IMG/VR virus record: IMGVR_UViG_3300042567_001420
Strand: one strand, 5' to 3'
Length of the DNA: 64,000 bases
Source of the DNA: a virus
Lineage: Duplodnaviria > Caudoviricetes
Shown here: positions 1 to 64,000 of the stretch, piece after piece
Position numbering within the stretch: position 1 is the stretch's first letter
How the letters are laid out: the number at the start of each line of letters is the position of its first letter
The notes under the pieces: generated by a model
The model's database searches: none
Told to the model about the DNA's origin: nothing
What the model saw: only the letters and a program-made list of their open reading frames with translations
Position numbers and translations under genes: made by a program

Positions 1-2148
1 AGATGCATTAACAGTAAATGTTAAAACAGTCCCAGCTTCAACTGTAATAGCTATATTATTTCCAGAACTGTACCCTGTAAACACATAGGCACTGGAACCA
101 GAAGCAGATACCCCATATGTTCTATTTGTTAAAGTGGCAAAACTTTCTATAACATTGGCCGTGGTTAAATCTACTACATTGGCTTTTAAAGCTAAATTAG
201 ATTCTACTTGTGCATTGACTCTTGCATTGGTATAATATAAATTACCGGCAGTTTCTATAACATTAGCAGTTGTTAAATCTGTAACATTGGCTTTTAATCT
301 TAAATTGGATTCTACTTGCGCATTGACTCTTGCATTTGTGTAATATAAATTACTTGCAGATTCTTGCACATTAGCAGTGGTTAAATCTACTACATTAGCC
401 TTTAATGCTAAATTTCCAGTAATAGCAGAATATACTCTTGCATTGGTAAAGTATAAATTTGTACCTTCTGCTAAATTAGCAGTTGTAAAATTACTTAATG
501 ATAATACTGTATTTGCAACATTAGCAGTGATTGAGCTTTGTACAATACCAATAACGGTGTTTGCAATATTAGCAGAGAGTGAGGTTGAAACAACGTTAAT
601 AACGGTGTTTGCAATATTAGCATATTCCGCGGAAGGAATATTAACACTGTTTGCTTCCCAAAATGAACCATTCCAGTAAAGAACTTGTCCTATTGCGGGA
701 TTATTTGCGTTAACATCCGCAAATACGTTAAGGTTTGCTAAACTTAAATTGGCATATACTCTTGCATTGGTAAAGTATAAACTTGAACCTTCTGTTAAAT
801 TAGCAGTTGTAAAATTACTTAATGATAATACTGTATTTGCAACATTTGCAGATGCAGCTGTATTAGCAGAATCAATGGTGCCGGAGAAAGTGGTTGCAGA
901 AATTACGTTAGGTATCCACTTTACTCCATTCCAAACTAATGCATAACCAGTTTGAGGCGCAATCGTTACTGTATCAACGTCAACAAGAGCATCAATACTT
1001 GCCAATCTTAAATTAGCGTGAACTCTTGCATTTGAATAATATAAGTTAACTGCACCTTCAGGAATACTATCCGAATTAGGAATAATGTTACCAAGATTAA
1101 TATTACTTAATGCTAATACGTTAGCTCTAATAGAACCAGTAGTTGCATTGTAAATTAAAGTATTATCAGGAACGCTAATAGCAGCTCTTGCTCTAGCATT
1201 TGTAAAGTATAATTTTTGACCTTCTGGAATATCGTCAGAAGTGCCAGAGAATGAAGTCTGTAATCCTGGATTAGAACCAACTAAAATCCAAGCATTACCA
1301 GAATACATTAAGAATGCAGAATCGCCCGCTTTTCTTAATTCAATTGCCAAGTTATTTTGAATGTTACTAGATATTACGAACTGTCCGCCACCCGTAGATA
1401 CTAAGTTAATAACCTTTAATTGACCGTCTACACCTTTAGGTATATCTAAATAATTTCTACCGCCTTGGTCAATACTAACATTAGCAGGAGTAAATTCAAC
1501 TGTTGCCCCCGCATTACCAGGATTTCCAGTTCTAACTACACCCGGAGTATATTCTAGACCAAGAGTATTTGTTCCATCAATAGATGTCGAAAGTCCAATT
1601 ATATTACCAGCATTTGTAGGGTGGCTAACGTCAAAGGTATATGCCGAACCCTTGACAAAATACAATCCATCATTAAACGGTCTTAAACCAGTTGTACCAA
1701 CCCAACTTTCCGGAGCATGATTTAATGTACCTGTTGCATTTGCACCAAGTGACAAATTGATCTTGCCATTTACATGCTGGACATAAATGGTCTTGAAGAA
1801 TGGAGTACCATTTGCAAATTGTAAACCTCTACCGGAGGCAGATACGCCCTCAGTATACAAATAGATAGTGGAAGGCAGTACCGAGCCATTTGCAATGGCT
1901 GTAGTATCGGCAGATACACCGCCGAATAAATCGGTTCTAGTTGTGGTAATACTGACGGTGCCAATCCCTGTTAAGGATTGGACAGGTCCGCCAAAAAAGA
2001 TATTACCTGATAATGTAGGATCTGTGATTGAAGAAAAGAGTGTTCCTGCTGAAACATTCTTGCTAGAATCATCTTGTACTAATAAGAATAGGTCGTTCTT
2101 ATTAACTACATTGGCCGATACCAGATCCGATATTTTTACATCTGCCAT
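1..2148 (-). CDS. Tail fibre-like structural protein, 3' end outside the window
   Basis: Manual translation from ATG at 2148 (MADVKISDL...) stays open to position 1; repeated EG..LY(F/Y)TNARV and ANVVDLTTANV motifs. Absent from the ORF track because there is no stop in the window. Confidence 0.7.
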   Translation of the reverse strand, partial: MADVKISDLVSANVVNKNDLFLLVQDDSSKNVSAGTLFSSITDPTLSGNIFFGGPVQSLTGIGTVSITTTRTDLFGGVSADTTAIANGSVLPSTIYLYTEGVSASGRGLQFANGTPFFKTIYVQHVNGKINLSLGANATGTLNHAPESWVGTTGLRPFNDGLYFVKGSAYTFDVSHPTNAGNIIGLSTSIDGTNTLGLEYTPGVVRTGNPGNAGATVEFTPANVSIDQGGRNYLDIPKGVDGQLKVINLVSTGGGQFVISSNIQNNLAIELRKAGDSAFLMYSGNAWILVGSNPGLQTSFSGTSDDIPEGQKLYFTNARARAAISVPDNTLIYNATTGSIRANVLALSNINLGNIIPNSDSIPEGAVNLYYSNARVHANLRLASIDALVDVDTVTIAPQTGYALVWNGVKWIPNVISATTFSGTIDSANTAASANVANTVLSLSNFTTANLTEGSSLYFTNARVYANLSLANLNVFADVNANNPAIGQVLYWNGSFWEANSVNIPSAEYANIANTVINVVSTSLSANIANTVIGIVQSSITANVANTVLSLSNFTTANLAEGTNLYFTNARVYSAITGNLALKANVVDLTTANVQESASNLYYTNARVNAQVESNLRLKANVTDLTTANVIETAGNLYYTNARVNAQVESNLALKANVVDLTTANVIESFATLTNRTYGVSASGSSAYVFTGYSSGNNIAITVEAGTVLTFTVNAS
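472..846. repeat. Identical 51-nt direct repeat (472-522, 796-846) within the fibre gene
   Basis: taaattagcagttgtaaaattacttaatgataatactgtatttgcaacatt occurs twice. Confidence 0.9.
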
Positions 2149-2191
2149 TACTGTCCCTGTTAGTTAAAACTTAAAATAATATATTTAGATT

Positions 2192-2737
2192 TTAGCTATT
2201 TGGCAATATAGTGTTATCGTTAGCATCACCTTGCAATACACCTGTGGCATTAGCATTAAAGTTCTTTGAACTTGCTACTAATACTTCAACTTTGTTTCTT
2301 GTTGCGCCCTGAGTGGTAGTATATGTTTTATATGAAACCCAACCTGGTTGGCTAAACCCGTTTGCTTTATTACCAGCAACACCAACTTCAGTACGGTCAA
2401 CACCGTATACGTTGGCCTTATTGGTTGTGTTAGGACCACGACCAGAAGCCATTGTAGTGCCACGCCCATTTGTTGTAATCCATTTTGGATCTTCTTGAAT
2501 AGCAATATTGGCAGCTGCTACATTTGCGCCACGATATGCGGTATCAAGAATAATTGTAGTATTTGAACTAATAGTTTCAATTCTATAGTCCACGTTTGCA
2601 ATTACCAATGAATACCCCGCTTGAAAGCCATTCGCAGCAGTAACTGCAGCAGTGCTTGTAACAACTGTTGTGCTACCTAAATTAGCGCGTGCTGTTGCGC
2701 CAACTTCTCTTCTATCTAATTTTCCCCATGCTGACAT
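2192..2737 (-). CDS. Putative virion structural protein
   Basis: MSAWG start, PGWV and RNKVEVLVA motifs recalled from T4-like virion proteins; TATAAATA upstream. Confidence 0.55.
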   Translation of the reverse strand: MSAWGKLDRREVGATARANLGSTTVVTSTAAVTAANGFQAGYSLVIANVDYRIETISSNTTIILDTAYRGANVAAANIAIQEDPKWITTNGRGTTMASGRGPNTTNKANVYGVDRTEVGVAGNKANGFSQPGWVSYKTYTTTQGATRNKVEVLVASSKNFNANATGVLQGDANDNTILPNS

Positions 2738-2757
2738 TTTGTGTCTCCTATTTTAAT

Positions 2758-2765
2758 TATTTATA
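2758..2765 (-). promoter_or_regulatory. T4-type late promoter TATAAATA
   Basis: Exact consensus upstream of 2737. Confidence 0.7.
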
Positions 2766-2784
2766 ATAGCATTTTAGATGCGTA

Positions 2785-3882
2785 TTACTCTTTATCTTTT
2801 TTGGTTGTGCCTGGCATTGATTCCATGCGACGAACCGATCCATGGTGAATATATTTCTTACGTCCACCTTCCTTATCAGTCACAACATACTCAGCATAAG
2901 GTTGTCCGTTTTTAGTACTAAACTTATCGTTTGATACTGTGTTGCCCGCCTTGCGGTGAGCAGCTAACTTATCTTCAATTTCCATTCTGGTGAATGATTC
3001 AATAATCACATCTTCATAATTTTCTGCATATGCTTCTTCAGCAATAGCTACTATTTCCTGTTGAATAGATTCTTCATCTGTTCTAACAATAGATTGAACT
3101 GCTCTTAAGAAGTCACCATATGTAGGATTATCAGTAATTTCGATTGTAAAGTCATTATGCTTAACAATAGTTTCTGAAATTCCTTCTTCAACCGATTCTC
3201 TTTTAATACCTGCGGCATTAAGAGCAGCCGCTCTGTCGCCATAAGATTTAATATCAGGTGCAGCTTTTTTAATTGCTTTCTTAACTGTAGGCGATGCGCT
3301 GCTTTTGTTAACTTGCTTCATTGTAACAGTTCCAGCATTGCCCATAGTTCCTTCTTTAACTGCTTTTTGTTTTTTGCCTGCGCGAAGCATTTCAAAATCT
3401 TTAGCAGTTAATTTATCTTTCTCTGGCTCATGTACATCTAATACTTGTTGATTGGGGTGCAGTTTCTTTTCTTCAATTGATTCTGCATCTGCTTCAGCAT
3501 GTTCATGCATCTTGCCCTTTTTAACTTTAACTGCTTCTGTTTGTACTTTGCGAACACCGTCAGCAAATTGTACTGTGTACCAAGCAATATTGCCATTCTC
3601 ATCTGGGTCAGCATGTGCTTCTGAAATGCACTCGCCTTCGCCATACAAATCGTGTTCAACGTGTGTTGCACAGAAGTGAGCAGCATCTACTCTGCCTTCT
3701 TTGACAGTTGCAGTAATTTTATCTCTACGATTCTTTAAATAAGTATCGCTTTGATCAATTTTTTTATTGTTGTTGATGTCTGCGTCTTCTTTACCAACTG
3801 CATCCATTTTTGCTTCTTGAACTGGAGTTGGGTGTGTAATTTGTCTGATTGATTCAAACAATTCATTTGTAATTCTTGTCAT
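2785..3882 (-). CDS. Hypothetical protein, possible head-internal protein
   Basis: 365-aa ORF with many (I/V/L)xE sites. Confidence 0.6.
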   Translation of the reverse strand: MTRITNELFESIRQITHPTPVQEAKMDAVGKEDADINNNKKIDQSDTYLKNRRDKITATVKEGRVDAAHFCATHVEHDLYGEGECISEAHADPDENGNIAWYTVQFADGVRKVQTEAVKVKKGKMHEHAEADAESIEEKKLHPNQQVLDVHEPEKDKLTAKDFEMLRAGKKQKAVKEGTMGNAGTVTMKQVNKSSASPTVKKAIKKAAPDIKSYGDRAAALNAAGIKRESVEEGISETIVKHNDFTIEITDNPTYGDFLRAVQSIVRTDEESIQQEIVAIAEEAYAENYEDVIIESFTRMEIEDKLAAHRKAGNTVSNDKFSTKNGQPYAEYVVTDKEGGRKKYIHHGSVRRMESMPGTTKKDKE

Positions 3883-3929
3883 TCTAGGTCCTTTAATGAA
3901 TTCTATTTATTATTTATGGCTAACCGAAA

Positions 3930-4382
3930 TCATTTCTTTTTGCCAGCTAATCTTGATCGCTCTAAACTTCTAATCTTAGGAATCATTCTTACGACGAGTC
4001 CTTTTTGTCCTGCTAAAATATTAGATGCTTGTTTTTCAATTCTGTCTTTTTCAGCAGCAGATAATTGTTTTTTATCTCTGCCTTTTAAAAGTTTTCTAAT
4101 TACCATTTGTCTTGCAGCAACTTTTGATCTACGATTAATAACATCTGTAGATGATGCTCGTCTTAATTTTAATCTGCGAGCTTGTCCGACTGCCGTTTTT
4201 CTGGATTTAAATTTTTGCGATTTTTGCATTCTTGCTGTTGCAGAAAGAGCTTCATCTAATCCATTTTCAAATTCGTCATCTGCATATAGATGCTCGATGT
4301 CTTCCCATTGTAGTTCTTCCACAATAGAATCTAATTCTTCTTCCGTTATATCGGTACTTAAAAATTCTTGAAAAGTAATCAT
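3930..4382 (-). CDS. Hypothetical basic protein, possible head-internal protein
   Basis: Start MITFQEFL at 4382 overlaps the Dps stop (ATGA); acidic N-terminus, very basic C-terminal part. Confidence 0.6.
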   Translation of the reverse strand: MITFQEFLSTDITEEELDSIVEELQWEDIEHLYADDEFENGLDEALSATARMQKSQKFKSRKTAVGQARRLKLRRASSTDVINRRSKVAARQMVIRKLLKGRDKKQLSAAEKDRIEKQASNILAGQKGLVVRMIPKIRSLERSRLAGKKK

Positions 4383-4813
4383 TTTAGTGTTGCTTTTAGC
4401 ATCCAAGCATGTTTCTGATGAGCAGTAATTCTATCTTGCAAGAAATTTGCCAAACCTAATTCTGATGCATTGTCTGCATCTCTATAAGAAAGCATTAATG
4501 AAGCAAGTACCATGCTGTTTGTGTCCATTAAACTTTTAATCATTTGTAACGCTGGCATTACAGTTTCTTCTTCAGATACAACTGTAAGGTCTAGAAGTTG
4601 TTTTAATGATGTAGGTGTATATGCATCAATTTGTCGAATCTGTTCACCTAGCAAATCTATAGATCCATATACTTCTTCATAGATATCACCTAACAAATCG
4701 TGATACTGCGAAAAATCAGGTCCCTCTACATTCCAATGAAATGTATGAGCCTTGAAGTACATTGTAAACACATCTGCCAATGTCTTTTGTAAAGATAATT
4801 GCAACGATTCCAT
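4379..4813 (-). CDS. dps: Dps family ferritin-like protein
   Basis: KAHTFHWNVEG, HDLLGDIYEE, EQIRQI, HQKHAWML signatures. Confidence 0.9.
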   Translation of the reverse strand: MESLQLSLQKTLADVFTMYFKAHTFHWNVEGPDFSQYHDLLGDIYEEVYGSIDLLGEQIRQIDAYTPTSLKQLLDLTVVSEEETVMPALQMIKSLMDTNSMVLASLMLSYRDADNASELGLANFLQDRITAHQKHAWMLKATLK

Positions 4814-4814
4814 A

Positions 4815-6761
4815 TTATTCTGCCTGACTAGCTTTCTTCATCATTTTATATGCGGATGACTTTTGTCCTGCAATCTTTGCCTGTGCTGCATGGACTTCTT
4901 GTCTATCAGCATCATGATATGTCTTAAATGCTTGATTAGCGGGATCTTGTATAAAGGATTTAAATGATACCATTCCAACTGGTTTGTCTGGATGACCTTG
5001 ACCAGCAATGGGTTTATCTATGCCATGAAATACATCTTTGTTGTCTGTAAAGTTGACATCTCTCTCACTTGCTTCTTTGAGTTTCATTTTGTTTTCCTCA
5101 TCTTTATCTTTTTGACTCTGTCTAATTGAAGATAAAGTCTTTGGTTGTTCTTTAGTAGAAGTATCTATCATTTTAGCACGATGCTTAACGTATTTTACTT
5201 TGCCTGTTATTGGATCTTTGCTTGGAACATATTCAAAATCTGCAGACGCAACATCTTCTTCTACTCCCCTTGCACCAATAACTGTTACTGTTGAGCCTGG
5301 ATCATTTGCATATGTGCCATCTCTATGCATATTAAGGTCGGACATGGTTTTCAAATGTGTTTGCATATACAGTAAATCCTTATCTGCAACACCTAATACA
5401 TTCATTGTATCGTGTGCAATAGCAAACTTCATATTAAAGTCATGAATCATTTGATCATCCGCAAAGCCTTTGGCTTTTGCTTCCTTTTCAATTTCAAGAT
5501 ATTGATCTGTTGCCATAATTGCTTGCAGAACATATTTCTTTGGAAGTTGGACTCTGGTAATTAATTCTTTTAATTGAGCAGATGCACCTGGGCACGTATG
5601 AAGAAATGATGTGGTATAACCATCGAATGTAAGTTCCATTCTACTGTTGCTCATCTCAGCCAATTGTTCTTTGGATAGGAACAATGCAGGAATTTGTTTT
5701 CCTTCAACATAAGCAGGCTTATATGCGCCGTTGTATTTAATTTTTTCTTTTTCCTGAGGTCCGTCAGAAAATTTCTTGAAGTTTTGTAACTTCGAAGTCT
5801 TAGATAATTTGGGGCGTAGATCAACGTGTAGTCCTGTGCCTGCTTTTTCGCCAAATATTTCTTGTATATCTTTTAGCCAGTGTTTAGATGTATCGCCGCT
5901 TTTTTGTTGTATCGTAACGTATGAAGATCCTCTGTATACGATCTCGCCCCGTGTTCCGTTAGTTGATTCAACTATATCGCCTAATTTAAAAATCTCGCCT
6001 GCTATGTAAGACTCTCTTACTGGCACGCACATTCCTTTATCTTTGCTGAATACTTCACCAACGGGACAAACAATCTTCATTTCAGGAGTCATACCGATGG
6101 CATGGTCTGTGCCTTCTGGTGTGCCCCAATCAAATCTATTTGGATTTTCGTAATCTTCTTTAACCGCTTTGATGTGGTTGACAATTTCCTCCGCATGAGG
6201 ATGTAATGCCTTAGGAAGACCAGATTTAAATTGCTTCATTTCGCCTGCTCTGGCATGAGCACGCATCTTAGTTCCGGACATTCCCTCTACGCCTTCTGCG
6301 TCAGGGTCTCTTTGTCCTGCAGAAACTACTTTAATTGATTTAAAATTGTAGTGGCCGTGTTTACCGGCAACATTATTATACTTGTTTAATGTCTTGTGAT
6401 ACTCATCCACACGATCAGAACCAGCAACCATAACCAAATGTTTATATCCTTGACTATGTATTTTAGATGCAGCGTGAAGGAAAGTAGGAGATTCTTTAGA
6501 AGCACCTGATACTTTGGTGCCTTCTGGTGCCACGTGTTTTAGATATCCTACCTTGGCCTTGGCGGGAACAGGATCTTTTGATGTACCTTCAGAATGAGAT
6601 GCAACAATATGTGCAGTAGCATTGTGCTCATCCGCAACAGATTTGACTTTATTAATGAGTTTTTCGTGTCCAACGGTAGGCGGATTGAATCGCCCAAAGG
6701 CAAAAGCTGCTGTTTTTTCAGGCGCTTCTGTGATGAATTGTTTAAAGTCCATGTGGTCCAT
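4815..6761 (-). CDS. Cytidyltransferase-like (HIGH superfamily) nucleotidyltransferase with long C-terminal extension
   Basis: FGRFNPPTVGHEKL, VAGSDRV and MSGTKMR motifs in the first ~200 aa. Confidence 0.8.
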   Translation of the reverse strand: MDHMDFKQFITEAPEKTAAFAFGRFNPPTVGHEKLINKVKSVADEHNATAHIVASHSEGTSKDPVPAKAKVGYLKHVAPEGTKVSGASKESPTFLHAASKIHSQGYKHLVMVAGSDRVDEYHKTLNKYNNVAGKHGHYNFKSIKVVSAGQRDPDAEGVEGMSGTKMRAHARAGEMKQFKSGLPKALHPHAEEIVNHIKAVKEDYENPNRFDWGTPEGTDHAIGMTPEMKIVCPVGEVFSKDKGMCVPVRESYIAGEIFKLGDIVESTNGTRGEIVYRGSSYVTIQQKSGDTSKHWLKDIQEIFGEKAGTGLHVDLRPKLSKTSKLQNFKKFSDGPQEKEKIKYNGAYKPAYVEGKQIPALFLSKEQLAEMSNSRMELTFDGYTTSFLHTCPGASAQLKELITRVQLPKKYVLQAIMATDQYLEIEKEAKAKGFADDQMIHDFNMKFAIAHDTMNVLGVADKDLLYMQTHLKTMSDLNMHRDGTYANDPGSTVTVIGARGVEEDVASADFEYVPSKDPITGKVKYVKHRAKMIDTSTKEQPKTLSSIRQSQKDKDEENKMKLKEASERDVNFTDNKDVFHGIDKPIAGQGHPDKPVGMVSFKSFIQDPANQAFKTYHDADRQEVHAAQAKIAGQKSSAYKMMKKASQAE

Positions 6762-6781
6762 TAGAATATAGTTGATACTTA

Positions 6782-6880
6782 TTATTTATAAAATAAGGAT
6801 GTTTGGTTTATAGGAGGTATCGGATAAGGATGTTTTGGTTTAGGGGGATTTTTTTTAGGTTTGTGTTTGAACCAGCTCAT
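6782..6880 (-). CDS. Small Pro/Lys-rich protein (32 aa)
   Basis: MSWFKHKPKKNPPKPKHPYPIPPINQTSLFYK, GGAGG Shine-Dalgarno. Confidence 0.45.
   Translation of the reverse strand: MSWFKHKPKKNPPKPKHPYPIPPINQTSLFYK
6783..6790 (-). promoter_or_regulatory. T4-type late promoter TATAAATA
   Basis: Exact consensus upstream of 6761. Confidence 0.7.
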
Positions 6881-6973
6881 GTTGCCTCCGTTTTATCCAA
6901 AGTTAACCAAAAGTTATAGACAATCTATTGACATGATGTTATTATATGCTATGAGGCTCAGTGATAAGAAGCA

Positions 6974-7663
6974 TTAACAATTCCACTTTCTCAGTGCTTT
7001 GTTGATTCTTGAATCAGGGTCTCTAGCAGTCTCTGCAGATGTCAATCGCTTCTTCATTCCACCCATACGAGCACAAAAAGATTTTCTTCTATTAGCTGCT
7101 TTGCTTCCTGGCTTTAATTTAGATGGTTTAGTAGTTACGGCCATTTGTAACTTTGAACCGGGATTTTCTCTACGATATGAAGCAACACCCTTAGCATTTA
7201 ATCCGCCTTCAGGATTCTTACCCTCTTTGCGTTGCCAAGCAGCGACTTCAAATAGGTCTTCATCTGAAATATCTTTAAGGTCTTCCCAAATCACATCCGA
7301 ATCAACATTGTTTTCTTTTGCAATATCTTCGATCACATCTTCAATTAGATCAAACAGTTCTTCGGCTTCTTCAACTTTAACGCAATCATCTTTGCCGTTT
7401 GTTGTACCACTGTAACGATATCCATCCCAGCATGCTTTACCGTCGGCACCCTTGGCTTTGTCTTTTTTGGCTTCTGCCACGGTTTCTGACGCATTTTTAA
7501 AGTCTTGTTTGGATGGCGCGCCATCACTTCCAGGTGCACGCATACGTTCTCCGGATCCAGATTTGATTCGTTTGCGTTTTGCGTGAATGTTATCCCATAA
7601 CCCGGGACGATTGCCTTCGTCAATGGATTGAATTTCTTCTATTAGTTGTTTAAATGTTTTCAT
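6974..7663 (-). CDS. Hypothetical modular protein, possible head-internal protein
   Basis: MKTFKQLIEE start; GLWDNIHAKR, CWDGY and AWQRKEGKNPEGGLN modules. Confidence 0.7.
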   Translation of the reverse strand: MKTFKQLIEEIQSIDEGNRPGLWDNIHAKRKRIKSGSGERMRAPGSDGAPSKQDFKNASETVAEAKKDKAKGADGKACWDGYRYSGTTNGKDDCVKVEEAEELFDLIEDVIEDIAKENNVDSDVIWEDLKDISDEDLFEVAAWQRKEGKNPEGGLNAKGVASYRRENPGSKLQMAVTTKPSKLKPGSKAANRRKSFCARMGGMKKRLTSAETARDPDSRINKALRKWNC

Positions 7664-7669
7664 TTTAAT

Positions 7670-8104
7670 TTACTTTGTAGCTACATTAATTGCAGGACCT
7701 TTGCGTTCTGCATTAGGATCTTCTCTGCGTTTTCTTGCGGCGGCTTTGGCGCGCCCTTCTTTTCCCAAACTATGCGCTTGACTTTGCGGTAAACATTTTG
7801 GTTTACCTTCAGTATCATCTTCTCTCGCACAATCTCCTCGTATTTTACCATCAGGTCCAAAACGAACCCATTTGTCTTTAAACCATTTGTTTAAATTTTC
7901 ATCTACTTGTACGGTAGTATCTGCGATTGTATCTTCATTTTTACTAGAATTTCCCCAATTTGCCGCACCAACTTTGCGGCATTTAACTAACGCTCCGCTA
8001 GCATATGCCGAAGGCCAAACGCTATAGCGGCTTTTGACTTTATAATAGCAAGCATCTTTATTTTCATAAAGCAATTCTTCTCTTACTTGTTTAAATGTTT
8101 TCAT
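7670..8104 (-). CDS. Hypothetical protein, possible head-internal protein
   Basis: MKTFKQVREE start; WPSAYASG and KWFKDKW modules. Confidence 0.7.
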   Translation of the reverse strand: MKTFKQVREELLYENKDACYYKVKSRYSVWPSAYASGALVKCRKVGAANWGNSSKNEDTIADTTVQVDENLNKWFKDKWVRFGPDGKIRGDCAREDDTEGKPKCLPQSQAHSLGKEGRAKAAARKRREDPNAERKGPAINVATK

Positions 8105-9270
8105 CTTGGTCTCGCTGCAAAATTGGCTGCACTAAATTCTTCTCTATCTACTAGCTTTGTTGGTCTGTTGTTTAATACTGCAACATGACCTTCGGGTTTA
8201 ACTTTTTTACCATCAATGCTATGATGGAATTTATAATCCGCATTTGACATTGTTTGTACTAAAACATTTTTTGCATTTTGCAAATGTTTATGTATATCCA
8301 ACGTCTTTTTAAATGAATCTTTATTGGTATCAATATGATCCAACTTTTCATTCATATCCGCAGCTTTGTTTTGTTTGGCTTTATCGGTTTTAACTTTATC
8401 AATGCCTTTTTGCAGAGAACTTTGTAGATGTTTCTTATAGCCTTCTACCGATGGCTTTGAGGTGTCTCTCACAGTTGAATTAATATAAGTCTTTAATGAT
8501 TCATCGTGACCTTCGAGATGATCGTAATTGGGTAAATCATTGTGTGCTTCAACGGCCTTGGCCATGTGAGAATGATATTCTTGTTGAGCATCTGGGGTAT
8601 AATGTGCAGTCTTAGGATCAAATTTGGTATCAATTACATGAACATCTGGATGTGAATTAAATTTAGAAGTGTCAGTATTATATTCTGCCTTCATGTTCTC
8701 AAGTGTATCTCCGCGATATGCTGTGTGAACTGCTACACCAAATTTTGCATCTTTGATCTTTTGGCCTTCTTCACTGCCCTTTTTAGCAGAGTATGTAATT
8801 GTGTTAGGCTTAAAATGATAGGATCCGCCAGAATCGGATACATCTTTATCCGACTTATTATACATTACGTCACCTTGAAACACCCCTTCGTTAGGTGTTA
8901 CTTTAGGCAAGTGGTATAGCGCTGCTTTTAATTTGGCAACAAGTCCAGGTGAATGACCGTGGTTCTTTTCAATATCAGATTCTGTAAAATTTAATTTGGG
9001 ATTCTTGTTGAATGCAGATTTAGATGCAACAAAGAATCTAGGAAACTCCGGGTGAGTGCCAAACACAATACTAGGCGAGCCATCATACTTTGTGGATAAA
9101 GATACCTTTGATCTTTTGCCTAACAAAGCATTGTGTGTTTCGTTTAAAGTATTGAATACGTGCTTAAAGCCTTCTTCCCCTGCATTAATAGGGTGATCTT
9201 CTGCGTGTTCGAGGTGTGTTAACTTTTCCTCGTTCGCAGACTCAACTAAGTATGTGCTAAATGATAACAT
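8101..9270 (-). CDS. Ligase-fold (covalent nucleotidyltransferase-like) protein
   Basis: KYDG, FVASKS, FQGD, PEGHV and TKLV occur in the order of ligase motifs I, Ia, III, IV, V. Confidence 0.55.
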   Translation of the reverse strand: MLSFSTYLVESANEEKLTHLEHAEDHPINAGEEGFKHVFNTLNETHNALLGKRSKVSLSTKYDGSPSIVFGTHPEFPRFFVASKSAFNKNPKLNFTESDIEKNHGHSPGLVAKLKAALYHLPKVTPNEGVFQGDVMYNKSDKDVSDSGGSYHFKPNTITYSAKKGSEEGQKIKDAKFGVAVHTAYRGDTLENMKAEYNTDTSKFNSHPDVHVIDTKFDPKTAHYTPDAQQEYHSHMAKAVEAHNDLPNYDHLEGHDESLKTYINSTVRDTSKPSVEGYKKHLQSSLQKGIDKVKTDKAKQNKAADMNEKLDHIDTNKDSFKKTLDIHKHLQNAKNVLVQTMSNADYKFHHSIDGKKVKPEGHVAVLNNRPTKLVDREEFSAANFAARPR

Positions 9271-10670
9271 TAGAAACCACTCGCAGGTGTAAAATTATAC
9301 ATTTGGCTCGAATATGCCCCATGCGAATTTGGTTTTGTTGCTATTCGAACTAGCATCGTAGGCTTACCGTCTTTTTCAACCCTATGTATGGACACGGCTG
9401 ATCCAGATCGATGTATTACAAATCTTGTATCTTTATGTTTTAATATAGCACCCAGTGGCGACTCACTGCCATGTTTAACTACTGCATGGATTTTCTTAAG
9501 GTCTTTTCCGTGTCCGGTTGCTTTGATCCAAGTCATACCTTTATCTGATACTAAATTATTATGCAACCATTGTCCTATATGTTGATGGCCCTTTGCCCCC
9601 TTTGACATAAGGTGTTCTAATTGTTTTTGTAATTCACGCGCAGTTTCCTCATTATTTTCTTTAAAATCTACATTCATTTTTTTGCCAAGTGCATTAACTA
9701 CCGGTTTGCCTGTTTTAGGATCCGGATCGGTAACTCTAGCGTGTATAGAATCACCTGTTTTAGATCTAGCTGGCAAATGATCCATTTTAAATTTTTTAAG
9801 TATTTTTTCTTTACCTGCTTTGGCAATTTCGTTTGCTTCAGATTTTCGTGTTGCCGGCCCACCTGATAAAAATTCATCTTGTCCGGCAACTCCGGGATTT
9901 TTTGCTGTAATATTACCAGAAGTTTTACCGGTAGACTTTGCGGACACTCCTAAATAAGACTGTTCTACGTCTGAATGTGTTAACTCTAAAGTTACATCTG
10001 ATGGATTTTCTTGACCATCGGTATGAACGCCTTTTGTAAATCTACCAATATCCCCATCTTTGGATGTTCTACCCACACGAGTTATTGTTGCTCCAGGATG
10101 ATGTTCTTCCACATGCTTAATTACGGCAGCTGCCATTGCTTTACCGTGAGCTGCTCTTATTGCTACTTGATTTTGATCTTGGCCTTTAGTAATTTTATTT
10201 AATTCATCATCATGCTGTTTTAATTCTGTTTTATGTTCTTTCGAACCAAATGTTCCTGTTTGGGAATGTCTATGATTTACTAATTCTTTATATAAATGAA
10301 TCTCAGCAATTTTTCCTGCAGGATCATTATCTAGTTTAGTTGGAGGTTCTCCGCTACTAGGAGTCACCGTCTGCATTTTTTCTTGAATGAATTCTACAGA
10401 TTCATTCAGCTTATCTTGTTGAACTTCTTTTCCTGCATGCATTAATTCTTCTTTACTTAAATTAGAAGTATGCGGAAAGGCAACAATCTTTGTGATTGCG
10501 TCTAAACTTTTATTGTGAAATATTGCGGTTTTGTGTTCCCCGTTTCGAAAAATATGAACGTCTACATCATGTCCATCATCTGTGGAATAACTATGATACG
10601 GGGTTAGATTTGAGAAATCATGAGATTCGATAAGCGCACTATACGCCTTGAATGTGATTAATTCTTGCAT
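9270..10670 (-). CDS. Hypothetical protein with possible PD-(D/E)xK nuclease-like domain
   Basis: SDVTL...YLGVSAK spacing. Confidence 0.45.
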   Translation of the reverse strand: MQELITFKAYSALIESHDFSNLTPYHSYSTDDGHDVDVHIFRNGEHKTAIFHNKSLDAITKIVAFPHTSNLSKEELMHAGKEVQQDKLNESVEFIQEKMQTVTPSSGEPPTKLDNDPAGKIAEIHLYKELVNHRHSQTGTFGSKEHKTELKQHDDELNKITKGQDQNQVAIRAAHGKAMAAAVIKHVEEHHPGATITRVGRTSKDGDIGRFTKGVHTDGQENPSDVTLELTHSDVEQSYLGVSAKSTGKTSGNITAKNPGVAGQDEFLSGGPATRKSEANEIAKAGKEKILKKFKMDHLPARSKTGDSIHARVTDPDPKTGKPVVNALGKKMNVDFKENNEETARELQKQLEHLMSKGAKGHQHIGQWLHNNLVSDKGMTWIKATGHGKDLKKIHAVVKHGSESPLGAILKHKDTRFVIHRSGSAVSIHRVEKDGKPTMLVRIATKPNSHGAYSSQMYNFTPASGF

Positions 10671-10699
10671 TTTGAGTCCATTGAAACGAATTATACTTA

Positions 10700-10707
10700 T
10701 ATTTATA
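10700..10707 (-). promoter_or_regulatory. T4-type late promoter TATAAATA
   Basis: Exact consensus upstream of 10670. Confidence 0.7.
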
Positions 10708-10764
10708 TAAATTAAAGTTGCGGAACTCGTAGGAAACCGGCGATTACTGCCGGCTTTAGTATAA

Positions 10765-11337
10765 TTAGATGTTAGTATTCCATGCTTTAATTACAGGATG
10801 CAGTACATCATCAGTATAATCCATCTTCATTGTGTTAACAATCGCCAGAATAATCTGAATATTGCCTTTGACATAACCCTTTTTAGAGTTAATACGATCT
10901 ACGCTAGGACGGAATGGGTTTCGATTGCCCTTTGTGCCCAGTTCCATACTAAAAGGAAGTTTGGTGATAGCACATTTACCTTCGCATGCGTCGAACTTGC
11001 TCTGAATATATTGCGGAGTAAGATTAAACGACATCTTACGACCTTTTTTCTCATGAGCAGCAACTCTATTCTTAAGAGCAACGTATTCAGTAATACCGAA
11101 TTTTTCAGGCGATGCTTTCTTTGCTCTATTCGCAATACGAGTTTTGACTCTAATTGCTGCTTTTTGCTCAGGAGTCAAGCTCTCTTTTTTCTTTTGATAA
11201 TCCCATTTACCAAATGCTGTAGCAATGGCATCCTCATCTGCAGTAAGTGGTCTGGCATCTAAACGTCTGATCTGATGTAGACGTTTTGCTTCTTTGCGAA
11301 CTTTGGGATCTTCAAAATTATACATAACCATCCACAT
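10765..11337 (-). CDS. HNH/His-Me-finger-like putative homing endonuclease
   Basis: CAITKLPF...PSVDRINSKKGYVKGNIQI...VNTMK. Confidence 0.65.
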   Translation of the reverse strand: MWMVMYNFEDPKVRKEAKRLHQIRRLDARPLTADEDAIATAFGKWDYQKKKESLTPEQKAAIRVKTRIANRAKKASPEKFGITEYVALKNRVAAHEKKGRKMSFNLTPQYIQSKFDACEGKCAITKLPFSMELGTKGNRNPFRPSVDRINSKKGYVKGNIQIILAIVNTMKMDYTDDVLHPVIKAWNTNI

Positions 11338-11608
11338 TACTTGCGTGATTAGGTTGATTGGAATTGCCGTAATCTACTTTATGAATTAGTTTTTCTGCAA
11401 TATGTCCGTTCATGCTGTCTTTTGCAATTTGATAAAATTCTTTAGTAGTAATTTCTCGGGTTGATACAATGGTCTCGCCTAAACATTTTTGGTCTAGTTC
11501 TTGAGCTTCTTGCATAACTACTGTGTCTTCAGCGTGTTCTGCTGACTCACACTCAATAGCATAGTAATGACGAAATGTAGTAATAGTTTCAACGATGAAT
11601 AGTGGCAT
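11318..11608 (-). CDS. Hypothetical protein
   Basis: 96-aa ORF in the operon direction. Confidence 0.55.
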   Translation of the reverse strand: MPLFIVETITTFRHYYAIECESAEHAEDTVVMQEAQELDQKCLGETIVSTREITTKEFYQIAKDSMNGHIAEKLIHKVDYGNSNQPNHASNVDGYV

Positions 11609-11697
11609 GATATACTTTAAAATTTATTCCGCTTACGCCATGCGGAAACACTTTATCGAATGTGGCTCGAATGGTAGAAGTGTTCGACTCGAGTTAA

Positions 11698-11949
11698 TTA
11701 AGCACGAGTGAAAGCATCGCTACCCATAGTAGCATAAGCTGCTGCTACCATTGTGCGGGATGGGGTACCCAAGCGATATGCTGTTTTACCATTCTTAGTA
11801 GAATTGGTATAGATTGCGTGACCTTCAGAACGAAGCTCACTGATACGAGGACGAACGCTGCCCTCAGTTGTGCCAGTCAAACCTGCCAATTGGGCGGGTG
11901 TGAATTGACGACCAGACAAAAGAACTTTCAATACACGGTCTTTAACCAT
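11698..11949 (-). CDS. Winged helix-turn-helix DNA-binding protein
   Basis: TPAQLAGLTGTTEGSVRPRISELRSEGHAI. Confidence 0.7.
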   Translation of the reverse strand: MVKDRVLKVLLSGRQFTPAQLAGLTGTTEGSVRPRISELRSEGHAIYTNSTKNGKTAYRLGTPSRTMVAAAYATMGSDAFTRA

Positions 11950-12023
11950 ATAATATCTCCATTAAATAAACAGTCGCTTCAAAATATATCAGTAACGGCG
12001 ACTTTTCATTACTGTATATAACT

Positions 12024-12052
12024 ATTATACAGCATTTAGCTGTATCTGTCAA
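12024..12052 (-). promoter_or_regulatory. sigma70-type early promoter
   Basis: TTGACA-N17-TATAAT exact. Confidence 0.85.
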
Positions 12053-12060
12053 GCACTTAG

Positions 12061-12282
12061 TTAGCCTTTTTGTGGCTTCTTGACCTTGTTCAAATATTCT
12101 CTACCAATAAAACCCTGCTCAACTTCATTCAAAGCAGTTACAATTGGCTTATGATGTTTTGCATCAATTTTTGGTGCATATCCTTTGCGCAATTCTCTGG
12201 CGCGAGCTGATGCAATTAGCACCAGATCATACCGATTACCTACCATGTTAACTGCATCTTCTGATGTGATTTGATTTGACAT
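12061..12282 (-). CDS. rpoZ: RNA polymerase omega subunit homologue
   Basis: ITSEDAV...NRYDLVLIASARAREL..G...KP.V.AL.E. Confidence 0.85.
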   Translation of the reverse strand: MSNQITSEDAVNMVGNRYDLVLIASARARELRKGYAPKIDAKHHKPIVTALNEVEQGFIGREYLNKVKKPQKG

Positions 12283-12752
12283 TATGCTACCTTTACGATT
12301 TCTTTTAAACGATCTGCACAGTATGTTGCCGCGAATGCTTTTGGTTTAACAAAAGGAACCACATTACACATACCCTTAATATACCCAATGGCTTCACCTA
12401 CAACGCAAGAAGAGCCAAACATTTCATCTGGGTTAATATCTAAATGAACTTCAATTGGTCTATCATCAATTAGTTTTTCCAATTCAAGATATAAATTTGC
12501 AATTTTGATTACTTCATTCATCAAACGCATACGAGGTTTGTTTTTACGTTGGTCATAATCTTTTTCGGTTTGAACTTCTCCAAAAATTTTACAACCATGT
12601 TTACCATCAATATGAACTACAATTGCCAAAGTATAATCGGCAAACCACATATCATTTTTACGGAAACGTTCTGAATCGCAACCAATATAAATTTTTGTAT
12701 CTGGACCTTGAGCATCAATATACTCTTTAATTTTTACGAAATCGAATTTCAT
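12282..12752 (-). CDS. RNase H-like YkuK family protein
   Basis: KIYIGCDS, RLMNEV, VHLDINPD, VKPKAFAATYCADR. Confidence 0.75.
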   Translation of the reverse strand: MKFDFVKIKEYIDAQGPDTKIYIGCDSERFRKNDMWFADYTLAIVVHIDGKHGCKIFGEVQTEKDYDQRKNKPRMRLMNEVIKIANLYLELEKLIDDRPIEVHLDINPDEMFGSSCVVGEAIGYIKGMCNVVPFVKPKAFAATYCADRLKEIVKVA

Positions 12753-12761
12753 TTTTATTCC

Positions 12762-12835
12762 TGGAGCGGGGTAGGAGAATCGAACTCCTCGCTTTAGCTT
12801 GGAAGGCTAAGGTATTACCACTATACGAACCCCGC
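12762..12835 (-). tRNA. tRNA-Gly(TCC)
   Basis: Cloverleaf, loop CTTCCAA, CCA end. Confidence 0.9.
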
Positions 12836-12837
12836 AT

Positions 12838-13617
12838 TTACAATATTACTTCATTTGTTTTGCGCATATCTGCACAAGTATACTCCTGATAACTTGCCTT
12901 TAAAATTTCTGGCATCGGAATAATTTCAATCTCCGCATGATATTCTTCTGCAACCATATCCGCAACATCATAAAAACTCATAGTTTTACCTGTGCCCATA
13001 TTAAAGATTCCAGATCTACTTGATTCTAAAAACTTTAAATGATAATCCACAATAGATTTCACATGAACAAAATCTCTACGATAATTTTCACTATTCTCAA
13101 ATAATTTAATCTTACCTGTTTCTATGGCTTGTTTCTTAAACTGAGCAAATGGGCTTGCCTGATTGCCTTTATGTTCTTCACCTTCCCAAGCCCATACATT
13201 AAAATATCTAAATCCTTGCACAATGGGACTATCATGATGATGTTGTTTTACATATCTTTCAAACAAATACTTTGACCAAGCATAAGGCGTTCTTGGATCC
13301 AACGGAGAATTTTCGCAAAACTCTTTATTCAATCCATACACACTTGCAGAACTAGAATACTGTAAATTAACTCCGAATGTTTTACACTCATCGTATAAAT
13401 CCATGGAGAATTCGTAATTTTGTCTTAGTACTTTATCAATATCTTTTTCGGTTGTTGAACTAATAGCACCAGCATGAATAACCCATTCAAAATCCATAAC
13501 ACCTGGTCTCGGACCATCATCATATTCATACGTTGCAACATCATCACCTCGATCGCGCAAGGCCGTCAATAGTCTAGAACCAATAAATCCTCTATGACCT
13601 GTTAGCAATATTTTCAT
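12838..13617 (-). CDS. hldD: ADP-L-glycero-D-manno-heptose 6-epimerase-like SDR
   Basis: TGHRGFIG, YSSSASVYG, YAWSK, RYFNVW, RDFVHV, YQEYTCAD. Confidence 0.75.
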   Translation of the reverse strand: MKILLTGHRGFIGSRLLTALRDRGDDVATYEYDDGPRPGVMDFEWVIHAGAISSTTEKDIDKVLRQNYEFSMDLYDECKTFGVNLQYSSSASVYGLNKEFCENSPLDPRTPYAWSKYLFERYVKQHHHDSPIVQGFRYFNVWAWEGEEHKGNQASPFAQFKKQAIETGKIKLFENSENYRRDFVHVKSIVDYHLKFLESSRSGIFNMGTGKTMSFYDVADMVAEEYHAEIEIIPMPEILKASYQEYTCADMRKTNEVIL

Positions 13618-13906
13618 TGTAATATACCTCGCTGTTTACCGCTTTATCATCGATCCAAATATCGTATGCGGGTTTACCTAATTTTAATGTTGTATACTTA
13701 ACTTGCCAGTTGGCAAATTGTTGTCTTGTAAGAGTTGTCCAATCAATACCAGAGTTACCACCTCTTGCTGTCCAATAATGAATCTCATTTCCCGCATCAA
13801 ACAGTTTATTAAAATGTGCAATTCGATCCGCAAAAGGTTGAGCACTATGATAATCACCTACAGTATTACTACAAATTGTGCCATCAATATCTACAAGGTA
13901 TTTCAT
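13592..13906 (-). CDS. Small HAD-superfamily phosphatase
   Basis: VDIDGTI, TARG, GKP...IDDK. Confidence 0.8.
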   Translation of the reverse strand: MKYLVDIDGTICSNTVGDYHSAQPFADRIAHFNKLFDAGNEIHYWTARGGNSGIDWTTLTRQQFANWQVKYTTLKLGKPAYDIWIDDKAVNSEVYYNENIANRS

Positions 13907-14259
13907 GTCTGACTATCTCCAGGTGCAACTCTATAATTATCTTCTACCGAATCAGGTGTACTAACTTCAATGATAGTACCTTCTTCCTGACAAACCAATT
14001 GATGCGGTAAACATGGAGGATTGTGCCAAGTATCGCCCGATTTAAGATACTTAATTTGTTCTTTGGCTGTTTTGGTATCAATCCATTTGACAAAGAATAA
14101 CCCGTCAAGTACATACCATGATTCATCTTTTTCAGAATGAAAGTGCATACTAAATTTTGCACCAGAGTTGAACTTCATCAACTTGCCGCAATATTTATCG
14201 TTAGTAGCCCAGATTAATTCGTGACCCCAACCTTTTTTAACAAAACCCTCAAGCCTCAT
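13903..14259 (-). CDS. Cupin (sugar-phosphate isomerase-like) protein
   Basis: KKGWGHE, SMHFHSEKDESW, PHQL, EVSTPD. Confidence 0.75.
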   Translation of the reverse strand: MRLEGFVKKGWGHELIWATNDKYCGKLMKFNSGAKFSMHFHSEKDESWYVLDGLFFVKWIDTKTAKEQIKYLKSGDTWHNPPCLPHQLVCQEEGTIIEVSTPDSVEDNYRVAPGDSQT

Positions 14260-15035
14260 TTTATTTCCTTTAGTGTAGGTGCATAATTGCCAACATGCTG
14301 TACTGTAATTGACGATGCTTTATTTGCAAATCTGATTGCATCTTCAATACTATTCGTCACCAGATATTGATAAGCTAAGGCGGCTAAGAATGTATCACCT
14401 GCCCCACACGCATCAAGAACATCAACTTTTTTGGTTGCGTAATTTGTGTTGACATACTCACTCCGTAACATTGCACCATTGGCACCCAACGTCACAATCA
14501 TATCCCATGCATACGACTCAGCCGCTTCAAATTCTTTTTCGTTGATTTTAACGTAAGCACCATTAAACGCTTCTAAGTTTCTTTTCTTCGTATCGATAAA
14601 AACTGGCCCATTAAAATTGTGAATCAGATTTTGAATGTGTTCGTAAGTTAAAAAGCCTTTATTGTAATCAGACACAACAACAGCATCATAACCTTCCGTA
14701 TCTACAATTCCATCCCATGGCTCTATCTTTGGCTCATCATCTATTCTAACAATTTGATATCCAGATTTTTCGTCTATGATTCTAGTCTTTGTGATCCTAG
14801 GTTCACCATTAATGCCAGCAGACGGATTTGAAATTATGGTTGTGTTACACCCAAGTTTATGCAGATTGCTATGGACATTTCGTGCCATACCAAGTCTGGT
14901 TTCTTTTCGTGTTAGTTTGATTATGGGAATTGGGGCTTCTGGACTCAATCTATCGATTGTTCCATATTGATAAACATCTATGCAAGAATCACCGAGCAAT
15001 AATATTTTGAATTGTTTTTGTTGTTGAATATCCAT
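14256..15035 (-). CDS. PfkB family kinase, HldE/RfaE domain I-like (heptose-7-phosphate kinase)
   Basis: LLGDSCIDVY, RLSPEAPIP, SDYNKG, DACGAGDTF. Confidence 0.8.
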   Translation of the reverse strand: MDIQQQKQFKILLLGDSCIDVYQYGTIDRLSPEAPIPIIKLTRKETRLGMARNVHSNLHKLGCNTTIISNPSAGINGEPRITKTRIIDEKSGYQIVRIDDEPKIEPWDGIVDTEGYDAVVVSDYNKGFLTYEHIQNLIHNFNGPVFIDTKKRNLEAFNGAYVKINEKEFEAAESYAWDMIVTLGANGAMLRSEYVNTNYATKKVDVLDACGAGDTFLAALAYQYLVTNSIEDAIRFANKASSITVQHVGNYAPTLKEIK

Positions 15036-15384
15036 TTACCAAATCCACAAATCTAATCTCTTTACAATATTGACTTCCCACAATAGGCTTATCTTTATAA
15101 TCACTACCCTTAACCATTATAGGGGAATACTGTTTACAAAGCATTTCTAATTCTTTAGCTGAATCAAATATATGAACAGCACTAACTGCTCTTAAATTTT
15201 GTAACAGATGTTTTCTATCATCTTGATTATTAATAGGTCTACTATTGCCTTTTAATTCTTTAACTCGTCTATCCGAATCAATACAGACTATAAGTTGTTG
15301 ACCACAACCTCTGGCATAATTAAGTAATTCGATATGTCCTCTATGGACAATATCAAAGGTGCCGTTGACAAGAATATTAATCAT
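14989..15384 (-). CDS. Heptose-1-phosphate adenylyltransferase-like, HldE/RfaE domain II
   Basis: NGTFDIVHRGH, KGNSRPIN, VKGSDY, GYSTT. Confidence 0.85.
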   Translation of the reverse strand: MINILVNGTFDIVHRGHIELLNYARGCGQQLIVCIDSDRRVKELKGNSRPINNQDDRKHLLQNLRAVSAVHIFDSAKELEMLCKQYSPIMVKGSDYKDKPIVGSQYCKEIRFVDLVNGYSTTKTIQNIIAR

Positions 15385-15390
15385 ATAAAA

Positions 15391-15467
<77 letters not shown>

Positions 15468-15484
15468 GTTGTTTCTATTAAAAA

Positions 15485-15569
15485 TGGTACCTGAGACCGG
15501 AATCGAACCGGTACACCTTGCGGCGAGAGATTTTAAGTCTCTTGTGTCTACCTATTTCACCACTCAGGC
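15485..15569 (-). tRNA. tRNA-Leu(TAA)
   Basis: Cloverleaf with long variable arm. Confidence 0.9.
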
Positions 15570-15575
15570 GTTTGG

Positions 15576-15872
15576 TTATCCTCGGTAGTCTACATCTATT
15601 TCCGACCAAGTACGCAGCTTATCGAATTTTCTTTGTTTAAACTGAATTACATTATTATAAGAAATAACTTTGTGCGAATCTAACAATTCAATCATTGCGA
15701 GAACATCGCCCAATTCTTCTTCAAGATGGTTTGTATTTGTTTTGCTTGGGGTATTTGGATGTGTATCAAACAATCCGAATCGAAATACTTTCGATGTTGC
15801 TTGAATTACTTCTGCGCATTCTTCTTGTAAAATCTGAAGAATGGCTGCTTGATCTTTGTTAAGTTCATTCAT
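15576..15872 (-). CDS. MazG-like NTP pyrophosphohydrolase
   Basis: LQEECAEVIQA...LEEELGDVL. Confidence 0.8.
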   Translation of the reverse strand: MNELNKDQAAILQILQEECAEVIQATSKVFRFGLFDTHPNTPSKTNTNHLEEELGDVLAMIELLDSHKVISYNNVIQFKQRKFDKLRTWSEIDVDYRG

Positions 15873-15891
15873 ATTGTCACCTTAAAAATAT

Positions 15892-15920
15892 ATTATAACA
15901 GAATACGTGTTATATGTCAA
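15892..15920 (-). promoter_or_regulatory. sigma70-type early promoter
   Basis: TTGACA-N17-TATAAT with TG extended -10. Confidence 0.85.
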
Positions 15921-16348
15921 GCATATTCGTAATTTACGGTATCCAAATTCTTTCTAAATTCTGTCGCACCGTTTTTCAAATGGAATCGTTTGGCCATTTC
16001 AGTAGGTGGGCTTAGTGTAACAAATCTTTTTATACTTGGACGAGTACTTGTTATATGGTCTCTGGCTTTAAAGATAAGTTCGCGACCTGCACCCGGAGTA
16101 TAACTCCATATGGTGTAGAATATAACGGTATCTGGTTCAGCGGGTTTGAAGAAAAGTTCCTCGCAGGTTGTCGGGATGCTGTCCATATAGGCAACACATA
16201 CTACTGCTTGCGGTTTTTCATCTTTGAGGAGTATGAGAACTTCCCTATTTTCGGTGATTCGAAAAGCGACGGGAATCTCAGGGCGGACAGGGTCGTCTTC
16301 GATTACTCGAAGAATCGGATCATCTAAATTTTGTGGTTTATATATCAT
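15917..16348 (-). CDS. Hypothetical protein, possibly GNAT-like
   Basis: FYTIWSYTPGAGRELI...AKRFHLKNG; TATAAATA at 16371-16378. Confidence 0.5.
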   Translation of the reverse strand: MIYKPQNLDDPILRVIEDDPVRPEIPVAFRITENREVLILLKDEKPQAVVCVAYMDSIPTTCEELFFKPAEPDTVIFYTIWSYTPGAGRELIFKARDHITSTRPSIKRFVTLSPPTEMAKRFHLKNGATEFRKNLDTVNYEYA

Positions 16349-16451
16349 AACTAAGTCCCGGTGTCAATTATATTTATACCGGCCATATAGGGTTATTTAA
16401 CTTTTTCAAACTTTATTTTTGCCGATAAATATAAAAACTATTTTATCTATT

Positions 16452-17018
16452 ATGAATCCATACGAAGAACTTGGCGTTTCAAAAAATGCATCTACCGAAG
16501 ACATAAGACAACGGTATAGGACGCTTGCGCAATTCCATCATCCTGACAAAGGAGGAGATGAGGAAGTATTCAAACGCATAAAACTTGCATATGAAATTCT
16601 AAGCGATTTTATTCGTAGAAAAGAATATGATAAAACAGGAAATATTTTAGAATCTCGTGGCACCAGAGGTGAAGCGCTTGAACGTATTGCTCAAATGCTA
16701 TTTAGTATTGTTCCAAACTTTAATCCAGAACATGATAATTTAATTGTACTAATGACTAACGAAGTCATAGCTGTCAAAAATGGGGTGATGCAAAATATAG
16801 ATAGTTGCAATAATCATTTGCAAAAACTCAGTAGGGTTATTGAACGTCTTTCTATTAAGACTGCGGATGAGAATATCATATTGCAGTTCCTAGAAAAGCA
16901 TGTGGAAATTCGCAAACAAGAGAATCTAGAATTAAAAAGAAGACTAGAAGTCTGCGATGTTGTTATCGAAATACTAAAAGATTACGAATACGGGCTAATT
17001 AGCTTGCCCGATATGTAA
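16452..17018 (+). CDS. DnaJ-domain protein
   Basis: NPYEELGV...YRTLAQFHHPDKGGD (HPD motif); ATG at 16452. Confidence 0.85.
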   Translation: MNPYEELGVSKNASTEDIRQRYRTLAQFHHPDKGGDEEVFKRIKLAYEILSDFIRRKEYDKTGNILESRGTRGEALERIAQMLFSIVPNFNPEHDNLIVLMTNEVIAVKNGVMQNIDSCNNHLQKLSRVIERLSIKTADENIILQFLEKHVEIRKQENLELKRRLEVCDVVIEILKDYEYGLISLPDM

Positions 17019-17107
17019 TGGCGGAGAGTGTGGGAATCGAACCCACTCACCGGTATAAGCCGATGACAGATTAGCAATCTGCTGCATTACCATCCTGCCC
17101 ACTCTCC
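17019..17107 (-). tRNA. tRNA-Ser(GCT)
   Basis: Cloverleaf, long variable arm. Confidence 0.9.
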
Positions 17108-17111
17108 TATA

Positions 17112-17199
17112 TGGCGGAAACGGTGAGATTCGAACTCACGGATCCTTTCGAATCGCTAGTTTTCAAGACTAGAGCCATAGACCACTCGACCACATTTCC
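17112..17199 (-). tRNA. tRNA-Ser(TGA)
   Basis: Cloverleaf, long variable arm. Confidence 0.9.
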
Positions 17200-17378
17200 T
17201 AAATTCTTTTTTCTTCTACTTGTCGTAACGAATCTTTTCGGATTAGAAATTTTCTGCTATTCTCGATACGCCTAACGTGCAAATACTCTACTCCATCAAT
17301 CAATTGTACATTCTTTAAATTGTCACAATAAAACTTTTCAGTCTTATTGAATTGATTTTCAAATATAACTACTTTCAT
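17199..17378 (-). CDS. Hypothetical protein (59 aa)
   Basis: MKVVIFEN start with AAAGGAG Shine-Dalgarno; the track's longer start overlaps a tRNA. Confidence 0.6.
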   Translation of the reverse strand: MKVVIFENQFNKTEKFYCDNLKNVQLIDGVEYLHVRRIENSRKFLIRKDSLRQVEEKRI

Positions 17379-17393
17379 ATTTGCTCCTTTAAA

Positions 17394-17470
17394 TGGCCGG
17401 ACCGGAGAGATTCGAACTCCCAACCTCAAGTTTCGAAGACTTGCTTTCTATCCAATTGAATTACGGTCCG
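17394..17470 (-). tRNA. tRNA-Arg(TCG)
   Basis: Cloverleaf, loop CTTCGAA. Confidence 0.85.
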
Positions 17471-17472
17471 TT

Positions 17473-17546
17473 TGGCAGAGGGTACAAGAATCGAACTTGT
17501 GATCTCGGAATCAAAATCCGATGTTATGCCATTTAACTAACCCCCA
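17473..17546 (-). tRNA. tRNA-Gln(TTG)
   Basis: Cloverleaf, loop TTTTGAT. Confidence 0.85.
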
Positions 17547-17549
17547 ATA

Positions 17550-17819
17550 TTATTCTTCTTCAATAACAGCAAGAACATCTTCTTCATTAATAATGCCTAA
17601 GAATTCTTCACCATTTTTGAATGGTTTTACTTTGCTCCATGACAAGTAAATTTTATCGCCTGCTTTTACTTCTTGAACATCTGGCCCTACAGAAACAACA
17701 ATACTAATTCTAGTATCATTAGATGCAAGTGCACCTTGTAGGATAATGCCACTTTCAGTTTCTTCAGGAAGTTTTTCTTCGCGAATAACAATACGATCAT
17801 GCAATGGAATAAAGTTCAT
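17550..17819 (-). CDS. groES: Co-chaperonin GroES
   Basis: FIPLHDRIVIR, ESGIIL, VVSVGP, EEDVLAVIE. Confidence 0.9.
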   Translation of the reverse strand: MNFIPLHDRIVIREEKLPEETESGIILQGALASNDTRISIVVSVGPDVQEVKAGDKIYLSWSKVKPFKNGEEFLGIINEEDVLAVIEEE

Positions 17820-17842
17820 AATTTTCTTTCTAAAAAATAAAG

Positions 17843-17917
17843 TGGTCCGGCGACCAGGAATCGAACCTGGATTGATAGCTTAGAAGGCTACTGTTCTATC
17901 CATTGAACTACCGCCAG
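17843..17917 (-). tRNA. tRNA-Arg(TCT)
   Basis: Cloverleaf. Confidence 0.9.
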
Positions 17918-17923
17918 ATGTTT

Positions 17924-17998
17924 TGGTGCCGACTATCGGATTCGAACTGATGACCTATCGCTTACAAGGCGATTGCACTACCACTGTGCTAAGTCGGC
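17924..17998 (-). tRNA. tRNA-Thr(TGT)
   Basis: Cloverleaf. Confidence 0.9.
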
Positions 17999-18005
17999 AA
18001 AATTT

Positions 18006-18034
18006 ATTATAACATACTAGACATCATATGTCAA
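18006..18034 (-). promoter_or_regulatory. sigma70-type early promoter
   Basis: TTGACA-N17-TATAAT with TG extended -10. Confidence 0.85.
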
Positions 18035-18042
18035 GCATTATT

Positions 18043-18116
18043 TGGCATCCCCCAAGAGACTCGAACTCTTACTAACGGTTTTGGAGACCGTGGTGCTGCC
18101 ATTACACTAGGGAGAA
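18043..18116 (-). tRNA. tRNA-Trp(CCA)
   Basis: Cloverleaf. Confidence 0.85.
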
Positions 18117-18122
18117 ATAATT

Positions 18123-18198
18123 TGGTACGCGGTGACGGGTTCGAACCGCCGACATTCTGCGTGTAAGGCAGACGCTCTACCAACTGAGCTAACCGCGC
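18123..18198 (-). tRNA. tRNA-Val(TAC)
   Basis: Cloverleaf. Confidence 0.9.
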
Positions 18199-18200
18199 AT

Positions 18201-18275
18201 TGGTGGTGATAGTAAGAATCGAACTTACACTGAACAGCGTATGAAGCTGGTGCACTACCGTTATGCTATATCACC
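18201..18275 (-). tRNA. tRNA-Met(CAT)
   Basis: Cloverleaf, loop TTCATAC. Confidence 0.8.
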
Positions 18276-18280
18276 GGAAG

Positions 18281-18353
18281 ATTGGGAGTGAGAGTCGAAC
18301 TCACATTACGCGGCTTATACATCCCCGTTTCTAACCAATTGAAATATCCCAAT
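18281..18353 (-). pseudogene. Degenerate tRNA-like gene (nominal anticodon TAT)
   Basis: Intact acceptor, D and T arms; two mismatches in the anticodon stem, G at position 33, no encoded CCA. Confidence 0.6.
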
Positions 18354-18359
18354 CTAATC

Positions 18360-18435
18360 TGGGCAGAAGTATGGGAATCGAACCCATATTAACGGAATCA
18401 CAATCCGTGGTGTTAACCGTTACACTAACAACTGC
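18360..18435 (-). tRNA. tRNA-His(GTG)
   Basis: Cloverleaf with G-1:C73. Confidence 0.85.
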
Positions 18436-18440
18436 ATATT

Positions 18441-18534
18441 ACCATATAGAAACACTCTTGTTTGGATTCGAACCTTGTTCTAGTATTGTCTATCTGCGCT
18501 TCCCACAGTGCTGACAAGAGTGCTTTTATATGGT
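18441..18534 (-). ncRNA. Candidate structured RNA: 21-bp closing stem with internal T-loop-like motif
   Basis: Arms 18441-18461 and 18514-18534 pair (with G-U); GGTTCGAATCC inside. Confidence 0.55.
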
Positions 18535-18606
18535 ACGAGTAGGGGGATTCGAACCCACGACCAATAGATTAAAAGTCTACTGCTCTACCAACTGAGCTAT
18601 ACTCGC
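18531..18606 (-). tRNA. tRNA-Lys(TTT)
   Basis: Cloverleaf. Confidence 0.9.
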
Positions 18607-18717
18607 ATTATGTTGCCTTCGCAAAGCTTTGTTGCTTTTACGATGGACTCCCGCTTTGCGTTGTAAAGCCAAAACAACGAAACGGTTACGTTGCTTGACG
18701 ATTATCTTGTGTTTCAT
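18577..18717 (-). CDS. Small basic protein (46 aa) overlapping tRNA-Lys
   Basis: MKHKIIVKQRNRFVVLALQRKAGVHRKSNKALRR..., AAGGAG Shine-Dalgarno. Confidence 0.55.
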   Translation of the reverse strand: MKHKIIVKQRNRFVVLALQRKAGVHRKSNKALRRQHNASIAQLVEQ

Positions 18718-18743
18718 AACTGCTCCTTGTTAAAAATTAAAAA

Positions 18744-18828
18744 TGGTGGAGATGATTGGGATCGAACCAATTGTGACGTGAGTCGGAAGATTTACAGTCT
18801 CCTGCCATACCATTACGGCGGCATCTCC
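18744..18828 (-). tRNA. tRNA-Tyr(GTA)
   Basis: Cloverleaf, long variable arm. Confidence 0.9.
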
Positions 18829-18833
18829 AAATT

Positions 18834-18909
18834 TGGCTGGCCAACCTGGGCTCGAACCAGGGACATTTTGATTAACAGTCAAACGCTCTACCAACTGAGC
18901 TATAGGCCA
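18834..18909 (-). tRNA. tRNA-Asn(GTT)
   Basis: Cloverleaf. Confidence 0.9.
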
Positions 18910-18919
18910 ATAAAAACTA

Positions 18920-18993
18920 TGGTCTCGGTAGGAAGAATCGAACTTCCGTCTCATGGTCCCAAACCACGAATTCTACCATTAAACTACACCGAG
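18920..18993 (-). tRNA. tRNA-Pro(TGG)
   Basis: Cloverleaf. Confidence 0.9.
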
Positions 18994-19001
18994 TTAAAAA
19001 T

Positions 19002-19077
19002 TGGTGGAGGAGACAGGGATCGAACCTGCGACCTATTGCTTGCAAAGCAACCGCTCTCCCAACTGAGCTACACCCCC
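19002..19077 (-). tRNA. tRNA-Ala(TGC)
   Basis: Cloverleaf with G3:U70. Confidence 0.9.
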
Positions 19078-19171
19078 ATATTGAAACACTCTCGTTCTCC
19101 ATACCTTCTTGGGGATCAATCAAGGTCTTACTTCTTAGAACCTGCGTCCAGTTTAGAATGTTTCAATATGG
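19076..19171 (-). ncRNA. Candidate structured RNA: 17-bp closing stem, related to 18441-18534
   Basis: ccatattgaaacactct pairs with agaatgtttcaatatgg. Confidence 0.5.
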
Positions 19172-19245
19172 TGCCTAAGGAGAGACTCGAACTCTCAAAA
19201 TTTGGCTTCTAAGACCAACACGTATACCAATTCCGTCACCTAGGC
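19169..19245 (-). tRNA. tRNA-Leu(TAG), short variable region
   Basis: Cloverleaf, loop CTTAGAA, 77 nt. Confidence 0.85.
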
Positions 19246-19249
19246 AAAT

Positions 19250-19455
19250 GCTCTGCGTCCTCCGGCGGTAATTATAGTACAAAAAAATATGACGCTATCA
19301 TATTCCCCATGCGTACCTTCCACCCGCTCCCCGACAAGGACCGCTCTCGTGCTGCCAACGGCCTTTAGGTAAAAAGACTACCACCCTTGAGTGACGAACT
19401 CACTTCGCTTCGTATGGGTCATACTAGCCAGACGTTACTCCGGCGGGTTCTAAAA
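19250..19455 (-). ncRNA. Candidate structured ncRNA with RNase P S-domain-like landmarks
   Basis: GC-richer, no convincing ORF, several hairpins, 9-bp long-range helix 19377-19385/19264-19272. Confidence 0.45.
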
Positions 19456-19526
19456 TGGTTGGTCCCACTTTGAGGTGCCATTTAACTTAGACTCTCTTTA
19501 TGCATTTATAGACTAAGACCATAACT

Positions 19527-19602
19527 TGGCGGTCTGTAGGGAATTCGAATCCCTGCTACAAGCGTGACAGGCTCGCGTGCTTACCGCTAACACTAACAGA
19601 CC
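19527..19602 (-). tRNA. tRNA-Asp(GTC)
   Basis: Cloverleaf. Confidence 0.9.
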
Positions 19603-19611
19603 AAAAACTTT

Positions 19612-19807
19612 TTAATTGGGGGACTACGCATATCTCACAAGACCGTCTCTTGTGCCTTCTGCCTCAACATTACAGGCCCACATACTCCAGCGTGACCACC
19701 GTATCAACCTTGCGGCTTCGTTTCCATCTTTCGTGTAATATAAAAGCTCTAGTCCGTCGACTTGAACACTTGTTATATTACCTACTGGTGAGGGTAACCC
19801 CAATTAA
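19612..19807 (-). ncRNA. Candidate ~195-nt multibranch ncRNA
   Basis: 10-bp terminal stem TTAATTGGGG/CCCCAATTAA, nested helices, starts just downstream of a consensus promoter. Confidence 0.55.
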
Positions 19808-19815
19808 TTAACTTA

Positions 19816-19844
19816 ATTATAACATCTTAACACACTTGTGTCAA
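19816..19844 (-). promoter_or_regulatory. sigma70-type early promoter
   Basis: TTGACA-N17-TATAAT with TG extended -10. Confidence 0.85.
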
Positions 19845-19854
19845 GCATTATTTT

Positions 19855-19932
19855 TGGAACCTAGAGTCAGATTCGAACTGACGATCTTACGGATTTGCAA
19901 TCCGTTGCATTTGACCACTCTGCCATCTAGGC
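19855..19932 (-). tRNA. tRNA-Cys(GCA)
   Basis: Cloverleaf. Confidence 0.9.
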
Positions 19933-19970
19933 GTACCATTATTTTATACACTTGGTAATGCACAAAATAA

Positions 19971-20046
19971 TGGCGTCCCGTACCAGATTCGAACTGGTGT
20001 AGTCACCGTGAAAGGGTGGTGTCCTAGGCCTCTAGACGAACGGGAC
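19971..20046 (-). tRNA. tRNA-Glu(TTC)
   Basis: Cloverleaf. Confidence 0.9.
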
Positions 20047-20051
20047 AAAAT

Positions 20052-20125
20052 TGGTATCCAGTAGAGGTAACGCTCCTCTGTCTCTGGCTTATCAAGCCAT
20101 TGCTCTACTATTGAGCTAACCGGAT
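20052..20125 (-). tRNA. tRNA-Ile(GAT) with non-canonical T-loop
   Basis: Cloverleaf; T arm AGAGG-AGCGTTA-CCTCT. Confidence 0.75.
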
Positions 20126-20186
20126 ACAATAATATCATGCGCAAATTTTAAAAGAACTTAGCTTAAATAACGATCTATTTAAACTT

Positions 20187-20215
20187 ATTATAACATCTTT
20201 TAGTATCCTTGTCAA
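20187..20215 (-). promoter_or_regulatory. sigma70-type early promoter for the tRNA array
   Basis: TTGACA-N17-TATAAT with TG extended -10. Confidence 0.85.
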
Positions 20216-20240
20216 ATGTAAGGGTACTAAAGCATACTAC

Positions 20241-20278
20241 AAAAGAAAAACCCTCGGACTGTAGAAGTGCCGAGGGTT
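20241..20278 (-). terminator. Rho-independent terminator
   Basis: AACCCTCGG/CCGAGGGTT stem followed by a U-rich tract. Confidence 0.75.
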
Positions 20279-20307
20279 CTAAGATAAACTTGTATGAAAT
20301 TTAAATT

Positions 20308-20415
20308 CTAACCCTGAAGCACACTCCATGAATTTTTGTCTGCAACGCGCTCTGACGTTCCAATATAAGAAGTCGGTTCTTGATGCTGACAGAAAAGGTT
20401 AAATTTATTGTTCAT
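20308..20415 (-). CDS. Possible small protein (35 aa)
   Basis: MNNKFNLFCQHQ... between TATAAATA (20421-20428) and the terminator. Confidence 0.35.
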   Translation of the reverse strand: MNNKFNLFCQHQEPTSYIGTSERVADKNSWSVLQG

Positions 20416-20462
20416 AAAAATATTTATACATCTCGGCACCGTCTTACTGGTGCTTTTAAAAA

Positions 20463-20876
20463 TTAAATTGGCGCGTCTTCCAACTCAGCCAACTGTTTCA
20501 ATTCTTCAAGTTCCAAGTCATCCTCGACAACTTTTGCCTTGACTACTTTAGGTGCTGCTACTTTCGCAGGAGCAACTGTCTTTGCCTTTACAGGTGCTGC
20601 TTTAGCTTTTGCCTTAACTGGCTTGCTAATAACTGTACCTTGTTTCTTGCCCATTGTCTCGATGATGAGACCAGACCATTGTTCAAAGACACCGCCTGTA
20701 TCAAGAAGATACTGACATGCTTCGGACTTTGTCATGCCTCTTGGCAACTCAATCAACTCCAAAGGAGAGTGACCACCTTTAGACAAGAGTTTGTATCGAG
20801 ATACCATGTCATTGGCAAAACGAACTTTAGTGATACCGTACTGTGTAGAAACGCCGGCTACTGTGAATGTACTCAT
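20463..20876 (-). CDS. Hypothetical protein
   Basis: 137-aa ORF with Lys/Ala-rich tail, directly behind an early promoter. Confidence 0.65.
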   Translation of the reverse strand: MSTFTVAGVSTQYGITKVRFANDMVSRYKLLSKGGHSPLELIELPRGMTKSEACQYLLDTGGVFEQWSGLIIETMGKKQGTVISKPVKAKAKAAPVKAKTVAPAKVAAPKVVKAKVVEDDLELEELKQLAELEDAPI

Positions 20877-20925
20877 AATATAGATCCTTCAAAAAAATGT
20901 AAAAATTAACAACTTCACAATTCAT

Positions 20926-20954
20926 ATTATATAGCCTTTCGGCTGGCCTGTCAA
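20926..20954 (-). promoter_or_regulatory. sigma70-type early promoter
   Basis: TTGACA-N17-TATAAT. Confidence 0.85.
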
Positions 20955-21334
20955 GCATTTTGGATAAATTCTTTAACTTTATTTGCATGCTTGCAAGTTC
21001 TACGGAATTGAAATCCTACACAACTACAGGAAACAATACCGTTATCTGAAACGACATTATATACATGCCCTTTCGATTTTGATTTAATCCTGAATATACG
21101 AGTTTCTACTCGATTATCTGGAAAATCAAATCCAACAATAAATCGCTTATTAATATGGGATGTAGGATATTCTGGATTACCTGTATATACAGAGACATAA
21201 TCATTATCTAACCATTTAGGATTATTAACGACTTTACCTTTGAATATATTATCCTGATATTCTTCACCCAATATATTCGATTTCCACCGAGTTTGAATCT
21301 CGACTTCTGCACCGATTGAAAAGTTCTTTATCAT
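20951..21334 (-). CDS. SWIM zinc-finger protein
   Basis: CSCVGFQFRRTCKH. Confidence 0.8.
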   Translation of the reverse strand: MIKNFSIGAEVEIQTRWKSNILGEEYQDNIFKGKVVNNPKWLDNDYVSVYTGNPEYPTSHINKRFIVGFDFPDNRVETRIFRIKSKSKGHVYNVVSDNGIVSCSCVGFQFRRTCKHANKVKEFIQNA

Positions 21335-21340
21335 ATGCTT

Positions 21341-21382
21341 ATTATAACAGAAAAAAGAACCCGAGTCAAATGCTCGGGTTCT
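21341..21382 (-). terminator. Terminator hairpin overlapping a TTGACT-N17-TATAAT promoter
   Basis: AGAACCCGAG/CTCGGGTTCT stem plus U tract; -10 at 21341-21346, -35 at 21364-21369. Confidence 0.7.
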
Positions 21383-21422
21383 ACGGTGTTGTTCTAGGAC
21401 AACGGTTAATTTTGCTTAAAAA

Positions 21423-21581
21423 TTAAGCATTTTCCTCTTTTTCTATAACGCCTTCTGATTCGAAAAAGTCCAACGTGTCATCTACGCCTTTGTTGTGTCC
21501 CCATTTGTAACAGGCAAAACAAGCTGCTAACATTAGAGAAATTTGAATTAGGTCATATAACGAAAATGTAATACTTTCCAT
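21423..21581 (-). CDS. Small membrane protein (52 aa)
   Basis: MESITFSLYDLIQISLMLAACFACY..., AAGGAG Shine-Dalgarno. Confidence 0.55.
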   Translation of the reverse strand: MESITFSLYDLIQISLMLAACFACYKWGHNKGVDDTLDFFESEGVIEKEENA

Positions 21582-21597
21582 ACCGTGCTCCTTTTAA

Positions 21598-22116
21598 TTA
21601 TTCTTTTAACGACTCCTCTGTGAACCAATCTGCGTGCTTCTGCCTTAGATTTTTAAATTGGTCATGTTCCACTAAAAATTTTGCAACAAGACTATTTTCC
21701 AAACCATAGGCTTCTATTTCCCAAGGTTGGTCCCAGTAGGATGTATCATCATCATATTTTTCACCAAACCATAATGTTATATACTTATCTTTTTTAAACT
21801 TATCTTTAGCTTCGCCCTTGGCATGTTGCTTCACATGAACCATCTCATGTGCCAGGACCTTGAACATATTAATCTTTTTTCGTGTCCTTAAAAGTTCAAT
21901 GTTAAATTCTCTTGGATTGCCGGCTGGATCAATTTCGTAATCACAAAAGCCGCCGGCGTCTAGCTTGTCACGTACAATAATTTTAATAGATAAGTGTTTG
22001 GTCAATTGTGGGGACATTAAATTTTTGGCAAATGAATCGGCAGCTAACTTTAGTAAATACACTAACATTCTATCTCTTGCATTTCTAACGGAAACCTTCA
22101 TTTTATTGTCCTCCAC
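21598..22116 (-). CDS. Zincin-like (HExxH) metallopeptidase
   Basis: LAHEMVHVKQ...PWEIEAY. Confidence 0.75.
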   Translation of the reverse strand: MEDNKMKVSVRNARDRMLVYLLKLAADSFAKNLMSPQLTKHLSIKIIVRDKLDAGGFCDYEIDPAGNPREFNIELLRTRKKINMFKVLAHEMVHVKQHAKGEAKDKFKKDKYITLWFGEKYDDDTSYWDQPWEIEAYGLENSLVAKFLVEHDQFKNLRQKHADWFTEESLKE

Positions 22117-22132
22117 TTTTATTTATAACGCT

Positions 22133-22312
22133 TTAGTCGGTGAAGTGATTCGGTTCCTCACCATATAGTTTAGATAAATTCTCGCCGTAAACTTCACTCT
22201 CAGATTTCAATATACTATCTGTAGATGATCTAGGTCCGTTTTCAATGACTTCTTGCAGAAACCCTGGCTTATTTGTTTCAATAAGTGTTTCGGGATTTGT
22301 TTTAGTTTGCAT
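22133..22312 (-). CDS. Hypothetical protein (59 aa)
   Basis: MQTKTNPETL... with Shine-Dalgarno. Confidence 0.45.
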   Translation of the reverse strand: MQTKTNPETLIETNKPGFLQEVIENGPRSSTDSILKSESEVYGENLSKLYGEEPNHFTD

Positions 22313-22342
22313 TAGTTTCTCCTGTTGAGTTACAAATAATAT

Positions 22343-22516
22343 TTAGCCTATTATCGTTTTGGATAAAATGATTTGTTCACCAGACATTTTCCATTCCAAA
22401 GTATCGCCTTCTACCCATTGAACTTGTTTAAGAAGATCCTCGGGCAATTCAATAATAAATTCGCCAGGTTGATCTGGATCATCTTGTACAATGGTGTGCC
22501 AAACCTTATCATTCAT
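22343..22516 (-). CDS. AbrB/MazE-like small protein (57 aa)
   Basis: IIELPEDLLKQVQWVEGDTLEW. Confidence 0.6.
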   Translation of the reverse strand: MNDKVWHTIVQDDPDQPGEFIIELPEDLLKQVQWVEGDTLEWKMSGEQIILSKTIIG

Positions 22517-22517
22517 T

Positions 22518-22724
22518 TTAGCACTTTTCTAATTCGTTTGCTTCTTTAAGCAATGTAGTTACTTCGTCTAGATTAGAACATAAGATTTTTACGTTTGTCC
22601 AATCATCGTCAAGCCCTCTTCCGCTGACTTCAACCATATATCCGTTGTCATATAAATTGATAGTTATTGAATCGTTAACTTTTGATAGTTTGTCGCTAAT
22701 TTTTTTAACTTGTTTCTTTGTCAT
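22518..22724 (-). CDS. Hypothetical protein
   Basis: 68-aa ORF in operon. Confidence 0.55.
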   Translation of the reverse strand: MTKKQVKKISDKLSKVNDSITINLYDNGYMVEVSGRGLDDDWTNVKILCSNLDEVTTLLKEANELEKC

Positions 22725-22734
22725 TTTATTTCCT

Positions 22735-23547
22735 TTAAGTCCAAAGTGCGTGTCTAATTTTAATGAGGCGAATCAACATTGCTTCATCCTCTGCCATATA
22801 TTCTGCTTCAATTTTATGTGACAAATCTAAAGCAGTCATACATTCTTTTCGTTCTTCTTCTGTTTCATTTTCGTGACCCCATAGATCACCTCCAGCTTTT
22901 TGCCTACGTTTTTCGCAATATGCAGACCATCCGCTTGCTTCATGGGCATCTGGTCTTTTAGGGTATACTGTAGTCCACCACAAGTAAAGTTCTTTAATTT
23001 CTTTTGCAGAAGATGCTTGACTTGTGTCTTCCACTTTACCATTTTCATCTTCATGGGTAAGTGTTGCCGCCCAATCAAGATGATCTAAACCAGCTTGAGG
23101 ACTACGCCATGTTCTCCAACGGAACCAACCTTTGGCATAGAATGGGGGATTATATTTTTTAGTTGCTTCGTCATCCCATGCAATATGCAACCAAGCTGTT
23201 TCTACCTCAACAAACTCCACAAGCTCATTGAATAAGCAAGGCAAAAAGCGATTACCCACGTCTTGCCACTGACCAGGTTTGATGTCTCTGGGATGTGCAG
23301 TAAGACTGTTAGTGCGAGTAACCCAACGATTGTTAATGTAATATTTTGCATTGTATAATGTATCCATCGGTAACCGAATAAAGGTTTGGATTTTATCAAG
23401 ACCTTCTTCTACAATCCAATAACGAATTGGATGTTTTTCTTTTGCGTCTTTTTCCCAGTTATGCCAACCAGAACTAGTTGCAGACGTAGGCTTAATGCTA
23501 CCTCGAATCCAATTCGCAATGTTTGTGTTTGACCAATATTGTTTCAT
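22735..23547 (-). CDS. Hypothetical Trp-rich protein
   Basis: 270-aa ORF coupled to the helicase gene. Confidence 0.65.
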   Translation of the reverse strand: MKQYWSNTNIANWIRGSIKPTSATSSGWHNWEKDAKEKHPIRYWIVEEGLDKIQTFIRLPMDTLYNAKYYINNRWVTRTNSLTAHPRDIKPGQWQDVGNRFLPCLFNELVEFVEVETAWLHIAWDDEATKKYNPPFYAKGWFRWRTWRSPQAGLDHLDWAATLTHEDENGKVEDTSQASSAKEIKELYLWWTTVYPKRPDAHEASGWSAYCEKRRQKAGGDLWGHENETEEERKECMTALDLSHKIEAEYMAEDEAMLIRLIKIRHALWT

Positions 23548-23549
23548 TT

Positions 23550-24962
23550 TTATAACTTTATAGATGAGAAATCTCTAGACCGTTTATTAAACGCATCTCC
23601 TATATTATAATTGCTTTTTTGTGGTTTGTCAACTCTATCGATATCCAAATTGGCATCTGTTAGTCCTTTTTGAGCAGACTGTTCCAAATCATATAATTTC
23701 ATCTTAGATCTATCAACACCAATCATAAATCGTTTATTAGCTGTCGGGTCATTATATCGATTCTTCAATTGCTTAACCATAATCTGATTTGTTTGTTCAA
23801 GTTCCTCAGTCGAAATCAAAGCAAACATAAAGTCAACTGTTGCAGGCAAACCAAAAGATTCAGATGTATCTGTTAGTTCAACATCTGTATTTCCATACCC
23901 ACTTCGAGTTGTCTGTGTAGCTGATAGAATCGGAAGATCTTCTTCAACCGCCAAACCACGAAGTTCTTCTGCAATAGACTTAATCAAAGTATAAGAATTA
24001 ATATTTGAACCAGATTTGAATCTTGAACTCGAACAAATATTCAAGTAGTCAATAATAATCATTGCAGGTTTAAATTGTTTCTTTAGTTGCAATTCATTTA
24101 ACAAAGCCTTAAAGTGTCCAGTATGTGCGCCAGCAGTAGGATATTCTTTAATGATTAATCTGCCTTCAGTCTTGTTTCTAATCTTTTCAATTCGATTGTC
24201 AAATATAGACTTCGGCAAATCTTTCAATTGATCCAAAGTAATATTCATTAAGTTCGCATCAATACGTTCCGCAATTCTTTCTTCAGCCATCTCAAGAGTA
24301 ATATACAAAACATTCTTACCTTGAGCCAAAGTCGATGCTGCTACGTGACACATGAACAAAGACTTACCAACACCTGTACCTGCAAGAACAACATTCAATG
24401 TCTTATTAGGCAACCCGCCATTTGTGATCTTGTTAAAATACTCAAGATCAAAGGGTGTTCTTGATTCTACCCTATGATAAAATTCATATCGACTATCTGC
24501 ATTCTCAATATAATCATGTCCAACATTGTTGTCAAAACAAACACCAAGTGCATCCTGCAATAATTGAGGAATACCATCTTGAGTCTTGGCCGCATCTCTA
24601 CCATCAATGATTGCAATTGAATTTAAAATTGCGTTATAAATTGCTTTGTCTTTACAGAACTTTTCAGTCTCTTTGTAGAGCCAATCTTTATTGTGTTCTG
24701 TAGGGTTTAGCTCTTGAATGATACCTGCAACTTCTTTGTACTGTTCTTCATTTAAAGTTTTATCATTTTGAAGTGCAACAATCAAAGCATCTTTGTTCGG
24801 AGGTGTATTATACTCATCTATAAACGCTTTGACTCTATCAAAAATTAATCGATCACTATTTTCTAAAAAATAATCCCGCTTTAAGAAAGGGATTACTTTT
24901 CTCATATACGCATCATCTGTTACCAGGTTTTGCAGAATCACCTGTTCGATTTTCGAATTCAT
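23550..24962 (-). CDS. 41: Replicative DNA helicase (T4 gp41)
   Basis: LAGTGVGKS, YITLEMAE, IIIDYLNI, SATQTTRSG, QLKNRY. Confidence 0.95.
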   Translation of the reverse strand: MNSKIEQVILQNLVTDDAYMRKVIPFLKRDYFLENSDRLIFDRVKAFIDEYNTPPNKDALIVALQNDKTLNEEQYKEVAGIIQELNPTEHNKDWLYKETEKFCKDKAIYNAILNSIAIIDGRDAAKTQDGIPQLLQDALGVCFDNNVGHDYIENADSRYEFYHRVESRTPFDLEYFNKITNGGLPNKTLNVVLAGTGVGKSLFMCHVAASTLAQGKNVLYITLEMAEERIAERIDANLMNITLDQLKDLPKSIFDNRIEKIRNKTEGRLIIKEYPTAGAHTGHFKALLNELQLKKQFKPAMIIIDYLNICSSSRFKSGSNINSYTLIKSIAEELRGLAVEEDLPILSATQTTRSGYGNTDVELTDTSESFGLPATVDFMFALISTEELEQTNQIMVKQLKNRYNDPTANKRFMIGVDRSKMKLYDLEQSAQKGLTDANLDIDRVDKPQKSNYNIGDAFNKRSRDFSSIKL

Positions 24963-25224
24963 TAATTGCCTTTGCTAATATATCGTTAATTATGTCTGCT
25001 ACCACGCCGTTGAACTCTGCAGAATTTAAATCTTCTTCTGTTTTTCCTTTTGGTCTTTGGACAAAGTTGAAGTCAAGTGCAACGGTTCCGTCGTCAGATT
25101 TATCATCCATCTCGACGGAATTAATACTGATGATTGTTCCGGTATAATTACCTTCCAGAAGTTTGAAACCCCATAGATCACCTTTTTCATTTTTAATTGC
25201 CCACGGTTCATACTTCACTGGCAT
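24913..25224 (-). CDS. Hypothetical protein, gp40-like by position
   Basis: Lies between uvsX and 41 as T4 gp40 does; start set to MPVKYEPW. Confidence 0.5.
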   Translation of the reverse strand: MPVKYEPWAIKNEKGDLWGFKLLEGNYTGTIISINSVEMDDKSDDGTVALDFNFVQRPKGKTEEDLNSAEFNGVVADIINDILAKAINEFENRTGDSAKPGNR

Positions 25225-26287
25225 TTGTAAATTCCTCATCCAAATCAATGTTACTAAAGCTAGCACCTAACATCTCGCCACCTGCGATACGATACTTGTT
25301 CTCAATAAAAGTTCTGAAGTCTTGCGATGTAATAATTGGTAACCAAAACTCTTTAGTGTATGTGTCTTTAAGTCTAAGCTTCTTGTCCGATACTACACCG
25401 GTCTCTTTATTGACCGAAGAATACCAACCATTAGATGGCTTAATAACAAACCCACCTTCAAGTGCTACATCCAATAGACCAGACCATTTGCTAATACCAC
25501 CTTCGAATGTAACTTCAACTGGAATCTTAGACTTCTCACGAACAAACCTAGACTTCTCAACATTGATAATAAAGTTATATCCAATAACTTCTGTACCTTC
25601 TTTTTCTTGTTGACGACCAATAATAAAGATTTGATCTGCAGAATAATAAATGCCTGTACCGCCTGAAACAATTTGTTTAGGGAACAAACCAATTTCAGAA
25701 TAAGTATGATTAACAACAACCATTGGAATATCTTTAATAGTCAAGTGAGGTGTAATCATTCTGAATAAAGACTTCATCTGTTTAGCGCGAGTCATATCTG
25801 CAACAGACTTGCCTTCAAGTGCATCATCAACTTCTTTCTTTGAAGCTAGATTACCTACTGAATCAACTACAATTATAACATGATCGCCACGCTCTACATT
25901 GTTAATTTGGCTCATCACATCAAATTTAAGTTGTTCAATGTCAGTAATAGGAGTGTGCAAAACACGCCCAGGATCAATTCCAAAGTTGTCAAAGTAGGAT
26001 TGAGGTGAACCAAATTCTGAATCATAGAATAAAACGACAGCATCCTCATACTTATCCAAATAGGCTTTGGCAAGCAATAACGAGAATGCTGTTTTAAAAT
26101 GTTTAGATGGACCTGCAAATACTGTGAGACCCGGAGTCAACCCGCCCTCAAGACTTCCAGACATCGCGACGTTAACCATAGGAACAGAGGTTTGAATCAT
26201 ATCCTTCTTTGCAAAGAATTTGGATTTGCTCAAAGTTTCTGTTTCTTTGATTGTCGAATTTTTCTTTAATTTTTCAAGTAACGACAT
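25208..26287 (-). CDS. uvsX: RecA-like recombinase UvsX
   Basis: GPSKHFKT, FYDSEFG, VVNHTY, SGGTG. Confidence 0.95.
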   Translation of the reverse strand: MSLLEKLKKNSTIKETETLSKSKFFAKKDMIQTSVPMVNVAMSGSLEGGLTPGLTVFAGPSKHFKTAFSLLLAKAYLDKYEDAVVLFYDSEFGSPQSYFDNFGIDPGRVLHTPITDIEQLKFDVMSQINNVERGDHVIIVVDSVGNLASKKEVDDALEGKSVADMTRAKQMKSLFRMITPHLTIKDIPMVVVNHTYSEIGLFPKQIVSGGTGIYYSADQIFIIGRQQEKEGTEVIGYNFIINVEKSRFVREKSKIPVEVTFEGGISKWSGLLDVALEGGFVIKPSNGWYSSVNKETGVVSDKKLRLKDTYTKEFWLPIITSQDFRTFIENKYRIAGGEMLGASFSNIDLDEEFTNASEV

Positions 26288-26311
26288 AATAACTCCTTAA
26301 GTAATTTCAAT

Positions 26312-26340
26312 ATTATAATATAACCATGACAAAAAGTCAA
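26312..26340 (-). promoter_or_regulatory. sigma70-type promoter
   Basis: TTGACT-N17-TATAAT. Confidence 0.7.
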
Positions 26341-26343
26341 TAG

Positions 26344-26784
26344 TTAGTTGCACCAACTTTGTTTGGCATCTCCGTAATATTCACGGGCGAATCCGTTTTT
26401 AATTAATTCTGCTCTTAGGCTTACACCGTTTAGAATTAGATCACCTAAAACACGTCCACCGAATTTATCCCAACCATATAACATGACTTGATGTTTTTGT
26501 GTGGAATTTATTGCATTTTTGGTAAACACACTAGCAGCTTCTCCGCGTTGTTTTTCCAAATCGCATTGTCCTCTAAATCCCTTTTCGGGAGTATCTACTC
26601 CAAATACTCGAACGGCAATTTCTGGTTTGATGGGTGCAGGCAAATACGGTGCAGCAATAACTACAGTATCTCCGTCTGTCACTCTTATAATGTTAGCATC
26701 ATATAATACTCCTTTTGGAGTCTTTTGAGCATAACTTGTAGATGCACATAATAGAAATGCAAGTGTTAATAATAATTTTTTCAT
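26344..26784 (-). CDS. Thermonuclease (SNase-like) with signal peptide
   Basis: RVTDGDT, VRVFGVDTPE, DKFGGRVLG; MKKLLLTLAFLLCASTSYA. Confidence 0.85.
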   Translation of the reverse strand: MKKLLLTLAFLLCASTSYAQKTPKGVLYDANIIRVTDGDTVVIAAPYLPAPIKPEIAVRVFGVDTPEKGFRGQCDLEKQRGEAASVFTKNAINSTQKHQVMLYGWDKFGGRVLGDLILNGVSLRAELIKNGFAREYYGDAKQSWCN

Positions 26785-29270
26785 GCGAATAATCCTTCCA
26801 ATGTTGCTTGTGGCTTTGCAGACCAACCCACACCATTCAATATTGTTGTTAACGGTTCAAGAAATGATTTCTCAAACATTGTGTCATAATCTACATACTG
26901 CTTCAAATTGAACTCTTCAGGAATCACATTGATAAAAGCAATACAATTTTCTTTAATCAAGTTTGGTTCTTTTAAGTAAATGAATTTGATCTTATCGCCT
27001 TCACTTATAAGTTCATACTTTTTATCTATTTGCTTTTCTTTTAAATAGAAGTTATACAGCAAGGCTCCCCGAACGTGCATTGGAGTAGCTGGTTTATAAA
27101 TAGATGATCTATCTGTATATTTATCGACTCCATTTACACCTCTAGGGAATGCGATTAATTCTGGTTCTAATTTACGATACTTAGTTTCAAACTCTCGAAT
27201 GTAATCTTGTAGCTCTTGTTCTGTTCCGGTCAATGCCAATTTAACTGCCTGCTTCAACGCGTCTCGTACAGGTTCGGGAGTAGATGATCTAACAATCTCC
27301 AATCCCATAACCTTTAGCTTTGGTTCCTTATATTGAACACCCTCATTGTTATAAACATTTAAAGCATATCGTTTCTTAGCAACCCAAATGCCTCGATCTG
27401 CAATAACCTCACGCTTAAAATAAATCTTTGTCTCAAAGGCATTAGTATATTCTGCAAGCATATCGCATGACTTGTTAATTGCCTTTTCAATCTTCTCATT
27501 ACAAATCTTATCGAGAATCTCTACGATCTTTTCTTTTGGTTGATCTTTGTAGAACTTTTGAACCAATGGGTCAAGTGTAATATAACACGCATCTGTATCT
27601 GAATAGAATGAATAAATGTGATCTTTTGTGTCACACACTTTGTTCAAATACTCATTCAATGCTGCACCCACAGTCTGAATAATATACTGTCCGGTCAACG
27701 TAATACCTTCAGCAATATTTGAATCATAGAATCTAAAAAACTCATTGCCCCATGCACCAAACAAAGAGTTTAATTGAATCTTACGAGCCATCTGAAAGTT
27801 GTTATATTTTGCAATCTCTTTTTGCCACTTCTTATCTTTTGATTCTTCATACTTAGATTGAGCGACCAACATCAACTTCTTATACTTTTGTCGATCGTCA
27901 AATAACTTCTGAACAATCTCGGGAAACAATCCTTGCTTCTCTCTGGTATAGCAAAAGCCATTTGCAGACATACAATAGTTGTTATCTTTTAGATCATCTA
28001 GATTGATAGATTGTTTTAACAATGAATTTACATCTGCATTTTTTGTTGCTTTTCTAATTTGTGTTTCTGGCGACAAATTATACTGCATAATAATACTAGG
28101 ATACAGACTTGTTGCATCAAAAGAAACCACCCAATCATATTTGCCTGGTCGTGGTTCTTGAACAAATGCCCCGACAATTTGTCTACCGGGCAAACCTTCT
28201 CGCTGATGCACAACAATGTTTTGTTTCCACAAATGATTCCATAAGATACAGTCCCAAGTTCTTACAGCTGAGAATACATCAACATAATTACATTTCGCAT
28301 CATATGCCATTGTAAGAATCAATTCAATCAACTTCATCTTGTCTTCAAGCTGGTCAACAAGTTCTACGTCAACTACGTTATACTCGACAAACTTTTGCCA
28401 ATCATTTTTATAGAAGTCTCGGAACGAAGTATATTCGTCATACGATAATTTCTCTTTGCCAAGTTCTACTTTGGCAATGTGATCCAACTTATATGATTCT
28501 TGAGCACTGTAGGTAAACTTCTTATACAGATCAAGATAGTCTAGAATGGCTACACCAAGAATATCATAAATAAGTTCTGTGCGACTCATGCGGGTAAATT
28601 CTTTTGGATTTACCACACCCCAAGGTGATAGCTTTTTAACAGCATCATCTCCAAGAATACGTGCCATTCTAGAACACAAATATGGAATATCAAAGAATTC
28701 AATGTTCCATCCTGTAAGAATGTTAGGGCAATTCTCTTGGAAATAAATTAAGAACTTCTGAAATAGATCATACTCATCTCTACATTGAATATAGGTATGA
28801 TTGTCTTTTGTTACTTTAAATTGTTTCGATCCAAATGTCACAAGCTCTTTAGTACTTGCATCTTGAATCGTAATCAATAACAATTCTTCTTTTGGATCTC
28901 TGACATTGGGGAATCCAAGTTCTGCAGAGGTCTCAATATCAAGAGACCAAATTTTAATCTGCGAAATATCGAATTCTACTTCGTCGGGAAACGTCTTTGT
29001 GATATACTGATATGCGTAATTTGTGTTGCCAAAGATGGGATAATTTTCTACTTCTTTATATCTTTTGACATAATCTTTGGCATCGTTTATATCTGCGAAT
29101 TCTATTTCTTCAAGATTATCTCCGAATAACGACTTATAGTATGATTCTTTCTGTGACTTTGTAAATAAGCTTGGTTTGAATTCGATCTTTTCCTGAACGG
29201 TTTTGCCGTTATTTACGCCCCTGACCAGAATACGATTACCATACTGATTCACGTTAGTGTAGAACTTCAT
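26781..29270 (-). CDS. 43: Family B DNA polymerase (T4 gp43)
   Basis: DIET exonuclease motif, FDATSLYPS, KIQLNSLFG, YSDTD. Confidence 0.97.
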   Translation of the reverse strand: MKFYTNVNQYGNRILVRGVNNGKTVQEKIEFKPSLFTKSQKESYYKSLFGDNLEEIEFADINDAKDYVKRYKEVENYPIFGNTNYAYQYITKTFPDEVEFDISQIKIWSLDIETSAELGFPNVRDPKEELLLITIQDASTKELVTFGSKQFKVTKDNHTYIQCRDEYDLFQKFLIYFQENCPNILTGWNIEFFDIPYLCSRMARILGDDAVKKLSPWGVVNPKEFTRMSRTELIYDILGVAILDYLDLYKKFTYSAQESYKLDHIAKVELGKEKLSYDEYTSFRDFYKNDWQKFVEYNVVDVELVDQLEDKMKLIELILTMAYDAKCNYVDVFSAVRTWDCILWNHLWKQNIVVHQREGLPGRQIVGAFVQEPRPGKYDWVVSFDATSLYPSIIMQYNLSPETQIRKATKNADVNSLLKQSINLDDLKDNNYCMSANGFCYTREKQGLFPEIVQKLFDDRQKYKKLMLVAQSKYEESKDKKWQKEIAKYNNFQMARKIQLNSLFGAWGNEFFRFYDSNIAEGITLTGQYIIQTVGAALNEYLNKVCDTKDHIYSFYSDTDACYITLDPLVQKFYKDQPKEKIVEILDKICNEKIEKAINKSCDMLAEYTNAFETKIYFKREVIADRGIWVAKKRYALNVYNNEGVQYKEPKLKVMGLEIVRSSTPEPVRDALKQAVKLALTGTEQELQDYIREFETKYRKLEPELIAFPRGVNGVDKYTDRSSIYKPATPMHVRGALLYNFYLKEKQIDKKYELISEGDKIKFIYLKEPNLIKENCIAFINVIPEEFNLKQYVDYDTMFEKSFLEPLTTILNGVGWSAKPQATLEGLFA

Positions 29271-29304
29271 TAAAAACCTTTTAGACACAATAAATAATTA
29301 TATC

Positions 29305-29333
29305 ATTATATATGAAAAGTGCTTATTTGTCAA
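29305..29333 (-). promoter_or_regulatory. sigma70-type early promoter for gp43
   Basis: TTGACA-N17-TATAAT. Confidence 0.8.
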
Positions 29334-29377
29334 TAGGTTATGTAATAAAGATGACCAAATCTTTATATTTGATTAGA

Positions 29378-29385
29378 TATAAATA
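29378..29385 (+). promoter_or_regulatory. T4-type late promoter for the plus-strand island
   Basis: TATAAATA upstream of 29418. Confidence 0.65.
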
Positions 29386-29417
29386 TATGAATACGCATAT
29401 ATTAGTAGGATAATCAA

Positions 29418-30536
29418 ATGGAATTTACAGCTGGATTTACGTTAGTTGGTGGTGGGACTTTTGTTGCGCCTCCACCGCCTCCCCCTGATCCATATCTATG
29501 GGCATGGGGCGACAATGACTTTGGTCGATTGGGATTAGGTAATACTACAGATTATTCAAGTCCAAAACAAGTTGGTGCACTAACTACTTGGTCAAGTATT
29601 TCCGGTGGTGAATTGCACAGCGCGGCCATTAAAACAGATGGTACAATATGGTCTTGGGGCAAAAATGAGTACGGCCAACTGGGCCTAGGCAATACTACAA
29701 ATATATCTAGTCCAGTACAAGTTGGAGCCCTAACTACTTGGTTAAATATTGCTGCGGGTGAGGAACACGCCCTGGCCGTTAAAACAGATGGTACCTTGTG
29801 GTCATGGGGTAGAGCTTCGAACGGTAGATTGGGTCTAGGCAATACTATAAATAGATCTAGTCCAGTACAAGTTGGTGCATTAACTACTTGGTCAAGTATT
29901 AGTGCGGGCGGTGGTCACAGCTTAGCTGTCAAAACAGATGGTACCATGTGGTCTTGGGGAAGCGGTGGCCAAGGCAAATTAGGATTAGGGGACACTACGG
30001 CTAGATCTAGTCCAGTACAGGTTGGTGCGTTAAACACTTGGTCAAGTGTTGCTGGAGGCAATTATCACAGTTTAGCAATTAAAACAGATGGTACCATGTG
30101 GTCATGGGGGTACAATTTCACTTATGGCCTGCTAGGGTTAGGAGATACTAACGATAGATCTAGTCCAGTACAGATTGGAGCTTTAACTACCTGGTCAAGT
30201 ATTTCTGCAGGTTATTTTCATAGCATGGCAGTCAAAACAGATGGTACCATGTGGGCATGGGGTTTCAATAGCGGTCGATTAGGTGTAGGCGATACTGCAA
30301 ACAGATCAAGTCCAGTACAGGTTGGAGCATTAACTACTTGGTTAAATGTTAGTGCAGGTAGGTATCACAGCTTGGCCATTAAAACAGATGGTACATTATG
30401 GTCGTGGGGGGAGAATAATGGCGGCATTTTGGGATTAGGGGACACTACGGCTAGATCTAGTCCAGTACAGGTTGGTGCGTTAAACACTTGGGCAAGTGTT
30501 GCTGCAGGCCATATACACAGCATGGCAATCGGTTAA
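29418..30536 (+). CDS. RCC1/BLIP-II repeat beta-propeller protein
   Basis: Seven ~50-aa repeats: AIKTDGT.W.WG.N..G.LGLG....SSPVQVGALTTW. Confidence 0.9.
   Translation: MEFTAGFTLVGGGTFVAPPPPPPDPYLWAWGDNDFGRLGLGNTTDYSSPKQVGALTTWSSISGGELHSAAIKTDGTIWSWGKNEYGQLGLGNTTNISSPVQVGALTTWLNIAAGEEHALAVKTDGTLWSWGRASNGRLGLGNTINRSSPVQVGALTTWSSISAGGGHSLAVKTDGTMWSWGSGGQGKLGLGDTTARSSPVQVGALNTWSSVAGGNYHSLAIKTDGTMWSWGYNFTYGLLGLGDTNDRSSPVQIGALTTWSSISAGYFHSMAVKTDGTMWAWGFNSGRLGVGDTANRSSPVQVGALTTWLNVSAGRYHSLAIKTDGTLWSWGENNGGILGLGDTTARSSPVQVGALNTWASVAAGHIHSMAIG
29982..30491. repeat. Identical 60-nt direct repeat (29982-30041, 30432-30491)
   Basis: Direct comparison, offset 450 nt. Confidence 0.9.
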
Positions 30537-30573
30537 AGTATCAAATTAAAAGTAAAACAAAATAGGAGAAAAA

Positions 30574-31788
30574 ATGTTCAACAAAAAGGTAGCCGCATTG
30601 GCACTTTTTGTTATGATGTTTGGTAGCACTTTAGCACAAACGACAAGTGGAACCTCTAGCACAACTGGGGGAACAACGACAGGGACTACAAGTCTTATCA
30701 ATCAAGGCACATACGATAGTAAATCATTAGTAGATACTAATAGTACTTCTAATAGTGTCAGTACAGTTAACAGTAATAGCAATGCTACAAGTACAAGCAC
30801 TGCTACAAGCAATTCAACTGTTAACAGTACCTCGGTAAATACTAACAATAATAATAGTGCAAGTACCAGCACAAATGTTAATACCAACAACAATATTAAC
30901 AGCGGTACTCAGACGTTAAATAATAACAACGTCAATTCTGGCACAATGACGTACAATAATAACAACGTCAATTCTGGCACAATGACAAACATTAATCAGA
31001 ATACATCAACATCTACAAGTAACAATACTAACGTTAATACTAATCACAATATTAATAGCGGTACTCAGACGTTTAATAATAACAATGTCAGTACCAGCAC
31101 TTCAACCAATACCAATATTAATAAAAATGAAAATAGCGGTACAATGACGTACAATAACAACAATGTTAGTACATCTACAAATAACAACGTAAATACTTCT
31201 ACAAATAATAATGTAAATACTGGAGATATGACTAATCGCAATATTAGTACATCTACATCGCAAAGTGTTAATACAAATAATAATGTTAACCAAAATGCAA
31301 ACATTAATCAGAACATAAATTCTGGCGAAGTAACTAACATTAATAAAAACGAAACTCTTATTACACAAAGAGTAATTCAACCTCCACCCACAGCAGTTGC
31401 ACCTTCAATGATGAGTGGGGGAAACAATGATCTATGTAGTACTGGATCATCTGGCTCAGTACAAACACAAGTATTTGGTGTTTCATCTGGAGGCACAATA
31501 CGAGATCTAAATTGTGAAAGATTAAAACTTTCTAAAACTCTGTATGACATGGGCATGAAGGTTGCGGCAGTTAGCACTATGTGTCAAGATTATCGTGTAT
31601 TTAAAGCAATGATGGATGCCGGAACACCTTGTCCAATTGATGGCAAGATTGGTGAACAGGCTAAACTTGCATGGGAAGAGAACAAAGATAAAATCCCAAC
31701 ACCACCAAAAGAAGACAAATATGAAACTGCTAAAAACATTGGCTTCGGCTCTTTGCTTGGCGTTATCGTTCACGCCGCTTTTAAGTAA
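30574..31788 (+). CDS. Secreted Asn/Thr/Ser-rich protein with Cys-containing C-terminal domain
   Basis: Signal peptide, NNNNVNSGTMT repeats, DLNCERLKLS...MCQD...PCP. Confidence 0.75.
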   Translation: MFNKKVAALALFVMMFGSTLAQTTSGTSSTTGGTTTGTTSLINQGTYDSKSLVDTNSTSNSVSTVNSNSNATSTSTATSNSTVNSTSVNTNNNNSASTSTNVNTNNNINSGTQTLNNNNVNSGTMTYNNNNVNSGTMTNINQNTSTSTSNNTNVNTNHNINSGTQTFNNNNVSTSTSTNTNINKNENSGTMTYNNNNVSTSTNNNVNTSTNNNVNTGDMTNRNISTSTSQSVNTNNNVNQNANINQNINSGEVTNINKNETLITQRVIQPPPTAVAPSMMSGGNNDLCSTGSSGSVQTQVFGVSSGGTIRDLNCERLKLSKTLYDMGMKVAAVSTMCQDYRVFKAMMDAGTPCPIDGKIGEQAKLAWEENKDKIPTPPKEDKYETAKNIGFGSLLGVIVHAAFK

Positions 31789-33544
31789 AGCACAAACAGT
31801 AGAGCCCGGGCAAGTCTACACTACCGGGAATATTGTACAAGATACTCCCTATGGTGGACCTACCCCTTGGGTTGGCGGTGTTTATCAAGACAATCTAACT
31901 TGTTGGGGACAACAAGGCGATACAGGATACTGTGGACCGAATGCTATCGTGCGTCCAGGCGGTAACATTAACTTCTCTTATGGTTCAACATATCTGTATC
32001 AACAACAACATATTTCAACGTTGTTACCTTCTGCTACGGGACTTCAAGTCAATGGATATAACTTTGGATTCACAGCAAAGAATGGTAATGGTTGGGATGA
32101 TGGCCGTGTAGACCAACTGACAGCACTTGTTCGCTTTTGGGATAACACAGGCGGCAGAGGTGCTAACAATTTATTATACGGAGATGTTTACGATTTAACT
32201 CGTAAATATAATTGGACTACATTTGATTACTCCAAAACATTTACGACACCTCTTGCAGTACCTTCTATCGGACAAGTACAATACGGATTTATTGGTAGAG
32301 ACAATAATTTTTGGGCAGGCCCATATGGCCCAGAATTATACAATGTAAATTTCAGCTTAAAATATTCTGTAGACCCATGTGCAAGTAATCCATTATACAG
32401 CCCAACTTGTTCTGGATATTTAGATGCATTAGCAAAATTAATACCCAAGACTGCAGCATCTCCTTTAGAAACAGCATCACCTCCCCCTCCTTTTGAAACA
32501 GTTGCAATTGCACCAGGTGCTCCTCCCCCTCCTGGATCACCTCCGCCACCAGGCGCACCGCCGGTTCAAGAATCACCGCAACAACCTCAACCGGGACAAA
32601 ATCCACCCGGGCCAGCAGCGGCTGGACCAGCACCACAGCAAGCTGCGTCACAACCTGCTGCCAACAATCAACAACCAAGAGCAGGAGAAGTAGCAGATTC
32701 TGGAGGTGGAAAAAGTTCATCACCTGTTTCTCTATCATCAGTTCTTAGTATGATTAGTTCTAATCAAGATAAAACAGCATCATTAGAAAAATCAGTAGTA
32801 CAATCTGCAGATGCTCAGGCATTTTCTGCAGGGGAGACTGCAAAACAACAAGCAGAGAAAGTTGCAGGAGATGCGCAATCGCAAAGTCTCGGTGGCGGTG
32901 CAGGATCATCTACCGGCGGCCAAACGGCAGGAACACAATCTTCATTTACACAAACACAAAGTTCGATGGCGGCTTTGCAAGGAAATCAGCAATCAAGCAA
33001 TGCATCCAATTCTGCAAGAATACAACAATCTATTAATACCAGTGTTAGTTCACAATCAAGCGAAGTAAATTTTGCCGGAGCAACTACTCAACAGAATAGT
33101 TATCAAAATACTACAAGGCAAGAAGTTAATGTAGCAATGGCTGCACCTATTACCTCATATAGTTTAGCTGCACCTACAAGATCTTCTGCTCAGCCTCAAA
33201 TTGAAATACCTATGCTCGAAGGAATAAAATTTGGACATAGAGGTGCGGTTGATAATGCAATGGAAGCAAAACCATTTATTCCTCAGTTGAATGATAACTC
33301 TCAACAAAGTGATAGTGTAAAAAAGAATATAGACAACAATGAATTAGCCGGTAATATAACAATAGAATCAATTGCAAAACAGCCTGCAAATTATTCACAA
33401 TATTTCTTTATGCTACAAGATGTTGCATTTTACGCACCAAAAGAAATTTACAAGAATCAAAAGACAGTAGATAATGTTAGAGCATTAAGACAAATGAGTT
33501 CAGATAAACTACATCAAGACTTAGTTAACTTACAATACAAATAA
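31721..33544 (+). CDS. Secreted protein with Pro/Gln/Ser-rich linker
   Basis: Start set to MKLLKTLASALC at 31721 (signal peptide); DPCASNPLYSPTC motif. Confidence 0.7.
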   Translation: MKLLKTLASALCLALSFTPLLSKAQTVEPGQVYTTGNIVQDTPYGGPTPWVGGVYQDNLTCWGQQGDTGYCGPNAIVRPGGNINFSYGSTYLYQQQHISTLLPSATGLQVNGYNFGFTAKNGNGWDDGRVDQLTALVRFWDNTGGRGANNLLYGDVYDLTRKYNWTTFDYSKTFTTPLAVPSIGQVQYGFIGRDNNFWAGPYGPELYNVNFSLKYSVDPCASNPLYSPTCSGYLDALAKLIPKTAASPLETASPPPPFETVAIAPGAPPPPGSPPPPGAPPVQESPQQPQPGQNPPGPAAAGPAPQQAASQPAANNQQPRAGEVADSGGGKSSSPVSLSSVLSMISSNQDKTASLEKSVVQSADAQAFSAGETAKQQAEKVAGDAQSQSLGGGAGSSTGGQTAGTQSSFTQTQSSMAALQGNQQSSNASNSARIQQSINTSVSSQSSEVNFAGATTQQNSYQNTTRQEVNVAMAAPITSYSLAAPTRSSAQPQIEIPMLEGIKFGHRGAVDNAMEAKPFIPQLNDNSQQSDSVKKNIDNNELAGNITIESIAKQPANYSQYFFMLQDVAFYAPKEIYKNQKTVDNVRALRQMSSDKLHQDLVNLQYK

Positions 33545-33553
33545 GGAAGTAAA

Positions 33554-34141
33554 ATGGGAGAAGAAATTAAAAACGTCAACGCTAAGATTGACGACGCAGA
33601 AGCTGCCGTAAAGAAATATGCAAGTAAAGATACTGTTATTAGTATTGGTGGTTATGAATTTACTCCTGCAAAATTAATGGTCGCTGCTACTATTGTGTCA
33701 TCTGTGTTAGGTGGCTTATATGGGACATTTGAAGTATATAAAGATTACGTAGGTATGAAGAAAAAGATTGCATCATACGAAGCGCCAGACTTGTCGGGAT
33801 TTGATAAGCGTCTGGCGGTTATAGAAGAAAATAGTCAAAAGGGTGCAGATTATACCCGTGATATTAAAGTTGATTTGAAAAACGATATTCGCCGTAATGA
33901 AACAGTAACCGAACAAGTGGAACGTAGTGTTAAAAATGCGCAACGTGAAACAGAATCAGAAATGCGTGATATGCGTAAAGCAGTTCGTGAGGATTTAGAA
34001 AAAGCTCGTAATGAAGCCAATGTTATTCGTAGAGAAATGGCTGAAGCACGTAGAGAGATCGAACGTGAGGTTATCCAGTTGAAGAAAGAAGTTGATAGCA
34101 AAATTCAAAAAGCTATTGACAATCCATTAGCGAATAAATAA
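33554..34141 (+). CDS. Membrane-anchored coiled-coil protein
   Basis: One hydrophobic segment then a charged helical region. Confidence 0.65.
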   Translation: MGEEIKNVNAKIDDAEAAVKKYASKDTVISIGGYEFTPAKLMVAATIVSSVLGGLYGTFEVYKDYVGMKKKIASYEAPDLSGFDKRLAVIEENSQKGADYTRDIKVDLKNDIRRNETVTEQVERSVKNAQRETESEMRDMRKAVREDLEKARNEANVIRREMAEARREIEREVIQLKKEVDSKIQKAIDNPLANK

Positions 34142-34283
34142 TGTTTGCTACAGTTCTGGCCTTTGCCTTGCAGGTACAACTACCTGCTTGTAAAAAATGG
34201 ACCTGGATTGGCGATGTCTATAATAGAAAAGTGATTTGTTTGGAGTGGAGAAAAGAAGAAAAACCCAAAGAAGGTAAAAAGAA

Positions 34284-34781
34284 ATGATAGATCCAATGAC
34301 AGCACTCGCAGGCATACAGTCTGCAATAAGCATGGTTAAAAAAGCTAGTAAAGTAGCTAATGATCTAGGCTCTCTTGCTCCCATGATTGGGAAAATGTTT
34401 GACGCTAAGAGTACTGCTACTAAAGCATTGATGGAAGCCAAAAAGTCTAAGAAAGGTTCTAATATGGGAACCGCACTTCAGATTGAAATGGCATTAGAAC
34501 AAGCCAGAGCATTTGAAGAAGAATTAAAGATGTTGTTTATGCAGACAGGCAAGATTGACGTATGGAATAAGATCAAAGCTCGCCAAGCAGAAATGGACGC
34601 GGACGATGCTAATGATATAAGAATGTTCAACGATCAAGAACGCAAGCGTAAACAAAAAGAAGAAGAATTAAACGAATGGGCAATGATACTTGGTGGAGCT
34701 GCTTTTGTCTTGTTCATATTGTTTATTGGTGGCTATGAACTAATGCAGTTTTGTCAAACAGGTAATAGGTGCGGAAGATGA
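34284..34781 (+). CDS. Hypothetical protein with C-terminal TM helix
   Basis: MIDPMTALAGIQSAIS...; hydrophobic C-terminus. Confidence 0.65.
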   Translation: MIDPMTALAGIQSAISMVKKASKVANDLGSLAPMIGKMFDAKSTATKALMEAKKSKKGSNMGTALQIEMALEQARAFEEELKMLFMQTGKIDVWNKIKARQAEMDADDANDIRMFNDQERKRKQKEEELNEWAMILGGAAFVLFILFIGGYELMQFCQTGNRCGR

Positions 34782-34927
34782 ACGAATACCAAAAAACATT
34801 TGATATGTGTTTAAAAATATTTGTATATGGTAGCGTGGCGTTATATTTTTTAGGGTTTCTTAAATTTCTTCCAGATGACTTATCAGATAGATTAGTTAAC
34901 GGGTTAATAGGTAGATTTTTACCTTAA
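34778..34927 (+). CDS. Small membrane protein (49 aa)
   Basis: ATGA overlap with the upstream gene; hydrophobic segment. Confidence 0.5.
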   Translation: MNEYQKTFDMCLKIFVYGSVALYFLGFLKFLPDDLSDRLVNGLIGRFLP

Positions 34928-34946
34928 TATTTAAAAGGAGACAATT

Positions 34947-35063
34947 ATGTTAGATATTTTACTTTGGGTAGCAGTAGGGGCATTTATCGGCTGGAATTTT
35001 CCACAACCATTCTGGGCTAAGATGATGCAAGAAAAAATTCAAGCAATGATTGCTAAGAAATAA
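34947..35063 (+). CDS. Small membrane protein (38 aa)
   Basis: MLDILLWVAVGAFIGWNFPQP..., AAGGAG Shine-Dalgarno. Confidence 0.55.
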   Translation: MLDILLWVAVGAFIGWNFPQPFWAKMMQEKIQAMIAKK

Positions 35064-35072
35064 GGAAGCAGT

Positions 35073-35621
35073 ATGTCAGAAGAAAAGAAACCATTATCAC
35101 GTTCTGAGCGTGAAGCGCAAATTAAAGATAAAGCAGGTTGGTTAATTACTGTACTTGCTGCTCTTTTAGCTATTAATACTTACATTGCGTCAGGCAATAG
35201 TTCTAAGGTATTAAACAATACTATTAAAGCAAATGATACTTGGGCATTCTATCAGGCAAAATCTATTAAACAGACATTAGCTGAAATGGCTAGAGACGAT
35301 GCGGTTGAAAGAAAACAATTTGAAAAGGCAGATAAATTAACTGCAAAAATTAATAGATACGAGAGCGAGCCTGCAACGGGTGAGGGTAAGAAAGAGTTAT
35401 TTGCTAAAGCCCGAGCATTAGAAGCAGAGCGCGATCAAGTACGTAAATCAGGGCCCTGGATGACATTTGCTGGCTCAGGGTTCCAGATTTCTATTGTTCT
35501 ACTATCAGCTAGTATCTTAGCTGTTGCACCTGCCTTGTATTTGGCAAGTATTGCTGTTGGCGCATTATCCGCGTTGTTAATGAGCCAAGGAATATGGCTC
35601 TGGTTGCCGATTGTACTATAA
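35073..35621 (+). CDS. DUF4337-like membrane protein
   Basis: WAFYQAKSIKQ motif and TM helices at both ends (family name from recall). Confidence 0.6.
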   Translation: MSEEKKPLSRSEREAQIKDKAGWLITVLAALLAINTYIASGNSSKVLNNTIKANDTWAFYQAKSIKQTLAEMARDDAVERKQFEKADKLTAKINRYESEPATGEGKKELFAKARALEAERDQVRKSGPWMTFAGSGFQISIVLLSASILAVAPALYLASIAVGALSALLMSQGIWLWLPIVL

Positions 35622-36028
35622 TGGCCTATTCACAACAAGTAATTGATCATTATGAAAATCCCAGGAATGTGGGATCTTTTGACAAGACTGATACTGATAT
35701 TGGTACCGGTATGGTCGGTGCGCCAGCTTGCGGCGACGTAATGAAACTACAAATAAAGGTTGACCATGATACAGGTATTATTACAGATGCGAAATTTAAA
35801 ACGTATGGCTGCGGATCGGCTATTGCGAGTTCGAGTCTCATTACAGAATGGGTCAAAGGAAAAACCCTTGACCAAGCAGGATCAATTAAAAATTCCGACA
35901 TTGCCGAAGAACTAGCACTGCCGCCGGTAAAGATACATTGTTCGATCCTAGCAGAAGATGCAATTAAAGCCGCAGTAGCCGACTACAAAAGAAAAGAATG
36001 GTTAGCAAATCATGATCTCATTAACTGA
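35621..36028 (+). CDS. iscU: Fe-S cluster scaffold IscU
   Basis: MAYSQQVIDHYENPRNVG, GAPACGDVM, FKTYGCGSA, PVKIHCS. Confidence 0.95.
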   Translation: MAYSQQVIDHYENPRNVGSFDKTDTDIGTGMVGAPACGDVMKLQIKVDHDTGIITDAKFKTYGCGSAIASSSLITEWVKGKTLDQAGSIKNSDIAEELALPPVKIHCSILAEDAIKAAVADYKRKEWLANHDLIN

Positions 36029-36338
36029 AAAGGCATATGAGAAAGTTAAAACCCTACTTCAGAAACGAGGCAAAGGAGTCGGTATTCGATTGGGTGTAAA
36101 GACTACTGGTTGTAGTGGTTTAGCGTATACCATGGAATATGTTGACAACTATGTTACTGACGTTAGCACAACAAACTACGCTCAAAAAGATTTTGTAGTA
36201 TTAGTAGATACTAAAAGTTTAGCTTACTTAAACGGAGTAGTAATGGATTGGGTTCGTAATGGACTTAATGAAGGATTTGATTTTAAAAACCCCAACGAAC
36301 GTGACCGATGCGGATGCGGAGAAAGTTTCAGAGTATGA
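36012..36338 (+). CDS. iscA: A-type Fe-S carrier IscA
   Basis: [17 protein letters not shown]. Confidence 0.9.
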
Positions 36339-36658
36339 TAACAATAACAGAATCAGCAAAAACAAAAATTCTAGATCTTTTCGCAGAAGAAGGTAATCCT
36401 GACTTATGTTTAAGAACATTTGTGCAGGGTGGAGGATGTAGCGGAATGAGTTATGGATTCACATTCGATGAGATAATGAACGAAGACGATTTCGAAATGC
36501 CGCTTGAAAAAACTAAAATATTAATTGATGCCATGAGCATGCAATATCTAACAGGCGCAACTGTGGATTACAAAGAAGATATACAAGGTTCACAGTTTGT
36601 TATAACTAATCCAAATGCTCAATCCACTTGCGGTTGCGGTAGTTCGTTTAGTGTATGA
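36335..36658 (+). CDS. erpA: A-type Fe-S carrier ErpA-like
   Basis: [25 protein letters not shown]. Confidence 0.85.
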
Positions 36659-37413
36659 AATATCGTGCGATATTTATAAGTGATGTTCACTTAGGTACTC
36701 GTGATTGTCAAGCAAACAAGTTAAATAATTTTCTCAAACATAATACCGGCGACACCCTCTATTTGGTCGGAGATATTATTGATGCATGGCGTATACAACA
36801 GAACAACTGGCGGTGGAAACAAAGCCATACCAACGTTGTGCGCAGAGTATTAGGTCACGCTAAACGCGGTACGCGGGTTGTTTATGTTGCAGGAAATCAC
36901 GATGAGTTCTTAAGACCAATGATACCGTATGGTTTTAGTTTTGGTCTAGTAGAAATTCATAATCAAATAGAACACATAGGTGCTGATGGTAAGCACTATT
37001 TAGTAACACACGGTGACTTGTTTGATGGTATAACAAGGCTAGCACCGTGGATATCATTTTTAGGAGATAAAGCATATGACTTCATTTTGTCACTCAATAG
37101 CAAGTTCAATTGGATACGTCATCGTATGGGTTTTGGGTACTTTAGCCTTAGCAAGTTCCTTAAACACAAAGTAAAAAAAGCAGTAGACTTTATATTTCAG
37201 TTTGAAAAGAATCTAGCTGCCTATTGTAAGAAGCGTGGGTATGATGGAGTTATATGTGGCCACATACACCATGCTGAGATCAAAGAGATAGATGGAATTA
37301 TCTATATGAATGATGGTGACTGGGTTGAATCATGTACGGCACTTGTAGAGCATCATGATGGTCGATGGGAAATAGTTACCTGGACTAAGGAAAAAGATGA
37401 TGAACCTCAGTAA
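36655..37413 (+). CDS. LpxH-like metallophosphoesterase
   Basis: SDVHLG, VGDIID, GNHD, HGD, GHIH. Confidence 0.85.
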
Positions 37414-38110
37414 TAAAATTACGATTGTTGTGCCTTGTAAGAATGAAGAAAACTATATTCATCATTTGTTAGATGCTTTGCGCCAACAAGACATTGGCGA
37501 TACAAGAATCATTATTGCCGATTGCTCTACTGACAATACTAGACAAGTTATACAGGATAATAGCTCTTCATTAAATGTTGAAATTATTGAAGGTGGGCCA
37601 GTTTCATTTGCCAAGAATAACGGAGCAAGATTAGTTACTACTCCCTACATTTTATTCATTGATGCAGATGTTCGGTTCTTTAAAAACACAGTAATCAAAG
37701 ATGCCGTTAACGAAATTGTGTCCAATGACTTAGATCTAATTGGGTTAAACATTAAATGTTATGACAAAGACTTACGTGCAATAATTGGATTTACAATTTT
37801 TAATATTATAAATCACATATTAAAATTCTTTTCCCCATTTGCAATCGGGGCATTTATGTTGACTCGCAGAGATAGATTTGAAGAATATGGCGGGTTCCCT
37901 GAAAAGACAGTAACATCTGAAGATTACTTTCTATCAAGAATGTATAACCCAAAGAAGTTTAAAATTGCAAATCACTACTTTGGCCAAGATTCTCGCAGGT
38001 TTAAAAAGATGGGATACTTCGGTATGGGATGGTATCTAATTAAGAATTTTATAAACCGAAACAACAAGGCATATTGGGATCGCCTAGATTCTTCCAAATA
38101 TTGGAATTAA
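37397..38110 (+). CDS. Family 2 glycosyltransferase
   Basis: VVPCKNEE, IADCSTD, FIDAD. Confidence 0.85.
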   Translation: MMNLSNKITIVVPCKNEENYIHHLLDALRQQDIGDTRIIIADCSTDNTRQVIQDNSSSLNVEIIEGGPVSFAKNNGARLVTTPYILFIDADVRFFKNTVIKDAVNEIVSNDLDLIGLNIKCYDKDLRAIIGFTIFNIINHILKFFSPFAIGAFMLTRRDRFEEYGGFPEKTVTSEDYFLSRMYNPKKFKIANHYFGQDSRRFKKMGYFGMGWYLIKNFINRNNKAYWDRLDSSKYWN

Positions 38111-38112
38111 TA

Positions 38113-38295
38113 ATGTCTCATATAAAAAAATTTATTGCTCTTTTTCCCACCCCATTGTTTATGATTATGGGGTTTGTTAATTTGTTTTACTTCAATCTAC
38201 CCATGTGTGGTGGCCAATCATTTGAAATGGCGTTAATGTGGTTTGCCATGTCAATTGCACATTCTAAACCATGGATTAATTTTATAGACAATTAA
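38113..38295 (+). CDS. Small membrane protein
   Basis: Two hydrophobic segments. Confidence 0.45.
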   Translation: MSHIKKFIALFPTPLFMIMGFVNLFYFNLPMCGGQSFEMALMWFAMSIAHSKPWINFIDN

Positions 38296-38373
38296 GGTGC
38301 TTTAGGTATTGTCCTTGGTCTAGGAATATCCCCAGATACAATCTGAATACCTGTACCAAATATTGGAATTGAA

Positions 38374-39102
38374 TTAGTAAATTTTATCTAATTGATATTC
38401 CTGAAGTGCGATAAATTCGGCTTCAGGAATTCTTGTCTTACCGTTTTTACTTCCAAGAACAACAACGATACGTCTGCCGATATCGGTATCAAGCATCATA
38501 ACGATGCAACCACCGGCAGCATTTGTTGTTCCAGTTTTACTCACAATAAAATTATGTCTCTTTCCAATAATAGGGTTTGTATTATTAAAAAAGAGCCACT
38601 TCTTTTTGATCTGAATTTTTACTTGCGGAGTTTTACTTGCTTCAACGATTTCAGGATAGTAGCTTGCAGCCAAAGTTAATTCCAACAAATCTTTAGCAGT
38701 ACTAATATTCATTGGGCTTAATCCCGATGCCTCAACAAATTTGGTGTTGTGCATATTAAGTGCAACAGCTTTTTCATTCATATCTCGAATACATTTAGAT
38801 TTGCCGCCGGGATATTTGTCACATAATAAAATAGCAGATTCATTACTTGACTTAACAAGAGCCAACTGTATATGTTGTTCCCTTGTAAACTTTCCAATTT
38901 TTTCTTTTGGATTTTGCCCAGCATCTATTACAACCATTGCAGCCATAAGTTTTGTGATACTGGCAATTGAACGAGATTCATTAATATTCTCGCCTTCAAT
39001 AATTTTACCGTTACTATTAGAAACAAGCCATGATTGAGCAGTCAAGTTCATGGAAAAGGCATTACCCGTTAAAAGTAATGCCAATAATAATATATACTTC
39101 AT
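38374..39102 (-). CDS. Peptidase S11 (D-Ala-D-Ala carboxy/endopeptidase, PBP7-like)
   Basis: Signal peptide; SITK (SxxK), SSN (SxN), KTG. Confidence 0.85.
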   Translation of the reverse strand: MKYILLLALLLTGNAFSMNLTAQSWLVSNSNGKIIEGENINESRSIASITKLMAAMVVIDAGQNPKEKIGKFTREQHIQLALVKSSNESAILLCDKYPGGKSKCIRDMNEKAVALNMHNTKFVEASGLSPMNISTAKDLLELTLAASYYPEIVEASKTPQVKIQIKKKWLFFNNTNPIIGKRHNFIVSKTGTTNAAGGCIVMMLDTDIGRRIVVVLGSKNGKTRIPEAEFIALQEYQLDKIY

Positions 39103-39401
39103 ATGTAATCTTTACTTGATACTCGCCCCAGTATCTTATAATTTTTTCCGGAACCTAACAGACATGCCTTTTCAGTATTATACTCGACCAATGACCATGT
39201 TTTTGTAGAGGAGTTAACGGTTAATACAATCTTGGTAGTAAATGAATCTTGATCAAATACCATAAGTATTGTCTCGCGGTATTCTTCAAATATTGCGTCA
39301 AACATTTCTTTTGTATCTAAACAAATTACGGGTTTGTTTCTTTCTTCACTACACGCAATTGTGGATATAGTTAATAGCAGTGATAATATAATTTTTTTCA
39401 T
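39099..39401 (-). CDS. Hypothetical secreted/lipoprotein-like protein
   Basis: MKKIILSLLLTISTIAC. Confidence 0.55.
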   Translation of the reverse strand: MKKIILSLLLTISTIACSEERNKPVICLDTKEMFDAIFEEYRETILMVFDQDSFTTKIVLTVNSSTKTWSLVEYNTEKACLLGSGKNYKILGRVSSKDYI

Positions 39402-39403
39402 AA

Positions 39404-39477
39404 TGGATGCGGACCCCAGAGTTGAACTAGGAACTAAGGATTATGAGTCCTTTGTGATACCATTTCACCAATCCGCG
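39404..39477 (-). tRNA. tRNA with CAT anticodon and C1:A72 mismatch
   Basis: Cloverleaf, CCA end; TATAAATA at 39486-39493 upstream. Confidence 0.8.
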
Positions 39478-39484
39478 GTATAAT

Positions 39485-39664
39485 TTATTTATAATCTTTT
39501 TCTGTTAACTTCTCAGAATCTTCATAGTATTCATTTTTCATAATCGCATCATCAAATTTTTCTTCATCTGTTTTTTTATAATTACGAAAAATAGCATCGT
39601 AATTATTATCAAATGTAGCAATTGGAACACTATATGGTCTAGGTTTACTACCCTTACCGCTCAT
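39485..39664 (-). CDS. Small hypothetical protein (59 aa)
   Basis: MSGKGSKPRP start. Confidence 0.55.
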   Translation of the reverse strand: MSGKGSKPRPYSVPIATFDNNYDAIFRNYKKTDEEKFDDAIMKNEYYEDSEKLTEKDYK

Positions 39665-39781
39665 TTATTTGCCCTGGCCTCTATATGCTTTGTAGGTTCT
39701 CTTTTGAGTCTTATTCATACTTGAGGTTTTTGCTCTGCCGCCTTGCTTGGTGCGCTTTTTAAAGTTGTGTACTGTTTTCAT
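39665..39781 (-). CDS. Small basic protein (38 aa)
   Basis: KTSSMNKTQKRTYKAYRGQGK. Confidence 0.55.
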   Translation of the reverse strand: MKTVHNFKKRTKQGGRAKTSSMNKTQKRTYKAYRGQGK

Positions 39782-39783
39782 TT

Positions 39784-40101
39784 TTATGCCTTAGTATTAA
39801 GTTCTTGCTCAATTTTAGTCAATGACACATTTAGAGATGTTAATGCACGATTGTAGTCTGCAATCATACTATCGGGTAATTCTGCAATCCATATAACTTT
39901 TGAAGCATCGACTTCAATTGTATGGTTAACAACATATGGGGCATATGGAAACAATGCCAATGTCATTTCTTTCTCAAACCCAGGTTCACGATTGGGAGTC
40001 ATTGTTAAAATGAATGGTTGCACAAGTTTAATACTTGCTGTTTCCATTGTCATATCGGCAACTAATTCTTCGCCAGTTTGTAGCTTTAAAATTTTAATCA
40101 T
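39784..40101 (-). CDS. Hypothetical protein
   Basis: MIKILKLQTGEELVA start, recalled from T4-like phages. Confidence 0.65.
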   Translation of the reverse strand: MIKILKLQTGEELVADMTMETASIKLVQPFILTMTPNREPGFEKEMTLALFPYAPYVVNHTIEVDASKVIWIAELPDSMIADYNRALTSLNVSLTKIEQELNTKA

Positions 40102-40177
40102 TCAATTCTCCGTTATAATAAGTCTTATTATAACATCTTTCATATAGAAAACATATTATAATAAAGAGTTTTGGACA

Positions 40178-40197
40178 ACTAGGGCCGAAGCCCTAGT
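40178..40197 (-). terminator. Hairpin terminator with UUCG loop
   Basis: ACTAGGGC-TTCG-GCCCTAGT. Confidence 0.65.
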
Positions 40198-40290
40198 GTT
40201 TTTATGAACCAATTGAAGGATGCTTGTTCCTACGTGTGGCCAATCGGTGTCGTACTTCATGTACGATTTTAATAAAAGCCTTAATGAATT

Positions 40291-40476
40291 TCATAATAAT
40301 CCTCTACGTGCTAATACCTGCATTCTATGTTCTAGATCTTTGTAATCTACAGAATCTTTCAAATACATATCAATTTCTTTTTGATATGAAGGAGTAAAGG
40401 CTTTTTCAACCCATGACCAAAAGTCTTTCATTGCAGGGAAATGAACTCCCTCAAATTCTTTTAGATCATTATTCAT
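40291..40476 (-). CDS. Hypothetical protein
   Basis: 61-aa ORF coupled to hsp20. Confidence 0.5.
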   Translation of the reverse strand: MNNDLKEFEGVHFPAMKDFWSWVEKAFTPSYQKEIDMYLKDSVDYKDLEHRMQVLARRGLL

Positions 40477-41000
40477 TATAGGTCTCTATTTTCTACAGGA
40501 TCTTCTGTAAGCAATTGAGGTTTAGATTTCTTTGTAGGCTTTGTGCTTACTTCAGAATCTTTAACTTCAATTTTCTTTGGCTTTTTATGTTCTGGAATAA
40601 TACGCTCTAAGAAAATCTTAAGCATACCATTTAACATGGCAGCATCTTGAACTTCAATATGGTCTTCCAAAGCAAATGTACGAGTGAATGCTCTATTAGC
40701 AATACCCTTGAACAAGAAATTATCTTCTTGCTCTGCACCATTTACATTACCTTTAATAATCATTTTGCCATCGGCAAGTTCAATTTCAATATCCTGTCTG
40801 GCAAAACCAGCAACTGCAACTTCAATAACATAAGTTGTATCGCCAGTTTTCTTAATATTATATGGTGGATAATTTGGAATGCTCTTTGTTAGATCATCAT
40901 GAATCTTAGCCATCTTGCTAAATTGATCGTCAAAGCCTACATATAGTTTATCAAAGTCTTTGAACATATCACGGCCAAATATTTGTGGAACAAATGTCAT
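40476..41000 (-). CDS. Small heat-shock protein (Hsp20)
   Basis: NYPPYNI, EVAVAGF, LFKGIANRAFTRTF, NGMLKI. Confidence 0.92.
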   Translation of the reverse strand: MTFVPQIFGRDMFKDFDKLYVGFDDQFSKMAKIHDDLTKSIPNYPPYNIKKTGDTTYVIEVAVAGFARQDIEIELADGKMIIKGNVNGAEQEDNFLFKGIANRAFTRTFALEDHIEVQDAAMLNGMLKIFLERIIPEHKKPKKIEVKDSEVSTKPTKKSKPQLLTEDPVENRDL

Positions 41001-41227
41001 TTTGATTCTCCCTTTTTACTTGTTTTACCAGTAATCGAATTGGCAAAAGTCTCTGAGGCAATATTCATTACATCGTTAGCAGACTTAGCAACTTGTTTTG
41101 TAAAGACACGTTGTGCTTCTACAAAATCGACTAGAGGTTTTTGAAGGGAATCTTCCTTGACTGTTTGTTTGAGGAAGTTGATTTTGGCGTCTTGAATTGA
41201 ATCGATAGCCATGTTTGCGTAAAACAT
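40997..41227 (-). CDS. Hypothetical helical protein
   Basis: 76-aa ORF with AGGAG Shine-Dalgarno. Confidence 0.6.
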   Translation of the reverse strand: MFYANMAIDSIQDAKINFLKQTVKEDSLQKPLVDFVEAQRVFTKQVAKSANDVMNIASETFANSITGKTSKKGESK

Positions 41228-41234
41228 ATAGTTC

Positions 41235-41427
41235 TCCTATTAAGCGAGTTTAAAATTTGCTACCCCGAAGGCATAGCGTTAATCCTGCTTACTGACTACA
41301 GGGGTACCATACGTTGTACCAGCTTTAGACGTTCCCAAGGTAGTGGGACTTAAATTAGTTCGGCTTCTGGTTTATACAGCCCACACCGATTGCTGCGTTT
41401 CCCATCCCGGGGATATTATTATTTATA
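41235..41427 (-). promoter_or_regulatory. Late promoter plus ~185-nt multi-hairpin 5' leader
   Basis: TATAAATA at 41420-41427; at least five hairpins, one with a UUCG loop. Confidence 0.55.
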
Positions 41428-41431
41428 CAGA

Positions 41432-41872
41432 TTATTCATCTGTAGGTTGTTTTTTCTTACCAATATTATACTTTGTTTGTAAAGACCATTCGCTTTTATC
41501 TTTAAAAGCAATTACTTTGATTTGCGACAATGGTGCTAAATCTGTAAATTTATCAGGATCAATAATTTTTACTAGGCCCCAATCTATTAGCAATTTGGCA
41601 ATTGTATTACGTCTTTGTAAATCGTTCTCTGTTAAATCTGCAGTCTTACCATCAAGAGCAAAAAGCTCTTTAAAATGCACAATGAAATATCTACCTTGCT
41701 TATGTAAAATATGGCAGGATTGATACAGTACTTTATCTTTGCGTGATGCTACACCTATGCGTGTGAGAGTTTCTCTGACTTTCAAAAAATCGTCAGGTTG
41801 TGCCATGGTTACTTCCAGCGGGTTGTATCCAGGATAATCAATGTGAAAAATATCTTCAGCCATTACGACCAC
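41432..41872 (-). CDS. regA: Translational repressor RegA
   Basis: FLKVRETLTRIG, LYQSCHILHKQGRY, VHFKELFALDG. Confidence 0.95.
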   Translation of the reverse strand: MVVMAEDIFHIDYPGYNPLEVTMAQPDDFLKVRETLTRIGVASRKDKVLYQSCHILHKQGRYFIVHFKELFALDGKTADLTENDLQRRNTIAKLLIDWGLVKIIDPDKFTDLAPLSQIKVIAFKDKSEWSLQTKYNIGKKKQPTDE

Positions 41873-42296
41873 CTTTTATTAGTTTTGTTCTTAAATAATC
41901 TAATTTTGAGTCGTCGAGAAGAGGGAGTACTTGGCGGGCCTTTTCTGTGCTATATCCATAGTATTCTTTTATTACTTCGATCGATTCAATTTTCTCCGCT
42001 TTGATCCATTTGTTGAATCTTTTACGGGGCCTAATAGTATTTATAAGAAACGAAAACTGCATCTTTTTCTCAAGATGTGGTCGCGAATTCATCTCATTCG
42101 CAGGGATTACTGTGTCATGTCCGTAAGATAGTCCTTTATTAATAATAAATGCGTTATACTGTTTCTCCGACCAATCGTCTACGATTAAATTATCTTTGCT
42201 ATAATGAATAGCATTAATAAAGTCAAAGGGGGAAATTGCAGGAGCCTTATATGGAACTTCTGCTGGTTTTTCCACAGGGGTTCCAAACAAACTCAT
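41856..42296 (-). CDS. 62: Clamp loader small subunit (gp62)
   Basis: YNAFIINKGLS, ANEMN, KEYYGYS; synteny. Confidence 0.9.
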   Translation of the reverse strand: MSLFGTPVEKPAEVPYKAPAISPFDFINAIHYSKDNLIVDDWSEKQYNAFIINKGLSYGHDTVIPANEMNSRPHLEKKMQFSFLINTIRPRKRFNKWIKAEKIESIEVIKEYYGYSTEKARQVLPLLDDSKLDYLRTKLIKGGRNG

Positions 42297-42580
42297 GATA
42301 GCATCCTTATCAATCCTACCGAATCTATTGTTACCAATAACAGGTAGTTAGCCAGCATGCCAAAAGATTTGCGAGTCCAAGCAGCCCAAGCATACATACC
42401 ACAGCCGACGATCCATATAGGGTAAAGAGAAAGTAAGGGCGGATTGGGAACTGTGACAGCCATGGTAATTGAACACCCAATACTAATAGCCCAAGCAAGC
42501 AACTCAACGCAAAAACGAAAGCGATTAGTAATGTAGTCATCTTTGATCCAATCAAATGTAGGTTTTAATAAGTCATTCAT
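42293..42580 (-). CDS. Hypothetical membrane protein
   Basis: About three hydrophobic helices. Confidence 0.6.
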   Translation of the reverse strand: MNDLLKPTFDWIKDDYITNRFRFCVELLAWAISIGCSITMAVTVPNPPLLSLYPIWIVGCGMYAWAAWTRKSFGMLANYLLLVTIDSVGLIRMLS

Positions 42581-43518
42581 TTAAATTCAACCGATGCCAT
42601 AATCTCTGTTAAACACGCAACAAGATTAATTTCTTGGTCTGCACAAAATGCCGCTTTATACTGATAGTCTGCAAGCAACAAAACAAGTTGTGGAACTTGA
42701 ACAACGGAATCTAATAGGGTATCGTATATTTTTCTAAAAAGAGTTTGCGGATCGTTATCTAGATTGTTAACAACCCAGGTACGCATCTTTTTCCAATCTT
42801 TGTCTTTGAGAGCAGAGATAAGGTCTTGCATATTAACCTCACCCATATTAACAAGAATGCCCTCATCAATTTTACCCGAAGATGCATAACGCTGTAACTC
42901 ATTAAGTACACGACGGTAATCGGGAAAATGTTTCTCAAGAACTTTTGCTACAACTTTAGGGTCGGCTTCGACCTTTTCGTTTGCCAAGATTTCATTAACA
43001 CGTTTAAAGAAACGAGCAGCAATCTTAGGACGCTCTTCTTTACCAATTTTAAATTCGATTACCGCACATCGAGAATGAAGCGGAGGAATAATACGATTTT
43101 TAAAATTACAAGTAAAAATAAATCTGCAATTTGCTGAGAATTCTTCAATGAATGCTCGCAATGCAGGTTGTGTAGAATTAGGGTTTAGATAATCAGCCTC
43201 GTCTAGAATAACAACTTTAGTCTTGCCACTAAAGGATACTGTAGATGCGAACTGTTTGATTTTAGTTCTAAGAACATCAATACCAGATTCTTCTGAACCG
43301 TTAATGATGATATAGTCTGTACCTAGTTCTTCACACAATGCTCGGGCAATAGTAGTCTTGCCCACACCGGCCGAACCACACAATAGCATGTTTTGTATTT
43401 CATCTTTTTCAACCATGTCCTGAAAGACCTTCTTTTGGTCTACAGGTAAAATACATTCATCTAGTTTACGAGGGCGATACTTTTCAACCCACAAAAATTG
43501 ATCTTCACGAAATTCCAT
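42577..43518 (-). CDS. 44: Clamp loader large subunit (gp44)
   Basis: WVEKYRP, GSAGVGKT, ILDEAD, SRC. Confidence 0.95.
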   Translation of the reverse strand: MEFREDQFLWVEKYRPRKLDECILPVDQKKVFQDMVEKDEIQNMLLCGSAGVGKTTIARALCEELGTDYIIINGSEESGIDVLRTKIKQFASTVSFSGKTKVVILDEADYLNPNSTQPALRAFIEEFSANCRFIFTCNFKNRIIPPLHSRCAVIEFKIGKEERPKIAARFFKRVNEILANEKVEADPKVVAKVLEKHFPDYRRVLNELQRYASSGKIDEGILVNMGEVNMQDLISALKDKDWKKMRTWVVNNLDNDPQTLFRKIYDTLLDSVVQVPQLVLLLADYQYKAAFCADQEINLVACLTEIMASVEFK

Positions 43519-43546
43519 AATAACTCCATAATATTAAAATTGCGTA

Positions 43547-44218
43547 TTAACGCAGCCAGTTTCGATTGAACAACGAATCTGGATTACTTACAATGTCGGT
43601 AGGGACCCCGACTTTTTCAATCAAATCATTTCTAATGTAGATATTGTTTCCTGTATGCATAACTAAAGTATATCCCTTTTCTTTAGCAACTTCGTTTGTT
43701 GCGGAGAATGTATTACCGCCCGGCAATCCATCTTGTCGTATAGATTCGGGATCTCCATTGCGCCATACAATCCCAGGTGCAATACTACTATTAACTTCGA
43801 TAACTACAATCTTAGGAGAATATTCTTTAAGTGATTCCCACACAGCAAGATCATACGAATCAATATCAATTGATATACATTCAAAATCTTTAGGTATAGG
43901 TGTTCTTTTTAAAATATTATCTAGACTATTTTCGTCTGCGGGATTGTGTGATACAAATGCTTCAATTGGAATAATTTTTTTATAAAATTTAGCTGTATTA
44001 TTTAAATCAGGAATTTTTTCACTTGCACCTTCTACAAACACACCGTGCATACCTTTTTTTACAAGATTGTATGTATTACTATACAGTATACCATCCCATG
44101 CACCAATGTCTACACACCAAGAGGTGTTATAATCAACATCTAACCTATGAAGAATTTCTTCGATAATTCCATCTTCTCCATTTTGAGAATGAACATTTTT
44201 ATTATAATTTCCAAACAT
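43547..44218 (-). CDS. FkbM-like SAM-dependent methyltransferase
   Basis: SQNGEDGII, VDIGAWDG, SIDIDSYD. Confidence 0.75.
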   Translation of the reverse strand: MFGNYNKNVHSQNGEDGIIEEILHRLDVDYNTSWCVDIGAWDGILYSNTYNLVKKGMHGVFVEGASEKIPDLNNTAKFYKKIIPIEAFVSHNPADENSLDNILKRTPIPKDFECISIDIDSYDLAVWESLKEYSPKIVVIEVNSSIAPGIVWRNGDPESIRQDGLPGGNTFSATNEVAKEKGYTLVMHTGNNIYIRNDLIEKVGVPTDIVSNPDSLFNRNWLR

Positions 44219-44219
44219 T

Positions 44220-44876
44220 TTATATTACCGAATCGGGTTCCATTGCAATAAAATATTCTAATGGCTTTGTAGCGTTTTTAAAGTGGAACAATTTCTTTTT
44301 AGCAACTGTTACTGCATAAGCATCGGGAATGATCTTAAAGTTTTCAACTGCCATATGACATTCAAATGTTGCATCTGATGCTCCGATTGTCTTTTTATAA
44401 GTGTTTGCAGTATCATTTTTCTTATCACCAATGGTCAATGTAACTTGTCCATTTTTGCTAATAACAGAAATTGTAGGTGCTGCTGTAATTGCGGCTGCCT
44501 TCATAATCATGTTAACATCTTCAGATGATAGATTGAATTTAAAGTGTTCGTCAATCTCAATGTTCTTATCGGGTGCTGCTACAATAACGCTTGCGTTAGA
44601 ATAGAAGTATTCAAATTTACCATTGTCTTTAGAGATAGTCAAAGACTTTTCGCCAAAATCAACTTGCTGATTCTCCATCAATGTTAACAATGCCAACAAT
44701 GAATTCAAATCATAAACAGGAACTTCTACTGGGAAGTCTTCGTTAACTGTTACACGCGCAAATATATTCTTTGCTGTGCTGATTGTAGATAACGTCTGAC
44801 CTTTACGGATCAAGATGTTACTATTAATTGCGGCGAAGTTCTTTAAGAACTGGATTGTTTCATTACTAAATTGCAT
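44220..44876 (-). CDS. 45: Sliding clamp (gp45)
   Basis: LKNFAAINSNI, YDLNSLL, YFIAME; synteny. Confidence 0.92.
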   Translation of the reverse strand: MQFSNETIQFLKNFAAINSNILIRKGQTLSTISTAKNIFARVTVNEDFPVEVPVYDLNSLLALLTLMENQQVDFGEKSLTISKDNGKFEYFYSNASVIVAAPDKNIEIDEHFKFNLSSEDVNMIMKAAAITAAPTISVISKNGQVTLTIGDKKNDTANTYKKTIGASDATFECHMAVENFKIIPDAYAVTVAKKKLFHFKNATKPLEYFIAMEPDSVI

Positions 44877-44915
44877 AATATCTCCTAAATTGCAATATCA
44901 TTTACATAAAAATAT

Positions 44916-44944
44916 ATTATAACACCTATGTGCGTATAAGTCTA
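44916..44944 (-). promoter_or_regulatory. sigma70-type promoter for gp45
   Basis: TAGACT-N17-TATAAT with TG extended -10. Confidence 0.6.
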
Positions 44945-44946
44945 TA

Positions 44947-45822
44947 CTATTTCCCATACATAGCCATCATTTTTTCATAGGTCTCTGTTAGACCTTCTTC
45001 CAAATTATATTTCGGTTCCCATTCAATTAATTTCTTAATCAATGTATTGTCCGAAACAAATTGCATATGTCCAGTTGCTGGACCGTCACCTATTTCAATT
45101 TTAATTCCAGAAAGTTTTTCTAAAATTTTAACAACATCACTTATGGAATGCATTTGACCTGTAGCAACATTAACGGGACCTGTATAATCAGTATCCAATA
45201 ATTTTACAATTGCGTCAGAAGCATCTGCAGTATAAATAAAATCTCGCTGTGGTCTTAAATTTAATACTCGTGCTTTTTTACGAATAACCAAACCTTCAAC
45301 TAATTGATTAACCAAATCTGGTCTATCTAATGCTGTAGTTGGTCCGTAAATGTTTGTTAATCTCACAATGATGTTAGGTACATCAGAATAAAATTTTGCC
45401 ACTTCTTCGCCTAAGAACTTACTGAAAATGTATTCATTCTGATAAGTACTTAATGGTTGTGATTCGTCAACCGGCAAAGTCATTTTACTGCGATCATATA
45501 AAAGAATAGAACTAAAACTTAATAGCTTTTTAATTGGTCTATTCTTGAAATATGCAAATACCTTTTTCAACGGTATTACATTCTTTTCAATCGCTAACAT
45601 ATTCTGACAATTTAATTCTGTATGATTAGAACTACCAATCATCATAATCACTTTATCAAAATCTAATTTGTCTAGAACTTCAGGTAGATGCTCCAATGTA
45701 GGACAATCCACGTGCTTCATTCCTGTTGCAGGTTTTGTGCGACCAACAGAAACAATATCAGGATATTTTTCTAATATTTGTGGGCCTAGAAACCCGCTTG
45801 AACCTAGAAGAATAGTGCTCAT
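44947..45822 (-). CDS. NAD-dependent epimerase/dehydratase (SDR)
   Basis: GSSGFLG, YIFSK, RLTNIYGP, RDFIY. Confidence 0.85.
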   Translation of the reverse strand: MSTILLGSSGFLGPQILEKYPDIVSVGRTKPATGMKHVDCPTLEHLPEVLDKLDFDKVIMMIGSSNHTELNCQNMLAIEKNVIPLKKVFAYFKNRPIKKLLSFSSILLYDRSKMTLPVDESQPLSTYQNEYIFSKFLGEEVAKFYSDVPNIIVRLTNIYGPTTALDRPDLVNQLVEGLVIRKKARVLNLRPQRDFIYTADASDAIVKLLDTDYTGPVNVATGQMHSISDVVKILEKLSGIKIEIGDGPATGHMQFVSDNTLIKKLIEWEPKYNLEEGLTETYEKMMAMYGK

Positions 45823-46136
45823 TTATTTACCTTACGTATTTCAAAATTATCAGCATTGCCTTCGCCTGTTTCAAGATCATGCACATATAACAACATCAAT
45901 GCGTAGTGTAAAACCTTTAACAAGTCTTGTCTGTTACGACCAGCTTTTTTGCCATATCTTTGGACGTATTTCATTACATTGCCTGCAGTAAATCCTACAC
46001 CATGCCCATTATCAATAATAAACTCGGATGCTTGGAATCTATTCATTGAATAATGTTGTCCATATGTTGCATCAATGTATTCTTGAAACTCTTTAATTAA
46101 CCCACCCTCATTATATTTGTAGTCTATTTCTGCCAT
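45819..46136 (-). CDS. Conserved T4-like hypothetical protein (DUF3310-like)
   Basis: GFTAGNVMKYVQRYGKK...DLLKVLHY (family name from recall). Confidence 0.65.
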   Translation of the reverse strand: MAEIDYKYNEGGLIKEFQEYIDATYGQHYSMNRFQASEFIIDNGHGVGFTAGNVMKYVQRYGKKAGRNRQDLLKVLHYALMLLYVHDLETGEGNADNFEIRKVNK

Positions 46137-46849
46137 GGTAGCTCTCCATTATATTTTTGTTTCATTATTTCATTACCTTGCAGGAAAAATTTAGCTTGAA
46201 CCGAATCTGCTCTATTTCCTGCTCGGTAGTTTACAGTATACTTTCCCGTCACCTCACATGCTATTTTATTATCTTTTAGCGTGTACGTCAATGCTCGATC
46301 TACTTCAGGTTGATCGTCTGGATGTCTTGCACGTCTATACCAAATAGGACTTAATTGAAGCGCAAGAGGTTTGGTGAAGAAGAAACAATTAACATCTACA
46401 AAATAATCTCTAATAACCGATTCCCAATTACACAGACTTTCGCAATCATCATTACAAATGAACTTACCTTCGTTATCTACAATCTTACGCAAGGTTGCTG
46501 CCCATTGATTATCTTTTACAGTATCAAGCAATACTTCCACATGTTCTGGCTCTAGCCAGTTATCTTCATCTAGGTAACCAATGTAATCACCTTTTGCAAT
46601 GTGGGTAAATCCGCCATAGATTCGGTGACCATTATATTGTTCTTTACCTGTAGCATAAGGCAAAACAACCATATCTATATTTGGAAAATCGTGCTCTGCT
46701 AATATAGCAGCAACCTTCTCAAAATGTTCCTCACCATCAACAACAATTAGATGCTGAATATCTTTATGTGTTTGCAATTGAACCGATTTAATATTATCGT
46801 GAAGATAATTAGAACCAGTTGTTGCTGTTATAATAGTCACTTCACTCAT
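46124..46849 (-). CDS. Family 2 glycosyltransferase
   Basis: IVVDG, YLDEDNW. Confidence 0.8.
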   Translation of the reverse strand: MSEVTIITATTGSNYLHDNIKSVQLQTHKDIQHLIVVDGEEHFEKVAAILAEHDFPNIDMVVLPYATGKEQYNGHRIYGGFTHIAKGDYIGYLDEDNWLEPEHVEVLLDTVKDNQWAATLRKIVDNEGKFICNDDCESLCNWESVIRDYFVDVNCFFFTKPLALQLSPIWYRRARHPDDQPEVDRALTYTLKDNKIACEVTGKYTVNYRAGNRADSVQAKFFLQGNEIMKQKYNGELPWQK

Positions 46850-47640
46850 CGTTTTCCCTCAAAATAATTTCTATATGTTCTTGCAAGATATTGTCTATTG
46901 CGTTCCTGTATTTGTCCCATCTTAGAATTAACTTCTGTTTCAGCCTTTTCTCTTGTAGAACCCCAATCAACATCGCTTCTATATTTTAAAGCATATACAC
47001 CATTGCGATATCCATTCATATTCATACGAATACTAAAATCTTGGCAGTCGTAACCGCAAGGAGCAAGATCGTCATTGTAGAATCCTACCTCCTGATAACG
47101 CTTCCATAGAACGCAAGTAGGACTTCTAATAACTGCTTCAGCTTCAACTAAATCACCGTGTTTAATTTCCCGAAAATGTTTTAGACCTAATTGTTTCCAA
47201 TGTCCAAATTCAGACTCTGCAAAGTTATATTCAGATATACCATCACCCGCTAATTGCATACTGATACCCAATCTAAAAGACATGTATCCTAAATCAGTAT
47301 ATTCCTCAAACAAATTAGTAAATAGTATATCAATATTTTCTTCTTCAATAATTACATCGTCTTGTACTGTGAATATTAAATCATTTGGGTTGGGATTGCA
47401 ATTATCTCTAATATATGATAGACCAATATTTAAACTTTTAATCTCATGAACATTCGGGGCATGCAATAAAACAATATTTGGATTGTTATAGCTCTTAATA
47501 ACTTCTTCGCTTTTATCAGTGCATCCATCAATAATAAAAATTGCAGTATATTTACCTGCAACAGATTGCGCAATTCCTTCAAGTACTTTCCCAATCATAT
47601 TCTCTTTATTGAATACGGGAGTAATAAAATAGCTTTTCAT
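46846..47640 (-). CDS. Family 2 glycosyltransferase
   Basis: ITPVFNKE, IIDGCTDKS, VQDD. Confidence 0.8.
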   Translation of the reverse strand: MKSYFITPVFNKENMIGKVLEGIAQSVAGKYTAIFIIDGCTDKSEEVIKSYNNPNIVLLHAPNVHEIKSLNIGLSYIRDNCNPNPNDLIFTVQDDVIIEEENIDILFTNLFEEYTDLGYMSFRLGISMQLAGDGISEYNFAESEFGHWKQLGLKHFREIKHGDLVEAEAVIRSPTCVLWKRYQEVGFYNDDLAPCGYDCQDFSIRMNMNGYRNGVYALKYRSDVDWGSTREKAETEVNSKMGQIQERNRQYLARTYRNYFEGKR

Positions 47641-48335
47641 TTTGTTAAAATGCCTTTGTTAAATTTAAATTCTTTAGAGGTATTTTTAGGGTCAAATCCT
47701 GCGCATTCCGCTAAAGTTGGCGGATACAACGGCATATCATTTTCGTCATATCCGTTGCCACAAAAATCATATGGATTAACTAATTGTGTTCTTGTTTCTT
47801 TGAACCATCCATCTTTCATGCAATGAATCATTGCATCGTCTTTAACTAATGGCCAAATTACATCTCTTAAAAATATTTGATCGCCCACATAATAATTCAT
47901 CTGAGATGTATAAGAATTTAATAAATTTAATATAGGAGTTCCAAATTTACCCTTGTATCCAAATGCGCATCCGATAATAGGGAATTCAAAATGTGCTTCG
48001 TGATCTCGGAATGTGTGGAATTTTTCATTAGATTGCAACCATTGATTGACTGCTTGATGTTCTCTGAAAGTAATTCTACTATCCGAGTCTCTGACAATTA
48101 CAATATTAGATTCATCCTCAAACATTGCTCTGAACCTCCAGAACATACCATATGTTCCATCAGTTACTTCTATAATGTTAGCATCTGTTAGATTAGAAAA
48201 TTTATTTTTATCATCAGTATAAATTCTAAATTCCCAATCAGGATAATATTTCTTTGCTAATTCATACTGACGATTTGCGCCAACGATATATCTGGGATCA
48301 TTTCCCCAAACACTTAATGATATAATTTTTACCAT
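47637..48335 (-). CDS. Glycosyltransferase-like hypothetical protein
   Basis: GMFWRF, RDSDSR (DxD), GDQIFL. Confidence 0.5.
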   Translation of the reverse strand: MVKIISLSVWGNDPRYIVGANRQYELAKKYYPDWEFRIYTDDKNKFSNLTDANIIEVTDGTYGMFWRFRAMFEDESNIVIVRDSDSRITFREHQAVNQWLQSNEKFHTFRDHEAHFEFPIIGCAFGYKGKFGTPILNLLNSYTSQMNYYVGDQIFLRDVIWPLVKDDAMIHCMKDGWFKETRTQLVNPYDFCGNGYDENDMPLYPPTLAECAGFDPKNTSKEFKFNKGILTK

Positions 48336-49279
48336 ATAAAATTCTTTTTATAGTATTCCACAATCTCAACTAATGAATCTTTAAACTCTGCTTCTGGTTT
48401 CCAACCCAATGCTTTTAATTTAGAATCATCTATAGCATATCTAACATCTTGGCCGACACGCTTTTCTGAAAAATCCATAAATTCTGTATAGTGGATAACA
48501 TTCCAATTAAAGAATAAATCAACTAAATGTTTAGCAACAATAATATTTTGTTCCTCATAATTGCCTGATATATTGTAGGTTTCGTTAACTGTTCCCGATT
48601 CAATAATTTTTAATACTGCAGTTGCTGTATCGGATACGTGCAACCAAGTTCTTCTAGGAGATCCGTTGTCATGCATAATAATAGGTCTACCTAGAGATAA
48701 ATTTTTAATTGCTTTAGGAATAAACTTCTCAACATATTGACCAATTCCATAATTATTAGTTGGTCTAACAATTACATAGGGAACATCATATGTTCTTGCC
48801 CATGCTGTTACCAACATATCAGCTGCAGCTTTTGTCGCTGAATACGGATTGCTTGGTTTTAATAAATCTGTTTCAGTATGAAACCCATCTACGATATCCC
48901 CATACACTTCATCTGTACTAAAGTGTAATAATATTGGTCTACGAGCTTTTGGTATAGCTTTAATTAGTTCTAGTATTTTATGGACACCGTTGATGTTGCT
49001 TCTAAGGAAAACATCTGAACTAACAATACTATTGTCGACGTGTGTTTCAGCTGCGGTATTAATAAAATAATCGCAGTCATGAAGTCTGTCTAGATCATTA
49101 ATATCCAATTCTAAAAATTTGAATTTTGGATACTTTAATAAGTCTGGAAGTAAATTTAGATTGCTCGCATATGTTTTACTATCTATCCCTAAAACATGAT
49201 ACCCCGCATCTAAACATTTTTTGGTTACATGATAACCTATAAATCCAATGCACCCTGTAACATAAACAACTTTAGTCAT
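48329..49279 (-). CDS. rfbB: dTDP-glucose 4,6-dehydratase-like
   Basis: AAETHVDNSI, FSTDEVYG, SNPYSATK, NNYG, RVGQDVRY. Confidence 0.88.
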   Translation of the reverse strand: MTKVVYVTGCIGFIGYHVTKKCLDAGYHVLGIDSKTYASNLNLLPDLLKYPKFKFLELDINDLDRLHDCDYFINTAAETHVDNSIVSSDVFLRSNINGVHKILELIKAIPKARRPILLHFSTDEVYGDIVDGFHTETDLLKPSNPYSATKAAADMLVTAWARTYDVPYVIVRPTNNYGIGQYVEKFIPKAIKNLSLGRPIIMHDNGSPRRTWLHVSDTATAVLKIIESGTVNETYNISGNYEEQNIIVAKHLVDLFFNWNVIHYTEFMDFSEKRVGQDVRYAIDDSKLKALGWKPEAEFKDSLVEIVEYYKKNFIW

Positions 49280-50054
49280 TATAAACTTTCAATCCATGTC
49301 CAATGCCATACAACTTCAATCCTCCGAACTCTTCTAGAGTACTGATATCAACTGGATGGCCTATATATTTTTCATCACTTGTAGATTCAACTACAAATCT
49401 TTTCTCTATATTATTTATATCGCAGTACATCCCCAAAAATTCACTTAGGGTAATTTTGTTCCGATATACACAATCTATATCATTACCTACTAACCAATCG
49501 CTAGTGGCATAATTATTCAATGAATAATCAATAACATTGTATAAATCTTGTACTGAAAAATAGTCGAATTCGCGATCATTCTTTATTTTAAATTCACCTT
49601 CGGTTGCATTGTATTGTTTTAACAATCTATGCGAGGGTTCACCTGCACCAAAACATCCATATATTCTTAGTGTCAGATACTTAGGACCAAAACACAAATT
49701 CTTAATTAATCTTTTGGAAAATACATACGCATTTCTTGCATTGGTTTTTTCAATGCCAGAACCCAAATTAATATAAAATTTAAATTTATCCTCATTAGTA
49801 TAGAAGTTATAGAACAATGACATGTTCTTGCCAACATTCGAAGCATTGTTTTCGTGTAGTTCTGTTTTGCCGCCGAAGGTTAAACAATTAATAACAACAT
49901 CGGGACGAAGAACATCTAATATCTTTGTAACTGTTTGATTATCTAAAAGATCTATCTCATTTTTATAGATAGGAATAACTTCATGTTTTTTAGATAATAA
50001 CGGAACGATATATGAGCCAACAAATCCGCCGGCGCCTACAACTAATATTTTCAT
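49272..50054 (-). CDS. NAD-dependent epimerase/reductase (SDR)
   Basis: GAGGFVG, YVFSK, LRIYGCFG. Confidence 0.8.
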   Translation of the reverse strand: MKILVVGAGGFVGSYIVPLLSKKHEVIPIYKNEIDLLDNQTVTKILDVLRPDVVINCLTFGGKTELHENNASNVGKNMSLFYNFYTNEDKFKFYINLGSGIEKTNARNAYVFSKRLIKNLCFGPKYLTLRIYGCFGAGEPSHRLLKQYNATEGEFKIKNDREFDYFSVQDLYNVIDYSLNNYATSDWLVGNDIDCVYRNKITLSEFLGMYCDINNIEKRFVVESTSDEKYIGHPVDISTLEEFGGLKLYGIGHGLKVYND

Positions 50055-50066
50055 AAAATACTCAAT

Positions 50067-50855
50067 TTAATAAAGCTTAGCTAATATACATAAATTATTT
50101 TTATGGGCGACAGCAAATGAATCAAACCCATACTCACACACATCTATGACCTTAAATCCATTACGATTTAACAATGCCGTGGCTGATTTAATATTAAAGA
50201 AATTAATATGTTCGTGGATAATACCAATGTACGGTGCAGGGTTGTTTGGTATTTCAAAATAAATCCAGGTATTATCATTCGCATGTTCTTTTATTTTACC
50301 CAATGTATCATTAGGATCAGACACGTGTTCTAATAGATGCGTGCATAATATAAAATCAAAAATTTTGTTTTCATTAAGAGATATTGATTCAACCTTAGAT
50401 GTCAATGGAACGTTACTAATATCAAAAACATATTTTTTAGATTTATCAAACCAATCAGGAATAACCGATCCATTGTCGCCACCGTAATCTAATACTGTAT
50501 GTATTTGATCAACATCGATATATTGTTTAATTAATTTTTGTATACCTTCTTGTCTATGTGTTTTATAGGCAATACTATTAAACTTTTCTATATCAGTATA
50601 TCCTGGCTCAAACATAATTCGAGTACGCGTATATTCGTTGTCTCTATATCCGTTATAATATATTTTAGTTTCATCATCTGTGAATCTATCAGCAGATCCA
50701 ACAAAAGAACAATCTAAACATTTCATACCAACTATTGGCATGCCATTATCTGTATTATTTCCGAATATACGAAATTGTATAAATTTAGCTAAACCAGTTT
50801 CTTTGTATTCAACATTATTAGAATCACATGCTACACACTTAAAAACTTTATACAT
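50067..50855 (-). CDS. Class I SAM-dependent methyltransferase with N-terminal Cys pairs
   Basis: CVAC...CLDC, LDYGGDNG, HLLEHVSDP, HEHINFF. Confidence 0.8.
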   Translation of the reverse strand: MYKVFKCVACDSNNVEYKETGLAKFIQFRIFGNNTDNGMPIVGMKCLDCSFVGSADRFTDDETKIYYNGYRDNEYTRTRIMFEPGYTDIEKFNSIAYKTHRQEGIQKLIKQYIDVDQIHTVLDYGGDNGSVIPDWFDKSKKYVFDISNVPLTSKVESISLNENKIFDFILCTHLLEHVSDPNDTLGKIKEHANDNTWIYFEIPNNPAPYIGIIHEHINFFNIKSATALLNRNGFKVIDVCEYGFDSFAVAHKNNLCILAKLY

Positions 50856-51588
50856 TATATTTTACAATCATCTCTCGGTTTAATTCTTCGTCACTTAAAA
50901 ATGGGAATAAATCATGCAGGCCTGCTTGTTTACCATTCTTTAGCCCTTGTGCTGGAGCAATTTCTTGGTCTGTATTACATTTACAAACTACAAGCATAGG
51001 GCCAGGAGTGTTTAATATATGTTCAAATTCTTTTAACTGATCTACATCATTTATTTCTTTATAACCTAAACCAAATGTAGTTGCTACATTCTCAAACAAT
51101 GGAAACCAAATACCTGTAGTATTACTTGTACCATATACTCTACCTTGATAGTATTTTGTTTGCGTATTCCGAATACAAGAATATCCGTTGTTATTGAGAA
51201 TGACAAATTTAATATCTAGATTGTGTTGTTTAGCAACGGCAAGTTCTTGTATGTTAGACATAAAACTGCCATCGCCTAAGAATGTTATAGCTTGTTGTTT
51301 ACTCGCTAATGCTACGCCCACTGCCGCAGGAACTGCCCAGCCCATATCTGCTTGGGATACGCTACAAACAAATCGTTGTCCTTGTTTGGGTTTAAATGCA
51401 GTGCTTCCGATATAATACCCACTACCCGCGTCTGCCATTACTGTAGCAGTTGGTTTACTATATTTGTTTATAGCATCTATCACTGCGTACATATTAATTT
51501 CGTCACCGGCTTGTAAATATTCCTGTTGTATTACCGGCCATTTATTTTTCCAATGATTACATTTGTCTATCCATTCAGTTCTATTCAT
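50848..51588 (-). CDS. TPP-dependent enzyme, C-terminal (TPP-binding) half
   Basis: ADMGWAVPAA, GDGSFM...NNNGY. Confidence 0.85.
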   Translation of the reverse strand: MNRTEWIDKCNHWKNKWPVIQQEYLQAGDEINMYAVIDAINKYSKPTATVMADAGSGYYIGSTAFKPKQGQRFVCSVSQADMGWAVPAAVGVALASKQQAITFLGDGSFMSNIQELAVAKQHNLDIKFVILNNNGYSCIRNTQTKYYQGRVYGTSNTTGIWFPLFENVATTFGLGYKEINDVDQLKEFEHILNTPGPMLVVCKCNTDQEIAPAQGLKNGKQAGLHDLFPFLSDEELNREMIVKYNV

Positions 51589-52610
51589 ACCATAACCTCA
51601 AAGAAATCGGAAAGATCCATATTGTATTTTTCACTTATGTCTAATATATCTTTATTTAGTTCGTCAGAATCAATATCAACAACGATCTTTTTGCTACCAA
51701 TACTAAACTGTTTAGGGTCATAACCTATCACACTACTATTTAAACTACTACCAAGAACTAATAATAGACTTGCATTTTGTACTACAAAATTTCCATATCG
51801 GCAACCCTTGATACCAATTGCTCCCATATTTAATTCATGATCGTTACTTGCATAATCGGTTGCGCCGTATGTTGTTACAAATGGTAGTTTATATTTTTCT
51901 ATAAATTTAATAAAGGAATCTACTGTATTTGTTTGTCTAATGCCCTGACCAACTAACACAACTGGTCTTTCTGATTGTTCTAATTGATTCTTTAATTCGT
52001 CAAGATTTGTATGAATACGATTAATAGGATCATCTGCAATAAACAATTTATATGTTTCTGGCATTTCTGCAGTTTGTATATCTCCGGGAATATCAACCCA
52101 GCACGGCCCAGGTCTTCCTTCTTTTGCCATATATAACGCCTTTGTAATTACATATGCAACTTCATCTATGCTTGTTATAAAATGAGCATACTTAGTCATG
52201 TTCTTATACATAGAAACAACATTGTGTTCCTGAATACCATACTTACGCAAGTTAATGTTCTTTGTGGTATTAATCCAACTAGAACAAGTATTCATTCTAA
52301 CATTGCCAGATATGAATAATACCGGTACTCCATCTTGCCATGCATCTAATACAGATGTGGCACAATTTGTTCCTGCACACCCGGTAGTAGGATTAACAAC
52401 GGATACTTTACCGGTATAAATTGCTTCGCCCATTGCCGAATGGCCTGCACCTTGTTCGTTATGATAACAGATATAGTTTATTTTACCATTCTTAATAAAC
52501 CCATCATTTAATCCGCTAGCGCCGCCGCCCATAATCCCATGTACATTTTCAATGCCTAAATTATAAAGATAATCTGATATCCAATCGCATACACGCATAT
52601 TAACCTCCAA
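51585..52610 (-). CDS. TPP-dependent (acetolactate synthase/YerE-like) enzyme, N-terminal half
   Basis: HNEQGAG, GRPGPCWVDIPGDIQ. Confidence 0.85.
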   Translation of the reverse strand: MEVNMRVCDWISDYLYNLGIENVHGIMGGGASGLNDGFIKNGKINYICYHNEQGAGHSAMGEAIYTGKVSVVNPTTGCAGTNCATSVLDAWQDGVPVLFISGNVRMNTCSSWINTTKNINLRKYGIQEHNVVSMYKNMTKYAHFITSIDEVAYVITKALYMAKEGRPGPCWVDIPGDIQTAEMPETYKLFIADDPINRIHTNLDELKNQLEQSERPVVLVGQGIRQTNTVDSFIKFIEKYKLPFVTTYGATDYASNDHELNMGAIGIKGCRYGNFVVQNASLLLVLGSSLNSSVIGYDPKQFSIGSKKIVVDIDSDELNKDILDISEKYNMDLSDFFEVMV

Positions 52611-53934
52611 ATAAACTCATAAAACTATCTACTACTTCACCAATATATTTAATTTGTTCAGGAGTAATAACGGGACTAGTACCATGGAAATAAGTATTAG
52701 TCATTGTCATTGTAGCAATTGGAAAATTATCTCTTGCATCTGCAGGGTTCATTAAATGCGAATATGCAGGCTGTAGCATAATATTGCCAGCAAAATATGG
52801 TCTTGTCTGAATTAATTTTTCTTCTAAGTAATCTACAATGTCACTACGCTTGAAAGGAGATCCCGCCCGAATTGTTAATGGGAATGCGAACCAACTTGGG
52901 TCTGAGTATTCTTGTGCTCTTGGTAGATGGAAATACTCCTCGTACTTGCTGTAGATATCAAAAAGCAAACTATAATTACGACGACGTAGTGCATGTATTG
53001 TCCCCAATTTTTCTAATTGAACTAATCCCATTGCGCCTTGTAATTCAATAGGCTTAAGATTATATCCAATCTCGTCATAAACATATTTGTGGTCAAAAAT
53101 TTCACCTGGCATTTCAGGAATCCATTCTTGAAATCGTTTGCCACAAGAACCACATTTTAATTTATTAGCTTCCGGCCCTACACAGTAACAACCTCGGCCC
53201 CATTCTCTAAATGAACGAAGAATAACTTCTGTCTCATAATTCTTACATGCTACAAATCCGCCTTCGCCCATTGTCATATGGTGTGCTGGATAGAATGAGC
53301 AAGATGCCATTTCACCAAATGATCCCAATGGTTGTCCGCCATAGGTTGAACCTAAAGCATCGCAACAATCTTCTAATAGAATCAAATCATAACGATTGAC
53401 AAGTTCCATCACCCAACGCATATTAGGGGGATTGCCCAAGACGTGAGCAAATGTGATTACTCGAATGTCATGTTTCTTAATTAGTTCTTCCGCTCTAGTT
53501 AAATCTAAATTAAGTGTATCCAATTCAATATCTAAAAACACAGGTTCAAACCCTACTTGTAATGTAGGATTTAATGTTGTAGGAAAACCTGCAATAGGCA
53601 TCAACACCTTTGTACCTTTAGGTAAGTTGTATCCTCGCTTAGATGTAAGCGTAGACATCATTAATAAATTAGAACTTGATCCTGAATTAGTAAGTATTCC
53701 AAAGTTCTTTTGAAATTGCTTAGGAAATTGTTTCTCAAATTTTATTGATTGATCGCCCATTACAAGCCAGCTATCTAACAATGTAGAAACTGCCGCCATA
53801 ATTTCATGTTCGTCAAAATATGGACCAGCATAATTTACAAAATCCTTACCGGCAGTCCATGTCTTATTTGCTGCCTTGTTTTGGAAATATGCAGCTACTC
53901 CGTTAATGATGTCTTGTTTATTCATGGTTTCCAA
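52600..53934 (-). CDS. rfbH: CDP-4-keto-6-deoxyglucose 3-dehydrase (RfbH/DdhC, E1)
   Basis: NSGSSSNL, EDCCDALG, SFYPAHHMTMGEGG, GRGCYC, GYNLK. Confidence 0.88.
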   Translation of the reverse strand: METMNKQDIINGVAAYFQNKAANKTWTAGKDFVNYAGPYFDEHEIMAAVSTLLDSWLVMGDQSIKFEKQFPKQFQKNFGILTNSGSSSNLLMMSTLTSKRGYNLPKGTKVLMPIAGFPTTLNPTLQVGFEPVFLDIELDTLNLDLTRAEELIKKHDIRVITFAHVLGNPPNMRWVMELVNRYDLILLEDCCDALGSTYGGQPLGSFGEMASCSFYPAHHMTMGEGGFVACKNYETEVILRSFREWGRGCYCVGPEANKLKCGSCGKRFQEWIPEMPGEIFDHKYVYDEIGYNLKPIELQGAMGLVQLEKLGTIHALRRRNYSLLFDIYSKYEEYFHLPRAQEYSDPSWFAFPLTIRAGSPFKRSDIVDYLEEKLIQTRPYFAGNIMLQPAYSHLMNPADARDNFPIATMTMTNTYFHGTSPVITPEQIKYIGEVVDSFMSLFGG

Positions 53935-54854
53935 TAGGCATAATTGCCTTCCAAATGTCTTACTTGATTTTTATTCCTTGCTTCGTCTTCTTTAAAAGGA
54001 TATGTCCAATGTTCATTATAATATTCTGCCCATACTCTATATCCGTTGTTTGCCTCAGGTGACCAACGATATCCTAATATGCCGAAGAATAACTGATGCA
54101 CGCCGCCAGTTTGTATACCTACTTTGCCTCGTTTTTTCGCATGTTCTACATATATAGGAGAAGATGTGGATGCTCCAGAAATTAAAACGTCATATTCATA
54201 CTTATCAATTTCATTTTTTATGTATTCTACATTTTGTTCCCACGTTTCGCAACCAGGATATTGTCTGTCATCCATTAAAGGATGGTACGGAGTACGAATA
54301 CATCCTACTAAATCAAACGGTGCAACTAAATCTAAATTGTCTCCCCATATTTTATCAATCTGTTGCCATTGCGATTTAATAGTTTCACAATGCGTAGATA
54401 TAATTAATACTTTTTTATTTTTTAAATATTTTGTCCAAGGTGTTTCGACCTTAAATGTTCCGCATAGCCCGCCTCTTAGAACACCGATAGGATCCAAAAC
54501 CATAAGACTATCATGCCCAAAGAACATAGGCTTTTCGCCGAATGTTTTTGTAAAGGTCGTATCATTTTGTATGGCTAATGACATATCAACAAATCCGAGT
54601 ATATCACATTCTTTCATGGATTGTGTTAACATAGGAACAATGGTATCTATATAATAGTCAGTTGTACCTGGAGTTACCCCACCCTCAAAAGAAATAACAG
54701 TATTATTAAAGAATTGTGAGGATATACTAGTATTGTTAAACAGATTTTGTAGAACATACCCCGCACTATTATCTAGACGCAATAATGAAAAAGGTTCATT
54801 TGATTGCAATTTTTCTGAAATTAAATCATTAACCTCAAAGAAGTTTTTAAGCAT
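53922..54854 (-). CDS. Hypothetical protein, possibly GT-D-like
   Basis: PFSLLRL N-terminus; operon context. Confidence 0.4.
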   Translation of the reverse strand: MLKNFFEVNDLISEKLQSNEPFSLLRLDNSAGYVLQNLFNNTSISSQFFNNTVISFEGGVTPGTTDYYIDTIVPMLTQSMKECDILGFVDMSLAIQNDTTFTKTFGEKPMFFGHDSLMVLDPIGVLRGGLCGTFKVETPWTKYLKNKKVLIISTHCETIKSQWQQIDKIWGDNLDLVAPFDLVGCIRTPYHPLMDDRQYPGCETWEQNVEYIKNEIDKYEYDVLISGASTSSPIYVEHAKKRGKVGIQTGGVHQLFFGILGYRWSPEANNGYRVWAEYYNEHWTYPFKEDEARNKNQVRHLEGNYAYWKP

Positions 54855-55557
54855 AATATTTTCCTAAATGTTCTTTGTCTTGTTTAATATATTTAAATGC
54901 AGTCTGAATATCGGAAGGCAGTTTTGAGTAAAACGTATGCATCTCAGTCTCAGCTTGTTGTTTACTATAGTTTGTTCCTGGCGGATGTGAGATTGTGTAA
55001 CGATAATCTCTGATAACAGGCCTCTTACTAATATAACCAATTGCAGTATATACTATATCAAAGCTCCATCCCATTTTATAGGGGGCAAAATCGATATTAC
55101 GATTCTTAGCATCCTCAATAATATCTTTATGAATGAACCAACAAGTACAATCAGGATTTGCAACCATTTTATAATAAGGCTCTTCTAGATCAAAAGATTT
55201 AAGATCAGCTCTACTAGAATCATAGAATGTATAATCTACATTCGGAGCATAGATGCCCCAGTTGTAAGTGTCAAAACATTCTTCAGCGCCAGCATAAATT
55301 TCAGTCCAATTATCATAAGATGCATCTGCTTGAATGTGAAACATTACATCCGCATCAAACAACTCAATTGCTTTTAAAAATTGTGCTGTAAAATAACTGT
55401 CCTCGCCAATGTTGTGCCAATTAGGATCGTCCTCACGGTGATTGTCGTCACTATTAATAACGACAGGCACGACCCCAATGGCACTCAGTTGCTTTTGCTT
55501 TTCTTTTGTTTTTTCATACTGTCCGCGCCAGTTAAAGATAAATGTTTGTATTTTCAT
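54847..55557 (-). CDS. Hypothetical protein, possibly glycosyltransferase
   Basis: IQADA DxD-like motif; operon context. Confidence 0.4.
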   Translation of the reverse strand: MKIQTFIFNWRGQYEKTKEKQKQLSAIGVVPVVINSDDNHREDDPNWHNIGEDSYFTAQFLKAIELFDADVMFHIQADASYDNWTEIYAGAEECFDTYNWGIYAPNVDYTFYDSSRADLKSFDLEEPYYKMVANPDCTCWFIHKDIIEDAKNRNIDFAPYKMGWSFDIVYTAIGYISKRPVIRDYRYTISHPPGTNYSKQQAETEMHTFYSKLPSDIQTAFKYIKQDKEHLGKYYA

Positions 55558-56429
55558 CGTTTTAAAATTTTATTATACACTATAGCATCGAACCAATTAA
55601 GGAAGTTATCCAATACTACAAATGACGGAGGGATTCCGTTTAAAAATTTTGGAGCATTAACATAAGATGCATATAGTTCGTCATCTTGATCAACCTTCAT
55701 TATATGTGCAATAGCCTCTTCCTGGCTATTGAAATCGTGTAAATTTATGAATGCGGCAGGATTAAAGTCATTTGCAATTGTTTCGGACCCCCAATAAATT
55801 GGAACAGTTCCTGCATAGAATGCGTGAAGAATTTTCTCCGTAGTATAACCGGGATGAGAAGTATGTTCAAAACAAATATTAAATTTTCTTGTCGAAAGGA
55901 AATTTATTTTGCTTTCTTCGCCTGTTAAATTAGCATTGATGTTGTTATACAATTTGCCGCCGCTATCTACACGTTTAATATTATTTAGCTTATTAAAGAA
56001 TTCATTGCGCTCATTACAATTTGGATTCGATACTACAAACGTACAAAAGTCTGTTTTTTCTTTAATCTCGGGATTAAAGATATAGTTAAAATCAAATCTT
56101 GTTTCATGGATATGCTCTAATGCCCACATATAAATTACATACAAGGGTAATCTGTAATGCCATGGTTCAAATATATGGTCAAAACTAATAGCATAGTCGC
56201 AATCAAAATTCTCAGGTCTACGATTTTCACCTGTGAACAATATCTTAGTACATTGATCTCTGGTGATATTTAAGTTATTACGACCAAAGTTATCATCACC
56301 GAATAATAAAAAATCCGGCGATTCACTCATGCCTACGATATCTACTTTATATCTAGTCTGAAAAAGATATATAAAGAACGTTGCAAGATGATCATGTGTA
56401 TCTGCAAATGCTATTCTCAACGGCTTCAT
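55554..56429 (-). CDS. Family 10 glycosyltransferase (alpha-1,3-fucosyltransferase-like)
   Basis: FTGEN, VDSGG, KFNICFEH...GYTTEKI, PIYWGS. Confidence 0.88.
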   Translation of the reverse strand: MKPLRIAFADTHDHLATFFIYLFQTRYKVDIVGMSESPDFLLFGDDNFGRNNLNITRDQCTKILFTGENRRPENFDCDYAISFDHIFEPWHYRLPLYVIYMWALEHIHETRFDFNYIFNPEIKEKTDFCTFVVSNPNCNERNEFFNKLNNIKRVDSGGKLYNNINANLTGEESKINFLSTRKFNICFEHTSHPGYTTEKILHAFYAGTVPIYWGSETIANDFNPAAFINLHDFNSQEEAIAHIMKVDQDDELYASYVNAPKFLNGIPPSFVVLDNFLNWFDAIVYNKILKR

Positions 56430-57346
56430 GCAAATGCCTGATTCAATGCAGACATAATGTTTTCGTGATCTTTAGCAGTCAATGAATTGCTAAAGATTGG
56501 GATTGCATGATACGTACATTTGATATTTAAATCTTTTGACATTGTCTCATGTACATCTTCATAATCTGGATGCTTAGTATTAAATGATACAAATGTTTTT
56601 GTGTCATCCATATAATTATCATAAGTCTCGCAGAATACATACGGGCCAGAGTTCTTACCAACAATAACATTGCAGTATGTACTTAGATAAGAAATCTCCT
56701 GTAGATCTCCATCGGTAACAGGACCTATAATATCGCCGGTGAATAAAATATTTGTAGCACCCTCAGTATCAAATTTATTAGTGCAGATAAAATGTGTATT
56801 GGGATACATTTCTGCAAAGGGCAAAATGTGTTCCTTCATATCAGAAGAGAATGACTGATTAGATTGAGGTACATTATTGCAGACTAATACTTTTCGAACA
56901 CCAATTGTAGAATTAACATATTGATCTACGCCTGCAATACTTAAAGCATTGTAGCTGATACGAGGCAAATAATCTTCTTTATCTTTATGTAATTTAACAG
57001 AAGTACCGAATGTCTCATTAATTGTATCTACAATGTCGCCCCATTCTTCGTAGATAGTATTCATATTAATACCACCATACTTACAGAACACATCCCAGTT
57101 ACATCCAACCCACGTATTAACAAACAAAGTATCTTCATCCTGATAGAATGGAGTCTTGTTGTCTAAATCATCAGGCGACCCTATTAAAGGAATGCCCAAT
57201 TCTGCAGTTAACTTTTCTGCATTTTTATGCAGATATTCGAATGTAAATTCTGGTAGTTGTGATTGAATGTGACGAATAAATTCTTTATGCGTATGTAGAT
57301 CACCTTTGTGATAATGATTAAAGAAAACAATTTTAGACATTATCAA
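56426..57346 (-). CDS. Hypothetical protein, GT-B-like
   Basis: IVGKNSGP motif; operon context. Confidence 0.45.
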   Translation of the reverse strand: MIMSKIVFFNHYHKGDLHTHKEFIRHIQSQLPEFTFEYLHKNAEKLTAELGIPLIGSPDDLDNKTPFYQDEDTLFVNTWVGCNWDVFCKYGGINMNTIYEEWGDIVDTINETFGTSVKLHKDKEDYLPRISYNALSIAGVDQYVNSTIGVRKVLVCNNVPQSNQSFSSDMKEHILPFAEMYPNTHFICTNKFDTEGATNILFTGDIIGPVTDGDLQEISYLSTYCNVIVGKNSGPYVFCETYDNYMDDTKTFVSFNTKHPDYEDVHETMSKDLNIKCTYHAIPIFSNSLTAKDHENIMSALNQAFA

Positions 57347-57692
57347 TACCTTTATACAATTTAACAGAATCTTCTCTCAAAGATTTTTCATTTTTAATAG
57401 CATCATCAACTAGCAAGTTAATAGCTTGAACATATTTAGGACGCTTAACCTTGAAGCAAATATCAACTTTGCGTTTTAGATCAGCCATCTCTTCATCTGA
57501 TTTTGCAGTTTGAAATGCATCTTCAAGCATCCACATTCTAATATGAATGATAGCAAGTTTCTCAACAATCTCACCAAGATTGTCAGTTGCAATATAATTA
57601 GAATCTGGCATACCAAAGTCTTTAGCATTATCTAAAACATCGTTAACTGTTCTTTTGATAACTTCCTCAATGCTTTCACCTAAATTGGTCAT
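57333..57692 (-). CDS. Hypothetical helical protein (DUF4254-like)
   Basis: EIVEKLAIIHIRMWMLED (family name from recall). Confidence 0.45.
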   Translation of the reverse strand: MTNLGESIEEVIKRTVNDVLDNAKDFGMPDSNYIATDNLGEIVEKLAIIHIRMWMLEDAFQTAKSDEEMADLKRKVDICFKVKRPKYVQAINLLVDDAIKNEKSLREDSVKLYKGIDNV

Positions 57693-58845
57693 TGATTTCT
57701 CCCACTACTTTATCTAAAAATTTCATGTCTGATTCTGTAACAAAATGATTGTTACCGATATAAACACCTTGTGTCTGAATAATGTCAGCATTGGTTCTTT
57801 TCTTAGTAGTTTCTATTTTATAATCTTTAAGAAAAGGCTGTGACAATAAATTACCCGCAACAACTGGTCTGTATTCAATTGTATGTTTAGTGAATGTATC
57901 CTTCATAGCTAACATGATCTCATTTGATCTGCAGATAAAAGGAAAACAGAAGCTGCTAATTGTTTTGGGGTTTTTAATAGTATAAAACAGATTGGGATAT
58001 TTGTCAATAATTTCCGTAAATAGTTTGTGATTTCTATTTCGAATCTCAACCATTTTATCCAAACGTTTTAATTGCGAGATACCAAGTACAGCACAAATTT
58101 CATGATTTCTAAAATTGTATCCGTCGGTAACAAACAAGAATTGTTTATCCACATCAGGATATTTTTTAGCATACTCATCGAATTTAATTGATTCTCTTGC
58201 CATACCATGGCTTCGTTTAATTTTCATCAAATCATAAAGCTTAGTATTGTTTGTGGAAATCATTCCACCTTCTACTGTAGACATATGATGTCCAAAATAG
58301 AAACTGAATGTGGCGCCTAAACTATTTGAACCACATTTTTCGCCGTATGGTGTTTTGCAACCATGTGATTCGCAGATATCATCTAATATAATTGCTCTAG
58401 GGAAAATGCGTTTAATACCTTCATTGTTTGCGGAAAACCCTAACAAATGAGTAATGAATACCATTTTAATATCATGCTTCAATGCAATCAATCTAGCTTC
58501 TTCGAGATCAAAACTAAAATTATCTAGATTAACATCACAAAATACTGGTTCAAGACCAAGCTGCATAATAGGTGAAACATTCGTCATCCATGTGCAAGCA
58601 GGAACTAATACTTTGTCACCCGCTTTTAATTTGTATAACTCTTTAACTGCCGCTACCAATAAGAAGTTTGCAGTACTTCCGCTAGAAACATATAAAGAAT
58701 GTTTTGCGCCAAGCCATTCACTCCATTCGTTTTCGAATTGTTTTACCTTTTCACCGAATGTGAATTTCTTAGCTGTCAGCGCAAAATGCGCCATCTTCAA
58801 TCTGTCCATAAAGGTGATTGTCTCACCCATCAACGGCCACTTCAT
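57676..58845 (-). CDS. DegT/DnrJ family PLP enzyme, ColD-like 3-dehydratase
   Basis: SSGSTAN, DICESHG, SFYFGHHMSTVEGG (His at the usual Lys position), GYNFR. Confidence 0.75.
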   Translation of the reverse strand: MKWPLMGETITFMDRLKMAHFALTAKKFTFGEKVKQFENEWSEWLGAKHSLYVSSGSTANFLLVAAVKELYKLKAGDKVLVPACTWMTNVSPIMQLGLEPVFCDVNLDNFSFDLEEARLIALKHDIKMVFITHLLGFSANNEGIKRIFPRAIILDDICESHGCKTPYGEKCGSNSLGATFSFYFGHHMSTVEGGMISTNNTKLYDLMKIKRSHGMARESIKFDEYAKKYPDVDKQFLFVTDGYNFRNHEICAVLGISQLKRLDKMVEIRNRNHKLFTEIIDKYPNLFYTIKNPKTISSFCFPFICRSNEIMLAMKDTFTKHTIEYRPVVAGNLLSQPFLKDYKIETTKKRTNADIIQTQGVYIGNNHFVTESDMKFLDKVVGEINDQFR

Positions 58846-59777
58846 AGTATACCTTTTTCTGTTTTATACCAATCAATCGTACGCTTGAGTCCTTCCTCAA
58901 ACGATACCTTTGGTTTCCATCCCATGGAAAACAATCTTGAGTTTTCCATTTTGCGTCTAGGTGTACCATTAGGTAGAGTTGTATCCCACTTAATTTCACC
59001 CTTGAAACCAACAGCATCTTTAATTAATTCTGAAAGTTCTTTAATTGGAATTTCAACATCGCTACCTACATTAATAAATTCAGCTTTGTCGTAATTATTC
59101 ATCAAGAACAAACAAGCATCTGCTAAATCATCTACATATAAAAATTCTCGTGTAGGTGATCCATCTCCCCAGCACATAATACTATCTTCATTGTTCTTCA
59201 TTGCGTTAAAGAACTTAGTAATGATACCTGGGATAACGTGACCTTGCTCAGGAATAAAATTGTCATGAGGCCCATACAAATTTGCAGGCATCAAACTAAT
59301 AGCGTTGAAACCATATTGACGTCTGTAATATTCGCACATACGCATACCTGTAATTTTAGCTAATGCGTAACCTTCATTAGAAGGTTCTAGTGGCGCTGTT
59401 AACAGGTATTCTTCTTTAATAGGTTGAGGGGTGACCTTAGGATAAATGCAGGCCGAACCCAAGAACAATAATTTACTACAATTGTTTCTATATGCTGCAT
59501 CAATTACGTTAGTCTGAATAGCAAGGTTATCATAAATAAACTCAGCAGGATTAGTTGCGTTATAATTGATACCTCCGACTTTAGCTGCTGCTAAGAAAAC
59601 ATATTCAGGTTTTTCTGTACTAAAGAAATTACGAACTGCTTGTTGATCTCGTAAATCCAATTCACTTTTAGAACGAAGAATTAGATTATCGTAACCCTCA
59701 TTCTGAAGTTTACGCACAATAGCAGATCCTACTAAACCATTATGACCTGCAATAAAAATTTTACTATTTTTTTCCAT
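58842..59777 (-). CDS. fcl: GDP-L-fucose synthase (or ColC-type epimerase-reductase)
   Basis: GHNGLVG, AAAKVGGI, GSACIYP, YALAK, NLYGP, GTPRR; start set to MEKNSKIF. Confidence 0.92.
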   Translation of the reverse strand: MEKNSKIFIAGHNGLVGSAIVRKLQNEGYDNLILRSKSELDLRDQQAVRNFFSTEKPEYVFLAAAKVGGINYNATNPAEFIYDNLAIQTNVIDAAYRNNCSKLLFLGSACIYPKVTPQPIKEEYLLTAPLEPSNEGYALAKITGMRMCEYYRRQYGFNAISLMPANLYGPHDNFIPEQGHVIPGIITKFFNAMKNNEDSIMCWGDGSPTREFLYVDDLADACLFLMNNYDKAEFINVGSDVEIPIKELSELIKDAVGFKGEIKWDTTLPNGTPRRKMENSRLFSMGWKPKVSFEEGLKRTIDWYKTEKGIL

Positions 59778-59784
59778 ATTATCC

Positions 59785-60792
59785 TCACTCAAAATTAGTA
59801 CACATATCTTCAACTAAACTATCGAATGTATGCTCAGGCTGCCAACCTAACACACTCTTTGCCTTTGATGGATCGCCCAATAAAGTTTCTACTTCTGCAG
59901 GGCGGAAGTATTTTTCATCTACTCGAATAATTACTTTATTATTGTAATTATTAATACCTACTTCGTTTAGGCCTGCGCCTTCCCAACGAATAGACAAGTG
60001 ATAGTATGGCGCGCACTTATTAACAAAATCTTTTACCGAATATTGTTCACCGGTGGCAATAACAAAATCATCAGGTGTGTCTTGTTGCAACATTAACCAC
60101 ATTGCTTTAACATAATCTTTAGCGTGCCCCCAATCACGTTTTGCATTTAAATTGCCCATAGATAAACATTCTTGCCGACCTGAACTAATTGCTTCAAGTC
60201 CATCTACAATTTTCTTGGTTACAAAATTATGTCCTCGACGAGGAGATTCATGATTAAATAAAATACCAGAACAGGCAAACATATTATAAGATTCACGATA
60301 ATTTTTAACAATCCAAAATCCATATAGTTTAGCTACACCATATGGTGAGCGAGGATAAAATGGGGTTGTTTCTTTTTGTGGGATTTCTTGCACCAATCCA
60401 TATAACTCAGATGTAGATGCCTGATAAATTTTAGTCTTATGTTCTAAATTTAGTAATCTAACTGATTCAAGAATTTTTAAAGTACCTAATGCATCAACTT
60501 GTGCAGTATATTCAGGAGTCTCAAATGAAACTTTAACATGACTTTGTGCAGCCAAATTATAGATTTCATCTGGCTCATACTTTTTAAGTATGTTCATAAG
60601 TGACAAAGAGTCAGTTACGTCGCCATAATGTAGTTTTAAATTTGGGTTATCGTAGATGTGGTCGATGCGACCTGTGTTGATTGACGAACTACGTCTAATA
60701 ATGCCGTGAACCATATAACCCTTTTCGAGTAATAGTTCTGCAAGGTACGATCCGTCTTGGCCTGTAATACCAGTAATTAATGCTGTTTTCAT
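59785..60792 (-). CDS. gmd: GDP-mannose 4,6-dehydratase
   Basis: [37 protein letters not shown]. Confidence 0.96.
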
Positions 60793-60826
60793 TTTCAATT
60801 CCTATAATGAATTTATAATATACATT

Positions 60827-60834
60827 TATTTATA
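60827..60834 (-). promoter_or_regulatory. T4-type late promoter for the glycan operon
   Basis: TATAAATA ~35 nt upstream of gmd. Confidence 0.7.
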
Positions 60835-60850
60835 ACACCTTAAATAGGTT

Positions 60851-60872
60851 AAAGGGCACTTTCGTGCCCTTT
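60851..60872. terminator. Hairpin terminator after the AAA+ gene
   Basis: AAAGGGCAC-TTTC-GTGCCCTTT. Confidence 0.7.
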
Positions 60873-60888
60873 GGTTAAATTAAAGTAT

Positions 60889-62076
60889 TTAAAATGGGAT
60901 GTCCTCATCCTCTGTAACCTTGTTTTCTTGAACTGGGGCAATTGGTTCTTCCATCGGAGGGGAATCAATCTTAGAATACAAATCCATAAACGCATTCTTT
61001 GTGTCATCGTCAAAACGATTAATACACAGATTAATTGCCTTGCTACGATCTTTAAATACTGAAAATGCTTTTACAATATGAACAAGACGTCGAGTAGAAA
61101 TCAATTCGTCAATTGCATCTTCCATATATGTCTTACGAATAATCTCTGCCCATGCAACCAACTTGTCTGCAAATTCTTCATCCACGCAATTGCTTGTTTC
61201 CATATTGTTGATAATGATCTTGCGCTCAATTGATGTTGAAGGATATTCTTGTTCAACTGTAATTGGGAATCGCTCTAAGAAAGCTTCGTCAAGAATTTGT
61301 GCCGCAATATACTTGCCGTCATCTGTACCTCGACCTTTAGTATTTGCTGTAGCAATAACATTAAAGCCTTCGGCCGGATAAATTACTTCACCGTTCTTTT
61401 TATTAAAGTATGACTTGCCTTCAAGGATACCCTGAATACACATCAACTTATTTGAACCACGATCAATTTCGTCAATCAAAAGAACTGCGCCACGCTTCAT
61501 TGCTGTAATAACTGGACCTTCACGGAATGTAACATTGCCGTCAATCAAAGTAGAACCACCTACAAGGTCATCCTCATCGGTTTCAATAGAAACATTGACA
61601 CGAATACATTCACGTTTTAATTTAGCACATACTTGTTCTACCATTGTAGTTTTACCGTTACCAGTAAGACCAGTAATAAACAATGGATAAAATGCTTTAG
61701 ATTTTACAATAGATTCTAGATCTTTATAAAAACCAAACGGCACATATGTTGCGTCTTTATTTGGAATTAGGTTGTCAACCTCTGTTACTAGTTTGCGTTG
61801 ACGCAATTGAACAACTTGAGCTTGCATTGCAGGCATTTCTACAGGAGAAGCTGTTACTGGAGTATGGGGAATGTTATTCATTTTATCTGTTCCAAATGCA
61901 TCAAGATTAATAATACCACGGCCTGCTCGATATGCCTCACCGTTGATCAACCAGTTAGGCATAGTAATGTCTTTTTGCTTGATAAAAGCAATAACATCTT
62001 TTCTAGCAGCGGTTTTACCAAATGCTTGAATCAGATCAGATACAATTTGTTTCTTTTGAATGTCAGTAGATTTCAT
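60889..62076 (-). CDS. MoxR/CobS-like AAA+ ATPase
   Basis: GLTGNGKT, LLIDEID, ATANTKG, FLERF. Confidence 0.9.
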   Translation of the reverse strand: MKSTDIQKKQIVSDLIQAFGKTAARKDVIAFIKQKDITMPNWLINGEAYRAGRGIINLDAFGTDKMNNIPHTPVTASPVEMPAMQAQVVQLRQRKLVTEVDNLIPNKDATYVPFGFYKDLESIVKSKAFYPLFITGLTGNGKTTMVEQVCAKLKRECIRVNVSIETDEDDLVGGSTLIDGNVTFREGPVITAMKRGAVLLIDEIDRGSNKLMCIQGILEGKSYFNKKNGEVIYPAEGFNVIATANTKGRGTDDGKYIAAQILDEAFLERFPITVEQEYPSTSIERKIIINNMETSNCVDEEFADKLVAWAEIIRKTYMEDAIDELISTRRLVHIVKAFSVFKDRSKAINLCINRFDDDTKNAFMDLYSKIDSPPMEEPIAPVQENKVTEDEDIPF

Positions 62077-62107
62077 AATAAAGTAGTCTCACGGTTAATC
62101 ATAATTA

Positions 62108-62136
62108 ATTATAACACCTTTTGGTTTCGGTGTCAA
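62108..62136 (-). promoter_or_regulatory. sigma70-type early promoter
   Basis: TTGACA-N17-TATAAT with TG extended -10. Confidence 0.85.
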
Positions 62137-64000
62137 GCAATTTCTGCAATAAATTTGTTCAAAAGCACACGATTAATTAGCTTTTTCTTTTGATTTGTAA
62201 TAAAAGCTTTCATAATATCCTTTTTGGACGAATCTTTTTCAACAGATAATTCGGAATTTTCTACAATCAAATCTTTATTATTTACCAAAAAATACTTGTC
62301 ATATCCTGCATCTTTTAGATCGTAAAATTTATTCTTTCGCATAAATGTATAAATCGAATCCACATTCTCAGTAGGCTGACCTGCAGTACCGAGGAATCCT
62401 TTAATACCATTTCTGCTAGTATATGAACTAATATAATATCCAACTAAATTTGTACCTGTGCGTTCTTTCAACAAACGAAGTAAAGCAGTAGTCATATGTT
62501 CACGGGGTTTTGCATAACCAACTTTACCTGTTTCTTTATCAGTTATAATAAGATTATAACCTTTATGCTTGCTTGCATTATATTCGGAAGATATCATACG
62601 ACCATAAGATCTCTGTTCGCCATTTTTTTCGTCAATCACAACTAGCATATCGGTATCGTTAGCTTCGCCATCTGTTAGGAAAATAGTGTTTACTACATCT
62701 AATCGATAAGCTGTCTTAAATTCTGGAATGATATAATTAGCAAGAACCAATGCTTCATTCAACGGGGTACCTGCTAAACGCAATTCAAGAGGTAATTGGC
62801 GTTCACGAAATCTTGCAATTGATGCGTCTGTATGGTTATATCTATCTTTAAGATAATATTCATACACTTTACCATATTGAAGCAGACGTGTTTGAGCTGT
62901 ACGATATTGTTTGCTATCCATAGTATTAGATAATAACTGCAACAAACGGAAACTTCTGTCTTCTAAGCAAAGATCTTTCGATCTGCGGGAATACCGAATT
63001 TTAGCATTTTTAGAAAAACCTAAATGAGATTCAAATCCTGCATCGCAGTTTGTAAACGCATAAACTTCAAAAGGAATATTAACCTTGCGACAAAAATCTG
63101 CAAGAATCAAAGTTTGTTCAATTGTAGATGTAATGTTGTTTGTCATTGAACCCGACCAATCAACGAACATTACCATGCCGTGATTCTTGCCGAATGGAAT
63201 TTTAGTAACACGCTTGAAAAGATCTTCTTTGAATTTATATGCGAATACTTTTTCAACATCCAACTCACCTGTCTTAGACACACTTGCTCTGGCAAATTGC
63301 GCAGCATTTCGTTTCAATTCAAATTCTTTAACAAGATATTGAATGAATCTTGAATTTGTTTCTTTGTATTCTGATAATAGTGTAGTTGGATTAAATGCGT
63401 CGCCTTCTTTCAATGTCATGTCATACGTTGCATTGGCAACCTGTTCTTTAACAAAGGTTTGATAATTATCAACTGAGGTCCAAGCAGATTGTTCGTATAC
63501 TTTTTTATAGGATACAATAAAATCTTTAGTATTTACTAATGGTAAATTGACATAACAGTATGGTCGGATTTCGTCAGAAATAAGGGTTTCTTCTTTTTGA
63601 CGGAATACTTTGTCTGTGAATGATTCTGGGTCAATATCCCTAGTCATTCCACGATATTGTTTTCTCTTTGAATCTAAGTCCTCGTCACCATCCTCATCTT
63701 CATCTGAAAAGTCTGAATCATATTCAGAATCAATATCATAATCGCCACCTTCGTCTTCACCATCTTCACCATCTTCCCCTGGTTCATATTCAAAATCGTC
63801 AAACGAGTTTGTTTGCATTTCTTCTTTGCGAAGCTCATAAAGACTTTTGGCAATTCTAAGAACATCATCCCAGTGCGATGCATTATCAATGTCAGTTAAA
63901 ATTGCTTGTTCATCGGATGAGAAATGAACATTCATAAAAGGACCAACCTTATAGTGCAGATTAATTCGGTCTATCAATGCCAAGCCATTAATATCCACAT
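62133..64000 (-). CDS. CobT-like vWA-domain protein, 5' end outside the window
   Basis: FVDWSGSM MIDAS, GTPL, FLTDGE; acidic linker. Confidence 0.8.
   Translation of the reverse strand, partial: VDINGLALIDRINLHYKVGPFMNVHFSSDEQAILTDIDNASHWDDVLRIAKSLYELRKEEMQTNSFDDFEYEPGEDGEDGEDEGGDYDIDSEYDSDFSDEDEDGDEDLDSKRKQYRGMTRDIDPESFTDKVFRQKEETLISDEIRPYCYVNLPLVNTKDFIVSYKKVYEQSAWTSVDNYQTFVKEQVANATYDMTLKEGDAFNPTTLLSEYKETNSRFIQYLVKEFELKRNAAQFARASVSKTGELDVEKVFAYKFKEDLFKRVTKIPFGKNHGMVMFVDWSGSMTNNITSTIEQTLILADFCRKVNIPFEVYAFTNCDAGFESHLGFSKNAKIRYSRRSKDLCLEDRSFRLLQLLSNTMDSKQYRTAQTRLLQYGKVYEYYLKDRYNHTDASIARFRERQLPLELRLAGTPLNEALVLANYIIPEFKTAYRLDVVNTIFLTDGEANDTDMLVVIDEKNGEQRSYGRMISSEYNASKHKGYNLIITDKETGKVGYAKPREHMTTALLRLLKERTGTNLVGYYISSYTSRNGIKGFLGTAGQPTENVDSIYTFMRKNKFYDLKDAGYDKYFLVNNKDLIVENSELSVEKDSSKKDIMKAFITNQKKKLINRVLLNKFIAEIA

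Follow-up and report, generated by a model that had tools for sequence, protein, structure and literature searches.

The locus at positions 2785-10707 of a 64,000-nt stretch of DNA (the window) from an uncultured aquatic T4-like myophage raises the question of why leaders of one kind mark many unrelated protein families within a single locus. A sequence-only reading had answered that enzymes and small basic modules are packaged, processed and injected together, possibly as a counter-defence kit, an interpretation that our analysis partly supports. We consider it likely that this is an internal-protein (cargo) locus, with tag-driven packaging, gp21-type cleavage and delivery with the DNA: since each carries a head tag of the T4 internal-protein type, the tagged cluster proteins are probably virion-borne and delivered alongside the genome. 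The locus is hypervariable among relatives and adjoins virion structural genes, a side marked by the gene (2192-2737, minus strand) of a 181-aa virion-protein family (MSxWG...; phrog_613, 'head protein'), whose positional homologues are S-SM1 SSM1_195 (T4-GC425) and Syn9 gp188, a 'head protein'.

All six N-termini that had been singled out for a shared motif are present, on the minus strand between 3930 and 10670, with leaders of 9-15 residues. T4 IPII and IPIII both begin MKTYQEFIAE, the leader type that the earlier reading had named for T4 internal proteins, and in the T4 capsid targeting sequence (CTS) residues 4 and 7 serve targeting and residues 8 and 10 processing (PMC9026906). The window leaders align with the T4 leader at these key positions, having Phe at 4, Leu, Val, Tyr or Phe at 7, Ile or Leu at 8 (Arg once, in VREE) and Glu at 10. 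Chance is excluded, since a regular expression for the leader matches 4 of the 90 window ORFs, every one in the cluster, versus 0.33% of shuffled N-termini. The two MKTFKQ genes do have an identical stretch of 18 nucleotides and agree at 27 of their first 30; between T4 ipII and ipIII, all 30 are identical. Besides, the prohead proteases (gp21 homologues) of relatives begin with the same motif (MKLITEITQELQYITE/A and similar, the slash marking the cut), and T4 cut sites are of like form (gp23 GSFLTE/AE, gp22 QLIAE/A, gp67 GLIE/A). The gp21 gene of the window phage itself lies outside the window.

Three of the putative cargo proteins, all encoded on the minus strand, resemble enzymes. The first gene (9270-10670; leader MQELITFKAYSALIE, nt 10626-10670) codes for a 466-aa protein with a restriction-endonuclease-like core, in which the leader residue Glu15 is invariant among 34 homologues, as is GDIGRF...QENPSD225-x17-S243-x-K245. 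Its AF2 model (pLDDT 81.7; residues 1-17 disordered) is closest to MspI (Z 6.3), HinP1I (Z 5.8), the Dna2 nuclease domain (Z 5.3) and a Cas4-like protein (Z 5.3), while no family in Pfam or PHROG was matched; the earlier nuclease-like assignment is thus consistent with matches to HinP1I/MspI-type folds, but the resemblance is weak. The ligase-like call fared well for the 389-aa product of 8101-9270 (leader MLSFSTYLVE, nt 9241-9270), a predicted RNA-ligase-like adenylyltransferase that matches Pfam DUF6267 (E 5e-97). Invariant in this family are K61-x-D63-G64, Q132-x-D134, P359-E360-G361 and T371-K372, and the AF2 model (pLDDT 90.9; residues 1-13 disordered) resembles NgrRnl (Z 9.2), TbREL1 (Z 8.3), Trl1 (Z 7.6), T4 Rnl2 (Z 7.3) and T4 Rnl1 (Z 7.0). 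Compared with ATP-dependent RNA ligases (Naegleria Rnl5-type NgrRnl, T. brucei REL1, T4 Rnl2 and Rnl1), DUF6267 has KxDG and the later nucleotidyltransferase motifs invariant and a modelled adenylyltransferase fold that aligns over 164-194 residues (Z 9.2-7.0), yet it shows no detectable sequence match to solved ligases, carries a long helical insertion (~aa 226-342) and has no OB domain that we could see.

The third enzyme-like protein (648 aa; 4815-6761) combines a HIGH-motif nucleotidyltransferase (~aa 17-205) with further modules. From its annotated N-terminus, MDHMDFKQFITE, the leader MDFKQFITE (nt 6726-6752) starts at Met4, and translation probably begins at this residue (nt 6752) since the orthologue in the related locus L006 begins MDFKQF. 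The nucleotidyltransferase call is good at superfamily level, judging by matches to PF01467 (22.4 bits, cut-off 21), phrog_3041 (E 1e-59) and phrog_395 (E 1e-51), the latter two both 'cytidyltransferase', and to S-SM1 SSM1_190 (34% identity over 290 aa, E 1e-48). Relatives encode residues ~400-648 as an ORF of their own, the window junction being AQLKE/LI, and a leader-like SFKSFIQD recurs internally at aa 599.

The remaining genes, likewise on the minus strand, are smaller and mostly basic; the small modules have 20-22% K+R, a level like that of T4 internal proteins (IPs). A 144-aa protein (7670-8104; leader MKTFKQVREE, nt 8075-8104; K+R 20.8%; phrog_727, weak DUF5872 match) consists of two modules joined at QVDE/NL, of which residues 66-144 are a separate ORF in relatives, starting MILE/D or MVLE/N. 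Its basic, modular 229-aa neighbour (6974-7663; leader MKTFKQLIEE, nt 7634-7663) ends in a DUF6321 domain (E 2.6e-19); the fusion pattern of its modules differs among relatives, with a conserved xxE site before the GLWDNIHAKRKR module. The ORF at 3930-4406 probably starts at Met8 (nt 4385), as its L006 counterpart suggests, giving a basic 151-aa protein (3930-4385) with the leader MITFQEFLSTDITE (nt 4344-4385), which is identical to T4 MKTYQEFIAE at 5 of 10 positions and has Phe for Tyr and Leu for Ile at two more. In relatives this module is fused 3' of another, with a leader-like ...KQESVVASFANFIAE/KKE at the junction. A seventh gene (2785-3882), preceded by CATAAATA/AATAAATA boxes, encodes a 365-aa modular acidic/basic protein that begins MTRITNELFE (nt 3853-3882), a putative short propeptide close to the MELITELFDE of T4 Alt; its positional homologues begin MRTLVE/T, MRNLVE/A or MYRTVE/N, and an (I/V)xE site is conserved 2-3 residues before the LHPNQQ module. 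Within the operon there is also a 144-aa Dps/ferritin-like protein (4379-4813; PF00210, E 3.9e-19; phrog_3636), which has no leader in the window or in any of the 32 loci that hold it at the same position.

The claim that many internal (I/L/V)xE sites lie between modules held for the junctions, where sites are conserved and coincide with points of gene fission and fusion, but not for density, which is not above background (1.88 per 100 aa in cluster proteins versus 1.47 elsewhere in the window; 1.17 versus 1.15 for [IL]xE). An excess over shuffled versions of the same sequence is confined to two proteins, those of 229 aa (z=4.3) and 365 aa (z=2.0).

The proposed scan for the N-terminal motif, carried out on 80 related IMG/VR loci (1233 ORFs), found the leader in 113 of 189 orthologues versus 27 of 1044 other ORFs (Fisher p = 2e-81), where ~4 matches among the 1233 are expected by chance. 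By family, it occurs in 72/81 DUF6267 proteins, 29/80 nucleotidyltransferases, 9/24 of the 229-aa family and 3/4 of the 144-aa family, and the 27 other matches are mostly further small cluster genes at most 6 kb away on the same strand. These sequence comparisons support retention of the leaders in a large aquatic clade of T4-like phages. DUF6267 lacks one in many cyanophages (S-PM2, P-HM2, P-RSM6, S-SM1 and Syn9), which counts against the cargo reading. At least 10 unrelated families carry the motif, which is retained in orthologues of 53-65% identity with different codons; the leader nucleotide sequence differs among orthologues, so that conservation is at the amino-acid level, and neither alignment shows any other residue in place of the terminal Glu (E15 in the 466-aa protein, E10 in DUF6267). 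The leader is an add-on to the protein fold: both AF2 models show it as disordered and not part of the predicted fold, and in the nucleotidyltransferase alignment it extends the N-terminus. Where the nucleotidyltransferase gene overlaps or abuts DUF6267 the leader is absent (0/18 loci), whereas with genes in between it is present in 29/36 (p = 5e-9), and in S-PM2 both proteins form one in-frame fusion, a pattern suggestive of one tag per polypeptide.

Late promoters had been placed at 10700 and 6783, and both positions hold the exact T4-type box TATAAATA on the minus strand, one (10700-10707) upstream of the first cargo gene and the other (6783-6790) in the 212-nt interval ahead of the nucleotidyltransferase gene; a third exact box (2758-2765, minus strand) serves the 181-aa gene. 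In 58 of 60 related loci an exact box lies at most 1.75 kb upstream of DUF6267, and none was found before gp43, UvsX or gp41. This supports control of the locus by late-type promoters, which relatives retain ahead of it and lack ahead of replication genes.

In the mechanism we propose, cargo genes would be transcribed from these late promoters, and each independently translated product would bear a ~10-residue N-terminal tag, M-x-(T/S)-(F/L)-x-x-(F/Y/L)-(I/L)-x-E, as the counterpart of the T4 CTS. Via this tag the prohead scaffolding core would take up the protein, and a gp21-type prohead protease would cut after the Glu, removing the tag, and probably also at those (I/L/V)xE sites that are conserved where modules meet. 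The mature pieces would be kept in the head beside the DNA and, by analogy with T4 IPs and Alt, exit with it at infection. Such a cargo set would comprise the RNA-ligase-like adenylyltransferase, the HIGH-motif nucleotidyltransferase with its extra modules, the HinP1I/MspI-like nuclease-fold protein and several small basic modules (DUF5872, DUF6321 and others) with a charge like that of T4 IPs. We infer packaging and cleavage in the window phage, as well as injection and a role of the enzymes in the next host.

The locus shares with T4 IPI, IPII and IPIII the ~10-residue leader (MKTYQEFIAE versus MKTFKQLIEE, MITFQEFL.. and MLSFSTYLVE) ending in (I/L)-x-E, late promoters, small basic cargo, paralogous genes with near-identical 5' ends and a gp21-type protease, present in the window phage's relatives. 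Unlike in T4, it lies between gp41 and the structural genes, its mature cargo matched no T4-IP-annotated family in family searches, and several putative cargo proteins are large enzymes or multi-module polyproteins. T4 Alt, a packaged ADP-ribosyltransferase cut by gp21, likewise is an enzyme with a short cleaved N-terminal propeptide, predicted for the window counterpart, whereas the window enzymes are of ligase-like, HIGH nucleotidyltransferase and nuclease-fold classes, and Pfam and PHROG scans of the cargo gave no match to an ART domain. In the giant phages phiKZ and SPN3US propeptides are long and diverse, with cleavage after (S/A/G)-x-E, unlike the short T4-type leader of the window. Their ejection proteins resemble the predicted cargo in being many and head-internal, some of them enzymes, and a protease related to T4 gp21 trims them at sites of the xxE type (PMC5694885, PMC7411985).

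Tag-packaged proteins might instead serve the virion itself and not the next infection, in which case there would be no counter-defence kit: basic modules would neutralise and organise packed DNA, ligase-like and Dps-like proteins would keep it intact and the nuclease-fold protein would act in DNA processing. The IP-like charge of the small modules, the conserved Dps-like DNA-protection gene within the operon, the adjoining structural genes and the lack of any pointer to a host defence target in our data would all suit this explanation. We nevertheless regard it as unlikely, as the best-studied T4 cargo (IPI*, Alt) works after injection, the Dps-like protein lacks a leader, DUF6267 resembles RNA rather than DNA ligases most closely in fold, and hypervariable loci are commoner for host-interaction genes than for housekeeping virion parts.

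Delivery as virion cargo agrees with proteomics of cyanophages whose virion 'cytidyltransferase' (T4-GC190; SSM1_190, S-CREM2 ORF154) is orthologous to the window nucleotidyltransferase and encoded at the same locus. S-SM1 virions yielded 25 counts for T4-GC190 (SSM1_190, which begins MKKFSAFLNE), 12, 10 and 7 for its neighbours GC1453, GC1454 and GC1455 (PMC3037559 Table S8) and 17 peptide counts for SSM1_195 (PMC3037559); S-CREM2 virions contained ORF154-156, and the authors warn of possible co-purification of abundant non-structural proteins (PMC10665884). Both studies report virion detection only, with no tie to a CTS-type leader or protease processing, and among the papers in the searched library that mention 'capsid targeting sequence', screened by title and abstract, a T4 review is the only one that also mentions cyanophages. 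Syn9 gp184 bears the leader MKKFSAFLSE, yet went undetected in the (shallower) Syn9 virion proteome, and GC1453 and GC1454 were detected though they have no canonical leader, so the tag is proven neither necessary nor sufficient. These discrepancies, together with the co-purification caveat, could speak for a cytoplasmic late-protein set in which the shared N-terminus has another purpose (translation-initiation context, degradation signal or docking helix). We hold this to be more doubtful still, given conservation at the amino-acid rather than nucleotide level, the match to mapped CTS positions, the motif's presence on relatives' prohead proteases and likeness to T4 head-protein cut sites, its occurrence inside proteins at points of fusion, which need no initiation context, and the finding of four consecutive S-SM1 and three consecutive S-CREM2 genes of the locus in virions. 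That the likeness is a functionless remnant of recent 5'-end duplication or gene conversion, as the 18 nucleotides common to the two MKTFKQ genes might suggest, is highly improbable and already contradicted by the conservation data, namely the motif's spread over at least 10 unrelated families, its persistence in diverged orthologues with different codons, the invariant Glu and a leader presence that tracks gene adjacency.

The minus-strand gene cluster at 2785-10707 is probably a T4-type locus of internal proteins that are directed into the head by a capsid targeting sequence (CTS) and processed by the prohead protease, with enzymes as its cargo and a wide distribution among aquatic T4-like phages. 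The window comes from an uncultured T4-like myophage, and its genes for the gp43 DNA polymerase (26781-29288), UvsX and the gp41 helicase (23550-24962) follow one another as is customary; a near-identity DNA search of GenBank phages gave no match to the locus. Downstream of gp43, UvsX and gp41, tightly packed minus-strand genes encode a 466-aa protein of no family (9270-10670), a 389-aa DUF6267 protein (8101-9270), a 144-aa protein with a weak DUF5872 match (7670-8104), a 229-aa protein with DUF6321 at its C-terminus (6974-7663) and, beyond a 212-nt intergenic gap (6762-6973), a 648-aa cytidylyltransferase-like protein (4815-6761), a Dps/ferritin-like protein (4379-4813; PF00210, E 3.9e-19, with Dps equivalog models under their cut-offs), a 151-aa protein (3930-4385) and a 365-aa protein (2785-3882), followed on the same strand by a member of the virion-protein family phrog_613 (2192-2737). 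A simple longest-ORF caller favours a 151-aa ORF antisense to the 151-aa gene (3916-4371, plus strand), which we discarded as an artefact; it is the minus-strand frame that is kept in orthologues. Two late-promoter boxes had been proposed from the sequence, and both are exact copies of TATAAATA on the minus strand (10700-10707 and 6783-6790). A third exact copy lies at 2758-2765 on that strand, and an exact box stands ahead of the locus in 58/60 relatives. Within the 212-nt gap, two near-repeats, AAACCAAAACATCCTTATCC and AAACCAAACATCCTTATTTT on the coding strand, lie just upstream of the late box.

All six N-termini listed in the sequence-only reading were recovered, after correction of two start codons (to Met4 of the 648-aa ORF and to Met8 of the 158-aa ORF, giving the 151-aa protein) that is supported by the orthologues in the 95%-identical contig L006. 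Six genes start with a short, propeptide-like leader of about 10 residues, and a seventh with an Alt-like variant, the N-terminus MTRITNELFE of the 365-aa protein being near MELITELFDE of T4 Alt. In the T4 record, MKTYQEFIAE begins both IPII and IPIII, with 30 nt identical. Aligned on this CTS, the leaders of the window have in common Met1, a small or polar residue at position 3, F4, a hydrophobic residue at 7, I/L at 8 and Glu10; in T4 IPIII, residues 4 and 7 serve targeting and residues 8 and 10 cleavage (PMC9026906). Position 4 is F and position 7 is L, V, Y or F in MKTFKQLIEE, MKTFKQVREE, MLSFSTYLVE and MITFQEFL, while the register is offset by -1 in MDFKQFITE and by +3 in MQELITFKAY... 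The leaders end in LIE, LVE, IEE, ITE or LFE, the exception being VREE with R at position 8. A leader regular expression matched 4/90 ORFs of the window, all of them within the cluster, and 0.33% of shuffled N-termini. In otherwise good AF2 models, the leader coincides with low-confidence or disordered ends (residues 1-13 of the DUF6267 protein, 1-17 of the 466-aa protein), and in the nucleotidyltransferase alignment it forms a clean N-terminal extension.

Relatives of the DUF6267 protein occur in 466 GenBank phage records, including cyanomyophages, Pelagibacter phage HTVC008M and Methylophilales phage Melnitz, and in 476 IMG/VR contigs. Among 1233 ORFs of 80 of these 476 IMG/VR loci, taken with their flanks, the leader was present on 72/81 DUF6267 proteins, 29/80 nucleotidyltransferases, 9/24 members of the 229-aa family, 3/4 of the 144-aa family and 27/1044 of all other ORFs. 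The majority of these 27 are small extra genes on the same strand within 6 kb (for example starting MKTFFMLREE, MLKFKEFIAE, MKSFKSYIAE or MNEFKSFLEE), which makes the locus a variable collection of tagged genes. No leader was found in related loci on gp41 (0/34), gp43 (0/13) or the Dps-like gene (0/32), and the 2/19 matches on UvsX we judged to be chance. The terminal Glu of the leader is invariant in 34 aligned homologues of the 466-aa protein and in 25 of the DUF6267 protein; the nucleotides of the leader vary between orthologues. A crude search of five near-complete or complete relatives with DNA patterns for the leader gave four matches to the strict pattern, three of which are DUF6267 starts, and 21 matches to the loose pattern vs nine in a reversed control, with real-looking leaders only in cluster genes and a few singletons. 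Outside the locus, a HhaI-type DNA methylase of Melnitz (MZ577098, 4010-5227) starts with the leader-like MKYFRYTLDE, and an ORF of another compared genome (G002:40495) with MISFKVFIIE; both may belong to the cargo as well, or may match by chance.

The leader follows the polypeptide, not the protein family. Nucleotidyltransferase genes that overlap or directly adjoin the DUF6267 gene bear a leader in 0/18 cases, and those separated from it by other genes in 29/36 (p = 5e-9, uncorrected for phylogeny, with about 4-6 lineages per side). For one such coupled pair of DUF6267 and a leaderless nucleotidyltransferase (related locus L013), the predicted complex scored 0.00 and gives no support either way for piggy-backing. 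In cyanophage S-PM2, the nucleotidyltransferase is fused in frame with DUF6267. In its record (L001:5983-7762, p138/p139), an apparent frameshift divides DUF6267 into two ORFs, the C-terminal half being joined in frame to the cytidyltransferase, so that the "cytidyltransferase" annotation takes in half a ligase-like protein.

The same leader motif also occurs within longer proteins, exactly at module joins: relatives carry an internal ...KQESVVASFANFIAE|KKE... ahead of a module that the window encodes as a gene of its own, with a leader. Points of fission or fusion fall at conserved (I/L/V)xE sites in the 648-aa (AQLKE|LI), 144-aa (QVDE|NL) and 365-aa (SIEE|KK) proteins, and in the 229-aa protein a conserved xxE site precedes GLWDNIH at such a point. 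Of the many internal (I/L/V)xE sites noticed earlier, those at module junctions are conserved; overall, such sites are not enriched, and a global excess of such sites, when tested, had to be rejected as a distinguishing feature. As to the protease itself, gp21 (Peptidase_S77) is not encoded in the window; a Peptidase_S77 gp21-type protease was found in 4/4 near-complete relatives (E 1e-33 to 2e-43), starting MKLITEITQELQYITE|A and similar. Cut sites in T4 are GSFLTE|AE (gp23), QLIAE|A (gp22) and GLIE|A (gp67).

Homologues of the candidate cargo have been detected in virions. Purified virions of cyanophage S-SM1 contained the T4-GC190 "cytidyltransferase" with 25 peptide counts, next to 18 for the portal and 8 for gp21, as well as GC1453, GC1454 and GC1455 (Sullivan et al. 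2010, PMC3037559). The virion-detected S-SM1 genes are the consecutive SSM1_188, 190, 191 and 192, from the same locus as the cargo of the window; SSM1_190 starts MKKFSAFLNE and is an orthologue of the 648-aa protein (E 1e-48), and SSM1_192 starts MLSFKELQE. Virions of S-CREM2 likewise contained ORF154 (cytidylyltransferase), ORF155 and ORF156, and the authors described such detections as frequent but cautioned about co-purification (PMC10665884). Neither of these two studies ties virion detection to a CTS. A stricter idea, in which S-SM1, S-PM2 and Syn9 form a natural experiment and the leader equals virion detection, fails: Syn9 gp184 has the leader yet is absent from the older, shallower Syn9 virion proteome, and S-SM1 GC1453 and GC1454 were found in virions despite having no canonical leader. 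Besides, many cyanophage DUF6267 proteins are without a leader. Between the 365-aa protein and S-SM1 GC1454, BLASTP was not significant (E 3.1) and only a short KxDxVGxED...YLKNRR motif is common to both, so we claim no homology. Taken together, the sequence-only reading of the locus as a packaged payload is partly borne out, by the leader, its conservation, the late boxes and the homologues in virions, but not by a general (I/L/V)xE excess.

The ligase-like enzyme among the proposed cargo is the DUF6267 protein, which combines ligase motifs with a match to the adenylyltransferase fold. Across 25 sequences, K61, D63 and G64 of motif I (KxDG) are invariant; in ATP-dependent ligases this motif contains the adenylated lysine. 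Motifs III (Q132-x-D134, FQGD), IV (P359-E360-G361-x-V363, PEGHV) and V (T371-K372, TKLV) follow in order and are likewise invariant. In VIA-align, the model matched NgrRnl best (5cot; Z 9.2, 185 aa, rmsd 3.9), followed by TbREL1 (1xdn; Z 8.3), Trl1 (7.6), T4 Rnl2 (7.3) and Rnl1 (7.0), with DNA ligases (Z 6-6.7) below the RNA ligases, and the top Foldseek matches in the PDB, though weak (E 0.03-0.5), were ligases. With no NCBIfam match, no PDB sequence match and DUF6267 alone from Pfam, the protein has a ligase-like fold but belongs to none of the named ligase families.

The nuclease-like protein suggested earlier, of 466 aa, has weak but one-sided matches, all to PD-(D/E)XK nucleases. VIA-align gave MspI (Z 6.3), HinP1I (5.8), Dna2 and Cas4-like (5.3) and Hjc (4.5), all below the advised Z of 8, and Foldseek against the PDB gave weak matches only (HinP1I, E 0.016). 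D225 and S243-x-K245 are invariant and lie on or beside the consecutive predicted strands 226-231 and 238-246; they may be equivalent to SDx18QxK of HinP1I or TDx17NxK of MspI. Sequence searches of the PDB returned no match for this protein or for the nucleotidyltransferase domain. The latter, in the 648-aa protein, was correctly recognized at the outset (PF01467, 22.4 bits vs a cut-off of 21), with FGRFNPPTVGH as its (H/T)xGH motif and the NCBIfam NMNAT and cyt_tran models under their cut-offs; judged by its sequence, it is a HIGH nucleotidyltransferase at the superfamily level only. In several related loci (L056:11209-12801, L060:11188-13152, L065 and L074), a leaderless nucleotidyltransferase is fused at about residue 205 to a P-loop kinase-like domain (GGPGSGKDY), and in this position HTVC008M encodes a stand-alone P-loop protein (L002:7724-8386). 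Such a combination would fit either NadR-like NAD salvage or Pnk-like RNA repair. The small modules are indeed basic, with K+R of about 20%.

Until now, the T4 CTS has been regarded as a trait of T-even coliphages and has served for engineering. In the literature searched, only a T4 review names both "capsid targeting sequence" and cyanophages, and DUF6267, DUF6321, DUF5872 or a cyanophage CTS have no prior description. The proposed mechanism is that of T4; the novelty lies in the cargo, in its design as modular polyproteins and in the breadth of occurrence. Injection of the cargo and a role in counter-defence would follow by extrapolation from T4. A more speculative picture, which we hold to be rather unlikely as a whole, is that of a hypervariable "address-tag" locus, in which any gene gaining the 10-residue leader would become head cargo and fused or coupled partners would travel on one tag; the conserved core of ligase-like protein and HIGH nucleotidyltransferase, the latter fused in some relatives to a P-loop kinase, would then be injected as a kit for RNA repair or NAD restoration that acts before phage gene expression, and the target of the nuclease-fold protein at time zero would be unmodified host DNA. 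If the CTS-directed packaging is true, T4-like phages that abound in marine and fresh waters, among them those infecting cyanobacteria, SAR11 and methylophiles, deliver enzymes together with their DNA, which would account for the recurrent "cytidyltransferase" in cyanophage virion proteomes, give DUF6267, DUF6321 and DUF5872 a cellular address and provide a simple sequence rule to predict which proteins encoded by metagenomic phages are injected. The candidates are directly testable for roles against RNA-cleaving, NAD-depleting and restriction-type defences.

An HNH/endonuclease VII-like gene (10765-11337; phrog_3322), restricted to the near-identical contigs L003 and L006, borders the cargo locus immediately upstream; it is probably a mobile homing endonuclease. 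Between this gene and the first cargo gene, L006 carries two additional paralogous genes (L006:7613-8504; MRSLHESIAGMLLG.. and MSTLYESIAGILLG.., about 141 aa), and it is without the 144-aa gene; the locus is therefore variable even among near-identical phages. Further along, the window holds a small RpoZ-like ORF (12061-12282, MSNQITSED...) and a run of sugar-nucleotide genes (12838-15384), including an epimerase-like and a cytidylyltransferase-like one (MINILVNGTFDIVHRGH).

Follow-up and report, generated by a model that had tools for sequence, protein, structure and literature searches.

What does an uncultured freshwater T4-like phage (Caudoviricetes) encode in a gene whose product was proposed, in a preliminary description of its sequence, to be an RNA/DNA ligase, and on which ends might such a product act? 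The gene lies in a 64,000-nt stretch of DNA that was analyzed as a whole and is referred to below as the window. The open reading frame reported at positions 8101 to 9270 is present, on the minus strand and with an ATG start, and its product of 389 residues is a member of the Pfam family DUF6267. The Pfam scan returned a full-length match to PF19782 (326 bits, with the gathering cut-off at 27; E = 5.1e-97), with residues 18 to 386 aligned to positions 2 to 374 of the 376 in the profile.

The family comprises 2,121 representative clusters (search at E <= 0.001). It is nearly confined to T4-like phages of aquatic habitats, hundreds of cyanophage isolates among them, and its members are always annotated as "hypothetical." No mention of DUF6267 or of "cytitidyltransferase" was found in the literature searched. 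The gene is under purifying selection: synonymous and nonsynonymous codon differences number 56:10 in comparison with a relative of 94% nucleotide identity and 98:19 with one of 89%. Positions 4800 to 11400 of the window had no near match among phage records in a nucleotide search, and a sequencing-run search found the stretch only in freshwater and lake DNA metagenomes, with no RNA run listed, a result that has no bearing on expression.

On balance, with confidence a little above even, we favor the view that DUF6267 is a phage-specific branch of the lysine nucleotidyltransferases and that the protein is a head-packed late enzyme that seals nucleic acid ends together with a HIGH-motif partner. 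DUF6267 has not previously been recognized as a branch of the superfamily of ATP-dependent RNA/DNA ligases and capping enzymes.

Ligase motifs and their conservation in DUF6267

The five ligase motifs named in the preliminary description (I, Ia, III, IV, and V) are all present in the order given there, their coordinates were verified (Table 1), and they are conserved in an alignment of 86 DUF6267 homologs with 32 to 66% identity. Judged from this conservation, the five motifs are not chance strings. In motif I, K61 is found in 85/86 sequences and D63 and G64 in 83/86 each, and a degenerate form occurs in seven of the homologs; in the AlphaFold model the motif lies at the end of strand 57-61, in the loop before strand 67-72. 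Lys61 would accept the nucleotide, probably AMP. The Ia-like motif (F80, 78/86; V81 and K84, 84/86 each) follows motif I at a spacing of 23 residues, which is close to the 20 residues between K35 and R55 of Rnl2. Conservation is similarly high in motif III (Q132, 80/86; G133, 81/86; D134, 82/86), in the candidate motif IIIa (F153, 74/86; P155, 80/86; N156, 81/86; Y160, 80/86), in motif IV (E360, 82/86; G361, 84/86; V363, 78/86), and in motif V (K372, 82/86; R376, 83/86).

With the helical insert discounted, the spacing of the motifs is close to that of Rnl2 (K35, R55, E99, F119, E204, and K225), the residue equivalences being derived from motif order, spacing, and strand position and not from superposition. 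Motif order, strands, and conservation fit the canon of the superfamily, whereas three motifs deviate from it: motif III has Asp, motif IV is not followed by the trailing Lys, and motif V has K...R where the canon is KxK. The family also has an N-terminal motif of its own, HLEHAED (H19, 82/86; H22, 85/86; E24, 77/86; D25, 73/86), and both DUF6267 (HLEH) and Rnl2 (LENH) carry a short, conserved N-terminal strand motif ahead of motif I. Short-form homologs of about 290 residues keep every ligase motif and the HxxHxED motif and have lost most of the helical insert.

Table 1. Positions of the DUF6267 gene, its motifs, and neighboring features in the window
Feature	Residues	Position	Strand	Remarks
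DUF6267 gene	1-389	8101..9270	-	389 aa, ATG start; candidate ligase-fold covalent nucleotidyltransferase
Leader MLSFSTYLVE	1-10	9241..9270	-	T4-CTS-like; ends L-x-E (L-V-E)
HLEHAED	19-25	9196..9216	-	Family-specific N-terminal motif
Motif I, KYDG	61-64	9079..9090	-	K61, predicted nucleotidyl-accepting lysine
Motif Ia-like, FFVASKS	79-85	9016..9036	-	F80, V81, K84 near-invariant
Motif III, FQGD	131-134	8869..8880	-	Strand 129-138; Asp replaces usual Glu
Motif IIIa candidate, FKPNTITY		8791..8814	-	Aromatic F153 or Y160
Helical insert	226-342	8245..8595	-	Bundle with helix 23-49, between motifs IIIa and IV
Motif IV, PEGHV	359-363	8182..8196	-	Strand 361-366
Motif V, TKLVDR	371-376	8143..8160	-	K372 and R376; strand 369-374
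Late promoter motif TATAAATA		10700..10707	-	T4-type; heads operon 10670 to 6974
Upstream gene, 466 aa		9270..10670	-	Translationally coupled; HinP1I/MspI-like restriction endonuclease fold; looser leader MQELITFKAYSALIE
Downstream coupled gene, 144 aa		7670..8104	-	Weak DUF5872 match; leader MKTFKQVREE
Basic protein gene, 229 aa		6974..7663	-	DUF6321; leader MKTFKQLIEE
Late promoter motif TATAAATA, second copy		6783..6790	-	T4-type
HIGH-motif nucleotidyltransferase gene, 648 aa		4815..6761	-	Leader MDHMDFKQFITE; NMNAT/PPAT-like N-terminal domain (residues about 12-205), then unassigned C-terminal modules
Dps-like ferritin-fold gene		4379..4813	-	NCBIfam Dps models, E 1.6e-12

Predicted fold and probable place among the ligases

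The AlphaFold model of the DUF6267 protein has a pLDDT of 95.2 and a pTM of 0.92. A non-ligase fold had been named beforehand as an outcome that would refute a ligase; instead, ligases were the best matches in three structure libraries. In the structural search against all representatives they held ranks 1 to 8 and most of ranks 1 to 31 (Z 9.7 to 6, with 145 to 200 residues aligned), although these scores are moderate (rmsd of about 4 A at the best Z of 9.7); best Z values of 7 to 8 are common for models that have no true match. The core of the protein would resemble the adenylyltransferase domain of Rnl2/Rnl5-type RNA ligases, which gave the best matches of all (Z 9.7 to 7.7): NgrRnl (5cot; Z 9.7 over 184 residues), T4 Rnl2 (1s68, Z 8.4; also 2hvq), and Trypanosoma brucei REL1 (1xdn; Z 7.7), with T4 Rnl1 (Z 8.1) and Trl1 (Z 8.0) between them. 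The nucleotidyltransferase domains of many ATP-dependent DNA ligases (T4 gp30, 6dt1; Chlorella virus, 2q2t; archaeal; human), which share the KxDG lysine motif, matched at Z 6 to 7.5, and the vaccinia capping enzyme matched at Z 5.6. DNA and RNA ligases also ranked first in Foldseek against the PDB, weakly (E 0.06) and with DNA ligases at the top. In BFVD, the first matches outside DUF6267 were annotated RNA ligases, from Atu_ph07 (prob 0.96) and phiQ1 (prob 0.97). A language-model feature search with DUF6267 excluded named PF09414 (RNA_ligase) as its first family (score 0.75), which we treat as a lead only.

DUF6267 and the Rnl2/Rnl5-type enzymes are alike in having motifs I, Ia, III, IIIa, IV, and V in this order on equivalent strands, and neither DUF6267 nor Rnl2 has an OB domain. 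They differ in what accompanies the core, which in DUF6267 is interrupted after motif IIIa and before motif IV by a helical bundle (about 120 residues) and in Rnl2 and NgrRnl is joined to the C-terminal domain PF18043 and to an N-terminal domain, respectively. DUF6267 also stands apart in its capsid-targeting leader and its linkage to a HIGH-motif nucleotidyltransferase. That there is no obvious OB domain, as the preliminary description stated, is correct in the model: past the helical insert it has a single helix besides the motif IV/V hairpin, no beta-barrel and no motif VI were found beyond motif V, and the chain ends 13 residues after R376. In the model, the helical bundle (helix 23-49 with residues 226 to 342) stands in place of the OB domain, and structural matches to the bundle span residues 25 to 348; it would substitute for the OB or C-terminal domain that known ligases have. 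A helical accessory module replacing the OB domain is typical of RNA ligases (Rnl1, Rnl2, Trl1). To our knowledge, every known DNA ligase has, and needs, an OB domain. Both this and the higher rank of RNA ligases over DNA ligases in the structural search and in BFVD argue against a DNA ligase, and the model somewhat favors RNA-type substrates over DNA.

Sequence profiles did not provide the link that the fold suggests. No ligase family matched the DUF6267 protein in Pfam (even at E up to 1) or NCBIfam scans; Pfam found neither PF01068 nor an OB domain, both of which would be expected of an ATP-dependent DNA ligase, nor the PF09414 profile and PF18043 domain that characterize the Rnl2 family. 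No ligase was matched by phmmer or by hmmsearch with DUF6267 against PDB sequences, and hhalign comparisons of DUF6267 with T4 Rnl2, taken singly or as a profile of 21 Rnl2 sequences, had probabilities of <1%, a weak negative because that profile is narrow (>= 55% identity). Of the original RNA/DNA ligase reading, the fold (as predicted), the conserved motif lysine and its partner residues, and the lack of an OB domain are supported; placement in a known ligase family by profile is not. Since a ligase-type model occurs here without a profile link to ligase families, we read DUF6267 as an unrecognized branch of the superfamily.

The late cassette, its leaders, and the nucleotidyltransferase partner

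The packaging-like leader that had been noted at the N terminus is real. It is disordered in the model (pLDDT <50, residues 1 to 12), its E10 is conserved in 72/86 homologs, and the leader motif occurs in 175 of the 248 family members that could be scored. The homolog in the cultured Methylophilales phage Melnitz bears it, and the match in P-RSM6 begins at residue 1. Among the 116 open reading frames of the window, the leader is found on four contiguous genes, that for DUF6267 and the three that follow. Its L-x-E end is a predicted prohead protease cleavage site, at which a gp21-type protease would cut after Glu10. A gene for such a protease (PF03420) is present in all four near-complete relatives; no prohead protease gene was found within the window, nor did tblastn with T4 head and packaging proteins find anything there.

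The first late promoter motif precedes the operon's first gene by 30 nt and comes just past a terminator-like hairpin, and late promoter motifs head the cassette in relatives too. The DUF6267 gene accordingly has both features expected of a gene for a protein with a capsid-targeting sequence (CTS), namely late transcription signals and a leader, some 10 residues in length, whose end is (L/I)-x-E, and its protein would be made late in infection. The cassette resembles the genes for T4 internal proteins and Alt in these two features and in being a cluster of diverse cargo genes with the leader alone in common (PMC9026906, PMC3012670). A CTS of ten residues is enough for proteins, foreign enzymes included, to be loaded into T4 heads (PMC9026906, PMC3012670). 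The cargo differs, being IPI-III and an ADP-ribosyltransferase in T4 and predicted ligase-fold, restriction endonuclease-fold, and NMNAT-like proteins here.

In relatives, the virion proteomics evidence covers only the neighboring nucleotidyltransferase, homologs of which were detected in virions of S-SZBM1, S-SCSM1, and S-CREM2 (PMC9146016, PMC10665884, PMC9602691); those of S-SZBM1 and S-SCSM1 begin with leaders (MRFRQFIIEA and MKSFLQFLKEA). The leaderless DUF6267 homologs of the same phages (S-SZBM1_141, S-CREM2 gp87, and S-SCSM1_257) are not listed in the published virion proteomes. We rejected the idea that DUF6267 is a universal virion protein, leaderless and short forms not being listed in these three proteomes, and for this reason packaging of the leader-bearing protein in the head is something that we infer, from its leader sequence.

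The nucleotidyltransferase was assigned to its family by PF01467, phrog_3041/395, and a PDB profile search. Its linkage to DUF6267 is close: a HIGH-motif nucleotidyltransferase gene lies <=3 kb downstream of DUF6267 in 40 of 42 related loci, and the two are fused, in both orders, in 43 of 48 long homologs. Complex prediction for DUF6267 residues 13 to 389 with the HIGH domain scored 0.08 against a mark of 0.32, which speaks neither for nor against binding. Other fusions join DUF6267 to unrelated cargo domains (Cu/Zn SOD, LysM, and Pol-beta nucleotidyltransferase). The Dps-like gene is coupled to the nucleotidyltransferase gene and is often conserved together with the DUF6267/nucleotidyltransferase pair.

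The model of the 466-residue upstream protein (pLDDT 80.7) matches HinP1I (Foldseek E 1.3e-3, prob 1.00; VIA Z 6.3 over 219 residues) and MspI (Z 6.0), and its invariant residues are S224-D225 ... S243-x-K245. The idea that it is a third constant component of the module was rejected, since it adjoins DUF6267 in only 2 of 66 related loci; the proteins encoded upstream of DUF6267 in Melnitz and in cyanophages have no detectable homology to it.

Candidate roles of the DUF6267 protein

In the reading that we favor, the mature enzyme would travel in the phage head and enter the host with the injected DNA, as would the HIGH-motif (NMNAT-like) nucleotidyltransferase, and its action on nucleic acid ends would fall at the onset of the following infection. 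The nucleotide on Lys61 would be passed to a 5'-phosphate end, and the break would then be sealed.

A tentative alternative, which we take seriously while thinking it unlikely, is that DUF6267 provides T4-like phages of the Kyanoviridae type with their "missing" DNA ligase and seals nicks in phage DNA left by Okazaki fragments, by recombination or packaging intermediates, or by damage to the incoming genome; NAD+ from the NMNAT-like partner might be used, and packaging would be a lineage-specific addition. A canonical DNA ligase is indeed missing from the genomes of 7 of 8 DUF6267-bearing relatives, and most DUF6267 phages examined have no gp30. PF01068, PF01653, and PF09414 were not found in Melnitz, ACG-2014e, S-CREM2, or S-SZBM1, PF01068 is missing from three of four near-complete IMG/VR relatives, and it was not found in S-SCSM1 either, for which PF01068 alone was covered. 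PF19782 is present in all four of the phages tested for it among these five named ones, and Melnitz has a homolog by tblastn; T4 shows the reverse pattern, with canonical ligases and no DUF6267. Reviews likewise found no g30 homolog in cyanomyoviruses while leaving distant homologs possible (PMC2984593, PMC1079782). The location of the gene between gp41 and gp61, neighbors that act on DNA (the HinP1I-like nuclease fold and the Dps-like protein), and the existence of short forms that have no leader and are not marked as virion proteins fit a DNA ligase as well. However, in the closest near-complete relative DUF6267 coexists with a canonical ATP-dependent DNA ligase, and the complementary distribution amounts to few independent events because it is largely that of one clade versus another. 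The late promoter motifs at the head of the cassette, here and in relatives, are also a poor fit to a replicative ligase.

We are more doubtful that DUF6267 is an RNA repair ligase, injected or early, that reseals host or phage tRNAs or other RNAs cut by anticodon nucleases or other RNA-targeting defenses, as the preliminary description suggested; repair after anticodon nuclease cleavage gained no positive support. Its nearest structures (Rnl2, Rnl5, Rnl1, Trl1, REL1, and viral RNA ligases) and the replacement of an OB domain by a helical accessory module agree with such a role, and the large tRNA array that had been reported nearby is real, so that the phage does invest in 24 tRNA genes; proximity of about 3.5 kb is, however, the sole tie of the gene to that array. 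T4 Rnl1 with Pnkp, acting against PrrC, offers a parallel as a phage ligase-fold enzyme with a helical accessory domain and a plausible counter-defense role. Expression of T4 rnlA and pseT precedes the late period, unlike that of the DUF6267 gene, whose product is late and probably injected. Injection would suit counter-defense, as with T4 internal proteins (PMC3012670). In place of a Pnkp-type partner the DUF6267 cassette has the HIGH-motif nucleotidyltransferase, a constant companion with no known role in healing and sealing. The cassette proteins that were scanned include no enzyme for end healing, such as a polynucleotide kinase/phosphatase, and for cyanomyoviruses the absence of pseT and rnlA has been reported (PMC1079782). 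The ends left by anticodon nucleases (2',3'-cyclic phosphate and 5'-OH) cannot be joined by a classical ligase.

Little credence can be given to a protein that does not join strands at all, whether it passes the lysine-bound nucleotide to another acceptor (a cap-like 5' modification, protective 5'-adenylation of DNA or RNA ends, a protein, or a small molecule), possibly from a dinucleotide donor made by the fused HIGH-motif nucleotidyltransferase, or is catalytically dead head cargo. The tight and frequent fusion to a nucleotidyltransferase does suggest a two-step nucleotide pathway, for which ordinary ligases have no need, and the deviations in motifs III (D for E) and V (K...R), the extra invariant HxxHxED motif, the capping enzyme among the structural matches, and the fusions to Cu/Zn SOD, LysM, and Pol-beta domains point the same way. 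Yet ligases match far better than capping enzymes, and the fusions may merely reflect cargo domains that share one capsid-targeting leader. Dead cargo is at odds with nucleotide-binding motifs that are strongly conserved across homologs of 30% identity.

Also improbable, in our estimate, is a head-carried ligation kit made up of DUF6267 and the NMNAT-like partner, in which a precharged or NAD+-using ligase with co-injected cofactor regeneration would at once seal broken RNA or a broken incoming genome despite the depletion of NAD+ by abortive infection defenses, because of which the host NAD+-dependent LigA would be stopped; the leaderless forms would then be the long-sought ligase of cyanomyoviruses.

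DUF6267 is one of the most common genes of unknown function in myoviruses of marine and fresh waters, and its placement in the ligase superfamily provides it with a role that can be tested. The predicted ligase fold matters because related aquatic phages have no recognized ligase gene, and it bears on the question, raised between 2005 and 2010, of cyanomyoviruses without a recognizable DNA or RNA ligase (PMC1079782, PMC2984593). As a putative compact ligase with a new accessory module, the protein may also be of interest to enzymologists. If our preferred reading is true, the head cargo of T4-type phages would extend from inhibitors and an ADP-ribosyltransferase to enzymes that join nucleic acids and metabolize nucleotides.

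Predicted fold and motifs of the DUF6267 protein

The 389-residue product of the DUF6267 gene is a full-length match to the Pfam family DUF6267 (E 5e-97) and matches phrog_455 over the N-terminal half of that profile, the C-terminal half of which is a cytidylyltransferase. A literature search found no publication on the family. All five ligase motif strings named in the preliminary description are found in the protein, and their residues are near-invariant in an alignment of 86 homologues (32-66% identity) taken from an exhaustive search that yielded 2121 representative clusters (see the table). Further conserved positions are an N-terminal H19-x-x-H22-x-E24-D25, F153/P155/N156/Y160, and H182/T183/Y185. 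Synonymous versus nonsynonymous codon differences from close relatives number 56:10 and 98:19. The ORF is a genuine gene evolving under purifying selection, and chance does not account for the motifs. Motif I is degenerate (for example, KHEG, RLDG, and KYDS) in 7 of the 86 homologues (alignment rows 40, 51, 54, 59, 65, 69, and 73), with motif IV also degraded in some; such homologues are possibly inactivated paralogues.

An AlphaFold2 model built from the 86-sequence alignment is of very high confidence (pLDDT 95.2, pTM 0.92) and disordered only at residues 1 to 12. When it was aligned to approximately 48,000 PDB representatives, the Z-scores were moderate and RNA ligases occupied the top ranks (NgrRnl, 9.7; T4 Rnl2, 8.4; T4 Rnl1, 8.1; fungal Trl1, 8.0; REL1, 7.7), followed by about 20 DNA ligases at 6 to 7.5 and the capping enzyme of vaccinia (5.6); the sole remaining matches were small helical bundles aligned to an insert. 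Foldseek against the PDB also placed DNA and RNA ligases first, at a weak E value of 0.06, and annotated viral RNA ligases were the first matches in BFVD outside the family. A language-model feature search with DUF6267 set aside named PF09414 (RNA_ligase) first, a lead only, with a score of 0.75. Sequence-profile methods gave no link between DUF6267 and ligase families. In the model, the motifs occupy the strands expected of them: K61 follows strand 57-61, strand 129-138 carries FQGD, and the adjacent hairpin (361-374) is made up of EGHV and KLV. Without the insert at 226-342, motif spacing approximates that of T4 Rnl2 (K35, R55, E99, F119, E204, and K225). In contrast to the canonical motifs, motif III has Asp for Glu and motif V has K...R for KxK. 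The OB domain is absent, as had been proposed from sequence, and a bundle of helix 23-49 and helices 226-342 stands in its place. Short forms of approximately 290 aa occur in cyanophages (S-SCSM1_257, L089:2907-3791; S-CREM2 gp87, L004:2980-3867); these retain every motif and have lost most of the bundle, indicating that the nucleotidyltransferase core is the conserved unit. With ligases leading the structural matches, the earlier proposal of a ligase fold is supported: the protein very probably has a ligase-superfamily nucleotidyltransferase fold, and it is likely to be catalytically active on K61, the predicted nucleotide-accepting lysine.

The late cassette and its neighbors

Positions of protein motifs (conservation among 86 homologues) and of features in the window
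Feature	Position	Description
KYDG (motif I)	residues 61-64	K61 85/86, D63 83/86, G64 83/86
FFVASKS (motif Ia)	residues 79-85	F80 78/86, V81 84/86, K84 84/86
FQGD (motif III)	residues 131-134	Q132 80/86, G133 81/86, D134 82/86
PEGHV (motif IV)	residues 359-363	E360 82/86, G361 84/86, V363 78/86
TKLVDR (motif V)	residues 371-376	K372 82/86, R376 83/86
Dps-like ferritin-fold gene	4379-4813 (-)	coupled to nucleotidyltransferase gene
648-aa protein gene	4815-6761 (-)	HIGH-motif nucleotidyltransferase
Second TATAAATA	6783-6790	heads 648-aa protein and Dps-like genes
Small basic proteins	6974-8104 (-)	DUF6321; weak DUF5872 match; MKTFKQ leaders, 8/10 residues alike
DUF6267 gene	8101-9270 (-)	
466-aa protein gene	9270-10670 (-)	translationally coupled to DUF6267 gene
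Late promoter motif TATAAATA	10700-10707	just after terminator-like hairpin; heads four coupled genes
HNH/endonuclease VII-like gene (phrog_3322)	10765-11337 (-)	immediately upstream of late cassette
gp43, UvsX, gp41 genes	23.5-29.3 kb	
RCC1 beta-propeller gene	29418-30536 (+)	seven repeats, E 2.5e-88; adjoins DNA polymerase gene, TATAAATA before

The four coupled genes encode, in order, the 466-aa, DUF6267, 144-aa, and 229-aa proteins. Given the position of gp41, the cassette lies downstream of this gene, as in Kyanoviridae, where the equivalent cassette is found between gp41 and gp61. Homologues of the phrog_3322 gene are likewise upstream in the closest relatives, and homologues of the small basic proteins occur fused within larger proteins in PHROG profiles. 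The RCC1 gene is unusual for a phage. Window positions 6900-10800 recur near-verbatim in 24 metagenome runs from fresh water and lakes, dated 2016 to 2024, with no RNA run among them, and the phage is thus a recurrent lake phage.

In the 648-aa protein, the first ~200 residues make up a HIGH-motif nucleotidyltransferase domain (HxGH and SxTxxR signatures) with weak matches to PPAT, NMNAT, FMN adenylyltransferase, ATP sulfurylase, and MJ0951. The last, MJ0951/UPF0348, of the TmcAL tRNA-acetylating family, is the best PDB profile match (E 2e-5), owing mainly to the SxTxxR motif that both contain. In many relatives, the remaining ~440 C-terminal residues are encoded by a separate gene after the Dps-like gene. 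The HIGH-motif domain is fused to DUF6267, in both orders, in 43 of the 48 representatives that exceed 550 aa. Of 42 related loci with sufficient flank, 40 carry it on the same strand, no more than 3 kb downstream of DUF6267. Atlas clusters confirmed the fusion and also contained a Cu/Zn-SOD fusion. The Dps-like gene is co-conserved with the pair in many related loci and, together with the Cu/Zn-SOD fusions, points tentatively to a theme of oxidative damage or DNA protection.

For the 466-aa protein, the closest structures to the model (pLDDT 80.7) are two restriction endonucleases that act as monomers, HinP1I (Foldseek probability 1.00, E 1.3e-3; VIA Z 6.3 over 219 residues) and MspI (VIA Z 6.0). 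An SD-X17-SxK pattern, the form that the catalytic motif takes in HinP1I and MspI, is invariant, and with its leader-like N terminus the protein may be an injected nuclease. Its gene adjoins DUF6267 in only 2 of 66 loci, those of the closest relatives, which rules it out as a constant part of the module.

Leader peptides and virion proteins

The first ten residues of T4 IPIII are enough to load proteins, including foreign enzymes, into the head, after which the propeptide is removed (PMC9026906, PMC3012670). A start resembling this capsid-targeting sequence is present in 5 of the 116 window ORFs, four of them contiguous genes at 4815-9270, with a looser version on the 466-aa protein. The leader is a family trait of DUF6267, present in 175 of 248 scorable homologues, with E10, the predicted cleavage site, conserved in 72 of 86. 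No head genes were found in the window; a gp21-type protease is encoded in all four near-complete relatives.

"Cytidylyltransferase/NMNAT" homologues are listed in the virion proteomes of S-SZBM1, S-SCSM1, and S-CREM2, with S-CBWM1 also cited (PMC9146016, PMC9602691, PMC10665884), and the nucleotidyltransferase begins with MRFRQFIIEA in S-SZBM1 and MKSFLQFLKEA in S-SCSM1. In contrast, the leaderless DUF6267 homologues S-SZBM1_141 and S-SCSM1_257 and the short form S-CREM2 gp87 are unlisted in the published proteomes. Leader presence and virion detection thus go together in the cases where both are known. This correlation supports, without proving, packaging of the leader-bearing DUF6267 protein, and we somewhat favor the view that in this phage it is packaged in the head and injected together with its nucleotidyltransferase partner. 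The short-form genes of S-SCSM1 and S-CREM2 are located away from the nucleotidyltransferase gene. Between the gp41 and gp61 genes of S-SCSM1, 7 of the 9 products of ORF89-97 (L088:31358-38307) are annotated as virion proteins detected by mass spectrometry, so this "replication-module" gap appears to be a head-cargo cassette.

Possible substrates and the ligase content of relatives

Sealing of RNA-type ends is the most heavily weighted reading of DUF6267 function, though a tentative one with less than even odds. Repair after anticodon nucleases, as suggested earlier, carries about half of that probability but lacks support, since the cassette proteins scanned included no end-healing partner. 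Sealing of DNA nicks is less probable, and non-ligase nucleotidyl transfer or a dead cargo protein takes the remaining probability. A classical replicative DNA ligase is disfavored by the missing OB domain, by the better match of RNA ligases to the model, and by the presence of late-promoter motifs ahead of the cassette in Melnitz and, in variant forms, in S-SZBM1 and ACG-2014e.

Reviews record g30, rnlA, and pseT homologues as not found in cyanomyoviruses, while allowing for distant homologues (PMC2984593, PMC1079782). The Pfam profile detects DUF6267 in four cyanophages (ACG-2014e, S-CREM2, S-SZBM1, and S-SCSM1), and tblastn detects a homologue in Melnitz. ATP-dependent DNA ligase (PF01068), NAD-dependent DNA ligase (PF01653), and PF09414 are all absent from Melnitz, ACG-2014e, S-CREM2, and S-SZBM1, and PF01068 is absent from S-SCSM1, whereas T4 has canonical ligases and lacks DUF6267. 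Among near-complete IMG/VR relatives, PF01068 is missing in three of four; the closest (65% identity) has both PF01068 and DUF6267. On this inventory, DUF6267 qualifies as a candidate "missing ligase."

Follow-up and report, generated by a model that had tools for sequence, protein, structure and literature searches.

The bacterial pathway to ADP-L-glycero-beta-D-manno-heptose proceeds through GmhA, HldE (or HldA plus HldC), GmhB and HldD, its isomerase, GmhA, having the SIS fold (TIGR00441/PF13580) and its phosphatase, GmhB, belonging to the HAD-IIIA type. HldD catalysis relies on the Ser/YxxxK triad of the SDR proteins together with a second catalytic Lys, and the nucleotidyltransferase of HldE domain II or HldC bears as signatures an HxGH motif and a C-terminal (I)STT motif. 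A heptose module is also found in cyanomyoviruses, namely P-SSM2, S-CAM1, S-CAM3, S-SSM7, S-SM2, P-TIM68 and SynMITS9220M01. Two kinds of cupin enter the comparison: single-domain type II phosphomannose isomerases (PMI; PF01050), such as the 'MPI' ORF118 of cyanophage S-SCSM1 and the 112-aa enzyme of Thermococcus kodakarensis (PDB 7zvy), and the C-terminal cupin domain of CapF (PDB 2zkl), a protein that joins a cupin to an SDR reductase and has an NDP-sugar epimerase role with a UDP-keto-sugar as substrate. Finally, according to PMC13326640, an AfhE/AfhF route provides UDP-arabinose for DNA in phages HY126, RB69 and DLP3, and the AfhF protein of HY126 frees a sugar 1,5-bisphosphate of its distal phosphate.

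The locus described here follows the reaction logic of the bacterial pathway and draws its kinase, its adenylyltransferase and its 6-epimerase from the same enzyme families; a split arrangement of the HldA/HldC type is likewise known from some bacteria (e.g. PDB 4e84, Burkholderia). It differs in that the nucleotidyltransferase gene precedes and overlaps the kinase gene, in that the enzymes fall under the equivalog cut-offs, and in that the place of GmhA is taken by a 118-aa cupin and that of GmhB by a capless 104-aa HAD of the 1xpj/AfhF type. With the cyanomyovirus module it has in common all five families and the overlap of nucleotidyltransferase and kinase; tblastn with the five proteins finds all of them in adjacent genes of P-SSM2 (PSSM2_309-313) at 33-43% identity, although in P-SSM2 the HAD precedes the cupin and the epimerase is inverted. 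The cassette is thus not new, having been annotated in cyanomyoviruses since P-SSM2, and the module is not a discovery, because the same five genes sit in that phage. The P-SSM2 labels 'phosphoheptose isomerase' for the HAD and 'cysteine dioxygenase' for the cupin nevertheless look wrong, since the folds found here differ from those that these database names imply. Another misnomer attached to the cupin is 'nucleotidyltransferase'.

The window, that is, the whole 64-kb stretch of DNA analysed, is a fragment of a T4-like phage that occurs in lake metagenomes. Its genes for a gp43-type polymerase, UvsX, gp41, gp44/62/45 and RegA, together with 24 tRNA genes (ARAGORN), bear out the phage origin proposed in an earlier note made from the letters alone. 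The lineage is a freshwater, non-cyanophage T4-like one, its UvsX falling closest to the T4-like phages of the Xanthomonas/Stenotrophomonas group. Positions 12838..15384 are filled exactly by five minus-strand ORFs (Table 1), successive genes overlapping by 47, 4, 4 and 26 nt, so that the earlier note was correct in calling them coupled; since these ORFs are long and tightly packed and the E-values extend down to 1e-65, chance matches are not an issue. A fusion of nucleotidyltransferase and kinase by frameshifting in the 47-nt overlap was considered and found no support, the kinase frame being +1 relative to that of the nucleotidyltransferase.

Table 1. Features of the cassette and its immediate surroundings (positions within the 64-kb window).
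Feature	Position	Strand	Length (aa)	Proposed role or relation
Promoter-like site, TTGACA-17-TATAAT	15892..15920	-		12/12 match, TG before -10 (consensus scan)
tRNA-Met and tRNA-Leu	15391..15569	-		Adjoin cassette upstream, boundary (ARAGORN)
Nucleotidyltransferase (NT), HldE domain II / HldC-like	14989..15384	-	131	Proposed heptose-1-P adenylyltransferase
PfkB kinase, HldE domain I / HldA-like	14256..15035	-	259	Proposed heptose-7-P 1-kinase
Metal cupin, type II phosphomannose isomerase-related	13903..14259	-	118	Proposed sedoheptulose-7-P isomerase replacing GmhA
Minimal HAD phosphatase, 1xpj / AfhF / EcbF-BcbF type	13592..13906	-	104	Proposed heptose-1,7-bisphosphate 7-phosphatase replacing GmhB
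Short SDR epimerase, HldD-like	12838..13617	-	259	Proposed ADP-D,D-heptose 6-epimerase
tRNA-Gly	12762..12835	-		Adjoins cassette downstream, boundary (ARAGORN)

The promoter-like site lies upstream of MazG, followed by two tRNAs and then the cassette, and is a possible early promoter of the whole unit, which probably runs from a promoter of the sigma-70 type, the scan being a pattern match only, with 21 sites in total where 18.1 are expected. Three RNA-labelled runs yielded contigs over 12700-15950 that lie on the tRNAs and MazG and leave most of the cassette uncovered; one of the three, probably DNA, also gave contigs on two short pieces of the cassette. An identical cassette is present in a lake metagenome run not flagged as the source of the window, and megablast of positions 12000-16500 against phages returned a tRNA match and nothing else.

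Three of the five proteins find their best matches in heptose enzyme families. The nucleotidyltransferase matches PF01467 (CTP_transf_like) at 7.9e-14 and phrog_7878 at 1.9e-41; its top NCBIfam model is TIGR02199 rfaE_dom_II (5.5e-34, 117.1 bits, not reaching the curated equivalog cut-off of 181.5), followed by the generic TIGR00125 and then by glycerol-3-P cytidylyltransferase at 47 bits. Its best PDB chain is 5x9q, a 'putative cytidylyltransferase' (5e-16), and it carries HRGH (residues 14-17) and, close to its C-terminus, YSTTK. The kinase matches PF00294 (PfkB) at 3e-19 and, as its top NCBIfam model, TIGR02198 rfaE_dom_I (6.6e-46) with 156.9 bits in three stretches against a cut-off of 345; the best PDB chain is the D-beta-D-heptose 7-phosphate kinase 4e84 (1.5e-17), with which it shares an N-terminal ...DR(L/I)SPEAP(I/V)P... 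stretch and the GAGD motif. Both N165/E168 (NxxE) and G211-D214 (GAGD) are invariant in the kinase alignment.

For the epimerase the top NCBIfam model is TIGR02197 heptose_epim (2.4e-65, 220.8 bits, below the equivalog cut-off of 274.6, residues 41-256 only), and its best PDB chain is E. coli ADP-L-glycero-D-mannoheptose 6-epimerase, 1eq2, at 1e-45; of the chains that do not bear the name heptose epimerase, the best is 6dnt at 5e-17. The motifs SSSAS, YAWSK and EHKGNQAS pair with ASSAA, YGYSK and GHKGSMAS of 1eq2, and GxxGxxG is aligned too. This last motif lies in the N-terminal dinucleotide-binding region, which is some 26 residues shorter than in 1eq2, residues 26-41 corresponding to HldD 25-67. 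Overall the kinase and the epimerase fall about 55 residues short of their profiles, which have 315 to 316 positions (315 for TIGR02198). Because of this shortness, and because the scores stay under the cut-offs (117 against 181.5, 157 against 345 and 221 against 275 bits), we would call the three putative heptose enzymes that appear to work like these families.

The phosphatase is of another kind than that of bacteria. It has no Pfam match, and the EcbF-BcbF capsule phosphatase model TIGR01689 recognises it at 4.2e-5 with 23.5 bits against an NCBIfam cut-off of 162; it matches phrog_1238 at 1.3e-23 and, in the PDB, 9iqw at 8.9e-9 (33% identity, phmmer) and 1xpj at 5e-5. The structural model (pLDDT 86) retrieves the same two entries in Foldseek, 1xpj at 3e-7 and 9iqw at 3.4e-6 (TM 0.72), and GmhB structures only at E 0.02-0.12. 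Residues D6, D8, K78, D86 and D87 are invariant and T46 is also conserved, and with motifs I-IV present in a capless fold of some 100-130 aa the protein fits the 1xpj / AfhF / EcbF-BcbF type. The GmhB models (NF006506/TIGR00213, HAD-IIIA) give no match to it at E<=0.01, in agreement with the earlier note, which had set it apart from canonical GmhB. Among solved relatives whose activity has been described, the closest is 9iqw, the D-arabinose 1,5-diphosphate phosphatase AfhF of phage HY126, which shares its small HAD fold and its motifs and carries out the task proposed for the window protein: it takes the distal phosphate off a sugar 1,omega-bisphosphate ahead of nucleotide activation. According to PMC13326640, the HY126 route otherwise differs in using an SIS isomerase and the AfhE kinase/UDP-sugar pyrophosphorylase, in handling a pentose and in delivering the product onto DNA.

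IMG/VR has an estimated 940 stretches with a kinase match and about 1800 with a cupin match. How this cassette stands among its relatives was assessed in 80 IMG/VR loci chosen by their kinase. The nucleotidyltransferase is found in 75 of them, the cupin in 70, the epimerase in 50, the mini-HAD in five and a 200-215-aa GmhB-like HAD in five others, so that two types of phosphatase alternate in one slot. The GmhB-like protein exceeds the HAD-IIIA cut-off, scoring 137-138 bits to NF006506 (heptose-1,7-bisphosphate 7-phosphatase) in L034, L065 and L094, and always adjoins the cupin; a fourth heptose family is thereby represented in the module. The commonest order is cupin-epimerase-nucleotidyltransferase-kinase (24/80), and the nucleotidyltransferase and kinase occur alone in 4/80. 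Conversely, of 80 loci chosen by their cupin, 74 contain at least one further gene of the cassette and six have the cupin by itself.

The cupin matches Cupin_2 at 29.6 bits and PF01050 at 19.1 bits, under the gathering cut-off of 23.6; of 25 members of its family, 22 have a PF01050 match at E<=0.01, the strongest at 4.7e-6, and eight match the D-lyxose isomerase family. The PF01050 cut-off is exceeded by three of 25 longer or fused relatives. The metal-ligand pattern HxH...E...H (His-His-Glu-His) is complete, H39 and H41 being invariant in both alignments and E46 and H86 invariant in one and nearly so in the other. Size, fold, this pattern and motif order agree with those of the single-domain type II PMIs: hhalign aligns the protein with the S-SCSM1 MPI at a probability of 88 (28% identity over 75 residues), and its nearest bacterial Atlas clusters have PF01050 in 91-94% of members. 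The S-SCSM1 gene, however, is situated among GDP-mannose/fucose genes and the present clade among heptose genes, and the predicted substrate has one carbon more than that of PMI. PDB sequence and profile searches yielded generic cupins only, for example oxalate decarboxylase and KdgF.

The clade appears to be almost entirely viral. Its nearest Atlas clusters overall are 100% viral; there are 4483 viral homologues, the best 120 at 73-97% identity, and with these metagenomic copies the window protein is far closer than with the cyanomyovirus module. Among 301 Bacteroidota genomes a close copy was found in one, on a 1.5-kb MAG contig that also bears a nucleotidyltransferase and a kinase and is probably viral; no heptose genes were detected by tblastn within 20 kb of a 35%-identical cupin of the same MAG (G001:C329), and a contig search of genomes with the cupin gave two loci and no bacterial home for the clade. 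Fusions of the cupin to the nucleotidyltransferase and to HAD domains exist, and between loci whose kinases share about 50% identity the cupins share 60-82%. The window kinase itself is 52% identical to that of one related locus (L008) in which the flanking cassette genes are 97-98% identical; to judge from these values, the kinase alone among the cassette genes has been exchanged by recombination, the window bearing the recombinant allele relative to its nearest relatives. The cupin is thus a type-II-PMI-like metal cupin and, lying beside the kinase in 70/80 viral loci, the best conserved and most constant partner of that gene.

A GmhA of the bacterial type was sought in several ways. As the earlier note had remarked, none is present in the window, either by Pfam on the ORFs scanned (no SIS match) or by tblastn with two bacterial GmhA proteins; none was detected in the complete P-SSM2 or four viral contigs, nor by tblastn in the window plus 92 viral loci (1.16 Mb in total), nor was any SIS gene found among 28 ORFs scanned in cupin-less loci. 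Because the cupin is PMI-like, keeps a steady kinase partner and is in places fused to the nucleotidyltransferase or HAD, and because the related viruses searched lack an SIS-type GmhA, it is likely a sedoheptulose-7-P isomerase acting in GmhA's place, a suggestion that the earlier note had raised as a possibility and that is now strengthened. Literature searches returned no report that brings a cupin together with sedoheptulose, heptose and an isomerase, the one match for cupin and ADP-heptose being unrelated, and no phage enzyme was among the matches listed for 'sedoheptulose 7-phosphate isomerase' and phage.

Taken together, the five genes probably constitute a self-sufficient phage pathway from sedoheptulose-7-phosphate to ADP-L-glycero-beta-D-manno-heptose. 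The cupin would convert sedoheptulose-7-P to D-glycero-D-manno-heptose-7-P; the PfkB kinase would then phosphorylate C1, the mini-HAD would take off the 7-phosphate, as AfhF and the GmhB-like genes in the same slot elsewhere suggest, the nucleotidyltransferase would add AMP, and the short SDR would epimerise C6. Family-level matches point to the kinase and nucleotidyltransferase steps, and for the epimerase the aligned catalytic motifs do so as well. Two of the five steps would thus be served by enzymes non-orthologous to bacterial GmhA and GmhB. All five assignments proposed in the earlier note hold at the level of family.

An alternative, which we consider unlikely, is that the cassette does make ADP-heptose but that the cupin acts with the SDR on a nucleotide sugar, in the manner of CapF or RmlC, giving a modified heptose, the heptose phosphates being supplied by host GmhA and GmhB. 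The cupin domain of CapF is indeed at the top of the VIA structure rows (Z 14.9, 109 residues, rmsd 2.1), albeit at 13% identity and with a score tied with many unrelated cupins: D-lyxose isomerase scores Z 13.3, the 112-aa Thermococcus PMI at 13.0 and cPGI at 12.7, all within about 2 Z units, and since the Foldseek and VIA rows are tied, fold searches with the model (pLDDT 83, cupin fold) cannot separate isomerases from other metal cupins. Similarly, the adjacency of cupin and epimerase in the commonest gene order would favour a joint action, yet in 20 loci the cupin accompanies the nucleotidyltransferase and kinase with no epimerase match within 7 kb (18 in the order cupin-nucleotidyltransferase-kinase, two with the cupin last). 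That 75/80 relatives are without the mini-HAD implies some reliance on host enzymes; on the other side, no GmhA was detected in the complete P-SSM2, and the full metal set together with the PF01050 and Lyx_isomer matches suggests an aldose-ketose isomerase.

It is more improbable still that the logic of the pathway is right and the sugar is not a heptose, the product being another NDP-sugar (for example of a manno-hexose or a pentose) for glycosylation of phage DNA or virion protein. AfhF of the arabinosyl-DNA pathway is the nearest characterised relative of the HAD, a PMI-like cupin would suit the conversion of fructose-6-P to mannose-6-P, and every heptose HMM stays under its cut-off; moreover, DLP3 is a Stenotrophomonas phage, and the window UvsX falls nearest to that group. 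The epimerase, however, is closer to E. coli HldD (1e-45) than to the best chain named otherwise (5e-17), and a C6 epimerase needs a heptose. The GmhB-like phosphatase in the cassettes of relatives argues in the same direction, and the kinase and nucleotidyltransferase are of the HldE/HldA/HldC families and not of the AfhE families described in PMC13326640. Nor was a dCMP hydroxylase, a thymidylate-synthase-like gene or a DNA glycosyltransferase seen in the window. That the genes are decaying, functionless passengers of host origin, as their shortened, sub-cut-off products and variable gene content might hint, is scarcely credible, given intact catalytic motifs in all five, thousands of well-conserved viral homologues, the identical cassette in a lake run not flagged as the source, and a gene-precise allele exchange that implies selection on a working module.

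Returning to the preferred reading of a phage-encoded route to ADP-heptose, its use by the phage is a matter for more tentative proposals, among them the earlier note's suggestions that it might serve to glycosylate virions or to remodel host LPS. The 64-kb window holds no obvious heptose acceptor gene and no GT9, neither by Pfam nor by tblastn (E<1) with a phage GT9-like family (the PSSM2_307 family). This transferase family occurs in some other cassette carriers. A broader proposal, to which we give somewhat less than an even chance, is that the cupin is the founder of a second sedoheptulose-7-phosphate isomerase family, non-SIS and nearly confined to viruses, such that aquatic T4-like phages could make ADP-heptose without host heptose genes and put it to some use of their own through the GT9-like family of some carriers, instead of maintaining the LPS core of the host.

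The synthesis of ADP-heptose is of interest as a target of antibiotic adjuvants and as the source of an innate-immune agonist. If its opening step had a second family of isomerases, unrelated to the first, this would be both a new enzyme and a textbook example of non-orthologous displacement. The comparison exposes annotation errors, in that wrong names for the HAD and the cupin have been propagated, and if our reading proves wrong the cassette is still one ordinary representative of a phage sugar module annotated long ago. Among aquatic phages this module is very common, and the present analysis suggests that some of the auxiliary genes labelled 'MPI' in viruses serve something other than central carbon flow; were the cupin reading true, part of the 'mannose-6-phosphate isomerase' signal in viromes would be heptose synthesis.

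The span 12838-15384, for which the earlier note claimed five coupled genes, is indeed filled exactly by five minus-strand ORFs, overlapping in succession by 47, 4, 4 and 26 nt. For the nucleotidyltransferase (NT), kinase and epimerase the proposed HldE-II, HldE-I and HldD-like assignments stand in so far as heptose families provide the best match for each, but all three miss the curated membership scores: NT reaches 117 bits against TIGR02199 (rfaE domain II; cut-off 181.5), the kinase 157 bits against TIGR02198 (rfaE domain I; cut-off 345) and the epimerase 221 bits against TIGR02197 (cut-off 274.6). Among solved structures the best relative of NT is 5x9q and that of the kinase is 4e84, a D-beta-D-heptose 7-phosphate kinase, with which it has in common an N-terminal SPEAP stretch and the GAGD motif; its NxxE is invariant among the phage copies. 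The epimerase matches E. coli HldD (1eq2) at 1e-45, the best chain without a heptose-epimerase name reaching 5e-17, and its Ser, YxxxK and second Lys motifs align with those of HldD; its N-terminal dinucleotide-binding region is some 26 residues shorter, and it lacks the C-terminal tail. Since the best matches are heptose enzymes, yet the curated scores are missed, these three proteins are predicted to work like heptose enzymes rather than being proven members of those families.

Features of the cassette, the rest of the window and related viral loci (L numbers)
Feature	Position	Strand	Detail
NT	14989-15384	minus	131 aa
Kinase	14256-15035	minus	259 aa
Cupin	13903-14259	minus	118 aa
HAD (mini-HAD)	13592-13906	minus	104 aa
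Epimerase	12838-13617	minus	259 aa
GDP-mannose 4,6-dehydratase	within 44947-60798	minus	545 bits, above cut-off
GDP-L-fucose synthase-like gene	within 44947-60798	minus	
RfbH-type 3-dehydrase	within 44947-60798	minus	434 bits, above cut-off
Second DegT-type aminotransferase	within 44947-60798	minus	
NDP-glucose 4,6-dehydratase-like gene	within 44947-60798	minus	
TPP enzyme, two ORFs	51585-52610 and 50848-51588	minus	
Methyltransferase, two GT2 genes, GT10 fucosyltransferase-like gene	within 44947-60798	minus	
Four ORFs without assigned function	within 44947-60798	minus	
GmhB-like HAD	L034:1917-2519		
GmhB-like HAD	L038:6020-6649		
GmhB-like HAD	L064:4355-5002		
GmhB-like HAD	L065:8931-9578		
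GmhB-like HAD	L094:6011-6649		
Peptidase_S11 gene	38374-39102; L023:98-841; L035:7747-8454		

The Prochlorococcus cyanophage P-SSM2 carries all five genes (PSSM2_309-313). In the phage collection the kinase (27-47% identity to the window) and the cupin (33-40%) each occur in 35 records; the two sets, made up of cyanomyoviruses and marine single-cell viruses, overlap almost completely. A kinase relative is present in 498 of 594 scanned IMG/VR stretches (about 940 estimated overall) and a cupin relative in 597 of 600 (about 1800). The best 80 kinase-picked loci contain NT in 75 cases, the cupin in 70, an epimerase of at least 30% identity in 50, the mini-HAD in five and, in five other loci, a GmhB-like HAD-IIIA phosphatase of 200-215 aa. 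There is redundancy among these loci: at 95% identity their 76 ORF-called kinases collapse into 60 clusters, 52 of which have the cupin. Conversely, the best 80 cupin-picked loci hold the kinase in 59, NT in 66, the epimerase in 47 and the mini-HAD in four, and six show the cupin without another cassette gene within 4 kb. A D-Ala-D-Ala carboxypeptidase (Peptidase_S11) gene also recurs in this phage group, directly adjoining the heptose genes in some relatives.

The heptose-pathway families found together are thus the kinase, adenylyltransferase and epimerase, plus GmhB in some relatives. The isomerase is the sole step never represented by a canonical enzyme, and the metal cupin is the sole constant extra gene. 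In line with the earlier note, which placed no GmhA in the window, tblastn with two bacterial GmhA proteins finds no match in the window or in 92 viral loci (1.16 Mb in all); PF13580 (SIS-type GmhA) is found in none of five records, complete P-SSM2 included, and no SIS-type GmhA occurs among 28 ORFs of cupin-less loci. Turning sedoheptulose-7-P into D-glycero-D-manno-heptose-7-P parallels the step from fructose-6-P to mannose-6-P, with a sugar longer by one carbon. Given this analogy, the missing canonical isomerase and the constant presence of a cupin of sugar-phosphate-isomerase type, we take the cupin as the isomerase for this conversion, an assignment to which the sequence evidence gives a somewhat better than even chance.

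The cupin retains the complete His-His-Glu-His metal set, other invariant residues being K9, G10, W11, G12, E14, Y23, C24, G25, K26, K44, Q87, E98, S100, T101, D107 and R110. Against PF01050 (mannose-6-P isomerase C-terminal domain) the window protein scores 19.1 bits, below the cut-off of 23.6; of 25 proteins from its clade, 22 have a PF01050 match at E<=0.01 and eight a match to D-lyxose isomerase. In the ESM Atlas it falls among wholly (100%) viral clusters, while the next clusters are bacterial, their proteins being 116-123 aa long and 91-94% of them carrying PF01050. The published cyanophage 'MPI', ORF118 of S-SCSM1 (PMC9602691), is only distantly related (28% identity across 75 residues; hhalign probability 88), and its neighbours are GDP-mannose and GDP-fucose genes, unlike the heptose genes of the cupin clade. 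The chief alternative is that the cupin acts, like CapF, on the nucleotide sugar. The model, a plain cupin (pLDDT 83), gives tied Foldseek and VIA rows for the CapF cupin (Z 14.9), KdgF (13.8), D-lyxose isomerase (13.3), a 112-aa Thermococcus PMI (13.0) and cPGI (12.7), and the fold by itself does not settle which function applies. Among 25 longer relatives scanned in a 50%-identity representative library were one NT-cupin fusion (P0358) and two HAD-cupin fusions (P0290 and P0368), the HAD matches being weak.

The mini-HAD, which the earlier note rightly held not to be a canonical GmhB, has no Pfam match and only a weak one to TIGR01689. Its sequence finds 9iqw (8.9e-9) and 1xpj among solved structures, and its AlphaFold model (pLDDT 86) has as top matches 1xpj (3e-7) and 9iqw (3.4e-6, 33% identity, TM 0.72), while GmhB structures match only at E 0.02-0.12. 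HAD motifs I-IV are invariant across 31 aligned copies. In the fold library 9iqw bears the title of D-arabinose 1,5-diphosphate phosphatase AfhF from phage HY126, described in PMC13326640 as a Mg-dependent phosphatase producing arabinose 1-phosphate from arabinose 1,5-bisphosphate prior to UDP activation. AfhF and GmhB thus have the same chemical task on different sugars. The GmhB-like HADs of relatives score 137-138 bits against NF006506 (heptose-1,7-bisphosphate 7-phosphatase), surpass the HAD-IIIA cut-off and always adjoin the cupin, in the slot held in the window by the mini-HAD; the two were never seen together in the loci examined. The mini-HAD would then act as the 7-phosphatase. The scarcity of any phosphatase among the relatives fits the fact that gmhB mutation in E. 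coli causes only a partial defect. The strong HldD match of the epimerase and the GmhB-like genes in relatives make a product other than heptose, to which the arabinose substrate of AfhF might point, less probable.

The window kinase has a history of its own. Whereas NT, cupin, HAD, epimerase and flanking genes are 97-100% identical in protein to those of loci L008 and L009, the kinase shares only 52% identity with theirs (L008:4393-5133) but 92% with that of L003-type phages (L003:8001-8768), whose other cassette genes are 52-73% identical. In the DNA alignment the partner switches near column 485, at the 5' end of the kinase gene within its overlap with NT, and near column 1205, where the kinase stops and the cupin starts, the pattern of a gene-precise allele swap. 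The 47-nt overlap (14989-15035) is kept as far as P-SSM2 (41 nt), and the kinase N-terminus MDIQQQK is unchanged among kinases otherwise about 50% identical, apparently because the same bases encode the conserved C-terminal STTK motif of NT.

Family B polymerase, UvsX, gp41-type helicase, clamp and clamp loader, RegA, CobS/CobT-like genes and Hsp20 identify the window as a T4-like phage fragment; its UvsX is nearest to Phage C48C1 (67%), with Xanthomonas and Stenotrophomonas T4-like phages at about 60-63%. The cassette lies within a tRNA array, between tRNA-Met and tRNA-Leu upstream and tRNA-Gly downstream. All 24 tRNA genes are on the minus strand, 23 in one 7.3-kb stretch (12762-20046), which also encloses MazG, a GNAT/MCD-like ORF, a DnaJ-like ORF and GroES, and one at 39404-39477. 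By pattern match only, a perfect sigma-70-type site (TTGACA-17-TATAAT, 12/12, TG) lies at 15920-15892 (minus), upstream of MazG, two tRNAs and the cassette; a second 12/12 site of this consensus (12024-12052, minus) is just downstream of a 73-aa ORF (12061-12282) and upstream of the next minus-strand gene (11698-11949).

The window has another sugar cluster, larger than the cassette, at 44947-60798; its RfbH and TPP-enzyme pair is reminiscent of the yersiniose-type branched 3,6-dideoxyhexose route. Outside the cassette, a 648-aa protein with an N-terminal cytidylyltransferase-like domain (phrog_3041/395; within 4815-9270, minus) adjoins DUF6321 and DUF6267 proteins (phrog_455/727). A 372-aa RCC1-repeat (beta-propeller) protein (29418-30536, plus) begins a plus-strand block of large ORFs, which have no family matches and may be tail-fibre or host-recognition genes.

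The search for gmhA and GT9 genes that the earlier note had advised finds no GT9 gene in the 64-kb window, and SIS-type GmhA neither there nor in the relatives searched. In relatives, a family of 309-370 aa (PSSM2_307, L019:901-2013; L183:991-1929; an L184 ORF; also L185 and L186), of which the first three are 34-41% identical to one another, has the N-terminal pattern ...NGGAGR..C.IPA... and weak matches only to Pfam GT9 (14-22 bits) and NCBIfam heptosyltransferase III, RfaQ and I (16-28 bits), making it a candidate phage heptosyltransferase. Its distance from the cassette is 2-3 kb in P-SSM2, in L061 and in the L012 and L013 contigs, and 13-15 kb in viral records G309 and G310; in G314 and G315 the two are far apart. 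No copy was found in the window, G312, G313 or G316-G321, and an insensitive Pfam search, which missed copies in G303 and G305, gave no match in G304, G306, G307, G308 and G311. Its occurrence in carriers of the cassette is a lead rather than an association. Sullivan et al. 2005 (PMC1079782) and a pelagimyophage study (PMC7029224) propose, without test, host-surface alteration.

Database names of the HAD (phrog_1238, PSSM2_311 of NC_006883, 'phosphoheptose isomerase') and the cupin (phrog_7851, PSSM2_312, 'cysteine dioxygenase'; 'putative nucleotidyltransferase' in some GenBank records) look wrong and propagated. No paper linking a cupin to heptose-7-P formation was found in literature largely outside subscription journals. 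Lake-water and freshwater metagenome runs from 2016, 2020, 2023 and 2024 contain near-identical DNA; among 24 runs listed, 21 hold at least half of the sampled words, eight of these being possibly the source, and a contig from one run not flagged as source spans 12806-15440 with zero differing letters. The phage is therefore a recurrent freshwater phage, and no cyanophage isolate. Sequence comparison supports the ADP-heptose-type reading, and from it we infer the function of the cassette. The module is already known from phages; here it occurs in a freshwater lineage new for it, and we interpret it as a variant of the pathway in which two of the enzymes are displaced.
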